Part shown: positions 1 through 64,000 of the stretch, piece after piece | Layout of the letters: each line of letters starts with the position of its first letter | Position numbering within the stretch: position 1 is the first letter of the stretch | Sequence record: OR529409.1 | Strand: one strand, 5' to 3' | DNA: 64,000 bases | Program-made: the position numbers and the translations under genes | The notes under the pieces: generated by a model | Database searches by the model: none | What the model was told of the DNA's origin: nothing | Seen by the model: only the letters and a program-made list of their open reading frames with translations

Positions 1-1413
1 CAAAATAACTATGCTTTAACCGTAGGCTCGTGGAAAGCCGATTCGACGTCTAAAGGCGACGAATCTAACGCCAATACCTTCGCCAACATCATGACGCACA
101 ATAGTATTGAAAAATCATGGATGATCGTTGGGTCCAAACAGACGGTTGTTAGGATTCATGATGAAGCGATACTGGCTAAAACTTCAGCACCCACTTCACC
201 GTACGGATTTGAGTCTCGTAACGGGTACGGTTATGCTTCGTGTTATTTTAGTAGTCAGGCCGGCTCACTATTGGAAGTGTCGTTTAGTACTTTTGATTCC
301 GCAAGCACGGTAGAACCGGTACTCTGCATCGGCGGCGGGGTAGGGATATCAGTAGGGACTATATATCTAAATCAAGATAAAGGTATCGTCTCCGTTATAA
401 ACGGCGACCCTGGATATGTGGGAGCGAGCCATATTCAATCGATTACATCGAGGGAATTAAGAACCGTGGCTAACGCAAACACGACAATAGGTAACGTTAA
501 GGTAGAGACCCTAATACTTAACGATCCTAAGTCGGCTATTACCGGAGGGGTCGTTTCAAAAGATTTAACGGTCAATAGTTCATCAGTAGGAATTTCTATC
601 GGCGATTTGACAGTTTCCGGAGTAGCTACGTTTAACACAGCATCTTTAGTTCGGAATGTTTTGTTCAATTCTGACGTCGTAATAAACTACGATTGGTATT
701 CTACCGTTTCGCTTAGAATGACACACGTTTTCGCACATTGCAGATTTTTGGGTAACTTCTCATCGGAAGCTTCCCGGGTAGTTATTAGTGATTCGTCCAT
801 AGGCGCCGCCAATAAAACCTTTAACGTACTCGGAGCAGGTGAAACAGTGACCGTTAAGGGTGGGAGATTATACTCTCCGATAACTCTTTCCAATAAAGGT
901 GGTTTGTTCTTAGACGAAGTCTCTTATAGTGGCGGAACGATTACATCATCCTCAACCGGTGACGTCGCAATAAGGAATGGCTTAGGTATGTCTACGACGT
1001 CTTTTACTTCTTCGGTTTCCGGTAAACTGTCTATAGACGGAACTCTTTTTGGACAGGTTACAGGAACTGGATCAATTTACTTAAATAACTCCACCATAAC
1101 CGGAGCGTATACCGTGGGGGACAACGGCATAGCCTATTTTACCAATTCCGTTGTTGGGGATTTTTTAATAAGCGGGACCGGTGTAAAAGTAGACGCCATT
1201 AAGTCATTCTTCAATAAGTTCAATTTTGATACCGGTAAAACTAATACAGGTATATGGAGAATTTCTCCTGATTGTATTACCTGGACTAGTGCAAACTGGG
1301 TCACCCCCACGGTATCGTCAGGGTACGGTTTGCGCACCTACGACATGAGCACGGGTTCACTTTATAAAACAGTGAGTAACGTCTGGAAAAAAGTTACAGA
1401 AACTACCGCGTAA
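1..1413 (+). CDS. Tailspike/tail fibre, beta-helix-like, 5'-truncated by window edge
   Basis: Frame is open from base 1 through the ATG at 91; Ser/Thr/Gly/Val/Asn-rich beta-repeat composition; first of the tandem tailspike array. Confidence 0.7.
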   Translation, partial: QNNYALTVGSWKADSTSKGDESNANTFANIMTHNSIEKSWMIVGSKQTVVRIHDEAILAKTSAPTSPYGFESRNGYGYASCYFSSQAGSLLEVSFSTFDSASTVEPVLCIGGGVGISVGTIYLNQDKGIVSVINGDPGYVGASHIQSITSRELRTVANANTTIGNVKVETLILNDPKSAITGGVVSKDLTVNSSSVGISIGDLTVSGVATFNTASLVRNVLFNSDVVINYDWYSTVSLRMTHVFAHCRFLGNFSSEASRVVISDSSIGAANKTFNVLGAGETVTVKGGRLYSPITLSNKGGLFLDEVSYSGGTITSSSTGDVAIRNGLGMSTTSFTSSVSGKLSIDGTLFGQVTGTGSIYLNNSTITGAYTVGDNGIAYFTNSVVGDFLISGTGVKVDAIKSFFNKFNFDTGKTNTGIWRISPDCITWTSANWVTPTVSSGYGLRTYDMSTGSLYKTVSNVWKKVTETTA

Positions 1414-1617
1414 CCTAGACCGAGTTTCGGGACTGGAGAAATTTCTGTTCAGCTTATGATCTTCGAAGGCGGCAGGCGTAAAACACCCGTATTCCTGTTT
1501 ACGGTTACGCCGCCGATTAGACCTGAAGAAAACCAAGAAATTGTGGGACTTCGTGTTTACGAAGAAGCGACTAATAACGTTTGTCATAGCTTTACTTAGG
1601 CTCAATAGAACATAATT

Positions 1618-1651
1618 AAATCCGACTACTCCGTTAGGAGTAGTCGGATTT
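1618..1651 (+). terminator. Intrinsic terminator-like hairpin
   Basis: aaatccgactactcc-gtta-ggagtagtcggattt followed by T run. Confidence 0.75.
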
Positions 1652-1692
1652 TATGTCGAACCATATTTAACTTTCGAATCCGGGGAATAACG

Positions 1693-3537
1693 ATGACGTT
1701 ACCTACTCAAAACCCTATTCCGAGCTCATCTATAACCGATCAGCTCTTTAATGCTGAAAAAATAGATCAGGTCGTTAACTCAGATGATTTACAGTACACC
1801 GACAGGTTTGGTAGAACCAGATTTACCTTTGCTGGACTTTACAACATCATTCAAACATGGTTAGGATCGCTAGCCAATCCAGACGGTGCCGCTAATATAG
1901 GACTCCGACAAGGAGGAACCGTCCAGTCTGAAATTAGAACTGTTTCTCTTGAATCCTGCGGCGCGGTTGGTGATGGTGTAACTGACGATACTTTAGCTTT
2001 TAATAAAGCAGCGGCGACGGGCTTTAACTTGGTTCTGGGGAAGAACAAAGATTATTTGGTCTCTCAACCAGCCTTATTACCTTTTGTCACCGGTTATCAG
2101 AAAGGAGCGCGGCGGTACATAGAAGGCAATGGGTCCACGATAATAACGACCGGCGCCTACGAACCATTCAATCAGTATGTTGATGAAGCCAAATCAGGAA
2201 CTCGAGTTATTAAATACGGATGGAATTTTTATAATCTAAATTTCAAAGGATTCGGTAGTAAAGACGGCGAGTATAATGTTATCAATAAAGCAGACGCCAT
2301 TTCTTTTGCCTACGGAGAAGCAGTCAATATATCTGGCATTGGTTTGAATAACGTCCTGCGCGCTTACGGAATGACCCTCGCTAAAAATATTTACGGCGAC
2401 GACCTTCGTAACGCTTTGTATTCATGTTATCTCGATCCTATCGATAATCTCACCGGTAAAAATACAATTCTTAATTCTCGTTTAGGTTGGTCGGCGGGAG
2501 AAGGGCTTATCCTGAAAGGGACGGATATTTATGTAGACGGGTTTATGTACGATTACGCCGGGTGTATCAGCCCTAATTCTATCGACGATATAAACGCAAA
2601 AGCTCAAGGTAAGTTAGGCACTAACCGAGGTTCAGGGATAAGTTGTGGGGCTGACGATTACCCGGCGAGCAATGTTACCATTACGAACGTTACGGGTAAA
2701 TTCTACGGTGCGGCAGGATTGTCATTAAATGGCGATAATATCAACGTAGGGGGATCCATTAACGTTGGAAGCGTTTACACCGACAATTTAGTTCCTTCTT
2801 TAACAGGCTCTGCTTTGAGTTGCAATATTAGAAATTCTTACATTGGTAAAGTTAAAGCCGGAAATGTTTTTGGTGGAATGGGACTCAATGCTCACTCTAA
2901 TAACTTCACTATAGCCGGGTTTGAGTGTTTTACTAAACAAACCTCCGTTGGCGCAATATTTTTCTCAGCAGGAGATACCGCTGATAATCAGATTACAAAA
3001 GGTCATATCGGCGATCTCATCTGTCACGGGCAATTAACCATAAATGACGATTTCTATTTTAATACTGCAGGTATCATTATTGACAACGTCCATCTGGGAC
3101 AGATAAATAACCAACAGGGCGGTTATCTCATCAAAATCCAGAAGGCCGGGCGTATTGGTAAGTTCACCGCGTTAGCGACAACATCTACCGCCAATAACAC
3201 CTGTATGTATGTCGGGGATAACGCTATTTTCGGCGAGCTCAATTTTGAAAATATTTACGGGACTTGTCTTGAGGTCAAAGCGGATGCGGTCCCCGTCATC
3301 GGTAATCTAAATATCCGAGGGAAGAAAGGTACCCTCCCGCCGATCATCATTAATGGTACGGGTGCGGCGTCGTTGAACTGGGGTAACGTGAAAATACTGG
3401 GTACGTCGACAGCAAGCCCTAAATTGAATGGTCAGTTAACGATGGACAGTTACACGGGACCGGATTGGGTAATAGCGACCACTGGGGTTGCAGCTAGTGT
3501 TTCCTTCCCGACCAGAACTTCTACAAATTTAACATAA
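1693..3537 (+). CDS. Tailspike / putative capsule depolymerase
   Basis: N-terminal anchor MTLPTQNPIPSS..DQLFNAEKIDQVVNSDDLQYTDRFG; GAVGDGVTDDTLAF motif typical of the start of a pectate-lyase-like beta-helix. Confidence 0.9.
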   Translation: MTLPTQNPIPSSSITDQLFNAEKIDQVVNSDDLQYTDRFGRTRFTFAGLYNIIQTWLGSLANPDGAANIGLRQGGTVQSEIRTVSLESCGAVGDGVTDDTLAFNKAAATGFNLVLGKNKDYLVSQPALLPFVTGYQKGARRYIEGNGSTIITTGAYEPFNQYVDEAKSGTRVIKYGWNFYNLNFKGFGSKDGEYNVINKADAISFAYGEAVNISGIGLNNVLRAYGMTLAKNIYGDDLRNALYSCYLDPIDNLTGKNTILNSRLGWSAGEGLILKGTDIYVDGFMYDYAGCISPNSIDDINAKAQGKLGTNRGSGISCGADDYPASNVTITNVTGKFYGAAGLSLNGDNINVGGSINVGSVYTDNLVPSLTGSALSCNIRNSYIGKVKAGNVFGGMGLNAHSNNFTIAGFECFTKQTSVGAIFFSAGDTADNQITKGHIGDLICHGQLTINDDFYFNTAGIIIDNVHLGQINNQQGGYLIKIQKAGRIGKFTALATTSTANNTCMYVGDNAIFGELNFENIYGTCLEVKADAVPVIGNLNIRGKKGTLPPIIINGTGAASLNWGNVKILGTSTASPKLNGQLTMDSYTGPDWVIATTGVAASVSFPTRTSTNLT

Positions 3538-3555
3538 GGTTAGACGAGGGCTAAT

Positions 3556-5721
3556 ATGACTCTTCCTACTCAAAACCCCATTCCTAGTTCAACTAAGAAC
3601 GATCAGCTCTTTAATGCTGAAAAAATAGATCAGGTCGTCAATAGTGACGACCTCCAATACACCGATAGATTTGGTAAGAAGCGATACACCTTTGCTGGGC
3701 TTTATAATTTCATCCAAACGTGGATTTCTGGTATCAGCGGACCTACAGGTGCCGGGAACATCGGGTATAACACCTCCGATGTTGGAACTCAGCTAGATAA
3801 CTTTAATTACGATTTTGCTAATAAAGTTGTTGACTCAGTTGCGGTTTTACGTAACCTTACTGCCGGTAAGTTAGTTCGTAGAACTTTGGTTAAGAATTCC
3901 GCGGGTTACGCCAATGGCGGCGAATTTGTTGCCGATCCTTTAGATACCACTACTGCCGACGACGGTGTCTTCACTATCATTTCTAAAGATAATATTCGAT
4001 TCAAACGTTCATTGCCGGCTAGCGGTCGTTATCAAATCGATTGGTGGTATGATCCTACCACTGACTCTGCAGACTATTCCCTAGTTATTAATAAGGCAGC
4101 TAATTTCGTTAAAACGAGCAACAGCGACGATACTGCTTTATTACCCACGTACCAGACTGGTTTAACTATGGTCGGGTCTGGTGGGATAAAGAAATGTCTG
4201 ACGGGCGCTGTAATTTTTGCTTATTTGAATGACTGGGATTTCAATGGCACAATTCTAGATTATACCGGAACCACCTTAACAGGGATTGATTACTTCCGTG
4301 TGCGTACCGCTCGTTGCTCAACTGTTTCTAACCTCACTATTCGGGGGCTGACCTCTAAAGATCAGGTTTCCAACAATACCGGTTTTGCAATGGGTTCTTT
4401 CGCGCCCAATGTTTACGGTGTACCGTGTGCGTCAGTAGAGATTAACAACCTACTCGTCGAAAATGCGAGTAATGCCATTCGGTTAGGTTCTAACGTCTAT
4501 ATTGTTAAGTTCTCGAATTCCTACTTCACCGGTTACCTGAAAGGTATCACCTGTGACGCTTCTCCAGTTAATTCAGGAGAAAATATGTCGTTCGATCATT
4601 GTGTATTTGCGAATGGCGCGATGCCTATTTTCTTAACGACGTTCAGCCTAAATTTCTTGCATTGCAGTTTCGATTACAACGGCTGGGGCACTGAAGCAGC
4701 TATGTTAGCCTGGAAAGATAACGGCTACTTCAACATTAATGGTAATATGAATTTCGATAGATGCCATTTTGAATGGGGAAACCAATTCTCTCGCTGGCAA
4801 GGTCCGGTATTTAAAGGTATTGGGACAGTTTCGATCAAAGATTCGGTTATCCATATTGCCGACATTCAAAATATCGATTCCGGTATGACCTATCCAAGAA
4901 ACATCCATACGTACTTCTATCAGTCCACCGACGCTAACTTGAAGACCTCCTTCCTTATTCTCCAGGATGTTAATGTCGCTAACTCCTGTTGGGATACCTC
5001 TAATGGTGCATGGACTAATGGTTTCCGGTGCGATATGGATGGAATGGTCATTTCCCGTTTTCAAGGGATGTATCGTAATTTCTGGAAAACTCCTTACACG
5101 GACTTTACTAACTATGTGAACAGCCATCTCCCATCACTATTGCCCAACTCGACGTATCAGAATACTGCAGCTGCTGCAATCGCGGCTTACCCGGCAAGTA
5201 GTAAGTTGACAATGACTGGTGACAGCAACGCCACCATCTCCTATGACTCCACTAATAACGCGATCATCGTATCGACAACCACCAATACAACGAGTAATGT
5301 GGTGACTTTGGATTGGTACGTTAGGGCGGTTCCTTACGCGTTCCCTCTGTGGTCAACGTCAATCATTGGGGATAGCGCTAACACTACTGTCGCTGGGGAT
5401 TTGGCTAACGTTAACTTAGCTGGATCGGTCATGGGTGGATTCTTAGCGTCTAATGGAACCTTTACAGCTACACAGCGTTTAACCTGGACTCCGACCGCAG
5501 CTGGTATTGCGACCGCCAAATCTTTACGTACTGCGTATATTACCGGAACTGATGATTACTTGCCTTGCTCAGATGCGAATATTGAATATATCAGATTACG
5601 TATCACGCTGACTAACTTTTACGCGACAACAGCCGGTAACAAAATAACCGCTAAGATTACCCCTCCACGATTAGAATTTGTGAAGGTAGGGTTTAGTGAT
5701 TCATTAAGAAGAACGGCCTAA
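3556..5721 (+). CDS. Tailspike / putative capsule depolymerase
   Basis: Same N-terminal anchor; GGEFV..DDG linker; beta-helix-like body. Confidence 0.9.
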   Translation: MTLPTQNPIPSSTKNDQLFNAEKIDQVVNSDDLQYTDRFGKKRYTFAGLYNFIQTWISGISGPTGAGNIGYNTSDVGTQLDNFNYDFANKVVDSVAVLRNLTAGKLVRRTLVKNSAGYANGGEFVADPLDTTTADDGVFTIISKDNIRFKRSLPASGRYQIDWWYDPTTDSADYSLVINKAANFVKTSNSDDTALLPTYQTGLTMVGSGGIKKCLTGAVIFAYLNDWDFNGTILDYTGTTLTGIDYFRVRTARCSTVSNLTIRGLTSKDQVSNNTGFAMGSFAPNVYGVPCASVEINNLLVENASNAIRLGSNVYIVKFSNSYFTGYLKGITCDASPVNSGENMSFDHCVFANGAMPIFLTTFSLNFLHCSFDYNGWGTEAAMLAWKDNGYFNINGNMNFDRCHFEWGNQFSRWQGPVFKGIGTVSIKDSVIHIADIQNIDSGMTYPRNIHTYFYQSTDANLKTSFLILQDVNVANSCWDTSNGAWTNGFRCDMDGMVISRFQGMYRNFWKTPYTDFTNYVNSHLPSLLPNSTYQNTAAAAIAAYPASSKLTMTGDSNATISYDSTNNAIIVSTTTNTTSNVVTLDWYVRAVPYAFPLWSTSIIGDSANTTVAGDLANVNLAGSVMGGFLASNGTFTATQRLTWTPTAAGIATAKSLRTAYITGTDDYLPCSDANIEYIRLRITLTNFYATTAGNKITAKITPPRLEFVKVGFSDSLRRTA

Positions 5722-5732
5722 CCACTTTAAAC

Positions 5733-5757
5733 TTCCCCTCTTGAATAAAGAGGGGAA
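5733..5757 (+). terminator. Intergenic hairpin
   Basis: ttcccctctt-gaata-aagaggggaa. Confidence 0.55.
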
Positions 5758-5769
5758 AGGAGTCTTTCA

Positions 5770-7905
5770 ATGACGCAGCCAACCAAGAATCCTATTCCCA
5801 GTGGGAATATTTTAGATCAACTATTTAATGCCGAAAAAATCGACGAGTTTGTTGGATCTTCGGAGGATTATTATACTGACCGGTTTGGGGTTAAACGCCT
5901 CACGATTACGGGTCTCAATAAACTTTCCGCCCAAAGCAACGCTAATGCGATCTCATCACTTGGTTTTTACGAAGATGGCGTGATCCAAGTAAGAGATAGA
6001 AACCAGTTAATTCGTTACAGCGACGTTCTTTATCAAATAAACCCCGATGTGACCCTGCCCTTTACAACAACCGGGACTGATGCCACAAGCTGGGCTAATG
6101 ATTCTTCGAAATTCACCCCCGTCGGAGCCGGTAAACTTAGTTATGATCTCCAAACCGATTTGGGTGGGCAGATAGTCAGTTTAAAAATTAATAAAGCGTC
6201 TTCGAAGAAAAGAACCTCTGCGGAGAAGGCGACGGACAGACCAAATCTCCTTGATTGGGATACTGATTCTCAATCCGATGACAGCATGAGGTTAAGAAAA
6301 GCCCTCATTGATGGCGTTGACCATATCCAATTACCTGGCGTATTAGAATTAGGTCGTCCCATTTATTTTGGTGAAGTGGATATCTCTACCGCTTTACGAT
6401 TTGAGGGGGTTGGTTCCCAGGGGGTTAATCGTAACGGTAGTGTGATAATCAAAGCCTCTGGCGCGGCTTATGGGATGCACTTTAACGGTGTGGGAGCGGC
6501 GACACGACCCGCGGGAGGAGGACTCTACAATATCCACCTTTCCGGACAGGCCAGCGCTGACACAGGACCGTTAGTTAAAGTAACGTCGTGGTCTTATTTT
6601 AAAGCCATTAACGTCGGGTTTAACAACATAAGCGATTATGGGCTTAGATTAAAAGACGTTATGGAATCAACCATTTCCGGATGCTTATTTAGAAGGTTGG
6701 GGAGTAACGATACCGGGTGTATTCTTCTCGACGATTATTTGGGGGTGCAAAATAATAACGTTAATAACTTACACATAGTAGGTTGTACGTTTGGGTTAAA
6801 TTCCGGGGAGTGGATCAAGGCCACTCAGTTAGCCAACATCGATGTGATTTGGATTCAGAATAATAAATTTGAATGGGATGCCGTGCCGGTTAGTCCTAAC
6901 ACTGACGCGCTATATGTCATCGACCTAGGTAAAGCCGCGAAAACGTTTATAGACCACAACACTTTTACCTATTTTAATTCTAATAATAATAAATACGCCG
7001 GCGTGTTAAGGATGCAAGCCCCATGTCTCTCTACCACACTTTTCACTAATAACCAGATGTTTGGTTGTGGTGGTAATGCTGGGTTAATAGAGGGAGGGTC
7101 TCTATTTGCCAGGGATAACTTCAATACTGTTGCGGACGGAATAGGTAATGTGGTATTCACGGTAACCAGTACCAAAAGGCAAGATATAGATGACGTGTTT
7201 AACATTCACAACAATGGGAATTTAGCCTACAGTACGAAAGTCTCACCCCCCAATTTCATTTCTTGCCATAAGTTATCCGGAACAATCAACAATCCATTCG
7301 TTGTGGACTCCGGCGCGTCGTATTGGACGGTTATGAATACCCCACCCTCAACGGAGATAAGACGTTTTCGGCTACCAGGTCATCTTCTCGGTGAAAATTC
7401 CCCGGTGAGAATAAAGGTAAGAGTCAAATGCGCCGATAGTTCTGGGGCGGATGGAGCAGTGCAGCTTGTCGCTGACGATACTACCCTTACCGCTGTTTCC
7501 GTTACAGCGGCAGGAAATTGGCAAACCGTGGAATTCTTAATAAAAGGCAACCTTTTAACTTCCGGGGTTTTAAAAATCATGAACTCCGGTACGGTAAATG
7601 TTCTACTCGACGGTATTTATTACGAGAAGGCAGAGTATATCGATTGGAACTTCGCGTTTGCAGTTGGAACGCTCACACCCGGACAAGTATTAATATCTGC
7701 CGCTCAGTCATCTTCTGATATTGCTGGTGTTGCTAACAAGATTAAAGGTTGCAGTGGGGTTTGGTTTAATGGCAGTTCGGTAGGAGCCCTCTATAGTCCT
7801 ACTATGTACCAAGTGGGTAATTCCTTTAAAGTAACAATTAGTAATCCAGGAACGACTGATCTGGCCACTGGTATAACGAGGTGCACTGTAAGAGTCTTAT
7901 TATAG
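5770..7905 (+). CDS. Tailspike / putative capsule depolymerase
   Basis: Anchor MTQPTKNPIPSGNILDQLFNAEKIDEFVGSSEDYYTDRFG; NQLIRY..LPFTTTG..SWAND subdomain seen in enterobacterial phage tailspikes; beta-helix body and probable C-terminal beta-sandwich. Confidence 0.9.
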   Translation: MTQPTKNPIPSGNILDQLFNAEKIDEFVGSSEDYYTDRFGVKRLTITGLNKLSAQSNANAISSLGFYEDGVIQVRDRNQLIRYSDVLYQINPDVTLPFTTTGTDATSWANDSSKFTPVGAGKLSYDLQTDLGGQIVSLKINKASSKKRTSAEKATDRPNLLDWDTDSQSDDSMRLRKALIDGVDHIQLPGVLELGRPIYFGEVDISTALRFEGVGSQGVNRNGSVIIKASGAAYGMHFNGVGAATRPAGGGLYNIHLSGQASADTGPLVKVTSWSYFKAINVGFNNISDYGLRLKDVMESTISGCLFRRLGSNDTGCILLDDYLGVQNNNVNNLHIVGCTFGLNSGEWIKATQLANIDVIWIQNNKFEWDAVPVSPNTDALYVIDLGKAAKTFIDHNTFTYFNSNNNKYAGVLRMQAPCLSTTLFTNNQMFGCGGNAGLIEGGSLFARDNFNTVADGIGNVVFTVTSTKRQDIDDVFNIHNNGNLAYSTKVSPPNFISCHKLSGTINNPFVVDSGASYWTVMNTPPSTEIRRFRLPGHLLGENSPVRIKVRVKCADSSGADGAVQLVADDTTLTAVSVTAAGNWQTVEFLIKGNLLTSGVLKIMNSGTVNVLLDGIYYEKAEYIDWNFAFAVGTLTPGQVLISAAQSSSDIAGVANKIKGCSGVWFNGSSVGALYSPTMYQVGNSFKVTISNPGTTDLATGITRCTVRVLL

Positions 7906-7908
7906 AAA

Positions 7909-7944
7909 TTTAACTCTCTGCCGACTTACCGGCAGAGAGTTAAA
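7909..7944 (+). terminator. Intergenic hairpin, 15-bp stem
   Basis: tttaactctctgccg-acttac-cggcagagagttaaa. Confidence 0.7.
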
Positions 7945-8018
7945 GAATTTTATGCTGATCTAAATTCAGTAGACTTGCGCAAGTCTTTTACACTACATTC
8001 TTTTAAAGGAGTAACCTC

Positions 8019-10403
8019 GTGGCTACAACTCCAACTACGGGTGACATCCCCAGCAATGCTGCGGTGGACCTCAAGTTTAACTCGGAACAATTCGACCGAG
8101 TAATGAATTCTGACGATCTGACTTATACGGATCGTTTTGGTAAAAAACGCATTACAATGAAAGGGGTTCAGGAACTCGCTAATGGCTTCCAGGATACTTT
8201 CACTAATCTGTTGGGTTCTCCCGACGGATTTAAATTAATCGGCGGAGTGAAATCTTTTGATACCCTGAGATCGACCCCAGTGAGAACCGAAGGCCAACGT
8301 ATTTTCCTCAAGTCCTATCATGAAAATGGAACTACTGGCGGAGGGATCTTTGTTGGTCACATCGGGACCAAGTTAGATGATGGCGGTACTGTGGCCCAGG
8401 GCGTAGGGTTCTATTGGGAAAGGGCTGATTGCACGGAGATATCCGTAGAAATCTTTGGCGGTACACCTAACAATAACACGATTGATAATTCAGATTTCAT
8501 CATTGCGGCGGATTTAGTTTCTTTTTCCAAGGGGGTTCGATTAACCGGGAAAGGGTTAAACTATAGTGTAGGGAGATCCTTTACACTGGCTACCCCTAAC
8601 ATAAAGGATATTAAAATATCCCCAACCTCCAGCTTTACAGGCGACGCTCCAACATTTACCTGCGATCAAAATACCGGAGAGTTGGTCTTAGAAGACGTTG
8701 ATATTTCCGACTTCAAAGGCCGAGGGAGTAATTGCACAAAAGGGAACTATACTCTCGTCCCGACGATCACCTTTAAAGGAACTTGCAAATTCAATGGCAA
8801 TGGCGGGGGTCCTACAAGAACAACTGTTTTACCTAAAACAACTACTATATCTGCGGCTGCTGACCTGACCACCACGTCTGTTATTTCTGTGGCGGACACC
8901 TCTAAATTTATAGCGGGTGATTACGTCCTGGTAAATGGGGTCAGATATCGTATTCTCTCCGTCGATTCTTCTTCCCAAATTACTTTTTATAACACATCTT
9001 CAATCCCCACTATTTACAATGACGGTGTCAACAGTTCCGTTTCAGCGGGCGATGTGCTGGAAAAGGTTTTTGTTGTGAACACGGCTTCAGAAGCAGTCAT
9101 CGATGTCGCGGACAGCACTATATTTAAAGTCGGGGATGCCGTTTGGATAGGGGATAGCAAATGTTTAATTTCCGTCATCAATAATTCAACCCAGATAACT
9201 TTAGTGAACGTAAACGGCGTCCCCACTTTGCAATATGGAGGGACTGGAACGGGAAGGTATACTTCCGGTCAGTACGTCACTAAGGATAAAAACGGTAAAA
9301 ACGGATTTACGATTAATACGTCGTCTTCGATTGGTTGGAATATCAATCTAAAAGGCAACGTCGAATTTAATAACAACGGATGGTTTGGGTTATTTCAGTG
9401 GTGTAATGCCTCTGGAGGAACAGTTTTTGGGGGAGCCAAAGCCAATAATAACGGATATATCGGCGTGGGCTTGGGCTACGTGAAGGGTGGGGAACTGAGC
9501 GGATTTGTAACCAACAATAATGGTAACAACGGTTTAGATCTGTTTGAAACTTACTCGGAGACGACTATTCATGATTGCACGTCCAATAATAACGGAGTTG
9601 ACGGTATTTTCGTTGCAAGTTCTAAAACAGCACCCAAACTTTACGCTAACACGTGCGTGGGTAATAAAAGAATAGGGATGCTGGCCAATGGTAGAACCGT
9701 GACGCCGGTAGGACTCACTGTACTGGATAATTTCTGTGTCGGTAACGATTTATATTCCATCTGTTTAACTGGAATAGGAGGGGGGATCGTAGGCGATTGT
9801 TCTGTTGGCGGTGGGATGCAAGGCATCCGTATCGAGGGCAAGAACGGCATAGCCAACCCCAAATCAATAACGGTAAGGGATTGTAAATTCAGTTCTGTTT
9901 CGTCCGAATCCGATATCTTTGCCAATATTGGTGGATACACCAATGGCGGTGATCAGGGATCCTTACATCTCAATAACAACAGTTATTTTGGAAGGACGCC
10001 AAAATTTTCTATCACTAATATCGATGTGGATAAATCAACCTTTATCCCGGCTGGCTACTCTAAGCCTAACGGAACGGATTTAAGCGCATCGGCCGGGACG
10101 GCGATAGCGGTCGGCGTTACATTTTTTAAACCCCACGCTCCGACTGTTATAGACAATTCTGCCGAAGACTTCACCGTTCAAATTTATACCAATTCCGGGC
10201 TGACCACAGTGGGTACGGTAACTACTGCGACAAGAACGGCTGGAGTGGAACTTTCTAATGGGGCGACTAGTAACGGGCGGATAATAGGTTCGCCGGCTTA
10301 TGGAACGTTCTCTTATAACTTCACGCTCAGCTCACCCGGGACAAGATATTTGCATATCAAATCTAAATACGGGTCTTCGGTTATCAAATTAACCTGGAGC
10401 TAG
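8019..10403 (+). CDS. Tailspike / putative capsule depolymerase
   Basis: Anchor MATTPTTGDIPSNAAVDLKFNSEQFDRVMNSDDLTYTDRFG; Asn/Gly ladder repeats (NNNG.NG) typical of right-handed beta-helix; GTG start after ggag. Confidence 0.9.
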   Translation: MATTPTTGDIPSNAAVDLKFNSEQFDRVMNSDDLTYTDRFGKKRITMKGVQELANGFQDTFTNLLGSPDGFKLIGGVKSFDTLRSTPVRTEGQRIFLKSYHENGTTGGGIFVGHIGTKLDDGGTVAQGVGFYWERADCTEISVEIFGGTPNNNTIDNSDFIIAADLVSFSKGVRLTGKGLNYSVGRSFTLATPNIKDIKISPTSSFTGDAPTFTCDQNTGELVLEDVDISDFKGRGSNCTKGNYTLVPTITFKGTCKFNGNGGGPTRTTVLPKTTTISAAADLTTTSVISVADTSKFIAGDYVLVNGVRYRILSVDSSSQITFYNTSSIPTIYNDGVNSSVSAGDVLEKVFVVNTASEAVIDVADSTIFKVGDAVWIGDSKCLISVINNSTQITLVNVNGVPTLQYGGTGTGRYTSGQYVTKDKNGKNGFTINTSSSIGWNINLKGNVEFNNNGWFGLFQWCNASGGTVFGGAKANNNGYIGVGLGYVKGGELSGFVTNNNGNNGLDLFETYSETTIHDCTSNNNGVDGIFVASSKTAPKLYANTCVGNKRIGMLANGRTVTPVGLTVLDNFCVGNDLYSICLTGIGGGIVGDCSVGGGMQGIRIEGKNGIANPKSITVRDCKFSSVSSESDIFANIGGYTNGGDQGSLHLNNNSYFGRTPKFSITNIDVDKSTFIPAGYSKPNGTDLSASAGTAIAVGVTFFKPHAPTVIDNSAEDFTVQIYTNSGLTTVGTVTTATRTAGVELSNGATSNGRIIGSPAYGTFSYNFTLSSPGTRYLHIKSKYGSSVIKLTWS

Positions 10404-10445
10404 TAATGTGCGGGGAACCCCCCGCTACTTTAAAGGATTGGTTTT

Positions 10446-12347
10446 ATGACTACCCCAACTAACAACGATATACCGAGTAACTCGGTTCAAGATCGGTTAT
10501 TTAACGCCGAGAAGTTCGACGAATTTATGAACTCGGATAATACCAATTATCTTGACCGGAAAGGAAATAGCAGGTGGACTTTATCAGGGATACGTTCGGC
10601 AATACAGAATTGGATGACCGTTTTCTCTAGTTCTGACGGCGCCAGCGGGATAGGATTAAGTCAGTCAGGGAGCGTCCAGGATGGAATAAAGTATGTGACT
10701 CCTCAGATGTTTGGGGCGAAGGGAAACTTTAATTCCACGGACCTGACTGGTGATGATGATACCGCGGCATTTCAAGCGGCTATCGATAAAGCAATATCGC
10801 TAGGATACCAGCATGTTTATGTCCCAGCTGGGAATTATCTTATTACCGGTGAGCTTAACCTTTGCGGGACTGGCAAGAGTGGTTTTGCCGGTGTCAAACT
10901 GGTCGGTTATAATTGGGATAGGACGATTCTTTGGTTTATGGCCGCCTCGCAAACATCAATCTGCATCTCTATGAGGGGCGGATCGGGCGGAGCTACCGGT
11001 CGGTCAGTCTGTGATTTGCAAGTTAGGGCCCATCCGGCCACAGTGGGCCTTGGAATAGCTTTACAACTCAGAGGGGCGTGCTTTGCAGTAGTAAATGGGT
11101 TTATCGCGACTAACTGTTATACCGGTCTACACCTTTACAATGCTGGGTCAGCGGGAACCTTTACCGAATTTAACCGATTCACCAATTGTAGATTGAATGG
11201 AAACGTTAACAATATTTTCTTCGAGAGAGACGGGGGAGATAATTCATTCCACGGCAACAACTTTATTAATGTGCAAAATCAGGTTGGTAAAAACTGCATA
11301 GGGGTCAAAATACTCGGTACCTCTGGAGTTTGTTACTTATACAACCAATTTTGGCAAATGAACTTCTTTGGCCGAGGTGACGGGACAGCTACGGCTTTCG
11401 ATATTACCAACTGTAATACCGATTACGTTTCGGGGACACTCACGGCCGAACAAGTTTTAAACTTCAACATTAATGATGGTGGATCAACCAACTTTGAGTT
11501 CCACGGCCCTTTCTTCGGGACTCACAGCATCATTTTTAATGTCCCTACTGAAGACGATTCCAAGCTAGGTAGAGCGGTTTTCAGTAACCGTTGGAGTAAA
11601 TCCGGTACAATGTCTGATGCCTCTCTAACCGGATTAACGGTACGGCCCTATCAAAATGATTTTGCCGATAACTCTAATAACGGTACTTTCCCTGGTATCT
11701 TCAGAGTAAGCGGGACAAATAGGGATTCGTTAATTTTCGCGAACTATAACTACGGCGGTAACGATTTTGTTTTCGGCACTGTAGCTTATGGTAAATCGAT
11801 TCAGGATTTTGTATATAAATTCAAATTCTCGTGGGACGGAACCAGATACACGACGGTAGGGGGGTTCCTTGACGTTGTCACTAGCACAGGAACGGTCCGC
11901 TTTAGCGGGACCATTATCAGACCTGGTGCGGACAACATCTGTTCATTGGGGGATACTAGTTACCGATGGACTCAAGTCTGCTCTGTTAACTCTGCGTTAG
12001 TGACTTCCGACGCCCGTCGTAAAAGTTCCCCGAGACGGCAAACCAAAGAAGAGCTCGATTGTTTTCACGAAATAGCAAGACTACCCTTTGTCTGGACCTG
12101 GTTAAAGGAACTTGATCCTAAGGACGACGGGAAACTGCACTCCGGCCCTACCGTGCAATCAGTAATAGAAGTCATGTCTAAGTATCAATTAGACTGGAAG
12201 GAATATTCTTTTATTGATTATAATGAAGAGCAGGACATCTACTCTTTCCGCAAGGAAGAACTTTTACTTTGGGTAGTAGGGAGTGTCGCTCTTAAACAGG
12301 AAGAATTGGAAAACAGATTGGTTAAGCTAGAAGGACGCATTGACTAA
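10446..12347 (+). CDS. Tailspike/depolymerase with C-terminal intramolecular chaperone (peptidase S74-like)
   Basis: Shared anchor; FGAKG..DDTAAFQAAI motif; C-terminal TSDARRK..LHSGPTVQ..LE.RL..LE resembles the autocleaving chaperone domain. Confidence 0.9.
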   Translation: MTTPTNNDIPSNSVQDRLFNAEKFDEFMNSDNTNYLDRKGNSRWTLSGIRSAIQNWMTVFSSSDGASGIGLSQSGSVQDGIKYVTPQMFGAKGNFNSTDLTGDDDTAAFQAAIDKAISLGYQHVYVPAGNYLITGELNLCGTGKSGFAGVKLVGYNWDRTILWFMAASQTSICISMRGGSGGATGRSVCDLQVRAHPATVGLGIALQLRGACFAVVNGFIATNCYTGLHLYNAGSAGTFTEFNRFTNCRLNGNVNNIFFERDGGDNSFHGNNFINVQNQVGKNCIGVKILGTSGVCYLYNQFWQMNFFGRGDGTATAFDITNCNTDYVSGTLTAEQVLNFNINDGGSTNFEFHGPFFGTHSIIFNVPTEDDSKLGRAVFSNRWSKSGTMSDASLTGLTVRPYQNDFADNSNNGTFPGIFRVSGTNRDSLIFANYNYGGNDFVFGTVAYGKSIQDFVYKFKFSWDGTRYTTVGGFLDVVTSTGTVRFSGTIIRPGADNICSLGDTSYRWTQVCSVNSALVTSDARRKSSPRRQTKEELDCFHEIARLPFVWTWLKELDPKDDGKLHSGPTVQSVIEVMSKYQLDWKEYSFIDYNEEQDIYSFRKEELLLWVVGSVALKQEELENRLVKLEGRID

Positions 12348-12350
12348 AAC

Positions 12351-12387
12351 TTTTACTCTACCTCGGTTGGGCCGAGGTAGAGTAAAA
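12351..12387 (+). terminator. Terminator hairpin ending the tailspike operon
   Basis: ttttactctacctcgg-ttggg-ccgaggtagagtaaaa, 16-bp stem. Confidence 0.75.
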
Positions 12388-12606
12388 CTATGTTTATTAT
12401 TTAAATGTTTCCGCCCGATATTTTAACGACCATTCAGCCGAGGGTATAATTAAACGGGCGATCCACTATATTAGTGTCCCTAAGAATGAGTCTTAATTTA
12501 TCCGAGTTCTCTTCAATGATTATTTCTTTTCCTTCGCCGGTTTAGGGTTAAGCGAGTTAATGCTATGATCGGTAAGGAGTTAACCCACACACAGCAGGTA
12601 CATTGA

Positions 12607-13383
12607 ATGAATAATCGTAATGTTAAGCGTGCTAATCGAGTAGCGAAACGGGAAGCTAAAGCAGAAGCTCGTCGTAAAGGTAATGCTAATCTGAGCCTCG
12701 TTTCTAGTAGTGATATTCAAGCTGAAACTCAACCTCTTGCGAAAAGAGATACTACTCCGTTTAAACCTCGTAACGAAAACCAAACGTTATATTGGGACGC
12801 GTTAAACAACCGTAATCTCCTCGTCGCTACGGGGTCTGCTGGCTCGGGTAAGAGCTTTGCTGCCTCAGTCTACGCTTGCGATCAGCTCCTGGCTAAGGAA
12901 GTAGAGAAGATTATCGTTACCCGTCCGGTACTGCAATCTGACGAAGACCTGGGTTTCCTACCTGGCGATATTGCTGAGAAGTTCGCGCCTTATTTCAAAC
13001 CGATCCATGAAATCCTGCTGAAACGTTTAGGTGGCGGTTTCTTAGAATACTGTTTGAAACCTGGGGTGGAGAAAGTTGAGATAGCACCTTTCGCGTATAT
13101 GCGTGGTAATACGTTTTCTGATGCAGTTATCATTTTAGATGAAGCGCAAAACGTTACGGTTAACCAAATGAAGCTGTTCTTAACCCGTATCGGGGAGAAT
13201 GCTACGGTGGTGATCAACGGCGATCCTTTGCAATGCGATCTTCCTAAAGGGGTGAAATCCGGACTGGTAGATTTGTTAGAGCGTATTGAACGGACTCAAC
13301 TCGATGTACCTGTTATTCGCTTTACAGACGACGATTGCGTTAGGTCTGACGTTTGTAGAATGGCGTTAAAACTTTATAGTTAA
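12607..13383 (+). CDS. phoH: PhoH-family ATPase
   Basis: Walker A GSAGSGKS; TRP..LGFLPGDIAEKFAPY; AYMRGNTF; ILDEAQN; GDPLQCD. Confidence 0.95.
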   Translation: MNNRNVKRANRVAKREAKAEARRKGNANLSLVSSSDIQAETQPLAKRDTTPFKPRNENQTLYWDALNNRNLLVATGSAGSGKSFAASVYACDQLLAKEVEKIIVTRPVLQSDEDLGFLPGDIAEKFAPYFKPIHEILLKRLGGGFLEYCLKPGVEKVEIAPFAYMRGNTFSDAVIILDEAQNVTVNQMKLFLTRIGENATVVINGDPLQCDLPKGVKSGLVDLLERIERTQLDVPVIRFTDDDCVRSDVCRMALKLYS

Positions 13384-13387
13384 CTCA

Positions 13388-13906
13388 ATGAAAGTAGCTC
13401 AATTAGTTAATTCGCAATGGAAGAATGGTTACTTCTACACCAGATTGTCAGGTAAAGAGCTGGTTAAATCAAAATGGATCGATCAAGCCATAGAGCTTCT
13501 TGATCAATTGATGCTTAGTAATGATTACTTCACATCATTAACATCAAAGAAATATCCTCTCCTTTCTGAGTTACCTGATAAAGGAAAATGGGATATTTCT
13601 CATTTTGAAAATAAATCGGATGATACGTTTTTCTTGGTTTTGAAAGACGACAATTTAGTGGGAGTACTCGACAGTTATTCCTTCCCCGAGGGCGATAAGA
13701 GGATAGGTTATCTTTGTAACTTCATCGTCAGTTCAGATCATCGGGGGAAGGGAGTGGGGAGAACATTAATCGAATCAGCTATTTCATTTTACAAATCAAA
13801 TACTGTAACGATAATGTTGGATGTTTACTCACTTAATAAGTCGGCGATTAAATTGTACTCTAAGATCGGATTTACTTCTTTTAGCCAGACCATGATTCTC
13901 AAATAA
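13388..13906 (+). CDS. GNAT-family acetyltransferase
   Basis: Motif A VSSDHRGKGVGRTLI; motif B N.SAIKLYSKIGF. Confidence 0.9.
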   Translation: MKVAQLVNSQWKNGYFYTRLSGKELVKSKWIDQAIELLDQLMLSNDYFTSLTSKKYPLLSELPDKGKWDISHFENKSDDTFFLVLKDDNLVGVLDSYSFPEGDKRIGYLCNFIVSSDHRGKGVGRTLIESAISFYKSNTVTIMLDVYSLNKSAIKLYSKIGFTSFSQTMILK

Positions 13907-13908
13907 TC

Positions 13909-13945
13909 TTAATACTTCGTGCTCCATTGGAGCACGAAGTATTAA
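13909..13945. terminator. Near-perfect palindrome/hairpin, 17-bp arms
   Basis: ttaatacttcgtgctcc-att-ggagcacgaagtattaa. Confidence 0.7.
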
Positions 13946-13989
13946 TTAACAATAGGGTTATTTTTATGTGTCTTTAATGAGGGGTTATC

Positions 13990-14457
13990 ATGACAATTAT
14001 GTACGACAATTACTACGGAAAAGAAATACTTGAATTGGGTTTAGAGGGCGAAATTATCACAATGTTAAATTTGGCGATGACCGACATCAATCACTTCGCT
14101 AAGAAAAGTATCGCTAAAGATATCAACCCCTATCCGTTCAATCTGGAAGATTTTAAGCACAACCGTTTAAACGAACACTACTTCCTTGTTTTTGATGGGA
14201 AGAAAATAGTGTCGATTCTATCCGTCGTTTACGCCTTAGAACATCATCTCAAAATAGCGAAAATCTTTAACGTTTATACGTTACCTGAGTATCGCCATAA
14301 AGGGCTTGCTAAACGCAACCTAATCGCTGCTATCGTATCGGCAAGATCGAATGGATACATCGTACAGTTAAACGTTTACAGGTCTAATAAAGCCGCTCAG
14401 AAGCTTTACAAGAGTCTTAAATTTAAACCCGTCGAATACACTATGCAGCTAGGTTAA
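13990..14457 (+). CDS. GNAT-family acetyltransferase (paralogue of the upstream gene)
   Basis: VYTLPEYRHKGLAK; N.AAQKLYKSLKF. Confidence 0.88.
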   Translation: MTIMYDNYYGKEILELGLEGEIITMLNLAMTDINHFAKKSIAKDINPYPFNLEDFKHNRLNEHYFLVFDGKKIVSILSVVYALEHHLKIAKIFNVYTLPEYRHKGLAKRNLIAAIVSARSNGYIVQLNVYRSNKAAQKLYKSLKFKPVEYTMQLG

Positions 14458-14556
14458 TTTTAACGACCGTAATGTTTTATTGGTAATAAACGAGAATACG
14501 TTGTTTTAAACACCGGTTTGAAATAACACGTTCTCATTTTAAACTGTAAAATAAAG

Positions 14557-15345
14557 GTGAATAGAATGAAAGTAACTAAAGAAGAGTTAATTGAAAAATT
14601 TAACAAAATAACAGAGAAGTGGGAAATCGACTTTACTGACGGCAAAGATTTGTTAACCTTGGCGTTCAACGACTTCAAAATGGCTGTACCGGATTTTGAA
14701 AATGCCGTTAGTTGGTTGGAACATATAACGTTTACCGGACATAACAAAATTTTGATTACGTCAAAGACCTCACTCAGTGGGGAGATTAGATTAATTGACG
14801 TTCTGTCAAACAACACAATGCTTTCCGTTTTAGATTCAAAACTTGAGCGCACTTTAATTGAGGAAGGCGGACCTTGCGAAATAAAAGGTTCCAGACTTGA
14901 TCAAGTGACTGTCAGATCTGGTCCGAATGTAATAAACAACAGTGTGCTTCATGGATGCTTTTTACAAAAATCAAAAATCATTCGTGCGTCTATAGGTTCG
15001 GTTGGTGCCGATCATAAATTGCATGTATGTGATTCAGAAATCTTTAATGCCGTTCTCTCCGTTAATTCAGCTATGATATCAAACCGTAAAATATCTTCGG
15101 TGGCGATAACTGTACCCCATGGCGACTTTGATGGGCGGTATTTCTCTATCGATAATAATGGCGCTGCGCTAGTTGGTTACTGTAACGCCCAAGAGAAAAT
15201 TGTAGTCATTGAAAACAAACGTTATAATTTGGGTTCGTGGGAAGAGCAATTTGTCACTAAAGAGAATAACTTCATCATTAAAATGATGAATCAAAAGAAA
15301 TTAGAAATAATGAATATGTTCTTCGATAGTCTGGCGTTTAAATAG
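14557..15345 (+). CDS. Hypothetical protein with short beta-repeat central region
   Basis: 262-aa ORF, aaggtg RBS. Confidence 0.7.
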   Translation: MNRMKVTKEELIEKFNKITEKWEIDFTDGKDLLTLAFNDFKMAVPDFENAVSWLEHITFTGHNKILITSKTSLSGEIRLIDVLSNNTMLSVLDSKLERTLIEEGGPCEIKGSRLDQVTVRSGPNVINNSVLHGCFLQKSKIIRASIGSVGADHKLHVCDSEIFNAVLSVNSAMISNRKISSVAITVPHGDFDGRYFSIDNNGAALVGYCNAQEKIVVIENKRYNLGSWEEQFVTKENNFIIKMMNQKKLEIMNMFFDSLAFK

Positions 15346-15350
15346 GAATA

Positions 15351-15386
15351 TATCGTTGCCCTAGTCCTAGGACTAGGGCAACGATA
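15351..15386. terminator. Perfect 36-bp palindrome between convergent genes (bidirectional terminator-like)
   Basis: tatcgttgccctagtcctaggactagggcaacgata equals its own reverse complement. Confidence 0.75.
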
Positions 15387-15595
15387 GTCACCAAATACCC
15401 ATCGTGTGGTTGTCGAGATCACCCCCATCGCCGATCATCAAGATGTCATTAGATGAACCGCTCACCTAAATGATAACCTCATTAAGGCTATATTAATCGG
15501 CTCTGAATCCTTCCTTATGTGTATCCGTATCTGGGGCCGATTAATTCATCTAATTTTTCACTATCGAATTCCTCTGTCGGTATTTGTTACCTCCA

Positions 15596-17623
15596 TTAAT
15601 ACGCTCCCTTGCCGATCATCTGTATTCTTATCGTTAGGTTAACCGGTGTGGTAAGAGTAAAACTAAGAACACCGGCGTCCGATACTGTTAATGACTGAGG
15701 AGGGACCCAGCCGGAAGAGGGTCCGACTTTAAGCGGGTCAGCTATTTTCGTCCCATTGGAGTTATTTCCATTCCTACCCCAGCACGCCACCCAATTCTGA
15801 GTATAGTCGACACCGCTGCCTTTCATTGTGATAACAATATCGAAAGTAGAATCGTAGCTCAACGGGGATAATACCTGAGTAATCGTTTGAGCAGAAGCAG
15901 AAGCGTTAACGCTAAGAGAGTACATCAACCCCATCTTACCGCGATGTAATCCGTTTTTAGTAATACTTAGTTGGTTCCCGTCGGAATTGGTAGGGGAAAA
16001 GTGATCGAACACCATAGCGGACATAGTGCTATAAATCCCCCCCAAGGAAAGCATGTAATGCAGCCTAGCTTCTTCCAGTTTACCTTGATAAGCTGAACTA
16101 AAAATACCAAATCCGTTCAACTTGTTGTTTCCACCCGAATAAGATATTGTGCCAATCGACTCTATATTGGAACCGGAAATACCGATCATTGTTCTTGCCG
16201 GGGTAACGTTGGAAGGTACTTTAATTCTATCAACGGATAAAGTGGGTAGGGCGTTGTCACTTATAGAAGTTGATGTTAGTTTCTTGGGTGTCATGTAGTC
16301 GTTCCCGATTACAAAGACTTCCGTAGAGGAATCTTTTAAAACACCCGACTGGGATTGTAAAGTCCAGCCACCAGTGACGTTATACCAACCAGAAGTGAAT
16401 ACTCCCGCCTCACCTTCCATTTGGATGAAATCGGTGGACCTATTTCTGGAGCCTTCGTTATAAATGAAGTAAGAACCAGAAGCGGCGTTTATAATCGCTC
16501 TCCAGAAACTATTATAAAGATGCACCCCTATACCTATCTTAATTCCAGCTCCGTTGGTTGAATTAATTTCAATATTAACATTGTCTAGTGTATCCCCAGA
16601 GAAAGAACTATCCGACGTGCTAGCAGTATCCTTTTCTCCGTTAGGTCCAACAGTGAGAAGGCGATAATAGAGACCAGCCGTTTTAGGATATCTAATCCAA
16701 ATATCTGTAAAATGGGATAATTCAGTCCAAGTGTTATGTACGCCATTTACCTGATCGATGCCGATGTCAAGACCGAGGCCCATGAAAATATCGAATATTC
16801 TCGCCTGATTGGTCCCGGATAGCCTTATCGCAGTCCCCACCCCAGTTTGATCTATCGGCAATAAACTAAATCCAGATATCTCTAAAGCAGTCGGGTAACC
16901 AGACGTAGTATAACATGAGAATAATACTTTGTCGGCTTTGTTATTCCAAAACAGTAAGGTTTTATTCTTGCCATCGCCCCTTAAAGACGCAACCAGACCG
17001 GGATTTCCAGGCGAGGCATAGGAGCTAGGTAGGGAGTTTAGACCGATCTCGTCATCTACGTAATAACCCTGTCCTGCTTTTTCTGAAGCAGGTATGTGGA
17101 CGCTAACACGATTGGTAGCGCTATATTTGGCGGCGGCTTTAAAACTAGCGGTTGAATTGTAGTATGACACAACCCCGTTATAATAATTGGGAATGGCACC
17201 GAAATCTAAAACAGTCAGAACTGATTTCCTGATACGCTCCCAATAAAAACCGTCGCCGGCGGCAATGACCCCGCCGTCATCTGTAGCCGAACCTAACCGC
17301 CCCACGAACTCTCCCCCTCCAAGGGAACTGTCTGAGTTCCACCCGTCGAGCAGAATTCTCTGTCCGTCGGTAGTCACCGGGGTCGATCTTAATGTAGCAA
17401 AACTATCCGCCGAGCCAATTAATTTGTATCCGTCGGTCTTTGAAAGACTGTCAAAGAAAGCCTGAGTTATGACAGCCAATCCTTTTGCTGTGAAGCGTTC
17501 ATTACCAAATCGATCGACGTAGGTACTTTCATCTGAGTTAATAATTTCATCAAATTTTTCTGCATTAAACCTTACGTCAGTCGCTGTAGAACTCGGTATA
17601 TCGTTTTGTGTTGGAGTCGTCAT
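15596..17623 (-). CDS. Tailspike / putative capsule depolymerase (inverted copy)
   Basis: Anchor MTTPTQNDIPSSTATDVRFNAEKFDEIINSDESTYVDRFG; residues to ~130 closely resemble those of 8019..10403. Confidence 0.9.
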   Translation of the reverse strand: MTTPTQNDIPSSTATDVRFNAEKFDEIINSDESTYVDRFGNERFTAKGLAVITQAFFDSLSKTDGYKLIGSADSFATLRSTPVTTDGQRILLDGWNSDSSLGGGEFVGRLGSATDDGGVIAAGDGFYWERIRKSVLTVLDFGAIPNYYNGVVSYYNSTASFKAAAKYSATNRVSVHIPASEKAGQGYYVDDEIGLNSLPSSYASPGNPGLVASLRGDGKNKTLLFWNNKADKVLFSCYTTSGYPTALEISGFSLLPIDQTGVGTAIRLSGTNQARIFDIFMGLGLDIGIDQVNGVHNTWTELSHFTDIWIRYPKTAGLYYRLLTVGPNGEKDTASTSDSSFSGDTLDNVNIEINSTNGAGIKIGIGVHLYNSFWRAIINAASGSYFIYNEGSRNRSTDFIQMEGEAGVFTSGWYNVTGGWTLQSQSGVLKDSSTEVFVIGNDYMTPKKLTSTSISDNALPTLSVDRIKVPSNVTPARTMIGISGSNIESIGTISYSGGNNKLNGFGIFSSAYQGKLEEARLHYMLSLGGIYSTMSAMVFDHFSPTNSDGNQLSITKNGLHRGKMGLMYSLSVNASASAQTITQVLSPLSYDSTFDIVITMKGSGVDYTQNWVACWGRNGNNSNGTKIADPLKVGPSSGWVPPQSLTVSDAGVLSFTLTTPVNLTIRIQMIGKGAY

Positions 17624-17658
17624 CTCTCCCTCCGACTATAAAAATTAACGGTCACGCA

Positions 17659-17664
17659 TATTAC
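17659..17664 (+). promoter_or_regulatory. Putative early promoter core TATTAC (phiKZ-like); also at 18600, 35284, 38113, 45549, 57587, 62379, 63896
   Basis: Hexamer recurs in AT-rich intergenic gaps upstream of + strand genes; TATTAC is the reported phiKZ early promoter motif. Confidence 0.55.
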
Positions 17665-17736
17665 TATGTATGACGCCTAAAGAACCTGGGTCATAAAATT
17701 CAACATGATATTAATCCACACTATTGAGGTTTTATT

Positions 17737-18024
17737 ATGAAATTCACTTCTGCTGTTGCAAAACTCAAACCCGGTTACGCGATTCAGTGTACCGATTGGA
17801 ATGGGGGTAATCAGTTTGTTTTTGATGCCTCCTTGACCATGTCTCTCGTTGAAGCTCGCAAGCAGGGATTCCCGGGCCCGGTTAAACTGAAACCGGTTTA
17901 CGTGTTGCATAACGCCAAGGGTGAGCTGCAACCTGGTTGGGTGCCGTCTCAGGGTGATCTGCGCAACGAGAACTGGATCGTTGTCAAAATCAAAGACGTG
18001 TTAGCGAAGTCCGCGGTCATTTAA
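17737..18024 (+). CDS. DUF2829-family protein (Tad2/AcrIIA7-like nucleotide-signal sponge candidate)
   Basis: MKF.SAV..LK.G..I...DWNG.NQFV and C-terminal GWVPSQGDLRNENW match the DUF2829 pattern (W.PSQ.D..A.DW). Confidence 0.8.
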   Translation: MKFTSAVAKLKPGYAIQCTDWNGGNQFVFDASLTMSLVEARKQGFPGPVKLKPVYVLHNAKGELQPGWVPSQGDLRNENWIVVKIKDVLAKSAVI

Positions 18025-18120
18025 TCCGTTCTTAAATCAACTTGGAGTTTTTTATAAACCTATATGGTCTAGGTATACAGACAGTATAAATTTTTTAATT
18101 AACTCTTTGAGGGCGGAATT

Positions 18121-18537
18121 ATGTTTAACTTAGAATCCAATACTAACCTGCGTGTCGCTGCTCGTCGTTTAAATGTTGCTGAAATGAACGAAGAAGTTGT
18201 CAAGCATTTTAAAGCTCACAATTCAGATCCCAGTTTCTGGGTTGGACGCAGCACTTCTTTAGGGATAGTAGCGGCGCACATTTTCTTTAACAAGGGCGCG
18301 TCAGCTAAAGTAGCTTTTAAAGCAGGTATGGTTGTAGCGAGTTCTTACTACGCCATATTGCATAGTGACAAAGCCGAAAACGTGTTAGCATTGGTTGCTA
18401 AGAACACTCCGGTTGATTTTCCAGCACACTGCATCGCTGATATGGCAGACCTGATTACTAAGTATATCGACGTGAGAACAACTGAGCATACTCAGCCAAA
18501 CATCACCAACTTTATCCTTAAAAAAGTCAGGGTGTGA
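18121..18537 (+). CDS. Hypothetical protein
   Basis: 138-aa ORF, gaggg RBS, followed by hairpin 18540..18567. Confidence 0.75.
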   Translation: MFNLESNTNLRVAARRLNVAEMNEEVVKHFKAHNSDPSFWVGRSTSLGIVAAHIFFNKGASAKVAFKAGMVVASSYYAILHSDKAENVLALVAKNTPVDFPAHCIADMADLITKYIDVRTTEHTQPNITNFILKKVRV

Positions 18538-18744
18538 CCGAGTCGGCTATTGACCAATAGCCGACTCTAATAATAAAAGTGGGGTGGTTTCTCACCCTTT
18601 ATTACACATTTAGTGAGCAGGTGATAAGGATTTATGACGGGAGAATTTCAAAGATATTCTCTTTAATCGTTACTCCGCAAAATGCGCCTATTAGAACTTA
18701 TGTAGGGGTGGGCTTCCACCCCTACATAATAAAGGATCCTAATC

Positions 18745-18822
18745 ATGCATCATGTTTATCACTGGGCGACATTCATACCACTCTACAGTATTTTCTTCTG
18801 GAATATGGGAGGAGAATACTGA
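18745..18822 (+). CDS. Possible 25-aa aromatic/hydrophobic peptide (not in ORF track)
   Basis: MHHVYHWATFIPLYSIFFWNMGGEY; preceded by hairpin 18698..18729, aagga and the recurrent ATC-ATG leader. Confidence 0.35.
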   Translation: MHHVYHWATFIPLYSIFFWNMGGEY

Positions 18823-18825
18823 GAG

Positions 18826-19023
18826 ATGGTAAAGGATGGTTTATTTTTTCGCTATTTTTTATTTTTTCGCTCCGATAATGGGGGTATCACCATAGAAGAT
18901 CTTAAAAACCAAATAAGTTACGCCGACTCCCATAATTGCGAGTATGCAAATCAGACTGACACATCGGCCATTTATACGACCGTGATTGTTAACAATGTTC
19001 CCGTTATCACACCAATCGATTAG
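18826..19023 (+). CDS. Hypothetical protein
   Basis: 65-aa ORF, ggagg upstream. Confidence 0.5.
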   Translation: MVKDGLFFRYFLFFRSDNGGITIEDLKNQISYADSHNCEYANQTDTSAIYTTVIVNNVPVITPID

Positions 19024-19074
19024 TTGGATGACTTCATCTATTTTCAGTTCTACATTATCTTTTCGGAGTAATCA

Positions 19075-19263
19075 ATGAAATGCAATCACGATTTTGAAAA
19101 ACCCACCTATGAATTCTTAAAGAAGGAGCTGGGGTTCTTTCATTGCTTTAAACGAACGTGTAAACAATGTGGTCACGTTCACCAACAAGAAGTGAAACGT
19201 AAATCAGATGCTCCCCTCTGGGCTAAAGAAGCAGAAGAGGTATTTCACTATCATAAATTTTAG
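19075..19263 (+). CDS. Small Cys/His-rich putative Zn-binding protein
   Basis: CNH..HC..TCKQCGH; ggag RBS. Confidence 0.65.
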   Translation: MKCNHDFEKPTYEFLKKELGFFHCFKRTCKQCGHVHQQEVKRKSDAPLWAKEAEEVFHYHKF

Positions 19264-19275
19264 GAGTTAACGCCC

Positions 19276-19842
19276 ATGGGTTTCTCTATTTCTGAAACAG
19301 GTCTAAAAGTAAAGGGTCTTAGAACACCTAATTGCTCTTGGATTAAAAATGCAAATGATCGATTCTATTCAATCGATAATGGTTGGGAGCGGTATATGAA
19401 AGCCTCTACAGAAGAGATCATTAATGGGGTAAAACACATTAACCTCAGTTCACCTGATTTTGGCATTAACGATATTTTGATTAGTTTAATCGTTAGATTC
19501 AATACCGATATTCGTTTGAGCAAAATCTTCAAGAAGGTTAACAATAATGATGTTCCTTCTTTGTTTAATGACAGCGACTTCGTAAAGCATTACACTCAGC
19601 GACCTCATATAGAAAACGGGTTATTGAAATATAACAGTTGGACAGTGGGGGTGGGTCGGCTGCCAAAAATCCAGTCTTTTGATTGGAGAGTGTATGGGTC
19701 TGAGGGATTTAACGTCATAACCATTCCCAACCCAAAACCTAAACTAAAGATCCGGTTTACAAGAAGCGATAAACCAGGCTACGTTAATTTTGTTGTTAAA
19801 GAACAACCAGGGCTTAACGAATGGGAGAAAGTTTATGAGTAA
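19276..19842 (+). CDS. Hypothetical protein
   Basis: aggag RBS, operon context. Confidence 0.75.
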   Translation: MGFSISETGLKVKGLRTPNCSWIKNANDRFYSIDNGWERYMKASTEEIINGVKHINLSSPDFGINDILISLIVRFNTDIRLSKIFKKVNNNDVPSLFNDSDFVKHYTQRPHIENGLLKYNSWTVGVGRLPKIQSFDWRVYGSEGFNVITIPNPKPKLKIRFTRSDKPGYVNFVVKEQPGLNEWEKVYE

Positions 19843-20329
19843 TCGGGGGTTATCGTCGAGTCCTTATAAGAGCAGACTCGAGAAGAAAAAGAAAGATAAA
19901 AAGAGAGCACGTATTCTTGGAGGTCCTAAACTGAGAGGACGTAAAAGCGCTCAACAGAGAGTACAAATAGATTCATTCCTGGAAAGGGTTATTGGTGATG
20001 CCGAATCATGGGCGGAGCGACAAAAGACAGAAGAGTGGTTAAAGAATCCGCTTTATCCCTATTGGCGTAAGGATCCCTTCGAGATAAGACTCTCCGGGGT
20101 TATCTCTCCTCCTGCGTTTTCCGGTAAAGACTATCGAATGCTTTCTGAAGCGCTTAAAAATGTTGTGTTGGCTAAAACTATCCCCAGTGCTTCCACAGAA
20201 GCACTGAATGGATCGGCTAACCGACAAGAGAGCATTTACAAATCATTCTCTTTTTATAACCATAAAGAGATCGATCTCCGGGACTATGTTAAAGTCCACG
20301 GTCGCCCATTAACTACTAACGGATTCTAA
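19835..20329 (+). CDS. Hypothetical basic protein
   Basis: Start moved to ATG 19835 overlapping the previous stop. Confidence 0.65.
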   Translation: MSNRGLSSSPYKSRLEKKKKDKKRARILGGPKLRGRKSAQQRVQIDSFLERVIGDAESWAERQKTEEWLKNPLYPYWRKDPFEIRLSGVISPPAFSGKDYRMLSEALKNVVLAKTIPSASTEALNGSANRQESIYKSFSFYNHKEIDLRDYVKVHGRPLTTNGF

Positions 20330-20330
20330 C

Positions 20331-20879
20331 ATGGCCAAATCAATCTGGAAACCGGGCGTTAAAATCACTCGTAAAGAAAAGAAAGCACTTCGTCGTTTAA
20401 TGCCTCATCCTAATAAGGGTCGCAGACACTACCAGTGGCGGGTAGAAAACTTACGCATTAGTCACATCATGAAAAACGTATTGAATGATGACGGTTCACT
20501 GAATATCGTTCAGGTTGCTAAACGCTCGGCTCGCGTTTCGGCTAAACTCACGATGAAGAGAGAATTCGCGATATCGCGTGTCCAGGGTAAAGTAAAGGGT
20601 CCGATCTTTACAGAAGTCGATAACGTCGGTCAAAATCAAGGAGAGGCCATCGAGAGACTGAGAACCGGATACCAATTCACCGTGACCTCCCCAGAGTTAG
20701 CGAAAACGATTAGGGAACTCCCCGCTGATATCGATCCGGTCCAATTCAAAGAAACCTGCGATAAGGTTATCGAACAATATCTCAGTGATAACATTAAGAA
20801 CAGAACCGTTAATCCAGAAATAAAAGGAGTACATCTTCGTGGCCAAGCCAGTGACGTATCGTCAGTTCCTAAAGAATAA
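20331..20879 (+). CDS. Hypothetical basic protein
   Basis: 182-aa ORF abutting previous gene. Confidence 0.7.
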   Translation: MAKSIWKPGVKITRKEKKALRRLMPHPNKGRRHYQWRVENLRISHIMKNVLNDDGSLNIVQVAKRSARVSAKLTMKREFAISRVQGKVKGPIFTEVDNVGQNQGEAIERLRTGYQFTVTSPELAKTIRELPADIDPVQFKETCDKVIEQYLSDNIKNRTVNPEIKGVHLRGQASDVSSVPKE

Positions 20880-21093
20880 CGACATCCCGAAGGATAAGAA
20901 AGAACCTCTTATTCCTACCACGGCGGTATTGCTACCGAAACCTGAGGTTCCCAAAGGGCTTAATTCTAGCCTGCGCAGTACTGATGGAACGGGAATAGAT
21001 ACCTTCGGTAATTTAGATGGGAGGTCCGGAAAGATCGAAATACTCAACGCTAAGTATGCTCATGGAGAATGGTTTACTTGGCCTAACAAATAG
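20839..21093 (+). CDS. Hypothetical protein
   Basis: GTG start with aagga upstream. Confidence 0.55.
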   Translation: MAKPVTYRQFLKNNDIPKDKKEPLIPTTAVLLPKPEVPKGLNSSLRSTDGTGIDTFGNLDGRSGKIEILNAKYAHGEWFTWPNK

Positions 21094-21111
21094 AAAGGGT
21101 GGGACGACGTA

Positions 21112-22484
<1,373 letters not shown>

Positions 22485-22955
22485 ATGACCGTCAATATTT
22501 GTATAGGTGACGCAGAGATCACACCGCATGATCCAGATGATTTAGATCGCGAAATGGGAATCAGCGTTAAGGTTATTGAAAGAGATAACGAGGTTCCATT
22601 TAGATTGGGAATCTGGGAGTCTAACCGACTAGATTATCGTTATAGTTTTTTGGAGAATTTCTGTCGGGAAGTGGGAATATTGGATATCTTCTTTTGCGTT
22701 TATGTTAATGACGATGGATCTGAGAACCACGTAGAACTTTATGGAAATCCGGGGACGAAGTGGCTATCGGACAACACGCTTAGATCTTTTAAGAATGCTC
22801 TGAATGGTTATCAGGCCAAGTATCCGGATATAAAGATACAGGACGAGATAACTTCAGATACAGTAAAAGTTTATTTACATATTTTAACCTGGCTGGTCTA
22901 TTGGTCTGAACGAGCTTTAAGAGATGCCAAAAGACCCGGAATCGAAATCAGTTAG
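22485..22955 (+). CDS. Hypothetical protein
   Basis: Directly follows folA stop. Confidence 0.75.
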   Translation: MTVNICIGDAEITPHDPDDLDREMGISVKVIERDNEVPFRLGIWESNRLDYRYSFLENFCREVGILDIFFCVYVNDDGSENHVELYGNPGTKWLSDNTLRSFKNALNGYQAKYPDIKIQDEITSDTVKVYLHILTWLVYWSERALRDAKRPGIEIS

Positions 22956-22965
22956 AGGAATAAGC

Positions 22966-23529
22966 ATGAAACAGAAATTTCATCATGGCGATTTGGTTTT
23001 TATAAAAGAAGACCTCGGCCCATACATGTCCCATTTCGAAAGTGGGTGTCGGGCTATCGTTCAATACAGTTACAATGATCGTTACGGCGATAAAGATAAA
23101 TCAAAAGAGTTTAAAAATGAGTCTGATATCGGCTATTCTCTTTGGTTGGAAGGGAGGGGAAGTGTCGCCTGGTATCAACAGGACCAACTCATTCTCATTG
23201 AAGAGGGGAGAAGGGATCTCTTAGAACAGTGGGAGAAAGAGGAGGAAGAGAAAAAGATTAGGGAATCTGATCTGGATTATATCTTCTCCATTAAAGATCC
23301 AAATAAGTTGGGTTTTTATAGTCTGCAGGCATTGGCTGACGAGATGGGGTTGGGAACTCTCTGGGGTTCGAGAGGAGAAGGTATCGACCTGGCCCGTAAC
23401 ATGAACATCATACGTCTCATCGCCTCACGCTTTTTGGAATGTGAAAACCCCAAAGAAGAATTTCTAAAATCCGCGAGTGAGTTTAAAGAGAAAGTTTCCT
23501 CTGGTGAAATCAACACGCAGATAAAATAA
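22966..23529 (+). CDS. Hypothetical phage protein
   Basis: gagga RBS before MKQKF. Confidence 0.75.
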   Translation: MKQKFHHGDLVFIKEDLGPYMSHFESGCRAIVQYSYNDRYGDKDKSKEFKNESDIGYSLWLEGRGSVAWYQQDQLILIEEGRRDLLEQWEKEEEEKKIRESDLDYIFSIKDPNKLGFYSLQALADEMGLGTLWGSRGEGIDLARNMNIIRLIASRFLECENPKEEFLKSASEFKEKVSSGEINTQIK

Positions 23530-23580
23530 AACCTTTAACATCTCTTTGTAAATCCAACGGTTATTTTTAGGGAAAACATC

Positions 23581-23925
23581 ATGTTAAAGAAAACACTTAT
23601 TTTTATTGTCGTTGTTATTGTTCTTCTCGGTGCCGCGGCGGAACGTCAACAAAAGAAAGACGCGAGCGAACTCGTTACCTACGATTGCACATATAAGTTG
23701 GCGGGAAGTAAAGAAACGGTCCAGATCTTAAAGTATTCGGATCGGATTGAATACCGTGGTGACACCTACGAAATGGTAAAAGGTTCCGATACGCTCACCG
23801 CCGGGCTGTCTATTCTTTATAAAGATGGAAGTGATTTCTATTTCAGTAAAGAAAAGAATACGTTTCGCCCGGACAGCTCTAGCAGTTATACCGACATGAA
23901 ATGTCATATTTTGGAGGACAAGTAA
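23581..23925 (+). CDS. Membrane-anchored or exported protein
   Basis: N-terminal KK plus hydrophobic stretch. Confidence 0.7.
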   Translation: MLKKTLIFIVVVIVLLGAAAERQQKKDASELVTYDCTYKLAGSKETVQILKYSDRIEYRGDTYEMVKGSDTLTAGLSILYKDGSDFYFSKEKNTFRPDSSSSYTDMKCHILEDK

Positions 23926-24359
23926 TGGAACGGGAAATCGAAAAACAAGATAGCTTTTATATTTCTGAAGGTCATTTGTCTGGGTGTAGCTCCACGTCTT
24001 TCGACAAGGAAGGGTTTTTAGAGAATAACGAGGTCAGTGAAGGACTGGTCGAAAGCCTTGTTGGCGGTTATCTTGAAAGGGAAAACTACGAAGGCGGCCT
24101 TAGTTATTTTGAGGCGCTGATAACCGTTTCCGAAGAAAGAATCGGTCGTGGGTTCAAAACCCACGTGGTAAAACGACATACACTCCATATTGAAGCCGTC
24201 AATGACGAATCAGATACTCTGAAATTCACCATCGATAACGTCGATACGAAAGACTTCGACGCGCTAATAGAACGTTACAACGGGGTGATCTCTGCCTTTG
24301 ATGAGAATCGTCAACATTCCCTGTACTCGGCCTTTGCAACAGCTTTACAATACTGCTAA
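23925..24359 (+). CDS. Hypothetical protein
   Basis: TAATG coupling, ggagg RBS. Confidence 0.7.
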   Translation: MEREIEKQDSFYISEGHLSGCSSTSFDKEGFLENNEVSEGLVESLVGGYLERENYEGGLSYFEALITVSEERIGRGFKTHVVKRHTLHIEAVNDESDTLKFTIDNVDTKDFDALIERYNGVISAFDENRQHSLYSAFATALQYC

Positions 24360-24386
24360 TCAACACCACTTTTAGGAATAAAAATC

Positions 24387-24941
24387 ATGTCTGACATCAA
24401 ACGTATTGCTGACTTAATGTACCAATCGGTTGTTCAAAGAAACCCGGATATTCTGAAAGCCGGACTTATCGTACTGGCCACCGATCAAAACGTAATGGTA
24501 AAATCGTCAGTTTATTTTATCCCCGGGCAGATCACTACCGGGAAGCACGAAGTAGAACGAGAAGTTGAAGAAGCGGCCAAGGAATATGATTTCCGCGTCC
24601 ACCATCTTGATAAGGTTAAGGTGATTTTGGATGAAGGACTTAAAATAAGAGCTGTGATCATCAGCGGCGCGGGCGATTATTTTCCTGGTTTCCAACAACA
24701 GTATCTCGGATATGGTCGGCTCCCTCAAATGGGGGAACTCCACCCTACTGAGGTATTCGAGGTTATTGGGTTTTCTGACGCCGGAATGTATCCCGAAGAC
24801 GTTTTCAGTTTCTACAACGTTCTTTGTAAAATTTACGATAGTAAGCTATCTCCATTGCTTAACCAAAATCGCGGTTCTAACTTTTGTCGGCGGGATGATT
24901 CTTCTTCCACCCCAACTCCTCGCGACAACTACAACGATTAG
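24387..24941 (+). CDS. Hypothetical protein
   Basis: tagga RBS plus ATC-ATG leader. Confidence 0.75.
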   Translation: MSDIKRIADLMYQSVVQRNPDILKAGLIVLATDQNVMVKSSVYFIPGQITTGKHEVEREVEEAAKEYDFRVHHLDKVKVILDEGLKIRAVIISGAGDYFPGFQQQYLGYGRLPQMGELHPTEVFEVIGFSDAGMYPEDVFSFYNVLCKIYDSKLSPLLNQNRGSNFCRRDDSSSTPTPRDNYND

Positions 24942-24950
24942 GAATAAAAA

Positions 24951-25316
24951 ATGATAGTGAGACTTGTGGTTAACCAACATTGTCGTCTAGGTTGGTGGTT
25001 TGAAAGAGAATATTTCTCCCACCTTAATCGTGATCTGAGAGACCTCGCCCCTAAGAATAGTGAGAGGTATTATTCTGGCGGGGAACATGGTGTTAACTTA
25101 CTCACGGATGAAGGTGATGAGATCAGGGCGTGGTTAGAACTCGTCAAAGAAACTTATCCGGTTATTGAAGAAGAGATCGGTTTACTTCTTAAAGAAATCG
25201 GAAACAGTAAAGGTGGTTTTTACGACATGCGTAAAATACTGCAGGATCGTAAACCCTCTTTACTTTGGCGGTGGTCTCCATTGAACAAGGATTTCTTACC
25301 TCCTTCTGTATTTTGA
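24951..25316 (+). CDS. Hypothetical protein, paralogue of 28933..29325
   Basis: Shared RLG, L.DLAP, WL.LV...P...EE..L and LL.W motifs. Confidence 0.75.
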   Translation: MIVRLVVNQHCRLGWWFEREYFSHLNRDLRDLAPKNSERYYSGGEHGVNLLTDEGDEIRAWLELVKETYPVIEEEIGLLLKEIGNSKGGFYDMRKILQDRKPSLLWRWSPLNKDFLPPSVF

Positions 25317-25401
25317 TCTGCTGTAATACCCAGACAAGGATGTCGTCAACACAGCTTAGCGCTGTTTAGAGTCAACTAACTAAACTCAACGAGGAATAAA
25401 C

Positions 25402-26277
25402 ATGTTAAGAAATATCCACGAATGCATCCGCGCCATCGATATCTATTCTGGTGTAGTGATGTCGCTCAGACTCAACGCAGATGATCGAGTAGAACGTCTC
25501 ACTGCGTCGATCATGATCTCAGATAGACACGATAACCGGTTCTTAATCTTACCAGATGAAATTAGAACATTCACACAAACCATCCGTGAGTTTGTGCACG
25601 GAATTATACCAGGATTTAATCCTAACACACCTAAACTTCAATATGTCGTAGTAGAAAACCTGAAAGAAAAACGGGTTAACATTTCTTTTAAAGGAACGAC
25701 GATAAAAGTGGGCGGGGATAGAGACCCAAGGATCAATCTTACCGAGATTCTTGAAACGATATCACTCTGGCACCCTTTCATTATTCAGTGGCCAATTAAC
25801 GGGGTGGTTGACTGCGCCGAATTGAATAAACTAAACAGAATGCTGTTGCTTCATCGAGACTCCGGCAACTTCCTTAAAGTTCTAACTCGACAAGGAAATA
25901 TGTCCAATCCGCTGACGACCATTACCGTAAGAGATGGTCGAGGATCTCGCAAGGAGCTGGTGATTTCTAACAGAACCCAATTCTCGATGATTATTTCTGG
26001 TACTGCCGGTAAAGACATCTTGGAGTTGATTATCGAAACGCTCCAATCTAAACCAATGTTAGGTAATCGGAAAGGTCGCATCAAAGAGCTGGCAGGGAAG
26101 TACGTTTTTGTCTGCTCCTTGATAAAAGCCCCTCGTAAAGAAAACTTTGATCGACACCAGCTCACGATTATGAGTGAGGTCGGACCTTATCCTCAAGCGA
26201 TCCGTTTAAATTTTGAAACAGATCAAGAAAGAAATGAAATTATTTCTGGGTTAGAACACGCCTTAACAATCGTTTAA
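25402..26277 (+). CDS. Hypothetical protein
   Basis: 291-aa ORF, gagga RBS. Confidence 0.75.
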   Translation: MLRNIHECIRAIDIYSGVVMSLRLNADDRVERLTASIMISDRHDNRFLILPDEIRTFTQTIREFVHGIIPGFNPNTPKLQYVVVENLKEKRVNISFKGTTIKVGGDRDPRINLTEILETISLWHPFIIQWPINGVVDCAELNKLNRMLLLHRDSGNFLKVLTRQGNMSNPLTTITVRDGRGSRKELVISNRTQFSMIISGTAGKDILELIIETLQSKPMLGNRKGRIKELAGKYVFVCSLIKAPRKENFDRHQLTIMSEVGPYPQAIRLNFETDQERNEIISGLEHALTIV

Positions 26278-26279
26278 CC

Positions 26280-26314
26280 TATACTCCTACTCCCGATAAG
26301 GGAGTAGGAGTATA
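26280..26314 (+). terminator. Hairpin; 29-bp core is the exact reverse complement of 45520..45548
   Basis: tatactcctactccc-gataa-gggagtaggagtata. Confidence 0.75.
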
Positions 26315-26472
26315 AACCTTATTATTTTTTACTTGTATTTATTTATAGATCTTTATTATCAAAGCGTAAACTAAAACAACTGTTGACCTTATATGGTTGT
26401 TTTTTCCTAACCGAGGAAATGGAAGTCCTCGGTCTTTTTTAATACGGAATACAAATTTAGGAAACCCACATC

Positions 26473-26889
26473 ATGAAAAATATCTTTATCGCCCTCTCTC
26501 TGTTCGTTTTCTCCTTCTCTGCGCTGGCTGAGGATTTTGTCTGTAAGACAGAAGCCTATGTCGACGATCCGAAAGGAACCGATCCGGCCGTAATAACTCA
26601 AGGCGTTTACAGTTTTGACTACAATCGCTCTACCGATGTTTTAACCAAAATTGATGGTAAGAAAGATGACTTCGCAGTCCCTACCTTTGCGGTAGGTAAG
26701 GACGACAAAGGCATCACCATCCGCGTGGGGCATAAAGGAAAAATGGCGTATTGGTTTGGGTTTAACGGCCGGGCTATCGATTCCGTCATTATGGCGGAAT
26801 ATAAAACCATGATAACCCGAGATTCTTTTAAAGGGGATACCATGGCGAAAACAGTTTATTTGAAAATGTACAGCGACTGTTCTTATTAA
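26473..26889 (+). CDS. Secreted protein
   Basis: Sec signal peptide MKNIFIALSLFVFSFSALA; two Cys. Confidence 0.8.
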   Translation: MKNIFIALSLFVFSFSALAEDFVCKTEAYVDDPKGTDPAVITQGVYSFDYNRSTDVLTKIDGKKDDFAVPTFAVGKDDKGITIRVGHKGKMAYWFGFNGRAIDSVIMAEYKTMITRDSFKGDTMAKTVYLKMYSDCSY

Positions 26890-26898
26890 GGGTCGACG

Positions 26899-27594
26899 AT
26901 GAAAAGAAATGTGTTTGTCGAAATGCTCGACAACGGAGTGAGGATAAGAGCGCTTTCAGAAGATGCTAAATCCACACTGATCGACCACACGTTCACCACT
27001 CAATCGTTGTTGACTTCCGAACAGTTTCAACGGCTAGTGGACATCACAGAAGAGAATTGGGAGATCGAAAGTCAGTTTAGAAGATCTGTCCAGCTGTGTG
27101 TCCACTGGGGTGTGGTTACCAAAGAAATCGTCGACGGGTTAACCGAATACATCGGCGATCGTAAAGTTGCTGAACTGGGTTGCGGGCACGGTTATCTTCT
27201 TTCTTGTTTAAAAGAAAAAGGAGTCGATATCCGAGGGTACGACCTGGGGATCGAATCAGGAGAGGCCGAAGAATGGTTGGGTTCCAAAATCGTAACCGAT
27301 AAGAAACATCATTTGTTTGCTTCTTATACTTCGGGTAATTATAACGAACTCTCGTTCGATTATTACGATATCATTCTCATGGTCTGGCCTCGTAATGCCG
27401 ATCAAGCATTACTCAAAATGAAGCCTGGGCAGACGCTCATTCTCATCGGGGAATTGGACGGCTGCACCGGAGGCCCTCTTCAAGAGAGGATTTTGAATGA
27501 GCGTTTTGAAGTCATAGAAGAAAATTTCTTAGGGAAGCATTATATCCGCTGGGATGGACTCCACGACAAGATTAACATTTATCGTAAAAACTGA
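26899..27594 (+). CDS. Class I SAM-dependent methyltransferase-like protein
   Basis: VAELGCGHG..GYD motif I; ILMVWP; IGELDGCTG. Confidence 0.75.
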   Translation: MKRNVFVEMLDNGVRIRALSEDAKSTLIDHTFTTQSLLTSEQFQRLVDITEENWEIESQFRRSVQLCVHWGVVTKEIVDGLTEYIGDRKVAELGCGHGYLLSCLKEKGVDIRGYDLGIESGEAEEWLGSKIVTDKKHHLFASYTSGNYNELSFDYYDIILMVWPRNADQALLKMKPGQTLILIGELDGCTGGPLQERILNERFEVIEENFLGKHYIRWDGLHDKINIYRKN

Positions 27595-27621
27595 CATCAA
27601 CTTTATTTAGGGAAACGTATC

Positions 27622-28077
27622 ATGTCATTACTGAAAAACATCGTTATTAAATCTTCTTCTATTTCCGCCATCTGTGGGATTCCGACTTATAAGGATAAAC
27701 CCTGCGCTTACACCAACGTGGGGTTCAATCGCAAACTTTACGGTACTGGTGTGGACTACGTCCTCGATAATTCGGATGGGATCCTCAAACAAACTAATCT
27801 GGATGAAGCCAGTTCTGATCAGCCGACTAAACTTAACGGTGTTTTCGTTATTAAACACATGACGGGGTTGGTTGACGGCAATTCCTGCGTAATCGGGGTT
27901 AAGGACGACGTCATCCTTTGCGTAGCAGATAACAAAGGGCTTATTTGGACCCACCCCACCCATTCCACAATGACCATTCAGGATGAATGCCTCAAAGAGG
28001 TGATGACTCCGGATGGATTCGAGCAGTATAAACTGGGGCGCAAACGTCGCTTCTCTGATGATCTGGCTTTCTTTTAA
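27622..28077 (+). CDS. Hypothetical protein
   Basis: taggg RBS plus leader. Confidence 0.75.
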   Translation: MSLLKNIVIKSSSISAICGIPTYKDKPCAYTNVGFNRKLYGTGVDYVLDNSDGILKQTNLDEASSDQPTKLNGVFVIKHMTGLVDGNSCVIGVKDDVILCVADNKGLIWTHPTHSTMTIQDECLKEVMTPDGFEQYKLGRKRRFSDDLAFF

Positions 28078-28089
28078 AGGAAACGAAAA

Positions 28090-28404
28090 ATGCACTCGCA
28101 ACTCACGACCATTATCGACACGGTAGAACGGGTTAAAAACGATCGGTTTAATCCCGAGACCTTTATTACCAGTCGAAAAGTAAGCACCAACGATATGGTG
28201 TTTTCTTACAGTTACCTTTTGGGTAATCTTTACATCAAAGGTGCGTTCGACGACGGCGAATTCGAAATCTTCAAAGATCACGCTACCTGGCAGGTTTGGA
28301 TCTGGGGCGAAAAGAAACCGGATCGCTGTCAGTTCTCCTGTCCTGAACACGGGTACGATAAAGTAAAACACTTTATCGAAACCACTTTCCCAGAAACGAA
28401 ATAA
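28090..28404 (+). CDS. Hypothetical protein
   Basis: aagga RBS. Confidence 0.75.
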   Translation: MHSQLTTIIDTVERVKNDRFNPETFITSRKVSTNDMVFSYSYLLGNLYIKGAFDDGEFEIFKDHATWQVWIWGEKKPDRCQFSCPEHGYDKVKHFIETTFPETK

Positions 28405-28446
28405 CGTGGTTGGGGAGAAACCTCCCCAACTAATTAAGAGGCCGAT

Positions 28447-28923
28447 ATGGATACCATTTCAGTATTAACTCATCAAATTGTCGTCGTTCAAATGGATGAG
28501 GAAACGCTCACTTTGAAAGATCTTCGTCATGACGGCACGCTGGTCTTCAAGCACTTTGATGATAATTCCCCCCGAGCGACGTTGAATGATCTGAAAAGGT
28601 TATTTGAGGCGGGAGACCTCCTCCTGAGAATCAAAGGACATAATGAGATAGGTGTTTCAGAAGGGTTTGATTTTACTGGCTACGTCGAATTGCACAACGT
28701 AGTCCTCACCGACCCAATTCTGGAAAACACGGATCTTCTTGACGTCAGCCTCCCTAACAACACTTTCTTATCGGTGCGCTTTGCTTCTCTAGAACGTGTC
28801 TCCACTGATGTCAAGTCAAAGAAAATCTTTTTGGCTTATGGGCTATATGCCGGGACTGATTTAACGACAGCCGGTGACATCAATCTCGTTAATGGTCAGC
28901 GGTGTAACTTGGATAGAATTTAA
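28447..28923 (+). CDS. Hypothetical protein
   Basis: gagg RBS after hairpin at ~28408. Confidence 0.7.
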   Translation: MDTISVLTHQIVVVQMDEETLTLKDLRHDGTLVFKHFDDNSPRATLNDLKRLFEAGDLLLRIKGHNEIGVSEGFDFTGYVELHNVVLTDPILENTDLLDVSLPNNTFLSVRFASLERVSTDVKSKKIFLAYGLYAGTDLTTAGDINLVNGQRCNLDRI

Positions 28924-28932
28924 GAGGTAGCC

Positions 28933-29325
28933 ATGATTACTGTCGATTTAACAATGGGTTGCGTGACTCGTCTGGGTCTGATCGTCAACAGAATCCAAAA
29001 TTATCCGCGTCATAAGGCCCTCAAAGATTTAGCTCCGCTATTTATCTTTGATGAAACCAATTGGTTTTATCCGCGTTGCGAAATAAAGTGGAATAACCCG
29101 GAAACCTTAATCACCTGGCTGGGGTTGGTGGCTGATGAATTTCCCGAAGTCGGCGAAGAGGTCGAATTGATCGTTCGTGCGATCGAGGGTAAAACGTCCG
29201 GTCGGGTCAGTGTTTTTGATTTACTCAATACCCCCACCCACCAACATCTTCTCCTGGTTTGGGATATCCATGAGAAAAAGACAACGGTTAAACATCCCGG
29301 CGGGGACCATCCCTTCTTTAAATAA
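28933..29325 (+). CDS. Hypothetical protein, paralogue of 24951..25316
   Basis: Motif sharing as above; gaggt RBS. Confidence 0.75.
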   Translation: MITVDLTMGCVTRLGLIVNRIQNYPRHKALKDLAPLFIFDETNWFYPRCEIKWNNPETLITWLGLVADEFPEVGEEVELIVRAIEGKTSGRVSVFDLLNTPTHQHLLLVWDIHEKKTTVKHPGGDHPFFK

Positions 29326-29351
29326 TCCGTTTTTCTTTAGGAATTAACATC

Positions 29352-29729
29352 ATGTCTAAGTTATCATCTTCAGCGGTAAATGATTTATTTTGTGACTGTT
29401 TGGCTGAATCAGAAGAAGATCCCGACGTAAAGGTCGTAGTGGGCATCGTAGGGGTCTTTATCTTCGATCCCGCTAAACTTATTGAAAACAAAGAAAGTAT
29501 CGTTTCTTTTCTCATGGAGCTTCCTGAGAAATTTCAGGAAGAGAAAGGAGGCGGGTGGAGTTTCCTCGAAGCTTGTATGGATAAAGAGGGAAACCACTGG
29601 GCAGAACATCCAACCATCGAACGGCTAATGGGTCTGGGAATCGCCATAGATAAAGTTGAATACGTTCTACCGCGCGAAATGTGGTCCGTCCTCCCAGGCG
29701 GAATGCCGTATTTTGTTATTAAGAAATAA
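29352..29729 (+). CDS. Conserved phage protein of unknown function
   Basis: GGGWSFLEACMDKEGNHW and PREMWSVLPGGMPY, a motif pair I recognise from other phage hypotheticals. Confidence 0.75.
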   Translation: MSKLSSSAVNDLFCDCLAESEEDPDVKVVVGIVGVFIFDPAKLIENKESIVSFLMELPEKFQEEKGGGWSFLEACMDKEGNHWAEHPTIERLMGLGIAIDKVEYVLPREMWSVLPGGMPYFVIKK

Positions 29730-29758
29730 CCAAACCTAACTTTTGAAAGGAACATCCA

Positions 29759-30217
29759 ATGAAAAGCATCGTTTTAGTTTTACTCTCTTTCTTTTCCGCT
29801 TCCGTATTTGCTGGCGCAATGGGAATGGTCGATCCTCTGGACGTTGTAGGTGATCGTTGCGCCCCAGGCGATATCGTCTTTTACGGTCAAACCGAAAAGG
29901 GTCATAAAGAAGTTCTCGTCTGCCGTTGGGACAATGATGTATTTTATTCCTACGGTAAGATCGGTCAGAAACCAGAGCTGTATCTTAAAGTTAACGTTCG
30001 CGACGTAAGGGCTCAGGTTGAAGACACCGACAGCACCAGCGGCGAGCAAGTCATCATCAAAAATGGCGACACGCTTTATTACGTTGGCGCGAAATCTTAC
30101 TTCAACGAAGCTAAAGATGTGGGTTGGGTTAACGTTACCGATACCAATGGTAAAAAGATCGTTAACATTCCACTGGTAGGCAGCGGAACCATAAGCGACA
30201 TTCGTAATCAATTTTAA
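29759..30217 (+). CDS. Secreted periplasmic-type protein
   Basis: Signal peptide ending VFA; C..F..T.KG.KEV.VC..YSYGK.G.KPEL pattern. Confidence 0.8.
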   Translation: MKSIVLVLLSFFSASVFAGAMGMVDPLDVVGDRCAPGDIVFYGQTEKGHKEVLVCRWDNDVFYSYGKIGQKPELYLKVNVRDVRAQVEDTDSTSGEQVIIKNGDTLYYVGAKSYFNEAKDVGWVNVTDTNGKKIVNIPLVGSGTISDIRNQF

Positions 30218-30231
30218 CTGGGTGGGTTAAG

Positions 30232-30579
30232 ATGACTTATAAAGAGCTCAATGAACTACTCTCTACCAAAACACCGACCGAACAGTTTGTTTGGTTGGAA
30301 GCGGAAGTGAAACGTCTCGGTCTCGAGATCACCGATAAACGCCACGCCGATTGGATGACTGAAGGAAAGCAAGATCCTTTCGGAGGACGGTATGATGACG
30401 ATGACCGCCCGCATCAATCTCAACATACCGACTATGACGTAGGGAACGCCGTTTACCTGGCGGATCGGCACGACCTCAGTCTCATCGCTCAACAAACCGA
30501 AGCTAAAGAACGCATCCGCTGGCTATCCCGGCAGTTGTATAAACATCGATTAATCCAGGCTATCCTTTTAGCCGAATAA
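30232..30579 (+). CDS. Hypothetical phage protein
   Basis: C-terminal AKERIRWLSRQL motif. Confidence 0.75.
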   Translation: MTYKELNELLSTKTPTEQFVWLEAEVKRLGLEITDKRHADWMTEGKQDPFGGRYDDDDRPHQSQHTDYDVGNAVYLADRHDLSLIAQQTEAKERIRWLSRQLYKHRLIQAILLAE

Positions 30580-30592
30580 CAAAGGTATCACC

Positions 30593-30946
30593 GTGAAAAA
30601 CATTTTAGGTCTCATCATCCTGTTCTTTCTGGCAACAACCCCGGCCCGAGCCCACTTGTTTGGACCGGTGGACCAAGTCAACATCCGTGGTTACGAAACG
30701 ACTCTGATCAACATGCGGTTAAAATCGGATCGTAACGATTACTACGCGTTTAGCGTCGGAGACGTCACTAAGGTGGACAGTAAGGGCAATCCGGTTAAGA
30801 TGTACGTGATGGCTGGCATGGAAGCCATTTTCCCAATGACCATTAGTAATAAGTACATTAAAAACGACCACATCAAGATCTGTTCCTGGCCTCTTGATGC
30901 CCACTCGCAATTCACCGGAAAGGTATGCTTCGATGTTCGCGTATAA
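30593..30946 (+). CDS. Secreted single-Ig-domain protein, pilus-chaperone-like
   Basis: Signal peptide ..ARA|H; YY.F.V strand; KICS..GKVC Cys pair. Confidence 0.55.
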   Translation: MKNILGLIILFFLATTPARAHLFGPVDQVNIRGYETTLINMRLKSDRNDYYAFSVGDVTKVDSKGNPVKMYVMAGMEAIFPMTISNKYIKNDHIKICSWPLDAHSQFTGKVCFDVRV

Positions 30947-31328
30947 AGCACTCATCATCCTCATTGCAGCGTTTTTCACTAACCTGGCGTTAGCTGACGC
31001 ACCCTACATGACTAACAACACCGCCTCGTCTTCTGAACGAGTACAGGTCGGTGATGTGAGTTGCGATTCTTCTAAACCACAGTCGACTATTAATATAGGA
31101 GCTTACGGTAACAACGGCAATCGTTACAGTTACGAAGATTCTGATAAAGGCGGGTTCGTATCCATCTCCATCCCTATCGGGGAATCTGCCGTAAAGACGG
31201 ATTGCTCGCGCCTCTATGACTTAGGCGTGAAGATGAAAGAAGTTGAATTAAAACAGCGTGAAATGGCCGTTGCTGCTGCCGAAGAAAACCTTCGTCTCCA
31301 ACAGCAGCGAGCTTTAGATTTCAAATAA
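30933..31328 (+). CDS. Secreted protein with Cys pair and C-terminal coiled coil (pilus-module partner)
   Basis: Signal peptide ..ALA|D; ERVQVGDVSC; GFVSISIPIG..DCSRLYDL; start moved to ATG 30933 overlapping upstream gene. Confidence 0.6.
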   Translation: MFAYKALIILIAAFFTNLALADAPYMTNNTASSSERVQVGDVSCDSSKPQSTINIGAYGNNGNRYSYEDSDKGGFVSISIPIGESAVKTDCSRLYDLGVKMKEVELKQREMAVAAAEENLRLQQQRALDFK

Positions 31329-31373
31329 CCAACCTTAACGTTATACCAACCAACCCAACAGGAAAATTCCTAA

Positions 31374-31865
31374 ATGAAAAAGATCATGATCGCTATTGCT
31401 CTTCTGTCTACCACAGCTTTCGCCAACGCCGCTTCTGAGCAGGTATGGAACGCGTCTCTCACCAACAGCCAAATCACCTGCGGCATCGACTACACCGGCG
31501 GTACCCCGGTTGAAGGCGGTATTCTTACTGCTAACGAAAGCGGGACGAATACGTCCAAAGCTATTTCCTTCACCCTGATCGCGAACACGCAAAACGTCAA
31601 CTGGCAGATCACCGAAGCCAAACTGGTTCAAAACACCGGCCGGTTTGATTTCAGCGATAACCTGCTGAGCGTAAACGATAAGACCAAAACGTCGGTCTAC
31701 ATCAACGATCAGGAATACGCGTGGCCTGACGCCGCTCAAGCCAAAGCGTTGGCCAGCAATTCTCGCGTGATCAAACTGGCGCCGAAAATCAATCTGGAAC
31801 AGTCGGTCTTCCCGGTCGGGACAACCCGCATCCAAGGCAAGATTGTCATCAACTGCATTCAGTAA
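31374..31865 (+). CDS. Secreted pilin/fimbrial-subunit-like protein
   Basis: Signal peptide ..FANA; TCGI near N-terminus; alternating terminal strand FPVGTTRIQGKIVINCIQ; C-ending codon bias. Confidence 0.55.
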   Translation: MKKIMIAIALLSTTAFANAASEQVWNASLTNSQITCGIDYTGGTPVEGGILTANESGTNTSKAISFTLIANTQNVNWQITEAKLVQNTGRFDFSDNLLSVNDKTKTSVYINDQEYAWPDAAQAKALASNSRVIKLAPKINLEQSVFPVGTTRIQGKIVINCIQ

Positions 31866-31884
31866 TCGTCATCTACACATCTTC

Positions 31885-31909
31885 AATAGGGGGAGTATCT
31901 CCCCCTATT
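31885..31909 (+). terminator. Terminator after the pilin-like gene
   Basis: aatagggggag-tat-ctccccctatt followed by T run. Confidence 0.75.
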
Positions 31910-31940
31910 TTTTACACCCCTCACTTTTAGGAAAACGCAA

Positions 31941-32339
31941 ATGTCTACTATCTCTCAAAACTCAACTACTGATATGAACGGCAAAGTGACTTTTAATAAA
32001 GGCGCTTTCCCGCAGCTGATGACCCCAACTTTCATGATCTTCATCTGGGCCTATCAGCCGGTTATGAACGCCATCCAGGGCTGGAACCCGGCCATAGGTT
32101 TCATCTTCGCCTTTGTCGTCTTCCTGATCTGGTTTTGTCATGACCGCGCATTCTTGGCTTCACAAGGTGCGTTCGTCCCTCACTGGCTTTGGTTCCTTTT
32201 CGTTCCGGTGTACATCTATAAACGCCAGAAACGTAACGGTAATAGCCGTTGGTGGGTCGTCTTCTGGCTGATCAGCGTAATAATGGGGTTGGTGGTTTCC
32301 GCCGCCACTATGGCAGTATTCCATCCCCAGGGTTACTGA
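31941..32339 (+). CDS. Integral membrane protein
   Basis: 3-4 hydrophobic segments; WLWFLFVPVYIYKR. Confidence 0.8.
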   Translation: MSTISQNSTTDMNGKVTFNKGAFPQLMTPTFMIFIWAYQPVMNAIQGWNPAIGFIFAFVVFLIWFCHDRAFLASQGAFVPHWLWFLFVPVYIYKRQKRNGNSRWWVVFWLISVIMGLVVSAATMAVFHPQGY

Positions 32340-32344
32340 TTTCA

Positions 32345-32372
32345 TTTGTGAGGCGGAATTCCGCCTCACAAA
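32345..32372. terminator. Perfect 28-bp palindrome
   Basis: tttgtgaggcggaattccgcctcacaaa. Confidence 0.7.
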
Positions 32373-32414
32373 AACTCTCTTTTATTTTTTATTTATTTCT
32401 TAGGAATAAACATC

Positions 32415-33059
32415 ATGGCAACTCCACGTAAAAAGAAACCCGCAACAAAAAACCGCATGACTTTCGAACAAAAACGTCTGTCTGAAATCATTAAGAAAGT
32501 CTATCACGAGCTCTATTTTGTCGGGGCGTCTTTTTATAAACCGACAGCAGTCAACGCCAATAAGCTCTTCTTGGGCGCTCAGGGCAAGGAAGTACATACC
32601 GCCAGGAGAATTCTATTAGATCATTTGATCAGCCTTAAGACGAACTGGCCTTTATGGGTTGGGTGTTTCTTCAATACCCCTAATGGGATCTCTGTGGCTA
32701 CCGCAGACTCTTTATGGGAAGCGGAGACGATGTTATCCTTCGGGGGACAGTTCAATAAAAGAATAGAGACTGTGGTAGATGGTATCATCGAAGCTGAAAA
32801 TGACCCCGACTGCACTCGGGAAACATTGATAGGTTACGGATATTTCTTTAGCCACTGCGACATCTACAACATGTCCGGGACAGACGAACGTTTAGTAAAA
32901 CTGATGCTCCCCTATATGGATAAACATTTGGCTAAAGAAGTTAAACCAGAAGACGTCGTCGTTAGCACAGACCTTTTGATCGAATCAATAGTCAAACGTG
33001 GTGGGGTCGCTAAAGATGGCAAAATCGAAGAATACATCGAGGTGTCGGAGGAGTGGTGA
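32415..33059 (+). CDS. Hypothetical protein
   Basis: tagga RBS plus AACATCATG leader. Confidence 0.75.
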   Translation: MATPRKKKPATKNRMTFEQKRLSEIIKKVYHELYFVGASFYKPTAVNANKLFLGAQGKEVHTARRILLDHLISLKTNWPLWVGCFFNTPNGISVATADSLWEAETMLSFGGQFNKRIETVVDGIIEAENDPDCTRETLIGYGYFFSHCDIYNMSGTDERLVKLMLPYMDKHLAKEVKPEDVVVSTDLLIESIVKRGGVAKDGKIEEYIEVSEEW

Positions 33060-33613
33060 AACGATTATACCTGTTACTCATTTTGCTCGGATTAAGTTTT
33101 AGTAGTTTGGCCAGAGTCGATATCGTCCTGGTCTGTAACAAAGTTGGAGAGACCAAAGGAACTGGGGTTGTTAAACCGACTCTTTACAACACCGACATCA
33201 ATTATTTTATAATTTCCAAAAATAAAATCTCGTTACTTAATGGGCGTTACGGCGGGGTTCTTATGGAACTGCCTTTTTTCCTTTATCATGATAAAGGAAA
33301 AATAGAGGGTAGTGGGACCGCTGGGTACGATAAGATCGATCTCGGTTTTACTAACGGCGACCTCGTCATAAACCTCACTAGGTTCACGAAATTCATAGCG
33401 ACCCCGGATAACAAAGAGAACAAAGTAGATAAAACGATTGAGTTCTCAGAATGTTATATTTTGGATCGGATTATCACGCCTGATGTAGAAGAAGCAGTAC
33501 CTTTCTCTGAAACTGATAATAGTGATGTTAAAGGCAGAAGAGGTCCTGGTCCGGGACCTGGTCCGGCTAATCCAGGCGGTCACCCCAACGGTCCTCCGGG
33601 ACCACCCCGTTAA
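33053..33613 (+). CDS. Secreted protein with Pro/Gly-rich C-terminal tail
   Basis: Signal peptide ..SSLA; ends GPGPGPGPANPGGHPNGPPGPPR. Confidence 0.7.
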   Translation: MVKRLYLLLILLGLSFSSLARVDIVLVCNKVGETKGTGVVKPTLYNTDINYFIISKNKISLLNGRYGGVLMELPFFLYHDKGKIEGSGTAGYDKIDLGFTNGDLVINLTRFTKFIATPDNKENKVDKTIEFSECYILDRIITPDVEEAVPFSETDNSDVKGRRGPGPGPGPANPGGHPNGPPGPPR

Positions 33614-33631
33614 TTACTCAAAGGAAATATC

Positions 33632-34249
33632 GTGGAAAAAACTATTTTTGACAAGATCGTCGACTGGTCTACTGAACGCAATATCATCACCGCGGGCAAG
33701 CCTTCCGGCCAAGTCCTTAAAGTCATGGAAGAAATGGGAGAAATCGCGGGCGGCGTTGCTCGCAATAAACTCGATTTGATCAAAGATGCCGTAGGTGATG
33801 TTTTAGTCATCATGACCAACGTCGCTAAGATGTACGGGGTTGAACCGTCTTCTGTTATTACCTTTGACGAAGATGAACGAGGAGGGCATTTTGAATGGAG
33901 CGCAGGTACGATTGGGTTGATCGCGGACATGTACGCCTTTTGGGGGGAGGCTTTTAGCCTTGTAGAAGATCACGACGTCGAGCGCAATTTTACCGACCTA
34001 GACGCCGTCTATTATCCGGTGCTCAATATCCTTTATGAGATCGCCCGCCGTTATAACTTTACGTTGCAGGAAGCCATCGAAGCGTCTTACGACGAGATTA
34101 AAGATCGTAAGGGAGTTTTCTATAACGACGTCTTTGTTAAAGAAGCCGACTTCACTCCAGCTTGGGCGGTTGAGACGTTAGCGGATAAAGGTCTGTCGAT
34201 GTCAGCTCGAGGATATCTCTCCCATTGGTTGGCGAGACAAGCTGGTTAG
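33632..34249 (+). CDS. MazG-like NTP pyrophosphohydrolase
   Basis: KVMEEMGEIA..IKDAVGD acidic motif; YDEIKDRKG..NDVFVKEAD; internal insertion. Confidence 0.85.
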   Translation: MEKTIFDKIVDWSTERNIITAGKPSGQVLKVMEEMGEIAGGVARNKLDLIKDAVGDVLVIMTNVAKMYGVEPSSVITFDEDERGGHFEWSAGTIGLIADMYAFWGEAFSLVEDHDVERNFTDLDAVYYPVLNILYEIARRYNFTLQEAIEASYDEIKDRKGVFYNDVFVKEADFTPAWAVETLADKGLSMSARGYLSHWLARQAG

Positions 34250-34295
34250 TAATCTTTGTGGGTGGGGTTTCCCACCCCTTATTTAGGAGAAAATT

Positions 34296-34571
34296 ATGGC
34301 TCAGGCGCCATCCATAGTTTATTATGCTGCACGCACCACACCGACGGGAATTCTTTTGGTTGGTCAGGATCCTGACACCAAAGAGGTTCGTAAGTTCGAT
34401 GTACCTAAAGATAAGCTGAACGCCAAATTAGGCGAGAAGTTTCGTTTGAGTTTCGGGGAGTTTCTCAGGGAAGATGAGCCTGACCCGATTATCTTCAGGG
34501 TTCATGATCTGAGTAAACCCAAAAAGAAACTCAATCCAAATAAGAAGCATGCTAAAAGGAAAAGAAAATGA
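34296..34571 (+). CDS. Hypothetical protein, basic C-terminus
   Basis: aggag RBS. Confidence 0.7.
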   Translation: MAQAPSIVYYAARTTPTGILLVGQDPDTKEVRKFDVPKDKLNAKLGEKFRLSFGEFLREDEPDPIIFRVHDLSKPKKKLNPNKKHAKRKRK

Positions 34572-34777
34572 TCACGGAGATAGTAACTATCGTACTATGT
34601 TACTTCGCCGGAGGGTGGTTTTTACATTTACTCTGGTGGCGTAATCAGAGAGCTCCAAAAGAAGGCTACGTCAAAACGTTATTCAAAGCCTGGCTTAGTC
34701 CTATATGGCATCTGTTTATTCTTATCGGCCATGCGTTCAAACGGGTAAGTGAATTCTTTTTGGAAATCTTTAAGTAG
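34568..34777 (+). CDS. Small membrane protein
   Basis: Hydrophobic segments; ATGA overlap. Confidence 0.65.
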   Translation: MITEIVTIVLCYFAGGWFLHLLWWRNQRAPKEGYVKTLFKAWLSPIWHLFILIGHAFKRVSEFFLEIFK

Positions 34778-34779
34778 TC

Positions 34780-35004
34780 ATGTTAGAGTTTAAAATTAAA
34801 TGCGTCAGAGGAAGACGGATGTATAAACTGTTTTCCTTTTTAAGGGAAGTTCTTTACGGGAGAGGGGTGATTTCTTCTACAGCGATTGACTGGGAGTTGG
34901 GAGAAATCACTTTGAGTATCTTTGCGCCGGGAGAAGAAGAAACACTGACAGAAGAAATAAAACAGTATTGTGAACAACACAGCTCATTGACTTTTCTATC
35001 CTAG
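34780..35004 (+). CDS. Hypothetical protein
   Basis: Operon context. Confidence 0.6.
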   Translation: MLEFKIKCVRGRRMYKLFSFLREVLYGRGVISSTAIDWELGEITLSIFAPGEEETLTEEIKQYCEQHSSLTFLS

Positions 35005-35028
35005 TCTATCTTTTTAGGAACCAACATC

Positions 35029-35277
35029 ATGATGAATAGGTTGAAGTTAAGACTAAAGAAAAACCTTTCTAAGACCTATCGACAATCCATTAGGTTTGAA
35101 TCAGATTACCGCTATAGGGTTATCGACCTCGGCAATCATTTTCGTATTGAGAAAAGGATCTCTGGATATTGGATATTTGCGCACTGGATGCGTTTACCGG
35201 TTATCTTTAACACCTACGACAGGGCTAAGAACAAGATCATTATTCTCGGTATTCATCACACGTTTAAACTCGGTTAA
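35029..35277 (+). CDS. Hypothetical basic protein
   Basis: tagga RBS plus leader. Confidence 0.7.
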   Translation: MMNRLKLRLKKNLSKTYRQSIRFESDYRYRVIDLGNHFRIEKRISGYWIFAHWMRLPVIFNTYDRAKNKIIILGIHHTFKLG

Positions 35278-35307
35278 TCGATTTATTACTAATTAAGGAA
35301 ACAAAAA

Positions 35308-35730
35308 ATGTACTTATGGTTATTTCGCATTTTAATGGTGATCGCTGTTGCACTCAATCTTTATGGGACGTCTATTGGCAACAGACAAATGGTCTCGTTC
35401 GCCGACTGGTTATTTTTACTCTTCACGTCATTCACGATAGGTTGTGTTATCGCTTTGTGTTTAGTTTACGCCACCCTATTCGCAGCGGGCCAAAAGGTCA
35501 AAGATATAGCTAAGAATATCTTAGCTAAAAATGAAGAACGTAAGAAAAAATCATGGTACGGTCTCAGGGTATGTGTCGGTCGCATCTGGCTATTTGGTTT
35601 CATGGCGTTTATGGCTTACTCAGGTTCACCTATTTTGGCTACGCTCAGCATCGTCTTCGTATTGATGTCATATGGGCTAAGTTCTTTGATCACGACAAAG
35701 GCAAAAGACGTTGTCGCTAAGGAGATTTAA
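35308..35730 (+). CDS. Membrane protein
   Basis: About four hydrophobic segments. Confidence 0.75.
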   Translation: MYLWLFRILMVIAVALNLYGTSIGNRQMVSFADWLFLLFTSFTIGCVIALCLVYATLFAAGQKVKDIAKNILAKNEERKKKSWYGLRVCVGRIWLFGFMAFMAYSGSPILATLSIVFVLMSYGLSSLITTKAKDVVAKEI

Positions 35731-35978
35731 TGGAGAATATCTCTTTCGGCGATTACCGAAGATCATTAGGGCTAGCCAGGACCAATCCTAAGACCGATAA
35801 AGAATTCGCCGTTCCGGATCACGCAGAGCGTGTTTATGAGATACCCACGGAGATTGATGTTATCGAGGGCGGCGTAAAGCTTGAGTACATTAGCGGAAAG
35901 GGTCACGTGTACGCGACATACCGCTGGATCGGCGACATGGGTTGGTGGCGCTGGGAAAGCAGAAATAAACCAAATTAA
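35730..35978 (+). CDS. Hypothetical protein
   Basis: TAATG coupling, aggag RBS. Confidence 0.7.
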   Translation: MENISFGDYRRSLGLARTNPKTDKEFAVPDHAERVYEIPTEIDVIEGGVKLEYISGKGHVYATYRWIGDMGWWRWESRNKPN

Positions 35979-35992
35979 CTTTAGGGAATATC

Positions 35993-36445
35993 ATGGCTAA
36001 CGAATTCAACATTAACGGTAAAAGTATCAATGTGCCTTCAGGCGCGTCCATCAGTTTCTCCAATGGCCAACTGTTAATTAACGGCAAACCTCCTTCAGAG
36101 ATTGAACCTGGTCAGAACATCACAGTTAATATCGTCGTGCAGGGTCCTGCTACGAAAATCGATATCGGATCAGGGACTGTTACTGTCAATGGATCGGCCG
36201 GGGAAATAAAAACCGCATCCGGCAATGTTAACGTCCAAGGCAATTGCGAGGGTCAGATAACCACCGCATCGGGGGATGTGGACGTTGGCCAAGAAGCAAG
36301 AAACGGAATAAAAACCGCTTCTGGAAACGTGACTGCAGAGGTCATAAAGGGGAACGTTGAAACTTCTTCTGGGGATGTCCAAGCCGGGGAGATCACCGGT
36401 AATGTTAAAACGACTTTCGGTACAATAAAACCCCCTCATGGTTAA
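35993..36445 (+). CDS. Beta-solenoid repeat protein (DUF4097-like)
   Basis: Repeats KTASGNV / TTASGDV / KTASGNV / ETSSGDV. Confidence 0.75.
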   Translation: MANEFNINGKSINVPSGASISFSNGQLLINGKPPSEIEPGQNITVNIVVQGPATKIDIGSGTVTVNGSAGEIKTASGNVNVQGNCEGQITTASGDVDVGQEARNGIKTASGNVTAEVIKGNVETSSGDVQAGEITGNVKTTFGTIKPPHG

Positions 36446-36451
36446 ACCATT

Positions 36452-36485
36452 TATACTCCTACGGCGATTAAGCCGTAGGAGTATA
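36452..36485 (+). terminator. Hairpin of the TACTCCTAC/GTAGGAGTA family
   Basis: tatactcctacggc-gattaa-gccgtaggagtata. Confidence 0.7.
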
Positions 36486-36539
36486 TTTAAACGGTTATTT
36501 TTAGTTATTGAACTTCTCTTCCCTTTTTAAGGATTATCT

Positions 36540-37403
36540 ATGAATTTTCAATCTTTGAAGAAACTCGTCGGCCCGATTGAGTTATCTTGCATATCCTTCT
36601 GTTTGCTCTTTATGATATTTAATCTACCGGCGGCTCAGGAGTCGTGGTTAGTCTCCGCGGTATGTTATTTGGCTTTATTGTTCTCCGCCAGTTGGTTATT
36701 CGAAGCGGCGGGCTGTGTTCTGTGTTATAAAACAGAAGGCGGGTATGATGACGAACACGATCTAGAACATGCAGAGAACGTATTGCGCAACGACCTTAGC
36801 TCTAAGGAATGGTCTGTATTAACCGCGTGGCGAGTTCTAGTCGGGGTGGTTGTTCTGTTAGGGCTCGGGATATGGTACGGAGTGGGCTATTTTACCATGT
36901 TCTTTGCATCGCAGGGATTAGGCTTGCTTGTCAAAACCTATTACGAAGATTGGAAGAAAAACAACCAGCCGTTGTTAGAGAACGCCCGTAAAGAATTCCT
37001 TTTGGCTATTCAAGATGAAGGCGGTATTCTCAGCGGGGCTGTTTTTATTAAAGGTCGGGGATCCTTCATTCTTAAGAAAGGTTATAACGCAGCTGAATTT
37101 GACGCCATGCTAGATTGGTTAGATTTCGATTATGACCAAGAAGCATTAGAAGATGGATTCATGATGATCCAGGGCTTCTTCGAACTTCAAGACAACTATC
37201 AAATTCAGCGTTATTGGGATGGGGAGGTTGGAGAGTGCTGGGTGGTATTTAAATACCATGATCTGAGTACCATAACCGATCCGTTAACTTTATCGGCTGC
37301 GCTATTAACCGATAATGAATTCGTAGAGGAATTCGAAGAATACCTCAAACAACATCCAGAGGAAATAGGATTAGAAAATGAAACCGATCGAACCGGGCTG
37401 TAA
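36540..37403 (+). CDS. Membrane protein with acidic soluble C-terminal domain
   Basis: Several N-terminal TM segments. Confidence 0.75.
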   Translation: MNFQSLKKLVGPIELSCISFCLLFMIFNLPAAQESWLVSAVCYLALLFSASWLFEAAGCVLCYKTEGGYDDEHDLEHAENVLRNDLSSKEWSVLTAWRVLVGVVVLLGLGIWYGVGYFTMFFASQGLGLLVKTYYEDWKKNNQPLLENARKEFLLAIQDEGGILSGAVFIKGRGSFILKKGYNAAEFDAMLDWLDFDYDQEALEDGFMMIQGFFELQDNYQIQRYWDGEVGECWVVFKYHDLSTITDPLTLSAALLTDNEFVEEFEEYLKQHPEEIGLENETDRTGL

Positions 37404-37803
37404 GTGCCTGATTATTAAAGATATTTATTCTCCTGAGAACGTGGGTAAAGAGGTCACCGTGATCAGGGTTTACGATCCCGGTACTCGCTTCTTTTTCTCA
37501 TTTAAGGACGGTCAGGTGGGGAGCTTTATAACAGCTGGCAGATGTTGGAGTGTGTCTGAAATAATCCCCGCCGTAGTGTTTGTGCGGACGTGCGATGGTC
37601 GCATACGCAGTCAGGTCTTTGATATTAACGAATCTGGACGCCGCATCAATGGACTGGTGGGGGAGCCCAGACTCATACGTATCGATGGGGAAGACTTCGA
37701 CGATAATCCTTACCAGGAGAAGAAACCCTTCTCCGACACACTAACTGAATTACAAACAAAATGGTTGGAATCCCCTCAGGTCTGGGACCAATTCTCTTCT
37801 TAA
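37378..37803 (+). CDS. Hypothetical phage protein
   Basis: MKPIEPGCKCLII start. Confidence 0.7.
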   Translation: MKPIEPGCKCLIIKDIYSPENVGKEVTVIRVYDPGTRFFFSFKDGQVGSFITAGRCWSVSEIIPAVVFVRTCDGRIRSQVFDINESGRRINGLVGEPRLIRIDGEDFDDNPYQEKKPFSDTLTELQTKWLESPQVWDQFSS

Positions 37804-37825
37804 TCACTTATTCTTTGGAGTCGCT

Positions 37826-38083
37826 ATGAATTTCTTATGGGCCTTTCTTGGGGTTTTACTTGTTTCCATTGTTGTTACAGTGGTTCTGGAAGTTAAGCGA
37901 GCGGGCGGTAAACCTATTCCTAAGTTATCGTGGAAGAAGGGATCCTTTCCAGCAATGCCTTTCATCTCCTTTATCTTTGGGTGTTTGTTGGGTCAATATC
38001 AGAATATCTGGGTCTGTTTAATCGGACTCGCTCTAGTCGTGGTGTTACTAAAAACCGATTTCTTCTTCGAAGAAAAAGACTGA
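37826..38083 (+). CDS. Small membrane protein
   Basis: Three hydrophobic segments. Confidence 0.7.
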   Translation: MNFLWAFLGVLLVSIVVTVVLEVKRAGGKPIPKLSWKKGSFPAMPFISFIFGCLLGQYQNIWVCLIGLALVVVLLKTDFFFEEKD

Positions 38084-38151
38084 CTCTATAGGGCTAGCTT
38101 TTGCTAGCTCTATATTACTTTTATGAATTGTCAACTTTAGGAATTAAAATC

Positions 38152-38733
38152 ATGATGAATCAGTTAAAGGATTGGATCGATTACTCTTCTTACTGGAATA
38201 CGTATAATCGTGTTCTTCTTCGTAAGGGAGGAATTTACACCGAACAGATCGAACTGGAGCTCTCCCCAATTAACGACGAGTGGGACGAAGTTAAACTCTG
38301 TAAAATCCGTAAGCATCGTACGAGCATGGGACCGGGAGATAAAATTAGTCATCATCTCCATCCTGACATCTTTGCATTGATGGAAGAGAAGCTAGGGTAT
38401 CATTTAGCCCATTTCATCTTTCACTACGATATCTACACTAAGCTAACCAATTACGATGCAAGAAGATACTGGTACTTGCTCGATCGTTATGTCTTTAATG
38501 GTGGCGGTGGCATACCTCTGGTGTTGATAGATCCAAACTTTGATTTGCTGAGAGAGGATTGGGCTAAAGGCACTTCCTCGGCGTACACTGATGCAAAACA
38601 ACGCATTATGGATAAATTGAACGTAGGTTTAGATCAGGTCAACGATCTGAAATTTCACGACATTTTAAGGCGTTTAGACGCCAACGATCATACGCCGTTT
38701 AGAACGGGTGTCATGAGTTGGGTAGGTGTTTAA
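38152..38733 (+). CDS. Hypothetical protein
   Basis: Start moved to ATG after tagga RBS. Confidence 0.7.
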   Translation: MMNQLKDWIDYSSYWNTYNRVLLRKGGIYTEQIELELSPINDEWDEVKLCKIRKHRTSMGPGDKISHHLHPDIFALMEEKLGYHLAHFIFHYDIYTKLTNYDARRYWYLLDRYVFNGGGGIPLVLIDPNFDLLREDWAKGTSSAYTDAKQRIMDKLNVGLDQVNDLKFHDILRRLDANDHTPFRTGVMSWVGV

Positions 38734-38736
38734 TAA

Positions 38737-38979
38737 ATGAATCTTTATTTAGTAGAAGATCGAGCTATAGATTATAACGATTACGACGCCTATGTCAGTG
38801 CGGTGGTCGCGGCAAGCTCAGAAGAAGAAGCGAGAGAAACCCGTCACGGCCATCCGGTTTTTAACCCAAATGTAAAAATCCACTGGGTGGGTGATAAAGA
38901 ACAATTGGTAGTTCGTTTAATCGGAACCTGTATAGATGAACAGACCGGCGTTATCGACGCTGATTTTAATGCAGGTTGA
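38737..38979 (+). CDS. Small phage protein, paralogue of 45626..45928
   Basis: MNLYLV..Y.AYVSAVVAA.SEEEA..H..IG..GVI..FNAG family pattern. Confidence 0.75.
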   Translation: MNLYLVEDRAIDYNDYDAYVSAVVAASSEEEARETRHGHPVFNPNVKIHWVGDKEQLVVRLIGTCIDEQTGVIDADFNAG

Positions 38980-39057
38980 TGTATTCACAGAAAATAAAAT
39001 GTCGAATAGGGGTTGGTTAAGTCTTAGGATCCAGGCTAGGTTTATTAAGGAAAGCAA

Positions 39058-39333
39058 ATGGCAGATACGTCAGAAATCATTATCACCAGAACGTTCGCTC
39101 AGTTAAAAGAACTTCGGATAATGATCAGCCGTAAATTGGTTAAGTCGGCTTCTTTGGTTGAAACTACAGAGGGATGGTCAGTAGAGTTCAAAACTGAATA
39201 CGGAGATAGGATATTCTCTTCGTCAAAGAATGCGTACTATCCAAAGACCTTTAAAGGATTTACAGCGCCCATCAAAATGCTGAGAAAGATGGGATTTGAC
39301 GAAGTAAAGCTGGTATTTCTAAAAGCCAAATGA
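39058..39333 (+). CDS. Hypothetical protein
   Basis: aagga RBS. Confidence 0.7.
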   Translation: MADTSEIIITRTFAQLKELRIMISRKLVKSASLVETTEGWSVEFKTEYGDRIFSSSKNAYYPKTFKGFTAPIKMLRKMGFDEVKLVFLKAK

Positions 39334-39354
39334 TATTAATTTAGGAGAAATGAA

Positions 39355-39681
39355 ATGAAAGTAACAATCCAAGTGCTGGAAGACAGAGAAGTCGATATTA
39401 TCGAGGCCTTAGAAAAAAGTTTGTTCATCCCCCATTTCTATTTCGTGCATCGGGGGCGGGATAAAGGAGAATTCTTAGGGGAGGATGACGATTCTATTTT
39501 GATCATCTCACAGGAGTTGGTTGATTGTTGTCCCGAACTGGCCGTATTGGAATGCGGGGATTTGGAACAACTGTGTTTCTCCCAACGCCGCACCAAGACC
39601 GAAAAAGAGGTTATTATCGAATACCTCAAAGCCAATCGAGAAAAGATTATCAAAGTCAGTGACTTGCCGGGGTACTATTAA
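39355..39681 (+). CDS. Hypothetical protein
   Basis: aggag RBS. Confidence 0.7.
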   Translation: MKVTIQVLEDREVDIIEALEKSLFIPHFYFVHRGRDKGEFLGEDDDSILIISQELVDCCPELAVLECGDLEQLCFSQRRTKTEKEVIIEYLKANREKIIKVSDLPGYY

Positions 39682-40214
39682 TGACCGCTCGTTACTTCGC
39701 AGGGGATTTCCATTTAGGAGATCCTTCGATCATCAAATACCGTAAGCAGTTTAAAACGGTAAAGGAGCACGATGAATTTATCGCCGATACGATTTTGGTT
39801 AAACCTCGTGATCACGACATACTAACCATCGTGGGCGACGGATTCATTAAACCCGAATCGCTGTTCATCCTGAAGAAATTCCCATATAAGAAACATCTTA
39901 TCCCGGGGAATCACTGTATGGAGAAAGGTGTTAAGGTTACCGATCTTGCTGCTTTCTTCGACGTTGTTACCGGATCGTTTAAATGGAAGAGTGGGTTCTT
40001 CGTATCCCATGAACCTCAGCATCCTAATCATCTCCGAGGCCGCATCAATATCCATGCTCATTTGCATGATAAAGTGATCGAAGACGAACGTTATATCGGG
40101 GTGTCGTTAGAACAAACCGGTTATCGTTTAATCCATCACGATGAGATCTTATCGGGTTCTTATCGTACTTATCGCAAACCAACTCTTGAAGACCATTTAC
40201 ATTTAGGAGAATAA
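39681..40214 (+). CDS. Calcineurin-like metallophosphoesterase
   Basis: GDFHLG, VGDG, PGNH, SHEP, IHAHLH motifs. Confidence 0.88.
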   Translation: MTARYFAGDFHLGDPSIIKYRKQFKTVKEHDEFIADTILVKPRDHDILTIVGDGFIKPESLFILKKFPYKKHLIPGNHCMEKGVKVTDLAAFFDVVTGSFKWKSGFFVSHEPQHPNHLRGRINIHAHLHDKVIEDERYIGVSLEQTGYRLIHHDEILSGSYRTYRKPTLEDHLHLGE

Positions 40215-40216
40215 CC

Positions 40217-40513
40217 ATGGCTCGTAAACCTTCTACTGTAGGCGAGATTATTAAGAAAGAGTATCTCGAACCGATGAACATGAGTATGATGGAACTCTGC
40301 CGTCGGACTCATTCAAGCAATGCCGCTATTTCCCGTCTGCTTAGCGGGAATACTCGTCTGAGTATTGAGATGGCGTTTAAACTCGCTAAGCTTTTTAACA
40401 CGTCTGAAGAGTATTGGCTGAATATTCAGCGCCAGGTAGATCTCTACGAGGCTAAGCGAGATAAAGAACTTAAGGCAACGTTGAAGAAAATTGTTCCCAT
40501 TAGTAAGGTGTGA
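40217..40513 (+). CDS. HigA-like antitoxin / XRE HTH protein with no adjacent toxin
   Basis: TVGEIIKKEYLEP..LSIEMAFKLAKLFNTSEEYWLNIQRQVDL matches HigA pattern. Confidence 0.85.
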   Translation: MARKPSTVGEIIKKEYLEPMNMSMMELCRRTHSSNAAISRLLSGNTRLSIEMAFKLAKLFNTSEEYWLNIQRQVDLYEAKRDKELKATLKKIVPISKV

Positions 40514-40860
40514 CGATGAATCCATTTAACATTTATTTTTCTGCTTCTCCTCTGGGGTCCGCTATAGGGTTAACGATCTTGCTAGTCCTTGGGTGGTTTT
40601 TTATTTACCGCAGCCCTACCGCGATTAACCAAGTTATCGGTAAACAGAAACGCGTTTACGTTGTTTTGTTTGTCCTGGTATTTTTTATCGGGAGTTGTTT
40701 TAATATAGGTACTCGGCAAGCTGAGCTTAATCGTTCTCAGTTCGACACCCAGATGAACACTGAGATCATCAAGAAATCACCTACCTCCACGGAAGCCTTC
40801 GACGCCCGTGGTAACTTTAATCAAGCGTTAGATAAAGCAAAAAAGGAAAATGAACAATGA
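40510..40860 (+). CDS. Two-TM membrane protein coupled to SPFH gene
   Basis: Two hydrophobic helices; overlaps both neighbours by 4 nt. Confidence 0.75.
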   Translation: MTMNPFNIYFSASPLGSAIGLTILLVLGWFFIYRSPTAINQVIGKQKRVYVVLFVLVFFIGSCFNIGTRQAELNRSQFDTQMNTEIIKKSPTSTEAFDARGNFNQALDKAKKENEQ

Positions 40861-41723
40861 AGAAACTTTTCTCAATTGTGGGATTAGTGATGATTGCAAC
40901 TTTACTCTCTGGATGCGGTCAGATCGTAGAACCTGGTTTTAAAGCCAAGTTCCTTTCTTCCAGTGGTTACAGTAACGAGATCAAGGAGCCGGGTAAATAT
41001 CAAGTTTGGTGGGGTGAGAAGCTGATTAAACTTGATACCTCGACCAAAGCGATATCCATTCCTCTCACTGTTAAGATGGCGGATGAAATGGATTTATCCT
41101 TTAGCGTTAACTTCCGTACCCGAGTCGGGGGTAACGATAAAGTCCTGAACGCCATGTTTAACGACATTCGACCTCAGGATACCGATAAGGGTCTTATCAT
41201 CTCCTTAGATCAGGTATTCTCGGTTTACGGTAATGACGTAGTGAGTAACGTTGCTCGTTCCGTAGTAGGGAAATACAAAGTCAGCGAGGTCTCTAAAAAC
41301 TACGACACGATCAACGAGCAACTTCAGGCTAAGTTAATCGAAGCGATGAAGAACAACCCGCTGGAAGTGTCCAATGTTACCGTCGCTAACATTACCTGGC
41401 CTAAAGTCATTACTGACGCCATCGAAAAGCAACAAGAGCGTGAACTGGCCATCAAGACAGAAGAAAACCAGCAGGCGATAGAAATGGTTAAACGCACTAA
41501 CCAGCTCAAACTCGCCGAAGCTGACCGAGAGATCGAACTCACTCGAGCGAGAACCCTGCGAGATCAGAACGCCATTACCGCCGATGGGTTAAGTGATAAA
41601 CTCATCGCTTATAAAGCGTTAGAGGTTCAACAATCCATGGCGGATAACAAGTCGGCGGTGTTTGTCCCCTATGAAGCTTTCAATGCACCCGGATTGTCCA
41701 ACCGCATCTTCAGTACCAAATAA
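40857..41723 (+). CDS. SPFH/band-7 domain lipoprotein
   Basis: Lipobox LLSGC; band-7-like body; Ala/Glu-rich coiled coil; ends AVFVPY. Confidence 0.88.
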   Translation: MKKLFSIVGLVMIATLLSGCGQIVEPGFKAKFLSSSGYSNEIKEPGKYQVWWGEKLIKLDTSTKAISIPLTVKMADEMDLSFSVNFRTRVGGNDKVLNAMFNDIRPQDTDKGLIISLDQVFSVYGNDVVSNVARSVVGKYKVSEVSKNYDTINEQLQAKLIEAMKNNPLEVSNVTVANITWPKVITDAIEKQQERELAIKTEENQQAIEMVKRTNQLKLAEADREIELTRARTLRDQNAITADGLSDKLIAYKALEVQQSMADNKSAVFVPYEAFNAPGLSNRIFSTK

Positions 41724-41731
41724 ATAACTAT

Positions 41732-41761
41732 TAATCTGGTTGGATGAGTCCAACCAGATTA
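41732..41761 (+). terminator. Terminator hairpin
   Basis: taatctggttgga-tgag-tccaaccagatta. Confidence 0.7.
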
Positions 41762-41777
41762 CTTTTACTTTAGGAGA

Positions 41778-42371
41778 ATGATGATGATCAACTGCTTAGA
41801 ACCTAACGAATTCGCTCAGTTTAAAGAACAGTGGGATAAATATCTCGAGGAGGGTCTTCCCGGACTCGATGAAAGAATGAAGGGCCCGATGCTTATCCTG
41901 AACGCAATACCTGGGGTCGCAACCCGCTTTTGTTGTTCCGGTCATACCTTTGAAGAAAGGTTATCGTCCCACCCGACCAAAGCGTATTCTCGAGTGCAGA
42001 AAAGGAACTTCATTTTTGTCGTTGAAGAAGGCCGCGCCGATATTTTCTTTGCGTTTGAAATACTCTTCAAATTATTGAACAAAGACGAGTTTAGTTTTTG
42101 CCGGCCTTCTTTAGAAACCACTCTGCTCAAGAAAAACTTCGGTGAGTCGGAAACCTATCCGGTTTGGGTATTTGAAATGAATTGGGTTTACGAACTCACC
42201 GAGGAAGAAAAAATAAAGGGAAGGGATAAGACCCAGAACGAACTCTGGGAGAAACTCCTCAGAGGACTGTTCCTGATCACCGATCCAAAGGAACGTCATA
42301 AACACCGGGATATTCTGACCGAACCCTATTTCGACCAACCAGGACTTATTAGGAAAACACATAATGTTTGA
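41778..42371 (+). CDS. Hypothetical protein (LN..PG..T..CCSGH motif)
   Basis: aggag RBS; overlaps nadR start. Confidence 0.7.
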   Translation: MMMINCLEPNEFAQFKEQWDKYLEEGLPGLDERMKGPMLILNAIPGVATRFCCSGHTFEERLSSHPTKAYSRVQKRNFIFVVEEGRADIFFAFEILFKLLNKDEFSFCRPSLETTLLKKNFGESETYPVWVFEMNWVYELTEEEKIKGRDKTQNELWEKLLRGLFLITDPKERHKHRDILTEPYFDQPGLIRKTHNV

Positions 42372-43473
42372 TATCGGCATTGTCGTTGGTAAATTCGCCC
42401 CTCTCACCCAGGGGCACATCAACCTCATCACCCAAGCCTCCCTCCAGGCTAAGAAAGTTATCGTTGTGTTAAGTCACGACAATCGCTGGTTAGCGCAACA
42501 ATGTCCTCGTGATCAGAAGGCGTTGACGTTCACTAACCGTCTTCGTTGGTTACAGCAGCATTACGCCGATTCGGACCATATTGATATTAAATATATCATT
42601 GAAGATGACATCCCGGAATTCCCCAACGGATGGAGCGCTTACTGTAGCCTCCTCAGGAAGATCTACACTGAGGAACAGCACAAGAGCTATAAAGGAATCG
42701 GATCAGTCGACAACACTCGTCGGATTGCTCAAACCGTGGCCATTTTCAGTAGTGAAATCGATTACGATAAAGGTTACGAGGAGCATCTTCCTGAAGTCAG
42801 TCACGTCGTCGTTGATGCGCATCGTACAGCGGTCCCCATTAGTGCGACTAAAATTCGTGAGAATCTTTACCCCAACTGGGAATACCTCCCTTCTATCGTT
42901 CGTAAGGACTACACCAAACGGATTGTCATCCTCGGCCAGGAATCTTGCGGTAAAAGTGTCATGGTCAAAAACCTGGCTAAGATGTTTAATACGTCCTGGG
43001 TAGAGGAGTACGGTCGGACGTATTGTGAAACTGAGCTCTGTGGTTCAGAATCGACACTCCGTAGTGATGATTACCCGATCATCGCTTATCGCCATAAGGA
43101 ACTGGAAATCCAAGCCATGCGCTCGGCTAACCGCATTTGCATCGTGGATACGAATGCGTTCATTACCGAATACTACCATCGGTTGTATGAAGGGAAACCT
43201 AATCGTATCGTCTCTGCTATAGCAGCTGAGGAAAACTACGATCTGGTCATCGTGCTCGAACCTACGGTGGAATGGGTTGATGACGGCCTTCGTAGTAATC
43301 CCGAAAGACAACGGACAACTGAATTATTTAACCTCATGAGTCTGGAGTTCCCTAACCAGTTCCCGGAAGGAAGAACGTTCCATATTTCTTCCTCCGATTA
43401 CAAAGTTAGGTTCGACCAGGCTTACGAGATTATCAAAACCTTTACCCAGCGTGTTAACTCAGGTGACTTTTAA
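42364..43473 (+). CDS. nadR: Bifunctional NMN adenylyltransferase / nicotinamide riboside kinase, lacking the HTH
   Basis: VVGKFAPLTQGH (T/HxGH); VPISATKIR; Walker A GQESCGKS; EEYGRTY; VDT; PTVEWVDDGLR. Confidence 0.93.
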   Translation: MFDIGIVVGKFAPLTQGHINLITQASLQAKKVIVVLSHDNRWLAQQCPRDQKALTFTNRLRWLQQHYADSDHIDIKYIIEDDIPEFPNGWSAYCSLLRKIYTEEQHKSYKGIGSVDNTRRIAQTVAIFSSEIDYDKGYEEHLPEVSHVVVDAHRTAVPISATKIRENLYPNWEYLPSIVRKDYTKRIVILGQESCGKSVMVKNLAKMFNTSWVEEYGRTYCETELCGSESTLRSDDYPIIAYRHKELEIQAMRSANRICIVDTNAFITEYYHRLYEGKPNRIVSAIAAEENYDLVIVLEPTVEWVDDGLRSNPERQRTTELFNLMSLEFPNQFPEGRTFHISSSDYKVRFDQAYEIIKTFTQRVNSGDF

Positions 43474-44169
43474 ATGAAAGAACTTTTTAGCGTAATCTAT
43501 ACTGATTTCCAGAGCGGATGGAGTCGTAAGGAATGGCTGTGGTTATTCGTAGCCATCGCTGCTGTTGTGGCCGGGAGTATTTCCGCTTCGCCATTGGAAT
43601 TCTGGGCGGGGATATTCAATGTCGTCTGCGTTATTCTTGTTGCTAAGGGTCGACTCTCCAATTACTATTGGGGATTATTAGGGGTGGTTCTCTACGCGAT
43701 CGTTTCCTACAAACAACAACTCTACGGCAACATGGCGCTTAACGTCATTTACTTCGGATTCCAATTCTGGGGTATTTACGGATGGCGTAAAACATTGCTG
43801 AATAAGACTGATGCTGGCGTTGACGTATCCGTTAAACGATTGTCACTTCTCCAGTTCCTTCAGATGACGTTCGTTGTTTTGGCGGGGACCTTTGCGGTCA
43901 GTTTATTCCTTCGTCATATCGGGGATAGTTCACCTGTATTAGATGCGTTTACGATGGTAGCGAGCTTAATCGCTATGGGCTTGATGGTTAAACAGTATTC
44001 CGAACAATGGTTACTCTGGATACTGGTCGATATCGCTTCTATTTACATGTGGGTCATTCCTGCTTTAGACCAACCTGGTTCTTGGTCCATGGTAGCGATG
44101 TGGACAGTTATCACCGGTAACGCACTGTACGGCGCTTACATGTGGTTTGTTGTTAAAATAAATAAATAA
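43474..44169 (+). CDS. pnuC: Nicotinamide riboside transporter PnuC
   Basis: Multi-TM; AKGRLSNYYWG; QFWGIYGW; LDAFT; EQWLLWILVD. Confidence 0.93.
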   Translation: MKELFSVIYTDFQSGWSRKEWLWLFVAIAAVVAGSISASPLEFWAGIFNVVCVILVAKGRLSNYYWGLLGVVLYAIVSYKQQLYGNMALNVIYFGFQFWGIYGWRKTLLNKTDAGVDVSVKRLSLLQFLQMTFVVLAGTFAVSLFLRHIGDSSPVLDAFTMVASLIAMGLMVKQYSEQWLLWILVDIASIYMWVIPALDQPGSWSMVAMWTVITGNALYGAYMWFVVKINK

Positions 44170-44194
44170 TTCCGACAATAAAGGATAAAATATC

Positions 44195-44896
44195 ATGCGT
44201 AAGAACTATGACATTAATGCCACTTCAGACGACGTCTTCTTTAATCACTCTAAATCATTTAAGCTGGTGAGCAAAGCAATTAAGAAGATCAGTTCAGCAA
44301 AATGGGAGGGGGTTTTTAGTGACCCTACCCAAAATGCTGCCCGTGGCTATGATGAAGGGCGGTTCGATAACATCCTCCGCGCAATGTATTCTGAAGATTT
44401 GGCGAGGGCCTTGGATTTTGCTATTCATCGCAACGAGATTGCCCGAATTGATATCGCCATCATGATGATGAAACCTGAAACCAAAATCGATTACCATTTT
44501 AGGCATGATATCCCCTATCGTCAATGGGGATTTCTTAGTTTCCGATCTGATTTAACAATTACCAGTGCTGATCAGCTCGACAACAATCCCTTTTTCTTCA
44601 CTACGCTCTTGCGGGAGCTCAAAAGAGCGGGGATTTACGATTACAACGTGAACGCGATCAGCGAGCTTTATCAACTTGTACATCTGGCCTCTATCGCGCT
44701 GTCGTACACTGGTTTGAGTGGATTGGGGGAATCGGATTCCTACCAGAACGCAATCGGTGTCGCCATGCAGGTAATTCGTCGTTGGGGCGCGGGAGAGGGT
44801 TCTGAAGTTATGAGTGATCTTGATCGAGCCACTCAGATTTGGTCGCCTTCGGAATCGGACTATGTTAAGTTTTACGAAGAATTGGTCATCGGATAA
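44195..44896 (+). CDS. Hypothetical protein
   Basis: aagga RBS plus leader. Confidence 0.75.
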   Translation: MRKNYDINATSDDVFFNHSKSFKLVSKAIKKISSAKWEGVFSDPTQNAARGYDEGRFDNILRAMYSEDLARALDFAIHRNEIARIDIAIMMMKPETKIDYHFRHDIPYRQWGFLSFRSDLTITSADQLDNNPFFFTTLLRELKRAGIYDYNVNAISELYQLVHLASIALSYTGLSGLGESDSYQNAIGVAMQVIRRWGAGEGSEVMSDLDRATQIWSPSESDYVKFYEELVIG

Positions 44897-44994
44897 CGAA
44901 GCGTAATTAAATTTAATAGTATGGTCGGTAGACCTAGGTGAGAGTGATCTTGTGGGTTACTCTCATTCCTTTCGTAAATATCGGAGAAATAAAA

Positions 44995-45510
44995 ATGGCT
45001 AAAGAAAACGTTGTTCGTATTCCACTGTATAATTTAGGTAATCTTTCCTGCGTAGGGTATCGAGAAGGGTGTGGGTATAACGTTAAGGTTTATTGGGGCG
45101 ATTATCTGCTGGCCTCTAAACCTAATCTCACTCAAGCGCTCGACTTCGCTTATATCGGGGTTCGGCTCTTCTCCCCGATCCACAGTGAATGGTTAACCGG
45201 CGATCTGCGCTTAACTATTTGTGAATCGTTGATAAAAGCCCGTTTATTAATTGACGGTAATCATAGCGTAGAGCGTTCTTCTGTTCTTTCAGAGGGATTC
45301 CTTAAGCATTGGAAAACGGGTGAGTCTGGAGTAGACTATTATCTGGAAGTACGTCTTGCTAGAGACCCGGGTAAAATAGAAGACGACATCGTTCAAGTCA
45401 CCTTAAAGTACGACAACGATGGGTGCAGCTTCACACATAGCTTCAAGAAATACGCTTCCGTTTTCAACTATAAAGAACATTTAGGTCTTTTCAAACAAGT
45501 TACCCGCTGA
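44995..45510 (+). CDS. Hypothetical protein
   Basis: Start moved to ATG after ggag. Confidence 0.7.
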   Translation: MAKENVVRIPLYNLGNLSCVGYREGCGYNVKVYWGDYLLASKPNLTQALDFAYIGVRLFSPIHSEWLTGDLRLTICESLIKARLLIDGNHSVERSSVLSEGFLKHWKTGESGVDYYLEVRLARDPGKIEDDIVQVTLKYDNDGCSFTHSFKKYASVFNYKEHLGLFKQVTR

Positions 45511-45517
45511 GTCAACC

Positions 45518-45550
45518 TAACTCCTACTCCCTTATCGGGAGTAGGAGTTA
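45518..45550 (+). terminator. Hairpin, inverted copy of 26283..26311
   Basis: taactcctactccc-ttatc-gggagtaggagtta. Confidence 0.75.
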
Positions 45551-45625
45551 TTACACATGTAAATAAAAACAGACCTTTATTATCTCTATGTGGAATAAAC
45601 CATAATCTTTTTAGGAGCATGTAAC

Positions 45626-45928
45626 GTGAACATCTATTTAGTTAAACCAATGGAATTTACTGGCGACGAAGATATCAACGGTATGGTCGTTGTAGCACCT
45701 GACACCAACACCGCCTTGCTGACCCACCCTCATATCGACGCAGACGGCAATACCTTCGAATGGGAAGTCGAAACCAATTCTGAAGCCGGTAACTGGGTGG
45801 ATGATGAGGGCCGAACTGACATCTTCCACGGTTGCGCTTGGCCGGCTCCTGATCGTTTACACTGTGTTCTGTTGGGCGTAGCCGCCGACGGGATGGAAGA
45901 AGGTATCGTGTTGGTCGATCGTGATTAA
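45626..45928 (+). CDS. Small phage protein, paralogue of 38737..38979
   Basis: MNIYLV..MVVVA..A..HP..LG.A..GIV. Confidence 0.7.
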   Translation: MNIYLVKPMEFTGDEDINGMVVVAPDTNTALLTHPHIDADGNTFEWEVETNSEAGNWVDDEGRTDIFHGCAWPAPDRLHCVLLGVAADGMEEGIVLVDRD

Positions 45929-45938
45929 GGGGTAACGC

Positions 45939-46457
45939 ATGAAAGTCGTTAGATTTGGGAACCTGACCGTTAATAAAGATAACAAGCTGGAGATAACACA
46001 GTTTAATTTTTCCAGTGAGTCCAACGGCGAACCCGTCACACCGGCTGGTATGGTGAAAGCTATTGTCAAATGGCTAAACAGTCATGTCGGGAACACCGAT
46101 GGGATGTTCAATCCCATCAAAGACTTAAACGGAGTCCCGCTTATCGCAGGAGTAAATATCCCAATTGATCAATCCAAGTTGGTTATGCCTAAAAGTGTGG
46201 CTTTAGCCGAACTGGATCCTCCTGTCTTTAGCACCAACGAATACACGTTCTTAGAAGTAGAAGAACGCGTTTATCAGCTCATAGCGATGCAAATAGGTAT
46301 AACGCTCACTACCGAAATGGGTGTCATTCCTGGCTCGGTTGAACTGATTGATGTGGATGATTCTCGTCCACATCCTGACAATGTCGTAGGTTACTGCCTG
46401 ACATTAGAAAATCCACCGCGGTATTTCTTGAAAGTTAAGAATAAAGGAGTTCGGTAA
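45939..46457 (+). CDS. Hypothetical protein
   Basis: aagggg RBS. Confidence 0.7.
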   Translation: MKVVRFGNLTVNKDNKLEITQFNFSSESNGEPVTPAGMVKAIVKWLNSHVGNTDGMFNPIKDLNGVPLIAGVNIPIDQSKLVMPKSVALAELDPPVFSTNEYTFLEVEERVYQLIAMQIGITLTTEMGVIPGSVELIDVDDSRPHPDNVVGYCLTLENPPRYFLKVKNKGVR

Positions 46458-47242
46458 TGTTAGAGACCCAGCTTAAAGATCGCCTGACCATCCTGAATAC
46501 TTTCGAATGGTTTACCTACTTCTGGAACAAATTCGAAGAAGGCATGTATGGTGTAAGACGAACCATGCATAGCGCGTCGGTTGCGATTAATAACGGCGAT
46601 TGTGCGGTAGCTGCCTTGGCAGCAGGTTCTGTTTTGAATCGCCGACTGGATGTTAACGTTGGAATGGCTCGCAATACTCTTCATGCCTGGGTCACTATCG
46701 GCAGCGATATCTTCGATACCGAATACCCCACAGGACACGATATATCAAGTTTTAAATCTAAATGGGGCGATCGTATCAGTGAGGTGGTTTTAACACCTGA
46801 GACTCTCGTAGAAGAGTTTATGCCGTGCGATCTGGTAGGTGCTTATCTCGTAAAAGAATTCTGCGGGATAATGTGTGAACCGCATCCTAAAGAAATCGAT
46901 TTTCTCCTGAATAATCCTACCGAATACGAATCACGGGAGGGTGTTCACAAAATCGAAAAGGCTATTGCGTTCGCAGTAGAGGAAACTCTGAAAGCTCGCC
47001 GGACAGTAACCACCATCAAACACGAGTCTTACTTCACTGCTAAAGAAGCCACGATGGATCATGAACTCAAAGATCACGTCAGGGATATCTATTCCGGTAT
47101 TCTGATCTGCGTACTGGTGGATAAGAACGATTACAAAGTGATCGGAGAGTCTTATCGCAAAGGACCAGAAACAGAACGCACGCTACTGGCGAGATCTAGA
47201 GCTAAGTTTATTGCTCTGGATAAACTTAAAGACGTGATCTGA
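46457..47242 (+). CDS. Hypothetical protein
   Basis: TAATG coupling, aggag RBS. Confidence 0.75.
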   Translation: MLETQLKDRLTILNTFEWFTYFWNKFEEGMYGVRRTMHSASVAINNGDCAVAALAAGSVLNRRLDVNVGMARNTLHAWVTIGSDIFDTEYPTGHDISSFKSKWGDRISEVVLTPETLVEEFMPCDLVGAYLVKEFCGIMCEPHPKEIDFLLNNPTEYESREGVHKIEKAIAFAVEETLKARRTVTTIKHESYFTAKEATMDHELKDHVRDIYSGILICVLVDKNDYKVIGESYRKGPETERTLLARSRAKFIALDKLKDVI

Positions 47243-47267
47243 CCATCTCTTCTTAGGAATATTCGAC

Positions 47268-48158
47268 ATGAAAAAAGAAATTAAAGTAGTCATCTCTCCA
47301 GACAATGTCGTTGTGGAGTTTAATCCGAATGGCGAAGCGGATAAGAATAAATCAAGAAATGAACAGCCTACTGGAAGATTAAAGCATTCTTCGCGGTATT
47401 GGTACGATCGTTTTGGGCACCCTCATCTTTTAGAGCCCGGTGAACCAATGCCTGCAAGCTTTATTAAACACTCCCAACTACAACAGCCGAGACAGCTACG
47501 ATCAACAAGGACTCGATTCCTTCTCCTGATCCCCGCGATGAAAAGTGTAAAGGGTAAAGATACCGTTATTCAAAACGGCATTTCAATTACCACTGGGAAA
47601 GTCAACATGCATGCGGTTGAGGCGGCATGTCGGACAATGGCTGAAAATATGAAAGCCATGCACCGCAAGCCCGTCTCTGATGAATTTCGCGATAAACTTT
47701 ACGAGGCGCTGGCCGCCTTTTATCATCGACATCACTCTCTAGGAAATGCTTCAAGAGAGTTCCTATACGGGGATATTATTTGCATCGAACAGTTTAAGCG
47801 CGAGTTTGGAATTGTTTTCTCCGATAAGGACGTGGACGCTTTTCTTAACGGAGTTATGCCTATTCCTGAGTTACTCAGCAAATACGTTAGAGAACTCCGT
47901 CCCGGTGAAAAGAAAATCACAACTTACTCACAATACGCTTTAGCTCTGAACACATTAACCTCGTTATTGTGTTTGTTTCCCCAAAACGTAAGAACGAGAG
48001 AAGATATTGAACGTGCTAAAGCATTACACGTTCAATTCAATATTCGTTTTGACATTGATATGTCCGAAGAGGATTTCTTAGCGATTATCTATCGCCGTGG
48101 GGCTCCTCGTCATTTCCTCAAAAAATACGCTACTACTGAAGCTACTAAAGGTAAATAA
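47268..48158 (+). CDS. Hypothetical protein
   Basis: tagga RBS. Confidence 0.75.
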   Translation: MKKEIKVVISPDNVVVEFNPNGEADKNKSRNEQPTGRLKHSSRYWYDRFGHPHLLEPGEPMPASFIKHSQLQQPRQLRSTRTRFLLLIPAMKSVKGKDTVIQNGISITTGKVNMHAVEAACRTMAENMKAMHRKPVSDEFRDKLYEALAAFYHRHHSLGNASREFLYGDIICIEQFKREFGIVFSDKDVDAFLNGVMPIPELLSKYVRELRPGEKKITTYSQYALALNTLTSLLCLFPQNVRTREDIERAKALHVQFNIRFDIDMSEEDFLAIIYRRGAPRHFLKKYATTEATKGK

Positions 48159-48335
48159 ATGCAACCACTGATCAGTCTTAAAGAGTTAGCCAAACTTCTG
48201 GGTATTTCCGTTAAAACCCTGAAAATTCGTATTAGCAAAGGTACTGTTCCCCAGCCTTTCGTTAGCGAGGGGAAAAATATGCGTTGGATGCGTTCTGACG
48301 TTGAGCATCTCTTCTCTAAAGAAGAAGTCGTTTAA
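48159..48335 (+). CDS. AlpA/excisionase-like small HTH DNA-binding protein (58 aa, not in ORF track)
   Basis: MQPLISLKELAKLLGISVKTLKIRISKGTVPQPFVSEGKNMRWMRSDVEHLFSKEEVV; ATG directly after the previous stop. Confidence 0.75.
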   Translation: MQPLISLKELAKLLGISVKTLKIRISKGTVPQPFVSEGKNMRWMRSDVEHLFSKEEVV

Positions 48336-48409
48336 GTTGTAAATATTTACAACCCTGTACTATTGTAATGGTTAACCGACCGTAAACTTTAATTAAAGGA
48401 AAAGAAGTT

Positions 48410-48691
48410 ATGTCTAAAATCAAACTGACCGAAGAACAACTCGCCGCCCTGAATGGTTCGGAATCCTTCGTCGTCTCCGGCCTGGCTGCCGGCAAAGTCT
48501 CCCTGGCAACCGACGTGTCGGTCATCACCCTCGATCTCGATCCGGGTCAGCTGACCATCGGCCAAACCCTGAAGATCAAAGACGGCGTCCTCGTCACTGA
48601 CAAAGCCCAGGAACAAAAGGCCGAAAAAGCCAAAGGTAAAAACAACCCGTCTCCGGAAATGGCGGCCAAACTTGCCGGCAGCGCCTGCTAA
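48410..48691 (+). CDS. Hypothetical protein with strongly host-like codon usage
   Basis: Visibly GC-richer than neighbours, C-ending codons; own RBS and downstream hairpin 48702..48729. Confidence 0.75.
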   Translation: MSKIKLTEEQLAALNGSESFVVSGLAAGKVSLATDVSVITLDLDPGQLTIGQTLKIKDGVLVTDKAQEQKAEKAKGKNNPSPEMAAKLAGSAC

Positions 48692-48760
48692 GTTAAGGTA
48701 AAGTAGGAGGGGGGTTTCCTCCTCCTACTCCCTCGTGTTTATTTTTTGGGAATTTCGTTA

Positions 48761-49324
48761 ATGACCATAAAGACTCTTTCCGGGAGATTATTTCTTAACC
48801 GAGATAAATCTAATCTCAACAGCGTAAGTTGGTCGGCTAAAGTCACCATTGTCGATTATGAAACGAAAAAGAAAGAAAAAATCCATAACGAGATTTTTGA
48901 CGCTAATCTTACCATTCGTAAAGGGAATTCAAGCATAGTCCTCCATACCAATAATGACGGGGTAGACAAAAATTTTGAATCTTTTTTGTCTAAGCTTCGG
49001 CTCATCAGCACTCACGTTCGTGATTTCGTTGAGCAATGCGAGATTAAGCGCAGTAAACCAACCCAGGTTAAAACCGAGCGCTACTGGTTAAATGACCCTG
49101 AAGGAATCGATAAATCATTTACTGGGTCACTGGTAAAGATATACGATACTTATAGCGACACCATAGAAATAAGTTCCTGTGAGCGATCAGCGCGTTGGTA
49201 TATCAATAGTTACCTTAATCGAGGGAAGTCCGAGATTGGCGAACTTATTGTTTTACAGCGCGCCATAGATCGGCTCATTAGAGATATTGGTATTGTTTTA
49301 AAAGAGGTTAAAAATGGGGCGTAA
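48761..49324 (+). CDS. Hypothetical protein
   Basis: Start moved to ATG 48761. Confidence 0.7.
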   Translation: MTIKTLSGRLFLNRDKSNLNSVSWSAKVTIVDYETKKKEKIHNEIFDANLTIRKGNSSIVLHTNNDGVDKNFESFLSKLRLISTHVRDFVEQCEIKRSKPTQVKTERYWLNDPEGIDKSFTGSLVKIYDTYSDTIEISSCERSARWYINSYLNRGKSEIGELIVLQRAIDRLIRDIGIVLKEVKNGA

Positions 49325-49733
49325 GAGTCACGGGGAAGATTATTCCGACGCAGAGCTTGATTTTATCGCAAGCGTAGCGCACAGCGTGCAATGTGGGATA
49401 GACTATGCCTTTGGTCTACCGGAATTATATCAATGGGGGTTGATGGGAGAGGGGTATAAAGCCCAAATGAAAGCATCTGTCAGAGCCGTTCTGGTTCATG
49501 ACAAATCACCAAAATCTCTCCATGGTAGTTGGCTTAGTCGGCTAACCCAAGAAGGTTGGGTTCATGGAGAAGTAAAGGATGCGGAAAAGAAAACCCATCC
49601 GTTATTAGTTCCATTCGATGAACTTCCTATCGAATGGAAACTTCGTCTTCGTCAATTCCGAGCAGCAGTCATTCCTTTTAGAAAAACCAAAAATACAGTG
49701 AGATCTAATCTCATTCCCTTTTCAAAAAAATAA
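49314..49733 (+). CDS. RyR (ryanodine receptor repeat) domain protein
   Basis: LHGSWLSRLTQEGWVHGEVKDAEKKTHPLLVPFDELP matches H..W......GW.YG..D...K.HP.LVP(Y/F)..L. Confidence 0.85.
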   Translation: MGRKSHGEDYSDAELDFIASVAHSVQCGIDYAFGLPELYQWGLMGEGYKAQMKASVRAVLVHDKSPKSLHGSWLSRLTQEGWVHGEVKDAEKKTHPLLVPFDELPIEWKLRLRQFRAAVIPFRKTKNTVRSNLIPFSKK

Positions 49734-49758
49734 CCGTACAGATTTAGGAACATGAATC

Positions 49759-50508
49759 ATGTCAAATACCATTCCTCACATTTATATTCCGACTGACATC
49801 AAGAATGACGCTGGCGTAGTAAACAACCGTCATAATGCGGACAACTGCGTTCGAGATATCAAAAATCTGGGCTCCCAGATCCGTCAGCACAATCTAAACG
49901 TGAAGTTGCTGGACCGCACCATGACGGGCGGACTTTATGAAACCAAAGAAGGTAGAAAATATCGCTCCCAGACATTCAAACACCATGCCAAGCTGAAGAA
50001 AGAGTTGCTCGAGCGCTTAAAGTATAAGGTCCGCGCTCTTAAAGAGATCAGGGCCATTGGGGTGGAACTTCGTCAGACGCTTTACGACATGTACCTCATC
50101 AAGTGGTTTCCGTTAAAGCTCGCCGATTTCATGGCTTCTAAAGCCTATGTCGAAACCCCATTCGACTCAGACAAAGAGAAAAACCACCTCCACCATTGTT
50201 TGGAGATGCTTTTAGCTGAGAACGGTAATGCGGTAGTTTGGCTGGCCGTTCCTTCATCTTCTGATGTTCCTCTGGCCTTTATCGCGGGCACTGATGCAGC
50301 AAACGACACCTTTGATATGGATGTGTTTTATGTACACGCGCCTACCTGGGAACGTCATTGCGAAGTAATGAAATATCTGTTTAAACGGCTCAAATCTAAC
50401 GGCGTCCATCCAGTTTCTCTGGTAAAGAACAGTCCGGAGCTAAGCCGTATCTCCAGCGATATGGTTGAGATGGGCGGATCGGTTTCTTTTGTGGCGTTTA
50501 ACTTTTAA
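49759..50508 (+). CDS. Hypothetical protein
   Basis: tagga RBS plus leader. Confidence 0.75.
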   Translation: MSNTIPHIYIPTDIKNDAGVVNNRHNADNCVRDIKNLGSQIRQHNLNVKLLDRTMTGGLYETKEGRKYRSQTFKHHAKLKKELLERLKYKVRALKEIRAIGVELRQTLYDMYLIKWFPLKLADFMASKAYVETPFDSDKEKNHLHHCLEMLLAENGNAVVWLAVPSSSDVPLAFIAGTDAANDTFDMDVFYVHAPTWERHCEVMKYLFKRLKSNGVHPVSLVKNSPELSRISSDMVEMGGSVSFVAFNF

Positions 50509-50520
50509 GGGTGATCAAAC

Positions 50521-51195
50521 ATGGGTGTAAATTCTAGAACGATGTCGCTTTCTTACTACAAGACAAAAACGACAGATGAAAAAGACGAGTTTCCTATTGA
50601 CTCCGATATTAACACTGTCATCTTTGATTTCGAAACCGCTTCGCTTGGCACAAACCCTGCGATACTCAGCATGGGTGCGTTTGCTTTCGATCGGTTTAGT
50701 TTAGAAACCACACAACGTCGAATGAAGAATCCTCAGGATAAAGATACGTTTTACCGTAATCTTAATCTAAAGGAATCGTTCTTCTTGGGTTTTGACATCT
50801 CCAAAGAAACTGGGGAATGGCATTACAAAAAGAACGGAACAAACCTCGGTAAGATGTTAGAGAACGAGGTTTCTCCCTACGCGGCCTTACGGGAATTCAA
50901 ACGCTTCATCATGTCTTATCGTCGTAAGACCGAGGACATGGTTATTCTGATTCGTCGCACTCACGCGGATTACATTTGGTTAGAGAATCTGTGTAAGCGA
51001 TTGGATGCAGAGATGTTCCTCAGACACAACGACGTGATTGACATCCCAAGCATCGTGTTTGCTAAAACAGGCGACGTTAAAGGGCATTACACCCTGGAAG
51101 AAAGTTTGTTTGAAGGCCTTGTAAGCCATCATGCACTGACCGATTGTTATTTGGACGCGCTTCGCATTTGTTCGCTGTACCAAGAAACGAAGTAA
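50521..51195 (+). CDS. DEDDh 3'-5' exonuclease (RNase T/DnaQ-like)
   Basis: IFDFET (ExoI), HADY (ExoII), HHALTDC (ExoIII). Confidence 0.85.
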   Translation: MGVNSRTMSLSYYKTKTTDEKDEFPIDSDINTVIFDFETASLGTNPAILSMGAFAFDRFSLETTQRRMKNPQDKDTFYRNLNLKESFFLGFDISKETGEWHYKKNGTNLGKMLENEVSPYAALREFKRFIMSYRRKTEDMVILIRRTHADYIWLENLCKRLDAEMFLRHNDVIDIPSIVFAKTGDVKGHYTLEESLFEGLVSHHALTDCYLDALRICSLYQETK

Positions 51196-51250
51196 AAACG
51201 TAGAGGGGTTAACGCCCCTCTCTTATTTTGTCTTTTTAGGAATTAACATC

Positions 51251-51547
51251 ATGAGCTTAGAATCTTTCTTTCGTCAATTGCTAGATTGGCCGGAATACGA
51301 AACACCATCGTACTTTATTAAAAACGGGGTATGCACGATTATAGACGGCGAAGACCAAATCAGTTTTCGCATAAGAGATATCGCCCGAATACGTTTGGTT
51401 AACCGCACCGTTAACCTCTACAGCCGCACGGGAATAGTGATCACGTTCTACGGAAAGAAACCTTACATTCTCGTAGAGAGCTCTTCTGACTTTAAAGAAT
51501 ATTTCGTTAAAATGATGTCCGATATCTTCGCTGGAAGGGAATGCTGA
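51251..51547 (+). CDS. Hypothetical protein
   Basis: tagga RBS plus leader. Confidence 0.7.
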   Translation: MSLESFFRQLLDWPEYETPSYFIKNGVCTIIDGEDQISFRIRDIARIRLVNRTVNLYSRTGIVITFYGKKPYILVESSSDFKEYFVKMMSDIFAGREC

Positions 51548-52110
51548 TGAAAAGTATCAAACGCAAGTACGTAACGGCTAATGAACTTAAGAATAGTAAG
51601 TTCATTATCTTCGGGGAAATGCATACAGCAGAAGATCGCGATGAAGTTGAATTTTTGATTCGACGGGCTCACGCGCTAAAGCCGTTTAAAGTCCTCTTTA
51701 GTGAGGAATGCGGAAGTGAAGTGTTCCTCACACCTAATGCCATTAAGCGAGGACTGGCATTAGAGAAATGGTCAATTAGTGATCGTTCGTTTAAATTAGC
51801 GTTAGAGCTCGGGTTACAAGTCGTGGGATGTGATCTTTGGGATAAATCCGTTTACGCCTGGGATAAGAAAGACGAGAACGGAATCTACACCGATTGTCGA
51901 CGTAGCTTCGCATTAAGAGAGCAGTTTATGATCGATCAGATCATGGGGTTGTGCAACCCTAACAACCCACATGTGCGCGGCTGTATGATCGTAGGAGACA
52001 GTCACCTAAGGATGACAAAAAATCCCGTTATGGGGAACGCCAGTGCGCTTGGCAAGCTTGTTTATAATCGGGGGTTAATCCTTCGTAGTGACATTGGGGA
52101 AGTGGCATGA
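51541..52110 (+). CDS. EreA/ChaN/TraB-superfamily-like protein
   Basis: IIFGEMH, FSEE, VVGCD, RE.FM, IVGDSH motif order. Confidence 0.6.
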   Translation: MLMKSIKRKYVTANELKNSKFIIFGEMHTAEDRDEVEFLIRRAHALKPFKVLFSEECGSEVFLTPNAIKRGLALEKWSISDRSFKLALELGLQVVGCDLWDKSVYAWDKKDENGIYTDCRRSFALREQFMIDQIMGLCNPNNPHVRGCMIVGDSHLRMTKNPVMGNASALGKLVYNRGLILRSDIGEVA

Positions 52111-52535
52111 AAATATTCTTAATGCAGGAAAATTTTTGTAGTCGTGAGTTCTTTTCTCTTTTAAAGGATTACGGGGTTCCTAAGGGGAATCTGGATACGA
52201 ATAAGGATGGGTATATCTACGTTCGTACCGGGATAGAACCAAAGGAAATTATCCGACGGATTAAACTGGCCGATAGTCGCAAAATGAAAGTTGTTTTCAT
52301 TATTCCGCATTATCTCAACCAGAGTAAAGAGCTGTACCTAGCCCTCAAGGACGATGGTCACGATTGGGAGAATCACCTAAGCATAGTTGGAAATCATTTG
52401 GAAGAAGCCGATTATGTTGATTTTGTCAGAGACGACAACCTCACAGATCTTGTAAAGATCATTCAACGTGTAAAAACTGAGTGGGGTCGCGCCACCCATC
52501 CCGCTCATTCATCTATTTTTGGTTCAGTTAACTGA
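52107..52535 (+). CDS. Hypothetical protein
   Basis: ATGA overlap. Confidence 0.7.
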   Translation: MKIFLMQENFCSREFFSLLKDYGVPKGNLDTNKDGYIYVRTGIEPKEIIRRIKLADSRKMKVVFIIPHYLNQSKELYLALKDDGHDWENHLSIVGNHLEEADYVDFVRDDNLTDLVKIIQRVKTEWGRATHPAHSSIFGSVN

Positions 52536-52595
52536 AAACCCAATACACCCCACCTTTAAACATAAAGGTGGCGTGAGTAGAATAATTGGTCGGAG

Positions 52596-53024
52596 ATGAT
52601 CATGAGACTATCCCAGTATAAAGATCTATTACAAAGTGTTTCGGCTGAACCGATTCGGTTTAACTCTGAGTTCTACGAAAAAGTTATCCCTTTCCCTATT
52701 ACAGGGAAAGACTCTACTAAGGCGCATTGGAGTTTGGTATTAAACCGGCCGGTGTCGGTAGAAGCGGCTTTCCTCAAATACGCGACTGGGGTCTTCGTTG
52801 ATTTCGGGGAATACTTTACGATACCGGAGCCGTTATCCTTAGCGGACTTCGTATTCCAATATAGTCGTAATGGCGGGTTTCAGTTAACGGAGTATTTCAC
52901 TCACTTTATTCCCGCTCCCGATATCACCAGCCCATACGGCTGGGCTACTGTATCACGTAAGCCCTTAAATATTAAAGCGCACTACGATCTGTACGTGGGG
53001 AACCCCAAGTTCATTAAAAAGTAA
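52596..53024 (+). CDS. Hypothetical protein
   Basis: ggag RBS. Confidence 0.7.
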   Translation: MIMRLSQYKDLLQSVSAEPIRFNSEFYEKVIPFPITGKDSTKAHWSLVLNRPVSVEAAFLKYATGVFVDFGEYFTIPEPLSLADFVFQYSRNGGFQLTEYFTHFIPAPDITSPYGWATVSRKPLNIKAHYDLYVGNPKFIKK

Positions 53025-53048
53025 TACTTTTATTTAGGACCTAACATC

Positions 53049-53846
53049 ATGAGTGATCAGTGTGAATGGAAAGACGTTTATGTGACTGGCTGCAATCATG
53101 TAAACGATAAGATCATGTTAAAATATCGCCCTCAGTTTAGTACGATGGAAGAACATGATAATGAAACCTGGGGTCTTCTCGACCAAGTACCAGAAGATAA
53201 AATCGTTATCTTCTTAGGCGACAACTTCCTCAGTCCAGAAAGTCTAATAAGACTAAAACAGTATAAGTTTTACAAAGTCCACGTGCTCGGTAACCACGAT
53301 CTCCAAAACGGGGTAAACGTAAAAATGATTACCGATGTGATGGATGAAGTCCATGGCAGCATTAAAATGGACGGGATATGGTTCTCGCACATCCCGATAC
53401 ATAAACACGCTTTAGGGCATGGTTATATTAACATCCACGCTCACATGCACACCGACACGTTATGGGACGATCGTTACGTTAACGTAAGTATGGAAGCAAC
53501 CAATTACCGGTTAATTTCTGTTGACGAAATACTGAACGGTAAGTACGTTCCTTTTTCCTTCCTCCCTAAAGGAAGAACAGAATCCTTAGATTTAACTGTC
53601 CCGATAAACGTTACTCGGTTTATTCTCGACGAAGAGATCTTTGATCAGGAAGGTAACTTGGTCGCAGAAATTAAATCAGTTGACGCCAGCCGCCCAATGA
53701 AGATAGACGTGAATATAAAAATGCTGCTCAGTGAATTTAAAGCGCATTTTAAATCACCTACCCAGTTCAAATTCGTCGCAGGTAGGGGTCAAGTTCACTC
53801 TAAAATTGTTTTCAACAAAATATCAACTCAGGAGTTATCATCGTGA
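53049..53846 (+). CDS. Calcineurin-like metallophosphoesterase with C-terminal extension
   Basis: TGCNH (D replaced by C), LGDN, LGNHD, SHIP, IHAHMH. Confidence 0.85.
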   Translation: MSDQCEWKDVYVTGCNHVNDKIMLKYRPQFSTMEEHDNETWGLLDQVPEDKIVIFLGDNFLSPESLIRLKQYKFYKVHVLGNHDLQNGVNVKMITDVMDEVHGSIKMDGIWFSHIPIHKHALGHGYINIHAHMHTDTLWDDRYVNVSMEATNYRLISVDEILNGKYVPFSFLPKGRTESLDLTVPINVTRFILDEEIFDQEGNLVAEIKSVDASRPMKIDVNIKMLLSEFKAHFKSPTQFKFVAGRGQVHSKIVFNKISTQELSS

Positions 53847-54199
53847 AAGAGGAAAGATTACTGCAGCTCATTGCTTCTTCTAAAGTTCTTGAAGTCGTCA
53901 CAATCACCCATAAAGAACTCCTGGAAATTGCAGAGTGTCGGATTCAGGTAAAAACCTTTTATCCCGACATTGTTGATCGTTACCTCGGTTATCTCAAAAA
54001 CTCTCCTGAACTAGGTACGGGTAAAACCAAAACGTCGCATCTCATCTGGATGCTGGAGAGTATAAGGGATAATTCTGAAATGTCCCTTACCAAGAAACAT
54101 CGCTGGTTGGGGTACATTCAAGGTATTATGGTTTCTCACGGTATTCTTGATGTAGACGAAGAACGTGACAGCACCAGAGAGATTTTCAGGGGATTGTGA
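53843..54199 (+). CDS. Conserved phage hypothetical protein
   Basis: HLIWML..KKHRWLGYIQG motif. Confidence 0.75.
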   Translation: MKEERLLQLIASSKVLEVVTITHKELLEIAECRIQVKTFYPDIVDRYLGYLKNSPELGTGKTKTSHLIWMLESIRDNSEMSLTKKHRWLGYIQGIMVSHGILDVDEERDSTREIFRGL

Positions 54200-54261
54200 T
54201 GACCAAGAATGGTGCGGGTGAACAAGCTTACAATAAACTTAATAACCTGGGGAAATAAAAA

Positions 54262-54855
54262 ATGGCAAACATCGAAGCAATGAAACAAGTTAACGAAGAA
54301 GCTTTCAATGACCCACAGCCTGGCGATCTCTGGCACGAGATGTTTAATGAACAACTCCGGGTTATTAAGGTTAATGACGACGGGTCCTTATTTATCAGAT
54401 ACTCCCCATCTGGAATAAACCAGATCTTGAAGATTAATCGCTCGCAGTTCGCCCTTATGTTAAAGTACAAACATAATGATAATTTTTGTCTTGACGTGAT
54501 AAGGGGCAAGAGTGTTTTCGATCTCCCAAGAAAGATCAGTAACGGTTTATTCGTTAAATTTGAAGACAGCGGTTTAAGCTGCCGGGTGGTGGAAGTCTTT
54601 AAAGACGTTTACGTTGTTGCAGACGCTAACGCGCTGACTAACCTTTGCCTGGAAGTCGGGATGAAGAAGCCGTTAGTTCCCGATAATTTGCGTTATCCTT
54701 TAATCGTTCATCTTGGCGGGGTAGGTCAAGCCGATGAGTTACTAAAAGAAACCTCTCTAGCAAAAATTAATCGCATCTTTGACTCGGTCAATTACAATAA
54801 CTCGGTCAAAACGATTTACAGCTATAATAACTGGTTGGTGTTCCGTAATTTTTAA
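54262..54855 (+). CDS. Hypothetical protein
   Basis: gggga RBS. Confidence 0.7.
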   Translation: MANIEAMKQVNEEAFNDPQPGDLWHEMFNEQLRVIKVNDDGSLFIRYSPSGINQILKINRSQFALMLKYKHNDNFCLDVIRGKSVFDLPRKISNGLFVKFEDSGLSCRVVEVFKDVYVVADANALTNLCLEVGMKKPLVPDNLRYPLIVHLGGVGQADELLKETSLAKINRIFDSVNYNNSVKTIYSYNNWLVFRNF

Positions 54856-54864
54856 GGATTCGAT

Positions 54865-55302
54865 ATGAGCTTACGCGCTTTGTATTGCGGTGGTGTTGTT
54901 AAAAATGGAATAGTGGCTTGGGGTAACCATATCCCGGTTACTCATCGAGAAACTTTCCTTCAATTTAAATTTCAACTCAAAGGATGTAAATCGGCTGGGT
55001 TCTTAGGGGACGAAGAAGGGTATTTGAAAATTTATGGTAAGAGTATTAGTCTCGGTATCGAGGCTAACGATTTTACTAATAAACGAATCAGGGCGGGTCA
55101 AGACAACTACCGGTTCTTCCGTTGCATGGTGACCGTAGGTAACTACGAATTCCCGTTATTATTTTGCGGGACTTACGAACCTGAGTTCTTTGAGTTACGT
55201 AAGGAAATCACCAGAGACGAGCTTGGCGATGCGTTAAGTCAGCTCGAACAACTGGGCTGCAATTATGTCAGCAACGATCGCAGAACCGTTAACTGGCTTT
55301 AG
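54865..55302 (+). CDS. Hypothetical protein
   Basis: aagga RBS. Confidence 0.7.
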   Translation: MSLRALYCGGVVKNGIVAWGNHIPVTHRETFLQFKFQLKGCKSAGFLGDEEGYLKIYGKSISLGIEANDFTNKRIRAGQDNYRFFRCMVTVGNYEFPLLFCGTYEPEFFELRKEITRDELGDALSQLEQLGCNYVSNDRRTVNWL

Positions 55303-55311
55303 GAAAATGAA

Positions 55312-56535
55312 ATGTTCGAATATCTCATTCAGATAAATCAGGTTCTCTCTTCTGTCCCTATTATCGGTGGGAGTTTAGCGGTAGCCTTAGGGGGCGGGAT
55401 CATTGCCGCCTTCTGGAAAGGACCTGCGTTACTCTCGAGGATTTTTAACTCCACTGTTGTGGTTTCCTTCACTCTTAATAACTCAGGGTGGGGCAATAAT
55501 ACCAAGCACTACATTGCGTTTATTAAATGGTTTAACCGTTCAGATATTCTTAAGATAACGCGATCTACTGGTTACGAGGCCGTTTACGACAGCTCTGGTA
55601 AAGGGCCTAGTGTCGGCAGTCATTTATTTCGATTTAAGAATAAATGGTACTATCTCAAAATCAAAGAACTCCCTTCTACGGGAAGCGAGCGTGAGAAGAA
55701 AGAGATATGTATAAAGACGTTAGGGTGTTCTGTCAGCATTTTCGACGATCTCTTCGAGGCCTTTAAGGATAAGACGGATGACGACGGAGAACTCAAAGTA
55801 AAACGGTTCAGGGACAATTACTGGTACGACGCCTGTCTTCTCAGCAGGAGGTCGTGGGATACCGTCATCTTAAACAAAGAAAAGAAGGTGGAAATAGTCG
55901 AACTCATCGAAGAGTTTTACGCGTCGAGGGAGTGGTACCGAGAAAGAGGAATACCGTATAAACTCGTTATTGTTTTGTACGGCCCGGCTGGGACGGGTAA
56001 GAGTACCGTTATCAAAGCGTTAGCACGCTTGTTTAACAAAAACCTTAACCTCATTTATCTTCACCAAATGACGGATAATACCTTCCCGGCCAGCATAGAG
56101 ACGGTAGAGCAAGATTCTTTTATTGCCATAGAGGATTTTGATACGGTTTCTTCTATAGGGTCGAGGACTAAACCTAAGGAGGAGAAAGATCCGTTCCAAA
56201 TAGACCTTTCAGACGGAGGATTAAACCTGACCACTGTTTTAAATACATTGGATGGGATCGCCGAATTGAACGGTCAGGTCATCTTTATGTCAACCAACCA
56301 TCTTGAAAAGATCGACAGTGCGCTGATCCGAACTGGTAGGGTGGATGCAAAAATCCACATCGGGTTTTTAGGTAAAGAAGAGGTCGAAGACTTCATTCAA
56401 ATTATGTATCCTGGAACAGAAGCCGATTTGGATTTTGTTACAGAAATCTCTGGGTCGGATCTTCAGTCGTATGCGTTAGCCAACAAAAGAAATTCGGAAG
56501 GTTTCTTAAAAGAGCTTAAGGACCATTTTAAATAA
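55312..56535 (+). CDS. Bcs1-like membrane-anchored AAA+ ATPase
   Basis: N-terminal TM; RSWDTVIL; WYRERGIPYK; Walker A GPAGTGKS; Walker B IAIEDFD; LNTLDG; STNH.EKIDSALIRTGRVD. Confidence 0.88.
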   Translation: MFEYLIQINQVLSSVPIIGGSLAVALGGGIIAAFWKGPALLSRIFNSTVVVSFTLNNSGWGNNTKHYIAFIKWFNRSDILKITRSTGYEAVYDSSGKGPSVGSHLFRFKNKWYYLKIKELPSTGSEREKKEICIKTLGCSVSIFDDLFEAFKDKTDDDGELKVKRFRDNYWYDACLLSRRSWDTVILNKEKKVEIVELIEEFYASREWYRERGIPYKLVIVLYGPAGTGKSTVIKALARLFNKNLNLIYLHQMTDNTFPASIETVEQDSFIAIEDFDTVSSIGSRTKPKEEKDPFQIDLSDGGLNLTTVLNTLDGIAELNGQVIFMSTNHLEKIDSALIRTGRVDAKIHIGFLGKEEVEDFIQIMYPGTEADLDFVTEISGSDLQSYALANKRNSEGFLKELKDHFK

Positions 56536-56559
56536 CCTTTTATTTTAGGACAAACATCG

Positions 56560-57114
56560 ATGATTTTACAAGCAGTTAGCGTCGGTGGTAAGAAAACCAC
56601 CATCGAAATAGAAGAAGGGCTTGTTAATGTTTGGTTGTTAGCTAAGCACGACGTCTTCTTACAAAACTTACCTCCTCTGGTTTGCCACGCGTTGATTAAA
56701 GAACATATCGAACGCAATATTACCCGTCGGCCCGACATTCCTTTAACAGCCCAAGTACGCGAGCTGATGTACCGCGATATTACCATTAAGCTCAACGGTA
56801 AACCAAACTCGGTCATTCCCGTAATTAAAGTAAGACCGAGTAAAACCAGAAATCAGCTGAACCGAATCGTCAAAGAGTACTTCACGGTAAACAGCATGGA
56901 GTTCGATAAGAAACTCACTGTTGGTGAAATGCGTAAATTGGAGAAATACCTCCTTTCCTTTTACAAAGAACCCGTGCAGATTCACAAGAAAGAATTCCCT
57001 AATGGGGTTTATAAACTCATCGGCGTGGAATACGAAAATGAGCGGTTTGAAATAACCTTCTCTGACGATTTCTTCTTCGCCTTATTTAAAGGACCTGAAT
57101 ACCGTGTTCAATAA
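56560..57114 (+). CDS. Hypothetical protein
   Basis: tagga RBS. Confidence 0.7.
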   Translation: MILQAVSVGGKKTTIEIEEGLVNVWLLAKHDVFLQNLPPLVCHALIKEHIERNITRRPDIPLTAQVRELMYRDITIKLNGKPNSVIPVIKVRPSKTRNQLNRIVKEYFTVNSMEFDKKLTVGEMRKLEKYLLSFYKEPVQIHKKEFPNGVYKLIGVEYENERFEITFSDDFFFALFKGPEYRVQ

Positions 57115-57520
57115 TAAAATTTTGGTTATTAAGTCTGATTTCGATATCGTCACTCAATACCGAACAGTGAAAAGAAATAAAGGTCACCACATCTATGCTC
57201 ATGAACTCGTTGGTTTAGAGGAGGTCAAGCAAAGAGTAGGGGACGAAAATCTACTTAATAGTATCGTGATTTTTATTCGTAACGATGTATTCTTCGTCTT
57301 TATGATGGGCGCTGTGCACTACGGCCTGGTTCACGATGTTGATCATCTTACCGATCACATCCTGAAAATACGGGAGAGTATTATCGGGAATAAAGATCTG
57401 CGACATCGTAGTATTTTGCATTTAGCTGGTGAAGGGTTTGGGAATTATTTCATTATTCCCACTGTTGACCCTGTTGCGCACAAGGCATTAAACGACTTCC
57501 TGAATAATAGATTATTCTAA
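57104..57520 (+). CDS. Hypothetical protein
   Basis: GTG start overlapping previous gene. Confidence 0.65.
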   Translation: MFNNKILVIKSDFDIVTQYRTVKRNKGHHIYAHELVGLEEVKQRVGDENLLNSIVIFIRNDVFFVFMMGAVHYGLVHDVDHLTDHILKIRESIIGNKDLRHRSILHLAGEGFGNYFIIPTVDPVAHKALNDFLNNRLF

Positions 57521-57523
57521 CTG

Positions 57524-57555
57524 TTACTGGAGTGGGCATAACCCCACTCCAGTAA
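57524..57555 (+). terminator. Terminator hairpin
   Basis: ttactggagtggg-cataac-cccactccagtaa followed by T run. Confidence 0.75.
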
Positions 57556-57632
57556 GTTATTTTTTTTTCATATTATTTTAAAACTATATTACCTAAACGT
57601 ATAGACAACTTCTTGTATTTGGGCGGTGGCGC

Positions 57633-57929
57633 ATGAAAGATAAAAATGATCAATTGATGTTCATAGAACGCATCAACGATCTTTCTCTTTCCGTATTTGA
57701 GGAAATGAAGGGAGAACACTGGATAGATTCCAGATTTGGTTTAATCGAACACAATATAAACGACCAACTGCAAAAAGTGATTATTGACTACCTAGGTAAA
57801 GTAAACCGAGAAGGACTTAATCCAACGCAGATGGGCGTCGAGGTAATCGTTGAAAATAAATGGTCTAACTCGGTAACTGTTAAACCGAATAAAGAACTCG
57901 ATAAATTGATAAGAAGATTAGGGGAATAG
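57633..57929 (+). CDS. Hypothetical protein
   Basis: Downstream of TATTAC 57587. Confidence 0.7.
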   Translation: MKDKNDQLMFIERINDLSLSVFEEMKGEHWIDSRFGLIEHNINDQLQKVIIDYLGKVNREGLNPTQMGVEVIVENKWSNSVTVKPNKELDKLIRRLGE

Positions 57930-57933
57930 TAAA

Positions 57934-58182
57934 ATGATTTATTTCGATTTAGATTTTTTACTCGGGTCTAAGATCACGAAAGAAGAATTTAAGGAGCTAT
58001 TTCCGGACGCAGATCCCGATCACCTATCCTGTTCTTCTACCGAGGAGGAAATTGATTTCGAAAATGCTTTTTGTGCGGAAGATCCTTATGATTCGGAAAT
58101 CCTTCACCGATCCGTACCCATAATCGAAGGATCAAAATCAGATTTAATTTCGTCATACAAATTAGCGGAGGATGAGATATGA
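57934..58182 (+). CDS. Acidic hypothetical protein
   Basis: Operon context. Confidence 0.65.
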   Translation: MIYFDLDFLLGSKITKEEFKELFPDADPDHLSCSSTEEEIDFENAFCAEDPYDSEILHRSVPIIEGSKSDLISSYKLAEDEI

Positions 58183-58402
58183 TTATTGCTTTAAAAACGT
58201 TTGTTGGGAGGGAATTGTCATGACACCGACGATGATTTTAGGAAGTTGTTTTGTAGTGGGGGGTTTTATCTTCCTTTACGTCTTAATCAGAATCTTAATT
58301 AAGAACTGCTTAAATGGTTTCGGCAGAATGTTTATTGCGGGAGCCGGATTAACAGCTGTCGGCTTTATTATATTTTCTTGTGGTCTGATCCAAGTGGTTT
58401 GA
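58172..58402 (+). CDS. Small two-TM membrane protein
   Basis: Hydrophobic segments; true start may be the downstream MTPT. Confidence 0.6.
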   Translation: MRYDYCFKNVCWEGIVMTPTMILGSCFVVGGFIFLYVLIRILIKNCLNGFGRMFIAGAGLTAVGFIIFSCGLIQVV

Positions 58403-58426
58403 CCCGCAAGATCTGGAGGAGTAACA

Positions 58427-58693
58427 ATGAAATATTTTTTAGGGTTATTAGTTTTGTGTTGTGGTTTGTCTTATGCGAAAAATTCTACAGTAACCGGGAG
58501 TTGTGTTGCGATGGATCATTACGAAAAGACGGTCTATCAGTGCAGTGATGGAACGGTAACTGTCATGGATCAGGACAACGCGACCATTTGTCGTCCCAAT
58601 GATTCTGCTGTAACTGGTGGCGCACAGCGCTGCTACCGGGTGGATTTAAAAACTGGGGAAGCGCATGAAATAGAAAAAGGAGTTAACAAATGA
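58427..58693 (+). CDS. Small secreted Cys-rich protein
   Basis: Signal peptide ..SYA; four Cys in the mature part. Confidence 0.75.
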   Translation: MKYFLGLLVLCCGLSYAKNSTVTGSCVAMDHYEKTVYQCSDGTVTVMDQDNATICRPNDSAVTGGAQRCYRVDLKTGEAHEIEKGVNK

Positions 58694-58902
58694 TCGATTT
58701 CTTTTTCGCTCCGGTTTCTAAGGGATGGTTTATCGTTCAGGTCATGTGCACGGTTTACGTTTTACTAAAATGCGTGACATCCTACATTGAATACTCTAAG
58801 AACCCAAATAAAGCCGATCTGATCGTTTATTGGATTCAGGCTGGGTTGGGAATAGTCGTAACGACAAAAACTATCTGTTTCTTGGCAGCTGGGAGTTTTT
58901 AA
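58690..58902 (+). CDS. Small membrane protein
   Basis: Two hydrophobic segments. Confidence 0.65.
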   Translation: MIDFFFAPVSKGWFIVQVMCTVYVLLKCVTSYIEYSKNPNKADLIVYWIQAGLGIVVTTKTICFLAAGSF

Positions 58903-59217
58903 ATGAAAAGTGTTCCTGAGTTAAGTAAATTGAACGATGTTTACGCTTGGGTTCGTCGTATAAATGAGCACTGCCCCAGACTGTGGGTAGAGGGTTATAT
59001 GGTGATCGGTAATATAAATCAGCCGGTTTTATTCTCAACCTTTGTGGATATGGCCTGTTTGCATCATCAGTGGGACCGTCTGTTCGCTGATAAAGAATTC
59101 CTTTTGGAAGATAAACTCGTATTAAGGGTGAAGTGCCCCCAATCAACCAGAGATAAACTCAGACGCTTGAAAATTCACAGTACCCTGGAGGTTCCTCTGG
59201 TATGGAACATGAATTAA
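58903..59217 (+). CDS. Hypothetical protein
   Basis: Abuts previous stop. Confidence 0.65.
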   Translation: MKSVPELSKLNDVYAWVRRINEHCPRLWVEGYMVIGNINQPVLFSTFVDMACLHHQWDRLFADKEFLLEDKLVLRVKCPQSTRDKLRRLKIHSTLEVPLVWNMN

Positions 59218-59540
59218 AGATATCTTTGGCGAGTTACGGAAGATTAACTATATTAAACCCACTCAGGGGGATCATAGGGCATTTTGTCCCAAGATTTATA
59301 GTAGAGTGGTCAGTAGAAGAAAGAACGCTCAGATTCCGTCCTAGCGACACTGAGGGGAATAAGTATTATAAAGGGTTTATTAAGTTAAGTCCTACCGCAT
59401 GCGTCCATTTAATAGCACCTATTCTTAGAAAAGCAGAATACGGTAAAAAGATGGATAACCCAGATATCGTCGAAGTTCTCGGACATACTGTCACGATCAA
59501 AGTCAAAGAACAAGACGGCTGGTATTGCGCACAATTTTAA
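59202..59540 (+). CDS. Hypothetical protein
   Basis: ggagg RBS. Confidence 0.65.
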   Translation: MEHELKISLASYGRLTILNPLRGIIGHFVPRFIVEWSVEERTLRFRPSDTEGNKYYKGFIKLSPTACVHLIAPILRKAEYGKKMDNPDIVEVLGHTVTIKVKEQDGWYCAQF

Positions 59541-59568
59541 CTCGAGTATCAATTTAGGAAAAAATATC

Positions 59569-60018
59569 ATGCAATTAGATAACATTTGGTTTTTCGGCAT
59601 AGACGCAGAAGATCTAGAAAATTTTAAAGCGATCTTTACCGTAGAAGGGTTAAAGGAACCCTTTGATTTTAATTTCATTCCCTTCACCATTTCGCCTCAG
59701 TCGATGATCGTTCACACTAAAGAACTGACGATCACGCTTTACCCCGTTAAAGAGAAAATTTTATTAAATGGTAAAGTAGAACAAACGATCTTTAAAGGTT
59801 CCGACGGAAGGTTGTATTTTAACTTGGGTTCGATTATCCAGGTGATGAATAGGCAAATAGCCGCCTTCGTAGCCAAATCCTTTTCTGGGTTTAATAAGCT
59901 GGGTTGGTTTATTAAAGAGATCGACGGAAGTTTTATCCTATTCAACGTCCAGAGCTTCAGTGACGAGGGGTTGATTAAACTGTATCGATCCTCTAGCGTA
60001 ACCGATAGCTCTAATTAA
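59569..60018 (+). CDS. Hypothetical protein
   Basis: tagga RBS plus leader. Confidence 0.7.
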   Translation: MQLDNIWFFGIDAEDLENFKAIFTVEGLKEPFDFNFIPFTISPQSMIVHTKELTITLYPVKEKILLNGKVEQTIFKGSDGRLYFNLGSIIQVMNRQIAAFVAKSFSGFNKLGWFIKEIDGSFILFNVQSFSDEGLIKLYRSSSVTDSSN

Positions 60019-60027
60019 GGAAACCCT

Positions 60028-60219
60028 ATGGTAATCTCAAACGCTGTTATCGTGTTGGTGGTTTGGCTCACCGTTATCCCTCTCTTAATCTGGGAGACTC
60101 GTAACGACGGTTACAAGCCGTTGAAGCGCTATATCTTCATCGTCATATGGCCTATCTCTGCGGTAGGGATATTTGCGCATATAGTCTGGCAACTCCTGAA
60201 ATATAAAGGATGGAAATAA
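60028..60219 (+). CDS. Small membrane protein
   Basis: Two TM; IVIWP. Confidence 0.7.
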   Translation: MVISNAVIVLVVWLTVIPLLIWETRNDGYKPLKRYIFIVIWPISAVGIFAHIVWQLLKYKGWK

Positions 60220-60566
60220 TGGGAATATTCTACGCCGGGTTAATCCTTATTACCGGCCTTTTATTCGGGGTGGGATACTTGCTCTTTAAAAAGAGAAAAG
60301 ACCCGCAGCTGGTATACTGGGACGACTGGATAAAACTTCATTGGAAGAAGTTTTTAATTGTCTTAATGATCTCGCTGGGTGCTTATACTCTAATTTGTAT
60401 CAAGCCCCTTTACCACACAACCAAATGTTATTTCTACGGTAAAACGTATAAGACATATACCGAATACAGTTGGATTCTTGGCGAGTGTTTGTATAAAGGT
60501 AAGACAGGGGCGATGTTGCCTTTGCAGATCACTCGAGATAATCCAGACGGAGACGTCGAGGAGTAG
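60210..60566 (+). CDS. Membrane protein
   Basis: Two TM plus Cys-containing exported part. Confidence 0.7.
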   Translation: MEIMGIFYAGLILITGLLFGVGYLLFKKRKDPQLVYWDDWIKLHWKKFLIVLMISLGAYTLICIKPLYHTTKCYFYGKTYKTYTEYSWILGECLYKGKTGAMLPLQITRDNPDGDVEE

Positions 60567-60569
60567 AAC

Positions 60570-60998
60570 ATGATTTGGGTAAAACAAGCCTGTTCGTTAT
60601 GGTACGAAAAAAGAACATTGAAGGACTGGGGAACGATTCTTACGTTTATTAGCATGTTCGGTCTGATTGTAGCGCTATGTGTAAGCTTTGCAACCAGTTC
60701 TGTTCTTTGGCTAACGTTATGTCTGATCAATATGGTGTTGATGTTTTCTTTCGGGCCTTTATTCGACTGGCTGCACAAAAACAAATCTACGATCGCAATG
60801 AGAGTAGAGCGTGAAAGGATGTTAAAAGACCCTTTCGACAGCATGGTTCACGCTTATTTAGAAACCGACGGGTCTAGCGTCGACGAATTACTCGATGTGC
60901 TCTGCATGACTCCTGAATCTTTACAGGAAAAGATTAAGAGTCGGGATCTTAGGATTAAGATCATCAACGCGTTAGTTAAAATGAAACAGGAAAAATAA
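60570..60998 (+). CDS. Membrane protein
   Basis: Two TM segments. Confidence 0.7.
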   Translation: MIWVKQACSLWYEKRTLKDWGTILTFISMFGLIVALCVSFATSSVLWLTLCLINMVLMFSFGPLFDWLHKNKSTIAMRVERERMLKDPFDSMVHAYLETDGSSVDELLDVLCMTPESLQEKIKSRDLRIKIINALVKMKQEK

Positions 60999-61862
60999 AT
61001 GAAAACGCCAGAACAGCAGTATTTGGATTTAGGTGAACGTATTTTAGAAGAAGGTGTTTGGGTTGAGAACAAACGTACCGGGGAGCGCTGTTTAACCGTA
61101 ATCAACGCCGATCTGGAATACGACGTCGGTAACGGAATCGTTCCCGTTATTACGACTCGCCCCGTTCCTTATCGTGGGGGGATCGGAGAATTCATCGGTT
61201 ATCTCCAGGGGGTTGACAATGCGGCGGATTTAAGAGCACTGGGGTCTAATACCTGGAACGCCAATGCGAATGAAAACGAATCCTGGTTAAAAAATCCTCA
61301 TCGTAAAGGCGAAGATGACTTAGGTCGTATTTATGGTGTTCAGGGTCGTGATTGGACTAATCAATTCGGAGCGACATTTGATCAACTCAAGAAGATCATT
61401 AATAACCTTAAACAAGGTATTGATGATCGGGGGGAGATTATTACGTTCTGGAACCCGGGGGAATTCGAATATGGCTGCTTACGCCCCTGTATGCACACCC
61501 ATCACTTTTCTCTATTGGGCGACACACTACATCTTAACTCCTTCTCCAGAAGCTTTGATTTGCCGTTAGGTGGGCCGGCCAACCTACTACAAGCTTATTT
61601 ATTCTTACAACTGATTGCTCAGGTTTGTAATCTGAAGCCCGGTAAAGTTTATCATAAAGTGATAAACGCACATATCTACGAGAACCAGATCGAACTCTTT
61701 AAAAAGCAACTCAAACGGGTTCCTATTAAAGACGCCACTCAACTATGGATTAACCCAGATATTTGTAAGTTGGAAGATATCGATAAGATGACCAAGCACG
61801 ACGTTAAGCTTATCGGTTACTTCAGCGACTACGACCCGATCAAATATCCGTTTACGGTGTAA
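60999..61862 (+). CDS. thyA: Thymidylate synthase
   Basis: RTG; LGRIYGVQGR; DDRGEI..WNP; LRPCMH (catalytic Cys); RSFDLPLG; NAHIYENQ. Confidence 0.95.
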   Translation: MKTPEQQYLDLGERILEEGVWVENKRTGERCLTVINADLEYDVGNGIVPVITTRPVPYRGGIGEFIGYLQGVDNAADLRALGSNTWNANANENESWLKNPHRKGEDDLGRIYGVQGRDWTNQFGATFDQLKKIINNLKQGIDDRGEIITFWNPGEFEYGCLRPCMHTHHFSLLGDTLHLNSFSRSFDLPLGGPANLLQAYLFLQLIAQVCNLKPGKVYHKVINAHIYENQIELFKKQLKRVPIKDATQLWINPDICKLEDIDKMTKHDVKLIGYFSDYDPIKYPFTV

Positions 61863-61881
61863 CTCGCAATAAAACAAAAAC

Positions 61882-61913
61882 TTTATCCTACCTGGTAATC
61901 CAGGTAGGATAAA
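61882..61913. terminator. Bidirectional terminator-like hairpin between convergent thyA and DUF1353
   Basis: tttatcctacctgg-taat-ccaggtaggataaa. Confidence 0.75.
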
Positions 61914-61919
61914 TAAAGT

Positions 61920-62300
61920 TTATCTTTTTTGGATGACGTTGCCCTCAGCTTTACGTTTGGTAAAATGAGAGGAACCACAAAGTCGGACGAACACCCACAT
62001 TATTAGCCAATACCTGTAACTGAGTTTTAAACGATAACGCATATTGTCTCGGAAGAGATTGTCACACTCTTTCCTTTGGTATAACCCCGAGCCATACATG
62101 TAATCGTGCACAGCTGCAGCCGGGAAATATTTATAGTAAGCCGGGTATAAACCCTGGAGCCAACGAGGAACACTCGCCCCGTCCGTCACCAAACCTTTAG
62201 GGACGGTGACCTCTGGGGTCGGGTAATCTTCTCTGAACCGAAATTTATCCTCGGCTATAACGTAGTCAAGCGGGATGTCAGTAAAACTAAATTCTTCCAT
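61920..62300 (-). CDS. DUF1353-family protein
   Basis: VPKGLVTDGASVP..AAAVHDYMY..CD.LF..M. Confidence 0.88.
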   Translation of the reverse strand: MEEFSFTDIPLDYVIAEDKFRFREDYPTPEVTVPKGLVTDGASVPRWLQGLYPAYYKYFPAAAVHDYMYGSGLYQRKECDNLFRDNMRYRLKLSYRYWLIMWVFVRLCGSSHFTKRKAEGNVIQKR

Positions 62301-62422
62301 TTCGCTATTCTCTGAATTAGTTAGTAATAAACGATCATAGCATTTTAGGCTTTCGACACATAGAAGTTTTCAGTTCTATATTACTGTTATGTAAACACAA
62401 CCTATCATTTAGGAAAGATACC

Positions 62423-62968
62423 ATGAAGCTCGTTAATCAAAAAGTTTATATTGTTAAGCCAGGCGATACGCTGTCAGAGATAGCAAACCATTTTTGTGGG
62501 AATCCTGCTATCGGATACGATATAGCTGAGGACAACGGCATTATCAACGCCGGACTCATCTATCAAGGGCAAAGAATCTGGATAAGGGAGGAATTCCTAA
62601 AGGAAGAATTTCGTCACGGACTTAAGGATGAAATCCGCACGACCTCTGCTCGGTCAGGTGGATTAATAAAAATAACCGAAGACCTTGTTGTTAAAAGTTT
62701 TGGTGGGGTCAACGTTACAGAATCCGATTTCTGTAGTGCGAAATCTCGGGAACTTGGTATCTTCGACGCTTTCTTTTACGTAGTGTCGTCGAAAGAGGAG
62801 CTGAACGGTGTCGCGGGAATCATGGTAGTTAACAATAAGGGATCCTATTTCTTTCTAGTGTTGAATGACGTCGGGGGCGTAGTATCGTTTTATCCGGCTG
62901 AACGATTTGACATGGGGTTTATGGTTAGTGTAAAAGGCGCTTTACAATTATCGAAGACTTTAGTCTAA
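62423..62968 (+). CDS. LysM-domain protein
   Basis: YIVKPGDTLSEIA..IAEDNGI.NAGLIYQGQRI. Confidence 0.85.
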   Translation: MKLVNQKVYIVKPGDTLSEIANHFCGNPAIGYDIAEDNGIINAGLIYQGQRIWIREEFLKEEFRHGLKDEIRTTSARSGGLIKITEDLVVKSFGGVNVTESDFCSAKSRELGIFDAFFYVVSSKEELNGVAGIMVVNNKGSYFFLVLNDVGGVVSFYPAERFDMGFMVSVKGALQLSKTLV

Positions 62969-62989
62969 TTAACAATAAGGAATAACATC

Positions 62990-63367
62990 ATGTATGACGT
63001 TACTGTTTACCATTTCTCACGTCAGGAATTGGAAGAGAAAGATCAGGATTTCTTCGAGGACCTGACTAAGAACGAAGGTTGGGTAGAAGACATCGAAGAT
63101 ATTGAAATGGCGCTGGGTTCGAGGGAGGATTGCATTGAAGGCCAAGAGTTCAGATTACCCGTCTCGGCTTTAGATATCCTGGAAACGAAATGGGAAGAGC
63201 GTTTTGACAAAGGCATTTGTCTGGCGCCAGCTATTTACTATTTCTCGCCCGAATGCATTGAATCTGTATGTCGTGATCTTTCCGATCATGGTGCTCGGCA
63301 GACTGTTCTCTTAGCGGAGTACCTGCGGGACATTCCCGATACTGAGATTGTCGTTATCGAAATCTAA
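62990..63367 (+). CDS. Acidic hypothetical protein
   Basis: aagga RBS plus leader. Confidence 0.7.
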   Translation: MYDVTVYHFSRQELEEKDQDFFEDLTKNEGWVEDIEDIEMALGSREDCIEGQEFRLPVSALDILETKWEERFDKGICLAPAIYYFSPECIESVCRDLSDHGARQTVLLAEYLRDIPDTEIVVIEI

Positions 63368-63432
63368 TTGCTGTGTAGTCGTTGGTAGTTCTTTTGGGGG
63401 CCTTCGGGCCCTCCTTTTTTAAGGAAAGTAAA

Positions 63433-63873
63433 ATGCGGGAAGATAGAAATATTTATCGTAACACGGCTTATATCAACGATCGTTATGAGAGGATAGGCGA
63501 TGCAGTAGAGGTAACACTATTTTCTTTTTCGACGTTTGAAATAGAGCAGGAAATTGTGTTTGAGTGGGTTAAGAAAAATCCCGCTATCAAGCTCGAACTT
63601 TACCGAGGTCTGAGTGATAAAGATTCTCCAGTAAATATCTGCGGGTCCGTTACTAATATAAGGATCAACCCCCTAGATTTCAAAGTCACTGGTACGGTTC
63701 GACCCGAAGGAAGAATGCGCAAAATACTGGAAGATACCATCAATCGGCATCAGCCTGTCACCATTAACATGCGAGGGATATTTGATTTTAGACATTCCGT
63801 TTATCGTTGTACTGAAATCAAAGGTCTGGTGCTAATGTCTGACTTTAGTGCCTTTCGTAAAAGGAGCATTTAA
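63433..63873 (+). CDS. Hypothetical protein, possibly degenerate prohead-protease fold
   Basis: Start moved to ATG after aagga; VTGTVRPEG..INMRG pattern. Confidence 0.6.
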   Translation: MREDRNIYRNTAYINDRYERIGDAVEVTLFSFSTFEIEQEIVFEWVKKNPAIKLELYRGLSDKDSPVNICGSVTNIRINPLDFKVTGTVRPEGRMRKILEDTINRHQPVTINMRGIFDFRHSVYRCTEIKGLVLMSDFSAFRKRSI

Positions 63874-63961
63874 CTTCCATAATTTTTTAAATCGATATTA
63901 CCGCTGTGTCTCAAACAAAAACTTTTTAGGTTGTTTTAACATCACTTAGGAGTACGCCCGT

Positions 63962-64000
63962 ATGCGTTATCAACATTTTTCTATTGTCTCTTCCAAAGAA
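63962..64000 (+). CDS. 5' end of a gene truncated by the window edge
   Basis: aggag RBS then MRYQHFSIVSSKE. Confidence 0.5.
   Translation, partial: MRYQHFSIVSSKE

Follow-up and report, generated by a model that had tools for sequence, protein, structure and literature searches.

A co-inherited trio of exported-protein genes, one product predicted to be pilin-like, in large enterobacterial phages

What might a large virulent phage gain from three small adjacent genes whose products are all predicted to be exported? Large phages encode many exported proteins, very few of which have a known function, and the trio considered here, which lies in a window of 64,000 nucleotides of record OR529409.1 (the whole stretch of DNA that was analysed) from a jumbo phage of the Klebsiella type, had been described in an earlier note as a usher-less module with pilin-like and chaperone-like components. 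We found the trio to be one co-inherited secreted module, for which a search of the literature returned no description, and we regard it as a promising candidate for a phage system, so far undescribed, that acts on the cell envelope.

Layout and export signals of the cassette

The cassette consists of three genes, g1 to g3, and a terminator:

30593-30946, plus strand: g1, a 117-aa predicted exported protein; GTG start, with AAAGG 7 nt upstream
30933-31328, plus strand: g2, a 131-aa predicted exported protein; preferred start ATG 30933, with GGAAAGG 9 nt upstream
31374-31865, plus strand: g3, a 163-aa predicted exported protein
31885-31914, plus strand: intrinsic terminator with an 11-bp G+C-rich stem, a 3-nt loop and a T-run, ending the cassette

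The three adjacent open reading frames were present as had been claimed, with the first two overlapping by 14 nt, and all motifs quoted from them were found. The mechanically called frame of g2 begins at TTG 30894, and ATG 30933 was chosen instead. Most lineages keep the g1/g2 overlap, which we read as probable translational coupling of the two genes. The terminator that had been noted is well formed, its stem (31885-31908) having a folding energy of -17.8 kcal/mol (z = -5.27), and the record of phage Miami carries an annotated terminator at the same cassette end. Comparison with phage Miami further gave dN values far below dS for g1, g2 and g3, showing that all three genes are under purifying selection.

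Read by eye, each protein starts with a signal peptide made up of a basic n-region, a hydrophobic core and a small-x-small site, with apparent cleavage between ARA and H in g1, ALA and D in g2, and ANA and A in g3; none of the three contains a lipobox. Past residue 18, the cysteine count is exactly two in all members of the three families (g1, 9 of 9; g2, 10 of 10; g3, 22 of 22), in agreement with the earlier description of one signal peptide and one cysteine pair per protein. A host-like codon bias had been attributed to g3 as well, and here the agreement was partial: GC3 is indeed raised in g3 (0.675) and in g1 (0.615) relative to the plus-strand frames of the window (0.464 +/- 0.056), but g2 is ordinary (0.481) and the membrane-protein gene downstream of the trio is also high (0.636). 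The raised GC3 may hint at the high expression that the note proposed for g3.

Co-inheritance of the trio and the relatives of g2

Eight contexts share the trio in the same order without any flanking gene common to them, so that the three genes occur as one unit in other genomes. These contexts comprise the phage genera Miamivirus (the window), Eowynvirus, Maaswegvirus and Henunavirus, one Klebsiella phage-like contig, one Providencia plasmid-like contig and two metagenome contigs. Searches with g1, g2 and g3 returned the same 24 enterobacterial phage records, except for g1 in three Erwinia records, where the Erwinia phage g1 is about 25% identical and was missed by the search. No copies of the trio were found in one-per-species bacterial genomes, in PLSDB plasmids or in 5,426 E. 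coli genomes. The best explanation of this distribution is an accessory cassette that moves horizontally among large virulent Enterobacterales phages and that moved once onto a plasmid-like contig, where it lies between two copies of an IS-like remnant that are in direct orientation and have diverged. Its intact transfer among unrelated phage genera and to the plasmid-like contig argues for a portable benefit.

The three genes alone are common to the contexts, with neither a chaperone nor an usher inside the unit. As the earlier note had stated, no usher lies nearby: the window contains nine ORFs of 300 aa or more, not one of which gave an Usher or PapD match, and an usher adjoining the trio is absent from seven of the eight contexts, the Providencia contig being the exception. 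Pfam and NCBIfam gave no family match for g1, g2, g3 or their neighbours; a member-by-member Pfam scan gave only weak matches, with no family present in more than three members; PADLOC-DB gave no match at E <= 1 for the trio and five neighbours; and profile searches of PDB sequences with g1, g2, g3 and their Vibrio counterparts returned nothing significant. Among PHROGs, the sole match for the trio and its neighbours was that of g2 to phrog_37374 (E 2.8e-6).

This one match leads to phages of Vibrio, for which the earlier note had mentioned similar motif triplets. A g2 relative is present in 173 Vibrio phage records; its profile aligns with that of g2 in hhalign at a probability of 97.8% (E 1.3e-12) over 76 columns that include both cysteines, and the Vibrio members match phrog_37374 at E 2.3e-51. 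It belongs to a module of phrog_25895, phrog_25455, phrog_37374 and phrog_16916, all annotated as 'unknown function', in which the gene order is g3-like, g1-like, g2-like. The g3-like protein is secreted, 149-156 aa long, and has two cysteines, one close to the N-terminus and the other within the last strand, while the g1-like protein is a secreted protein of 132-137 aa with two cysteines; both resemble their namesakes in size and cysteine layout. The mention was borne out for g2 and for the presence of analogous neighbours, but the matches of g1 and g3 to the corresponding Vibrio proteins fell below threshold (E 0.041 and 0.0046, respectively). The Vibrio module is a distant four-gene counterpart of the trio, with homology established for g2. 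In every locus sampled, it comes directly after a large protein that resembles a tail fibre; this protein was considered as an usher and rejected, as it has neither a signal peptide nor an Usher match. A small lipoprotein gene, present in four of the five loci sampled, overlaps the 3' end of the g2-homologue gene.

g2 itself has a signal peptide predicted at residues 1-21 (30933-30995), with a hydrophobic stretch of about 16 residues that terminates at the ALA-D site, followed by a strongly conserved polar domain (residues 22-91) bracketed by Cys44 and Cys91 and by a confidently modelled C-terminal helix (residues 92-130). The whole model has a pLDDT of 58.9, with values below 50 in the N-terminal domain. 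The helix probably forms a coiled coil, and its length differs by exactly 7 residues, one heptad, between three lineages and the rest.

Such a helix, together with the Vibrio loci, raises the question of whether the trio is related to lysis, with g2 akin to an i-spanin or a lysis accessory protein and the trio tuning envelope disruption or the timing of lysis. The overlap of the lipoprotein gene with the 3' end of the g2-homologue gene is a layout typical of two-component spanins, and phage Bennett carries the module immediately upstream of its holin and M15 endolysin genes. However, g2 and its Vibrio relatives begin with short hydrophobic stretches that have small-x-small ends, a feature more in line with cleaved signal peptides than with membrane anchors. 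One sampled Vibrio phage does without the lipoprotein, and no lipobox-bearing ORF of at least 20 aa was found inside or adjoining g2 in the window, which also led us to dismiss an embedded lipoprotein there. In the enterobacterial contexts, neither a holin nor an endolysin gene was seen next to the trio, and the co-inherited g1 and g3 would be left unexplained. We therefore consider a role in lysis quite improbable.

Predicted structures and a possible periplasmic assembly

The signal peptide of g3 is predicted at residues 1-19 (31374-31430), leaving a mature protein of 144 aa with two invariant cysteines, Cys36 and Cys161. Its AF2 monomer model (pLDDT 85.5, pTM 0.74) is an Ig-like sandwich. 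Foldseek placed CfaB, the major pilin of CFA/I, first among PDB entries (E 5e-4, probability 1.0), and chaperone-usher pilins accounted for 22 of the 50 top matches. Other matches were TasA, uromodulin/ZP and CanA filaments. The top matches in BFVD were A0A2I7S9Y1 and A0A482ID09, two unnamed entries for which no link to the g3-like proteins of Vibrio phages emerged. As this one monomer model aligns with pilins at TM 0.37-0.45 and an rmsd of about 12-13 A, we describe the predicted fold as pilin-like with a moderate likeness. Across the 22 members, the most conserved segment is the C-terminal strand, residues 149-161 (0.82 versus 0.60 overall), in which G155 is invariant and G149, T151, I153 and K156 are nearly so. 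The N-terminal segment, residues 20-35, is conserved at 0.63 versus 0.60 overall, with A27 invariant and W25 nearly so; its hydrophobic alternation is partial, and in the model it packs on the domain without forming a regular strand (pLDDT about 80-85).

The earlier designation of g3 as pilin-like is hence in keeping with its predicted match to CfaB and other chaperone-usher pilins and with the conservation of its last strand. The likeness to fimbrial subunits is one of predicted fold, at a moderate TM, and no fimbrial HMM match was obtained: g3 has no Pfam match at E <= 1, fimbrial families included, and the only traces among its 22 members were Invasin_D4 (three members, E 0.018) and Dr_adhesin (one member, E 0.66). 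An exhaustive HMM search of 1.84 billion proteins with the g3 profile yielded no more than 11 representatives, one of them a giant RTX adhesin carrying Ig repeats (E 1.8e-5), which was judged uninformative.

A pilin-like fold with a conserved last strand would also suit a mimic of host pilins that enters a chaperone-usher pathway of the host and is either displayed on the surface or blocks assembly. The Providencia plasmid-like contig, with a chaperone-usher operon about 3 kb upstream of the trio, fits such hijacking or jamming. Yet this single adjacency is interrupted by a toxin-antitoxin gene and IS remnants, and hhalign gave a probability of 0.1% for g3 against the fimbrial subunit of that contig and 0.4% for g1 against its PapD-like chaperone, that is, no sequence similarity to either. 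The closest structural matches of g3 are moreover class 5 (CFA/I-type) pilins, and this pathway is not known to be general to Klebsiella, Erwinia, Serratia and Vibrio hosts. Ushers differ between host orders, yet the cassette stays intact, and g2 is given no role, which makes the use of host ushers very unlikely.

For g1, the earlier reading as chaperone-like found no support. Its signal peptide is predicted at residues 1-20 (30593-30652), and the mature protein has only 97 aa (pI 8.6), about half the size of a PapD-type chaperone, which comprises two Ig-like domains (PapD_N and PapD_C) in about 200-230 aa when mature. At this size, g1 is too small for a PapD-type chaperone; no PapD_N or PapD_C match was obtained for any of the 9 members at E <= 1, and a weak Pfam match to Csd3_N2 came from one member only. 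g1 is the fastest-evolving gene of the trio, and the residues F23, F80, P81, C97 and C112 are invariant in an alignment of 9 sequences. The sequence pattern is beta-rich, with alternating hydrophobic residues in a C-terminal strand, and hhalign of g1 against g3 aligned the signal peptides alone.

If g1 acted as the chaperone and oligomers of g2 served as an outer-membrane conduit, the trio might build an extracellular fibre by a new route, as a minimal three-part pilus. The low-confidence g2 model proposes a long beta-hairpin (residues 24-57) followed by a long helix, one amphipathic strand is found at residues 75-83, and 3 of 10 g2 members match OEP (TolC-type) weakly, with a best E of 0.0017. 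The hairpin is, however, very polar and ill-suited to a membrane barrel, so that we discarded g2 as an outer-membrane barrel, and model confidence in this region is below 50. Coiled-coil composition is the simplest explanation of the OEP matches. Outer-membrane proteins typically end in an aromatic C-terminal residue, which none of the three proteins has. Overall, a fibre reaching the cell surface by this route seems scarcely probable.

We tentatively favour a model in which the products of the trio form, in the periplasm and independently of an usher, a pilin-like complex that modifies the envelope and may serve superinfection exclusion. The three proteins would be exported by Sec, each with one predicted disulfide, and would work jointly in the periplasm of the host during infection. 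g3, as a pilin-like Ig-fold subunit, would be the main building block; its conserved N-terminal segment and last strand suggest strand complementation, which might take place with its own copies or with g1. g2 would provide oligomerisation through its putative coiled coil, and its disulfide-bracketed domain may serve as a docking surface, while g1 would be a small beta-rich partner that caps, adapts or holds g3. Lacking an usher or another conduit through the outer membrane, the assembly would most likely be kept in the periplasm or at the inner face of the outer membrane, where the likeliest purpose of the envelope change would be to keep out a phage that arrives later or to mask a receptor.

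The same structural data could be explained without any donor-strand assembly, namely if g3 and g1 are complete Ig-like proteins that, with g2, bind some component of the host periplasm (for instance a stress sensor, an enzyme, or a peptidoglycan or outer-membrane tether) and either inhibit it or redirect it. Binding modules often take the form of Ig-like sandwiches, the TM of g3 to pilins is just 0.37-0.45, and residues 20-35 are packed on the domain although they form no regular strand. In addition, a Cys36-Cys161 bond could be intramolecular and close a complete, non-polymerising Ig domain, and the high conservation of the polar g2 domain across lineages would suit a conserved host target. 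On the other hand, strand-exchanged filament subunits and not generic Ig domains dominate the PDB matches of g3, its last strand is the most conserved part, as in pilins, and no search points to a host target. We regard such secreted binders as a possible explanation, if on balance a doubtful one.

The favoured periplasmic complex can be stated in a stronger form, in which the trio and its four-gene Vibrio counterpart represent an unrecognised, usher-independent pilin-like assembly system that phages build in the host periplasm, with a strand-exchanged and disulfide-stabilised polymer or lattice of g3 that g1 and g2 start or anchor, and with a remodelled envelope as the result. In this full form the proposal is unlikely, but its consequences would be considerable. 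Usher-free pilin-like assembly by phages, if real, would bring fibre building of the donor-strand type to viruses and into the periplasm, and it would give a name to phrog_37374, phrog_25895, phrog_25455 and phrog_16916 in 173 Vibrio and about two dozen enterobacterial phage records. Exclusion at the level of the envelope, if true, would affect interference between phages and be relevant to the biology of Klebsiella phages. With three small proteins, the trio is tractable for structural work.

Comparison with known systems

Among known systems, CfaB, a class 5 pilin of the alternate chaperone-usher pathway, and chaperone-usher pilins in general (Fim, Pap, Csu, Saf) resemble g3 in mature size, which is 144 aa for g3 against about 147. 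The likeness extends to predicted Sec export, to the modelled Ig-like sandwich with CfaB as the best PDB match, to a strongly conserved last beta-strand with a conserved Gly before it, and to a conserved N-terminal segment ahead of the domain. g3 differs in lacking a fimbrial HMM match, and the trio differs in having neither a PapD-type chaperone nor an usher and in being carried by virulent phages. Classical pilins have a disulfide between two neighbouring early strands, whereas the disulfide that we infer for g3 would run from the beginning of the domain to the third residue from the C-terminal end.

Two-component spanins such as lambda Rz/Rz1 share with g2 a periplasmic protein, as predicted here, with a coiled coil, and share with the Vibrio loci the overlapping lipoprotein gene and nearby lysis genes. 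They differ from g2, which has an apparent cleavable signal peptide instead of an anchor, a mostly non-helical disulfide domain, and no lipoprotein partner in the window.

The exclusion proteins Llp of T5, Cor of phi80 and T1, Sim of P1 and Sp of T4 are small exported phage proteins that act in the periplasm or at the outer membrane. Genes such as T5 llp and phi80 cor usually lie beside tail-fibre or receptor-binding genes, and the Vibrio counterpart module is similarly placed after its fibre-like gene; in the window, the distance from the trio to tail-fibre-like genes is ~18 kb. A role in superinfection exclusion is thus suggested by analogy and by gene position in distant relatives. The trio differs from these proteins in having no sequence, family or PADLOC match to them, no lipobox, and three components, of which one is pilin-like. 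The Vibrio phage module, which offers a clear g2 homologue and neighbours of similar size and cysteine layout, differs from the trio in its gene order, in the lipoprotein of four of five loci and in the large fibre-like protein upstream.

Finally, TasA/TapA, archaeal CanA cannulae and uromodulin/ZP filaments, which appear in the Foldseek list of g3, are usher-free polymers formed by strand complementation, with Bacillus TasA matching at a probability of 0.84 and TM 0.42. They have no sequence relationship to the trio, and they form extracellularly or in the absence of an outer membrane, whereas the products of the trio would be trapped in the Gram-negative periplasm. TasA is made from a three-gene operon that includes an accessory protein starting the fibre.

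A three-gene cassette with predicted signal peptides

The three open reading frames described in the earlier note, g1 to g3 (together, the trio), exist as it had read them, and they are listed here with their terminator.

30593-30946, + strand: g1, GTG start, 117 aa
30933-31328, + strand: g2, ATG start chosen
31374-31865, + strand: g3, 163 aa
31885-31908, + strand: strong terminator, a hairpin followed by a T-run (-17.8 kcal/mol, z = -5.3)

As g1 and g2 overlap by 14 nt, the start of g2 called for a choice, and we set it at the ATG because a GGAAAGG motif lies 9 nt upstream and the N-terminus then matches all homologues. Signal peptides are predicted on all three products, whose N-termini, read by eye, show a basic n-region, a hydrophobic core and a small-x-small site, and every member of all three families carries exactly two cysteines past residue 18. 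The genes are shown to be under purifying selection, with dN far below dS for each (window against phage Miami). GC3 reaches 0.675 in g3 and 0.615 in g1, 2.7 to 3.8 SD above the window mean of 0.464; g2 does not stand out in this way. The high values of g3 and g1 would fit either high expression or a recent arrival from a G+C-richer genome.

Stenotrophomonas phage BUCTxx100 (252 kb) matches the window at 100% identity, and the Klebsiella phages KPN8, Miami and YC1 (genus Miamivirus) match it at 97-98%. Several Klebsiella and Raoultella phages lie at 97-98%, against 100% for the Stenotrophomonas-labelled record; the latter looks to have either a doubtful host label or an unusual host range. In Miami, the trio corresponds to gp130, gp131 and gp132; the annotation there lists each as a hypothetical protein and marks a terminator after them. 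An extra 1-kb gene, gp133 (L001, the Miami locus, 8340-9570; about 31840-31960 in the window), sits there directly 3' of g3; it is homing-endonuclease-like (T5orf172/MUG113), and beyond it follow a second copy of the g3 end and the terminator, while Miami's own g3 has a slightly different terminal sequence. This arrangement in Miami looks like the trace left by a mobile endonuclease gene, and the window lacks the insert.

Envelope-directed genes surround the trio in the window, none of them common to the other trio-bearing phages.

29759-30217, 31941-32339 and 33053-33613: the envelope-gene group, comprising a secreted protein of 152 aa (annotated in Miami as 'putative secreted protein'), a multi-pass membrane protein of 132 aa downstream of the trio, whose GC3 is high (0.636), and a protein of 186 aa that has a hydrophobic signal at its N-terminus and a tail rich in Gly and Pro at its C-terminus
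32345-32372: very strong terminator-like hairpin with a 12-bp stem, 3' of the membrane-protein gene

Because of this hairpin, the membrane-protein gene appears to be a short transcription unit of its own. Elsewhere in the window, six large ORFs of 440-794 aa follow one another (91-12347) in what looks like a series of genes for tail fibres or capsule depolymerases; in two of them, regions of beta-helix or pectate-lyase type and an endosialidase-chaperone (Peptidase_S74) domain show up. Of two further domain-bearing ORFs (42364-43473 and 55312-56535), one joins a cytidylyltransferase-like domain to an AAA_28 domain in a NadR-like layout, and the other, an AAA+ ATPase, has an N-terminal region of BCS1 type.

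Distribution and mobility of the trio

Using tblastn, we found g3 in 24 phage records from the Miamivirus group, Eowynvirus, the Maaswegvirus (phiKp24) group and the Erwinia Henunavirus group of Vequintavirinae. The same 24 records matched g2, and 21 matched g1, the only ones missed being three Erwinia records in which g1 is about 25% identical. Conservation ranks g3 > g2 > g1. The trio also occurs in one Klebsiella phage-like contig, in a Providencia rettgeri contig carrying ParA/ParB genes, and in two contigs from metagenomes, of which one measures 362 kb. Gene order is constant and sizes are similar in each phage lineage, and an all-against-all comparison of the flanks found only the three genes in common: the trio is one co-inherited mobile unit.

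In the Providencia contig (L005), it lies between two direct IS200/605-like remnant copies (7696-8704 and 10501-11375) that are 73-84% identical. Upstream, at 1048-6005 of the same contig, are a chaperone-usher fimbrial operon and a TacA-type antitoxin gene, whose proximity may be a coincidence. In the Vequintavirinae phage pEp_SNUABM_01 (L004, 1361-6492), the trio stands inside a tRNA gene array, flanked by tRNA-Arg and tRNA-Cys; accessory genes typically settle in arrays of this kind. Outside phages the family is rare: a g3 profile found only 11 representatives among 1.84 billion proteins, and no copy turned up in one-per-species bacterial genomes, PLSDB plasmids or complete E. coli genomes.

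A counterpart module in Vibrio phages

Weak tblastn relatives of g2 were present in 173 Vibrio phage records. At the level of sequence profiles, g2 is shown to be homologous to this family (97.8%, E 1.3e-12, over the disulfide-bracketed domain), and both match the same PHROG. We sampled the neighbourhoods in five Vibrio phages of different types. Upstream of the g2 homologue comes a secreted protein of 149-156 aa and pilin-like composition, which has one cysteine close to its N-terminus and another in its last strand, followed by a secreted protein of 132-137 aa with two cysteines. Compared with these neighbours, g1 and g3 stay below the similarity threshold (E 0.041 and 0.0046), in alignments that are colinear and keep the cysteines aligned. 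The earlier note's statement on similar triplets in Vibrio holds in part, for the g2 homologues and for secreted neighbours of similar cysteine layout. All four PHROGs of the module carry the function label 'unknown'.

A large protein gene (819-967 aa where annotated at full length) always precedes the module. We rejected this protein as an usher, as no sampled copy had an Usher match and Bennett gp147, the one copy whose N-terminus was read, has no signal peptide; we read it as fibre-like. In four of the five phages, a small lipoprotein gene overlaps or follows the g2 homologue. The phrog_16916 lipoproteins (L012 2778-2963, L013 2664-2867, L016 3152-3364) carry a lipobox, after which the mature part, some 45 residues long, is acidic and conserved. 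With the 3' end of the g2-like gene overlapped by the lipoprotein gene, the arrangement resembles that of overlapped spanin genes or Cor/Llp-type exclusion lipoproteins. In phage Bennett, holin and endolysin genes come after the module. For the trio itself, we consider a lysis or spanin-related role improbable.

Predicted folds, possible action and known systems

None of the three proteins matched a curated family. The g3 model is confident (pLDDT 85.5, pTM 0.74) and predicts a pilin-like fold: CfaB, the CFA/I major pilin, supplies the best-matching PDB chains (E 5e-4, probability 1.0), and chaperone-usher pilins, including the PapG pilin domain, CsuA/B, SafA, FimF/G, PapA and PapE, make up 22 of the top 50, in a list that also holds TasA, uromodulin/ZP and CanA filament subunits. 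As TM-scores reach only 0.37-0.45, the likeness is one of fold type and not proof of homology. Within the g3 family, conservation peaks in the last strand (149-161; 0.82 vs 0.60 overall), and neither Cys36 nor Cys161 varies; the segment preceding Cys36 is conserved slightly above average and forms no regular strand in the monomer model. For g1, the sequence is beta-rich; with 97 mature residues and no profile similarity, it was ruled out as a two-domain PapD-type chaperone. That g3 and g1 are non-polymerising Ig-like binders seems unlikely to us. The g2 model is poor (pLDDT 58.9) and trustworthy only for a predicted C-terminal helix (92-130), in which a difference of exactly seven residues separates three lineages from the others, as a coiled coil would tolerate.

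That the products form a complex and that strands are complemented is inferred, as are the place and the role of the trio. The three products would be exported, then oxidised, and would act as one periplasmic complex with the pilin-like g3 as its core, g2 oligomerising via its coiled coil and g1 serving as a small partner. As there is no usher, the assembly would stay in the envelope and alter it, most plausibly excluding other phages or masking a receptor. We put this forward tentatively, as a possibility somewhat short of even. Hijacking of a host usher appears very improbable, and a true exported fibre with g2 as its conduit scarcely credible.

The trio resembles chaperone-usher pilins in the predicted fold type and the conserved last strand of g3, but it gives no HMM match and includes neither a chaperone nor an usher. 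Also among the closest known systems are usher-independent donor-strand fibres such as TasA, phage exclusion proteins such as Llp, Cor, Sim and Sp, and spanins; by the tests run, the trio belongs to none of these four classes, its sole membership being in the uncharacterised phrog_37374 family, via g2. That it constitutes a new assembly system is rather doubtful; what we rate as new is the occurrence of pilin-like secreted subunits in an usher-less, phage-borne three-gene setting.

Follow-up and report, generated by a model that had tools for sequence, protein, structure and literature searches.

The question raised by this locus is whether a small stand-alone protein with an RyR domain, encoded by a jumbo phage, is an enzyme that degrades an immune signal—as the initial annotation had proposed—or a member of the same family acting in some other way. 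The window, i.e. the whole analysed stretch of 64,000 nucleotides, agrees at 100% identity with Stenotrophomonas phage BUCTxx100 (OR529409.1; subtracting 62000 from a record position gives the window position), and its identity to Miami, KPN8, YC1, phiKp_32 and VB_ZK_P1, jumbo phages of Klebsiella/Raoultella, is 87–96%. The gene in question and its start signal are as follows:

49314..49733, + strand: RyR/R12-domain gene of the RyDEP family, Asp-less subclade; 139 aa, intact, ATG start
49302..49307, + strand: Shine-Dalgarno sequence AAGAGG, 6 nt 5' of the ATG of the RyR gene, by direct reading

The open reading frame (record positions 111314–111733) is without annotation in OR529409.1, where it falls in the gap from CDS 110761–111324 to CDS 111759–112508; in other Miami-like phages it is annotated as "hypothetical protein", e.g. 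CPT_Miami_170 of Klebsiella phage Miami. The gene, missing from the deposited record, merits addition to its annotation. Further ORFs between 48.1 and 54.3 kb of the window are also unannotated in the BUCTxx100 record, their orthologues being annotated in phage Miami. It should be pointed out here that OR529409.1 is labelled as a Stenotrophomonas maltophilia phage and that window positions 47000–52000 share ~96% DNA identity with Klebsiella phage Miami and its relatives; checking the host label may be worthwhile.

[quoted passage not shown] Its gene lies within the NARP1 operon, and Adps and Namat convert the resulting ADPR to NAD+ (PMC13232231). The work on phage RyR proteins cleaving gcADPR and feeding NAD+ salvage, to which the initial annotation had referred, is thus this study, and its content is as stated there. 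The crystal structure (PDB 35TM, 1.65–1.7 Å) is that of a homodimer with helices 1 and 4 as the dimer interface; the terminal ribose is touched by His75 and Asp117, the catalytic dyad through which RyDEP works as an inverting glycosidase, the adenine is stacked against Trp78, and the phosphates are held by His100 (PMC13232231). The purified mutants included H75A/Q, W78A, H100A and D117A/N, the dyad and the surrounding residues being reported as needed for cleavage and D117A/N being among the variants reported without it (PMC13232231). Of the eight homologues from other phages, none was able to cleave the signals; stable complexes were obtained with six, whereas two did not bind. Nanomolar affinity and a rescue of phages by sponging are described for H4 (Ruegeria) and H7 (Pectobacterium), and the listed sequences of H1, H2 and H4–H8 retain the His/Asp dyad (PMC13232231). 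For the comparisons below, DyoEdafos gp78 was taken from L005:4664–5077, the translation of which equals the supplementary sequence of the paper except for the GTG start; the Ruegeria phage V12 reference protein is identical to H4, and the Pectobacterium CB1 protein equals H7 apart from two residue differences.

The intact RyR motif claimed earlier for this gene was confirmed by several approaches, including the suggested comparison with the Pfam profile. The Pfam RyR family PF02026 matches residues 61–114 of the 139-aa protein with an E-value of 7e-9 and 36.3 bits (gathering cut-off 27.4), and a six-frame search of the whole 252-kb phage record with the same profile returned this ORF as its single match (36.5 bits). 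Among PDB sequences, phmmer recovered animal RyR R12 (Repeat12) domains (best E-value 5e-18), an RyR-like protein from B. thetaiotaomicron and the crystal structure of RyDEP with 3'cADPR (35tm_A; E-value 1.9e-8), while BLASTP against DyoEdafos RyDEP gave 33% identity over 75 residues (E-value 1e-12). The AF2 model, based on a 17-sequence alignment (pLDDT 85.5, pTM 0.77), is R12-like and consists of four helices—residues 12–33, 46–62, 66–79 and 106–122—with a hairpin in between; the top Foldseek matches were all structures of RyR R12 (6uhi, 9l90) or of the B. thetaiotaomicron RyR-like protein (3nrt), with a probability of 1.00 and TM scores of 0.55–0.62 to R12, the PDB copy searched being older than the release of 35TM, so that the RyDEP structure lay outside its matches. 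The membership of the protein in the phage RyDEP family is therefore solid. The C-terminal tail is variable, with residues 124–139 predicted to be disordered; on one wastewater contig a single nucleotide is deleted at 49724, perhaps corresponding to the 142-aa tail form seen in protein P0001, and protein P0005 is a frameshifted fragment diverging past residue 92. A 12-bp inverted repeat within the ORF (49609–49639) was taken as a chance occurrence, as no compensated conservation was seen in VB_ZK_P1.

The residues known to contact the ligand in RyDEP were located in the window protein as follows, all according to the alignments:

49521..49523, + strand: codon of His70, equivalent to RyDEP His75 (catalytic base and terminal-ribose contact)
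49530..49532, + strand: codon of Trp73, equivalent to RyDEP Trp78 (adenine stacking)
49596..49598, + strand: codon of His95, equivalent to RyDEP His100 (phosphate contact), conserved
49644..49649, + strand: codons of Arg111-Leu112, replacing Lys116-Asp117 of the family (Asp117 being the catalytic acid of RyDEP)

The catalytic base of the dyad thus has its equivalent in the window protein (His70) and the catalytic acid does not, its place being taken by Leu112. The MAFFT, HMM-based and BLASTP alignments concur in pairing Asp117 with Leu112 and Lys116 with Arg111. The BLASTP alignment with the H7-like Pectobacterium protein is gapless over 109 residues (35% identity, E-value 6e-21), and the assignment of Leu112 is therefore no alignment artefact. 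The equivalents of His70, Trp73 and His95 are invariant across the 96 sampled phage homologues—80 IMG/VR loci together with metagenome proteins and the references, picked with patterns close to the family consensus—and the position of Leu112 is occupied by Asp in 95 of these 96, always preceded by Lys (96/96).

Since the claim depends on the absence of relatives, and since this first sample was biased towards the consensus, an exhaustive search of 1.84 billion representatives was carried out. Only the Miami cluster and one truncated fragment were found below 1e-30, the next matches having at most ~45% identity. Among the 187 domains of the best 150 representatives at 50% identity, the equivalent of His70 is present in 186 and that of Trp73 in 185, and the Asp is found in 158, with the exceptions being scattered (Tyr, Asn and others). 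Those with Leu, Gln or Ala include full-length lookalikes of the window protein—P0026, P0036, P0071 and P0039—representing four distant clusters and, with the Miami group, making up five clusters below 50% identity. All of them form one clade with the Miami-like sequences in the IQ-TREE analysis (SH-aLRT 99; 67 rows, with the two trait columns left out), and the FastTree run on 165 rows gave a support of 98 for the Asp-less group of nine rows. At the helix-4 pair occupied elsewhere by Lys-Asp, the clade has Arg, Lys or Gln followed by Leu, Gln or Ala; the Trp stacking on adenine has been kept throughout and both ligand-contacting His residues in four of the five clusters. In P0039 (L096:2848–3252) the equivalent of His95 is replaced by Arg and the next Pro by Ser, which suggests, at the level of sequence, more drift of the pocket inside the clade. 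The contigs carrying the four additional clusters resemble phage DNA and have only scattered jumbo-phage genes in common; L093 encodes a homologue of the thymidylate synthase of the window (52%) and L094 homologues of two window genes of unknown function (34%).

Because the Miami group and the four clusters form one clade, the Asp-less state is an old, inherited trait of the phage lineage and not a recent lesion. Among the five Miami-like phages the gene has a dN/dS of 0.05–0.28, indicating purifying selection, with Arg111-Leu112 constant, and it is intact at 97–98% identity on metagenome contigs of four independent studies. It should be noted that the public runs containing the locus are metagenome contigs, some of them labelled RNA-Seq but probably DNA, so that they bear on the presence of the gene and provide no evidence on its transcription. 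Concerning its wider relationships, the first tree placed the window protein with the part holding two sponge-type homologues, apart from DyoEdafos RyDEP (weak, SH-aLRT 84), and the protein sits on a long separate branch with a stem of ~3 substitutions per column. It is also closer in sequence to a binding homologue, the H7-like protein (E-value 6e-21), than to the enzyme RyDEP (1e-12).

The missing Asp is accompanied by further changes. All five Miami-clade sequences have both Arg111 and Leu112. A comparison with 82 non-identical other homologues gave 32 positions with ≥85% conservation, and the clade deviates at nine of them, i.e. Asn26Gln, Cys30Asp, Asp35Leu, Gly55Ser, Lys77Leu, Cys97Leu, Gln108Trp, Lys111Arg and Asp112Leu, five of the nine being from polar or charged to hydrophobic or aromatic. 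Tyr48 is common to all five clusters of the Asp-less clade, most of the family having Gln there. From the helical periodicity, positions 108, 112, 115 and 119 would lie on a single face of helix 4, so that the face bearing the catalytic Asp in RyDEP would here start with Trp and Leu. The clade is a conserved and selected sub-branch lacking the residue pair that is near-universal in the sampled enzymes and sponges; judged by its sequence, the window protein is a divergent variant that lacks one defining feature of both the glycosidase and the sponge subtypes.

With regard to the gene neighbourhood, the RyR gene belongs to a putative unit of four co-directional genes—those for the 187-aa protein, the RyR protein, the 249-aa protein and a DEDD exonuclease—between two hairpins:

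48704..48747, + strand: GC-rich hairpin followed by a T-run, possible upstream boundary, in the intergenic gap 5' of the 187-aa gene
48761..49324, + strand: upstream gene, 187 aa, phrog_24317, function not assigned; putatively translationally coupled to the RyR gene
49759..50508, + strand: 249-aa gene downstream of the RyR gene, without family assignment; allele diverged from the Miami type (48% identity)
50521..51195, + strand: DEDD 3'-5' exonuclease, Rv2179c-like/RNase T-like, final gene in the putative unit (PF16473, E-value 9e-11; phrog_255)
51202..51221, + strand: terminator-like hairpin with a T-run, end of the putative four-gene unit

The start of the RyR gene overlaps 11 nt of the 187-aa gene, which ends at 49324, an arrangement typical of translational coupling, and the two genes are thus putatively coupled; the ESM Atlas offered no usable match for the 187-aa protein. 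Nor does this protein resemble the DprA/SLOG protein of Aeromonas phage phiAS5, the RyR copy of which retains the Lys-Asp pair. The 249-aa gene shares ~48% protein identity with its counterparts in Miami, KPN8, YC1, phiKp_32 and VB_ZK_P1, whereas the flanking genes share 97–100%, and its site looks like a hot-spot of allelic replacement; the BUCTxx100-type allele was found at 97–98% on metagenome contigs of four studies. The gene at 47268–48158 is polymorphic in length, with 296 aa here and in YC1 and 514–566 aa in Miami, VB_ZK_P1 and phiKp_32. A PARG_cat_N domain in the C-terminal part of its product was considered and found unsupported (E-value 0.013, 16 bits against a cut-off of 25.6), this match to the PARG helical domain being also weak in phiKp_32 (E-value 0.022) and absent in Miami. 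Located 5.6 kb downstream, at 55312–56535, there is a gene for a 407-aa AAA+ ATPase (PF00004, E-value 1e-11) with a BCS1-N-like N-terminal region (PF08740, E-value 3e-6, just below the cut-off).

None of the genes for the 187-aa, 249-aa, exonuclease, 296-aa, NadR and PnuC proteins recurs beside the RyR genes in the 80 IMG/VR loci. The sole recurrence there is one Tad2-like gene, L084:2235–2510 (IMG/VR 3300032220_000738), an ORF ~3.5 kb from an RyR-domain gene on an unrelated viral contig and one case of two anti-Thoeris families in proximity.

The initial annotation had also combined the RyR gene with a Tad2-like sponge gene and nadR-pnuC into a layered strategy of sequestering, degrading and replenishing against Thoeris-type defence. 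Both of these modules are real and are located upstream in the window:

17737..18024, + strand: Tad2-like gene (PF11195, E-value 3.6e-14, 53.5 bits), 31 kb upstream of the RyR gene
42364..44169, + strand: nadR (NMNAT and ribosylnicotinamide kinase) and pnuC, about 5.1–5.8 kb upstream of the RyR gene

The NadR protein (42364–43473) matches NF005988 with 254 bits against a cut-off of 201 and is followed by PnuC (43474–44169); a second, weaker Tad2-like ORF of the phage lies 5.3 kb before the window. Both modules are thus present, but the degrading step is unsupported. Nor did the link from degradation to replenishment find support: a search of the 252-kb record for the NAPRTase family (Namat/Nampt), run with positive controls, gave no match, nor did one for Adps in the same record, run without a positive control, and there was no match to Adps and Namat in the window or in the other loci. 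Moreover, the substrates from which NadR-PnuC would make NAD+ are ATP and nicotinamide riboside taken up by import, not ADPR, and the NARP paper lists this pathway only as a hypothesis. Since the modules are 31 kb and 5.1–5.8 kb apart, the idea of a layered strategy draws on gene content alone, and sequester/degrade/replenish is at most a list of independent counter-measures.

Taken as an explanation of all the above, the gene encodes a stand-alone R12-type RyR protein of the RyDEP family, belonging to a subclade of Miami-like and more distant jumbo-type phages, which most likely is no glycosidase and would act stoichiometrically, in the manner of the sponges of the family. Its ligand would be an immune signal of adenine-nucleotide type (ADPR-derived), held in a pocket that helices 2 and 3 enclose, and such binding would blunt Thoeris-type signalling during infection. 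The retention of the His/Trp/His contacts together with the strong selection argues for a working nucleotide pocket, and the phage also carries other anti-signalling genes, the two of Tad2-like type. The preferred reading, held with roughly even confidence, is a protein with a remodelled pocket that would bind, but not cleave, an immune signal derived from ADPR or otherwise containing adenine; the fold, the family, the residue pattern, the selection and the clade structure are shown directly, whereas the binding, the ligand concerned and the part played against defence are inferred. Against such a binder speak the two tested homologues that did not bind and the fact that no neighbouring gene links the RyR gene to defence, the neighbours not being conserved across RyR-bearing phages. 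As the Lys-Asp pair is almost invariant even in the non-catalytic sponges, it is probably a part of the recognition of 2'/3'cADPR, and its loss could therefore abolish the binding of these signals here; the Asp-less clade may bind 2'/3'cADPR poorly and another ligand well.

The alternative closest to the original proposal is a cADPR glycosidase like that of DyoEdafos, in which another acid, for example Asp30 on helix 1 or Glu107, would stand in for Asp117. The family does hold at least one enzyme, the base His70 and the other ligand contacts have been retained, and the clade is unique in having Asp instead of the family's Cys at position 30; nevertheless, the position of the acid is Leu112 flanked by Arg, no NARP1 partner for the use of ADPR was found, and the first tree set the protein apart from RyDEP, if weakly. 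Catalysis through the RyDEP mechanism is unlikely, because the acid is missing, D117A/N are among the mutations reported to cost RyDEP its cleavage, and retention of the dyad (H1, H2, H4–H8) left the tested homologues inactive, with none of eight cleaving (PMC13232231). The designation as a degrading enzyme is on these grounds unsupported, and a glycosidase with a substitute acid seems highly improbable. More weight, if still tentative, may be given to a binder of shifted specificity, the terminal-ribose subsite of which would have become hydrophobic (Gln108Trp, Asp112Leu, with Asn26Gln and Tyr48) and retargeted to another signal, such as His-ADPR of type II Thoeris, N7-cADPR of type IV or a different adenine-containing messenger. 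The residues specific to the clade at nine positions conserved in the family, five of them turned from polar or charged to hydrophobic or aromatic, and the occurrence of the pattern in five clusters below 50% identity are consistent with such a shift; the changes could equally be structural or concern the dimer interface formed by helices 1 and 4. Because the phage already has Tad2-like genes, of a family known for gcADPR binding, a second sponge for the same signal would be less necessary, and a binder with a new target would complement rather than duplicate them. It is similarly conceivable, while rather doubtful, that the Asp-less clade represents a third functional type of the RyDEP family, which would recognise a signal other than 2'/3'cADPR or work by a mechanism beyond those of glycosidase and sponge.

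A role outside immunity, i.e. a binder of adenine nucleotides that would sense or buffer ATP, ADP or ADPR or regulate a partner protein encoded by an adjacent gene, appears unlikely, being only somewhat better placed than the glycosidase. The animal RyR R12 domains bind ATP/ADP analogues (PDB titles; PMC13232231), the gene is putatively coupled in translation to the 187-aa gene in a unit that includes a DEDD exonuclease, and no defence-related neighbour was seen. On the other hand, every phage RyR-domain protein of known function acts on Thoeris signals (PMC13232231), and beyond the Miami group the RyR gene does not keep these neighbours.

The RyDEP proteins are the only known viral route for destroying the very stable 2'/3'cADPR signals; as a family they date back just a few months, to a single 2026 preprint with nine proteins (PMC13232231). 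A general annotation of phage genes with an RyR domain as signal degraders would be wrong. Finding a RyDEP homologue in a jumbo phage is as such unsurprising; the conserved Asp-less subclade is a concrete lead on how ligand recognition may be retuned in the R12 fold, and a pocket that can be retuned to other immune messengers, if true, bears on the breadth of this fold in nucleotide-signalling regulation.

Compared with the known systems, the window protein shares with DyoEdafos RyDEP (35TM) the stand-alone character, a length of ~139 aa, the R12-type RyR domain and the equivalents of His75, Trp78 and His100, and differs from it by the low identity (24–33%), by Leu in place of Asp117 and Arg in place of Lys116, and by the location of its gene outside a NARP1 operon, which was not found in the phage. 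Of the proteins with assay data, H7 from the Pectobacterium phage and H4 from Ruegeria phage V12 stand nearest to it (35% and 29% identity, respectively); they have the four-helix layout and the His/Trp/His contacts in common with the window protein and are non-catalytic, as would be expected of it, too, but they carry Lys-Asp in helix 4, Asn in helix 1 and Gln in helix 2, where the window protein has Arg-Leu, Gln and Tyr. The Tad2 (PF11195) and Tad1 sponges sequester ADPR-derived Thoeris signals, the activity proposed for the window protein, with a fold unrelated to it. The RyR Repeat12 domains (human RyR3, 9L90; the 6UHI chimera) and the B. thetaiotaomicron protein 3NRT, in contrast, share with it both the fold and the His/Trp/His motif for an adenine ligand, these being parts of giant Ca2+ channels or a bacterial protein, with tandem repeats where the phage protein is presumably a single-repeat homodimer.
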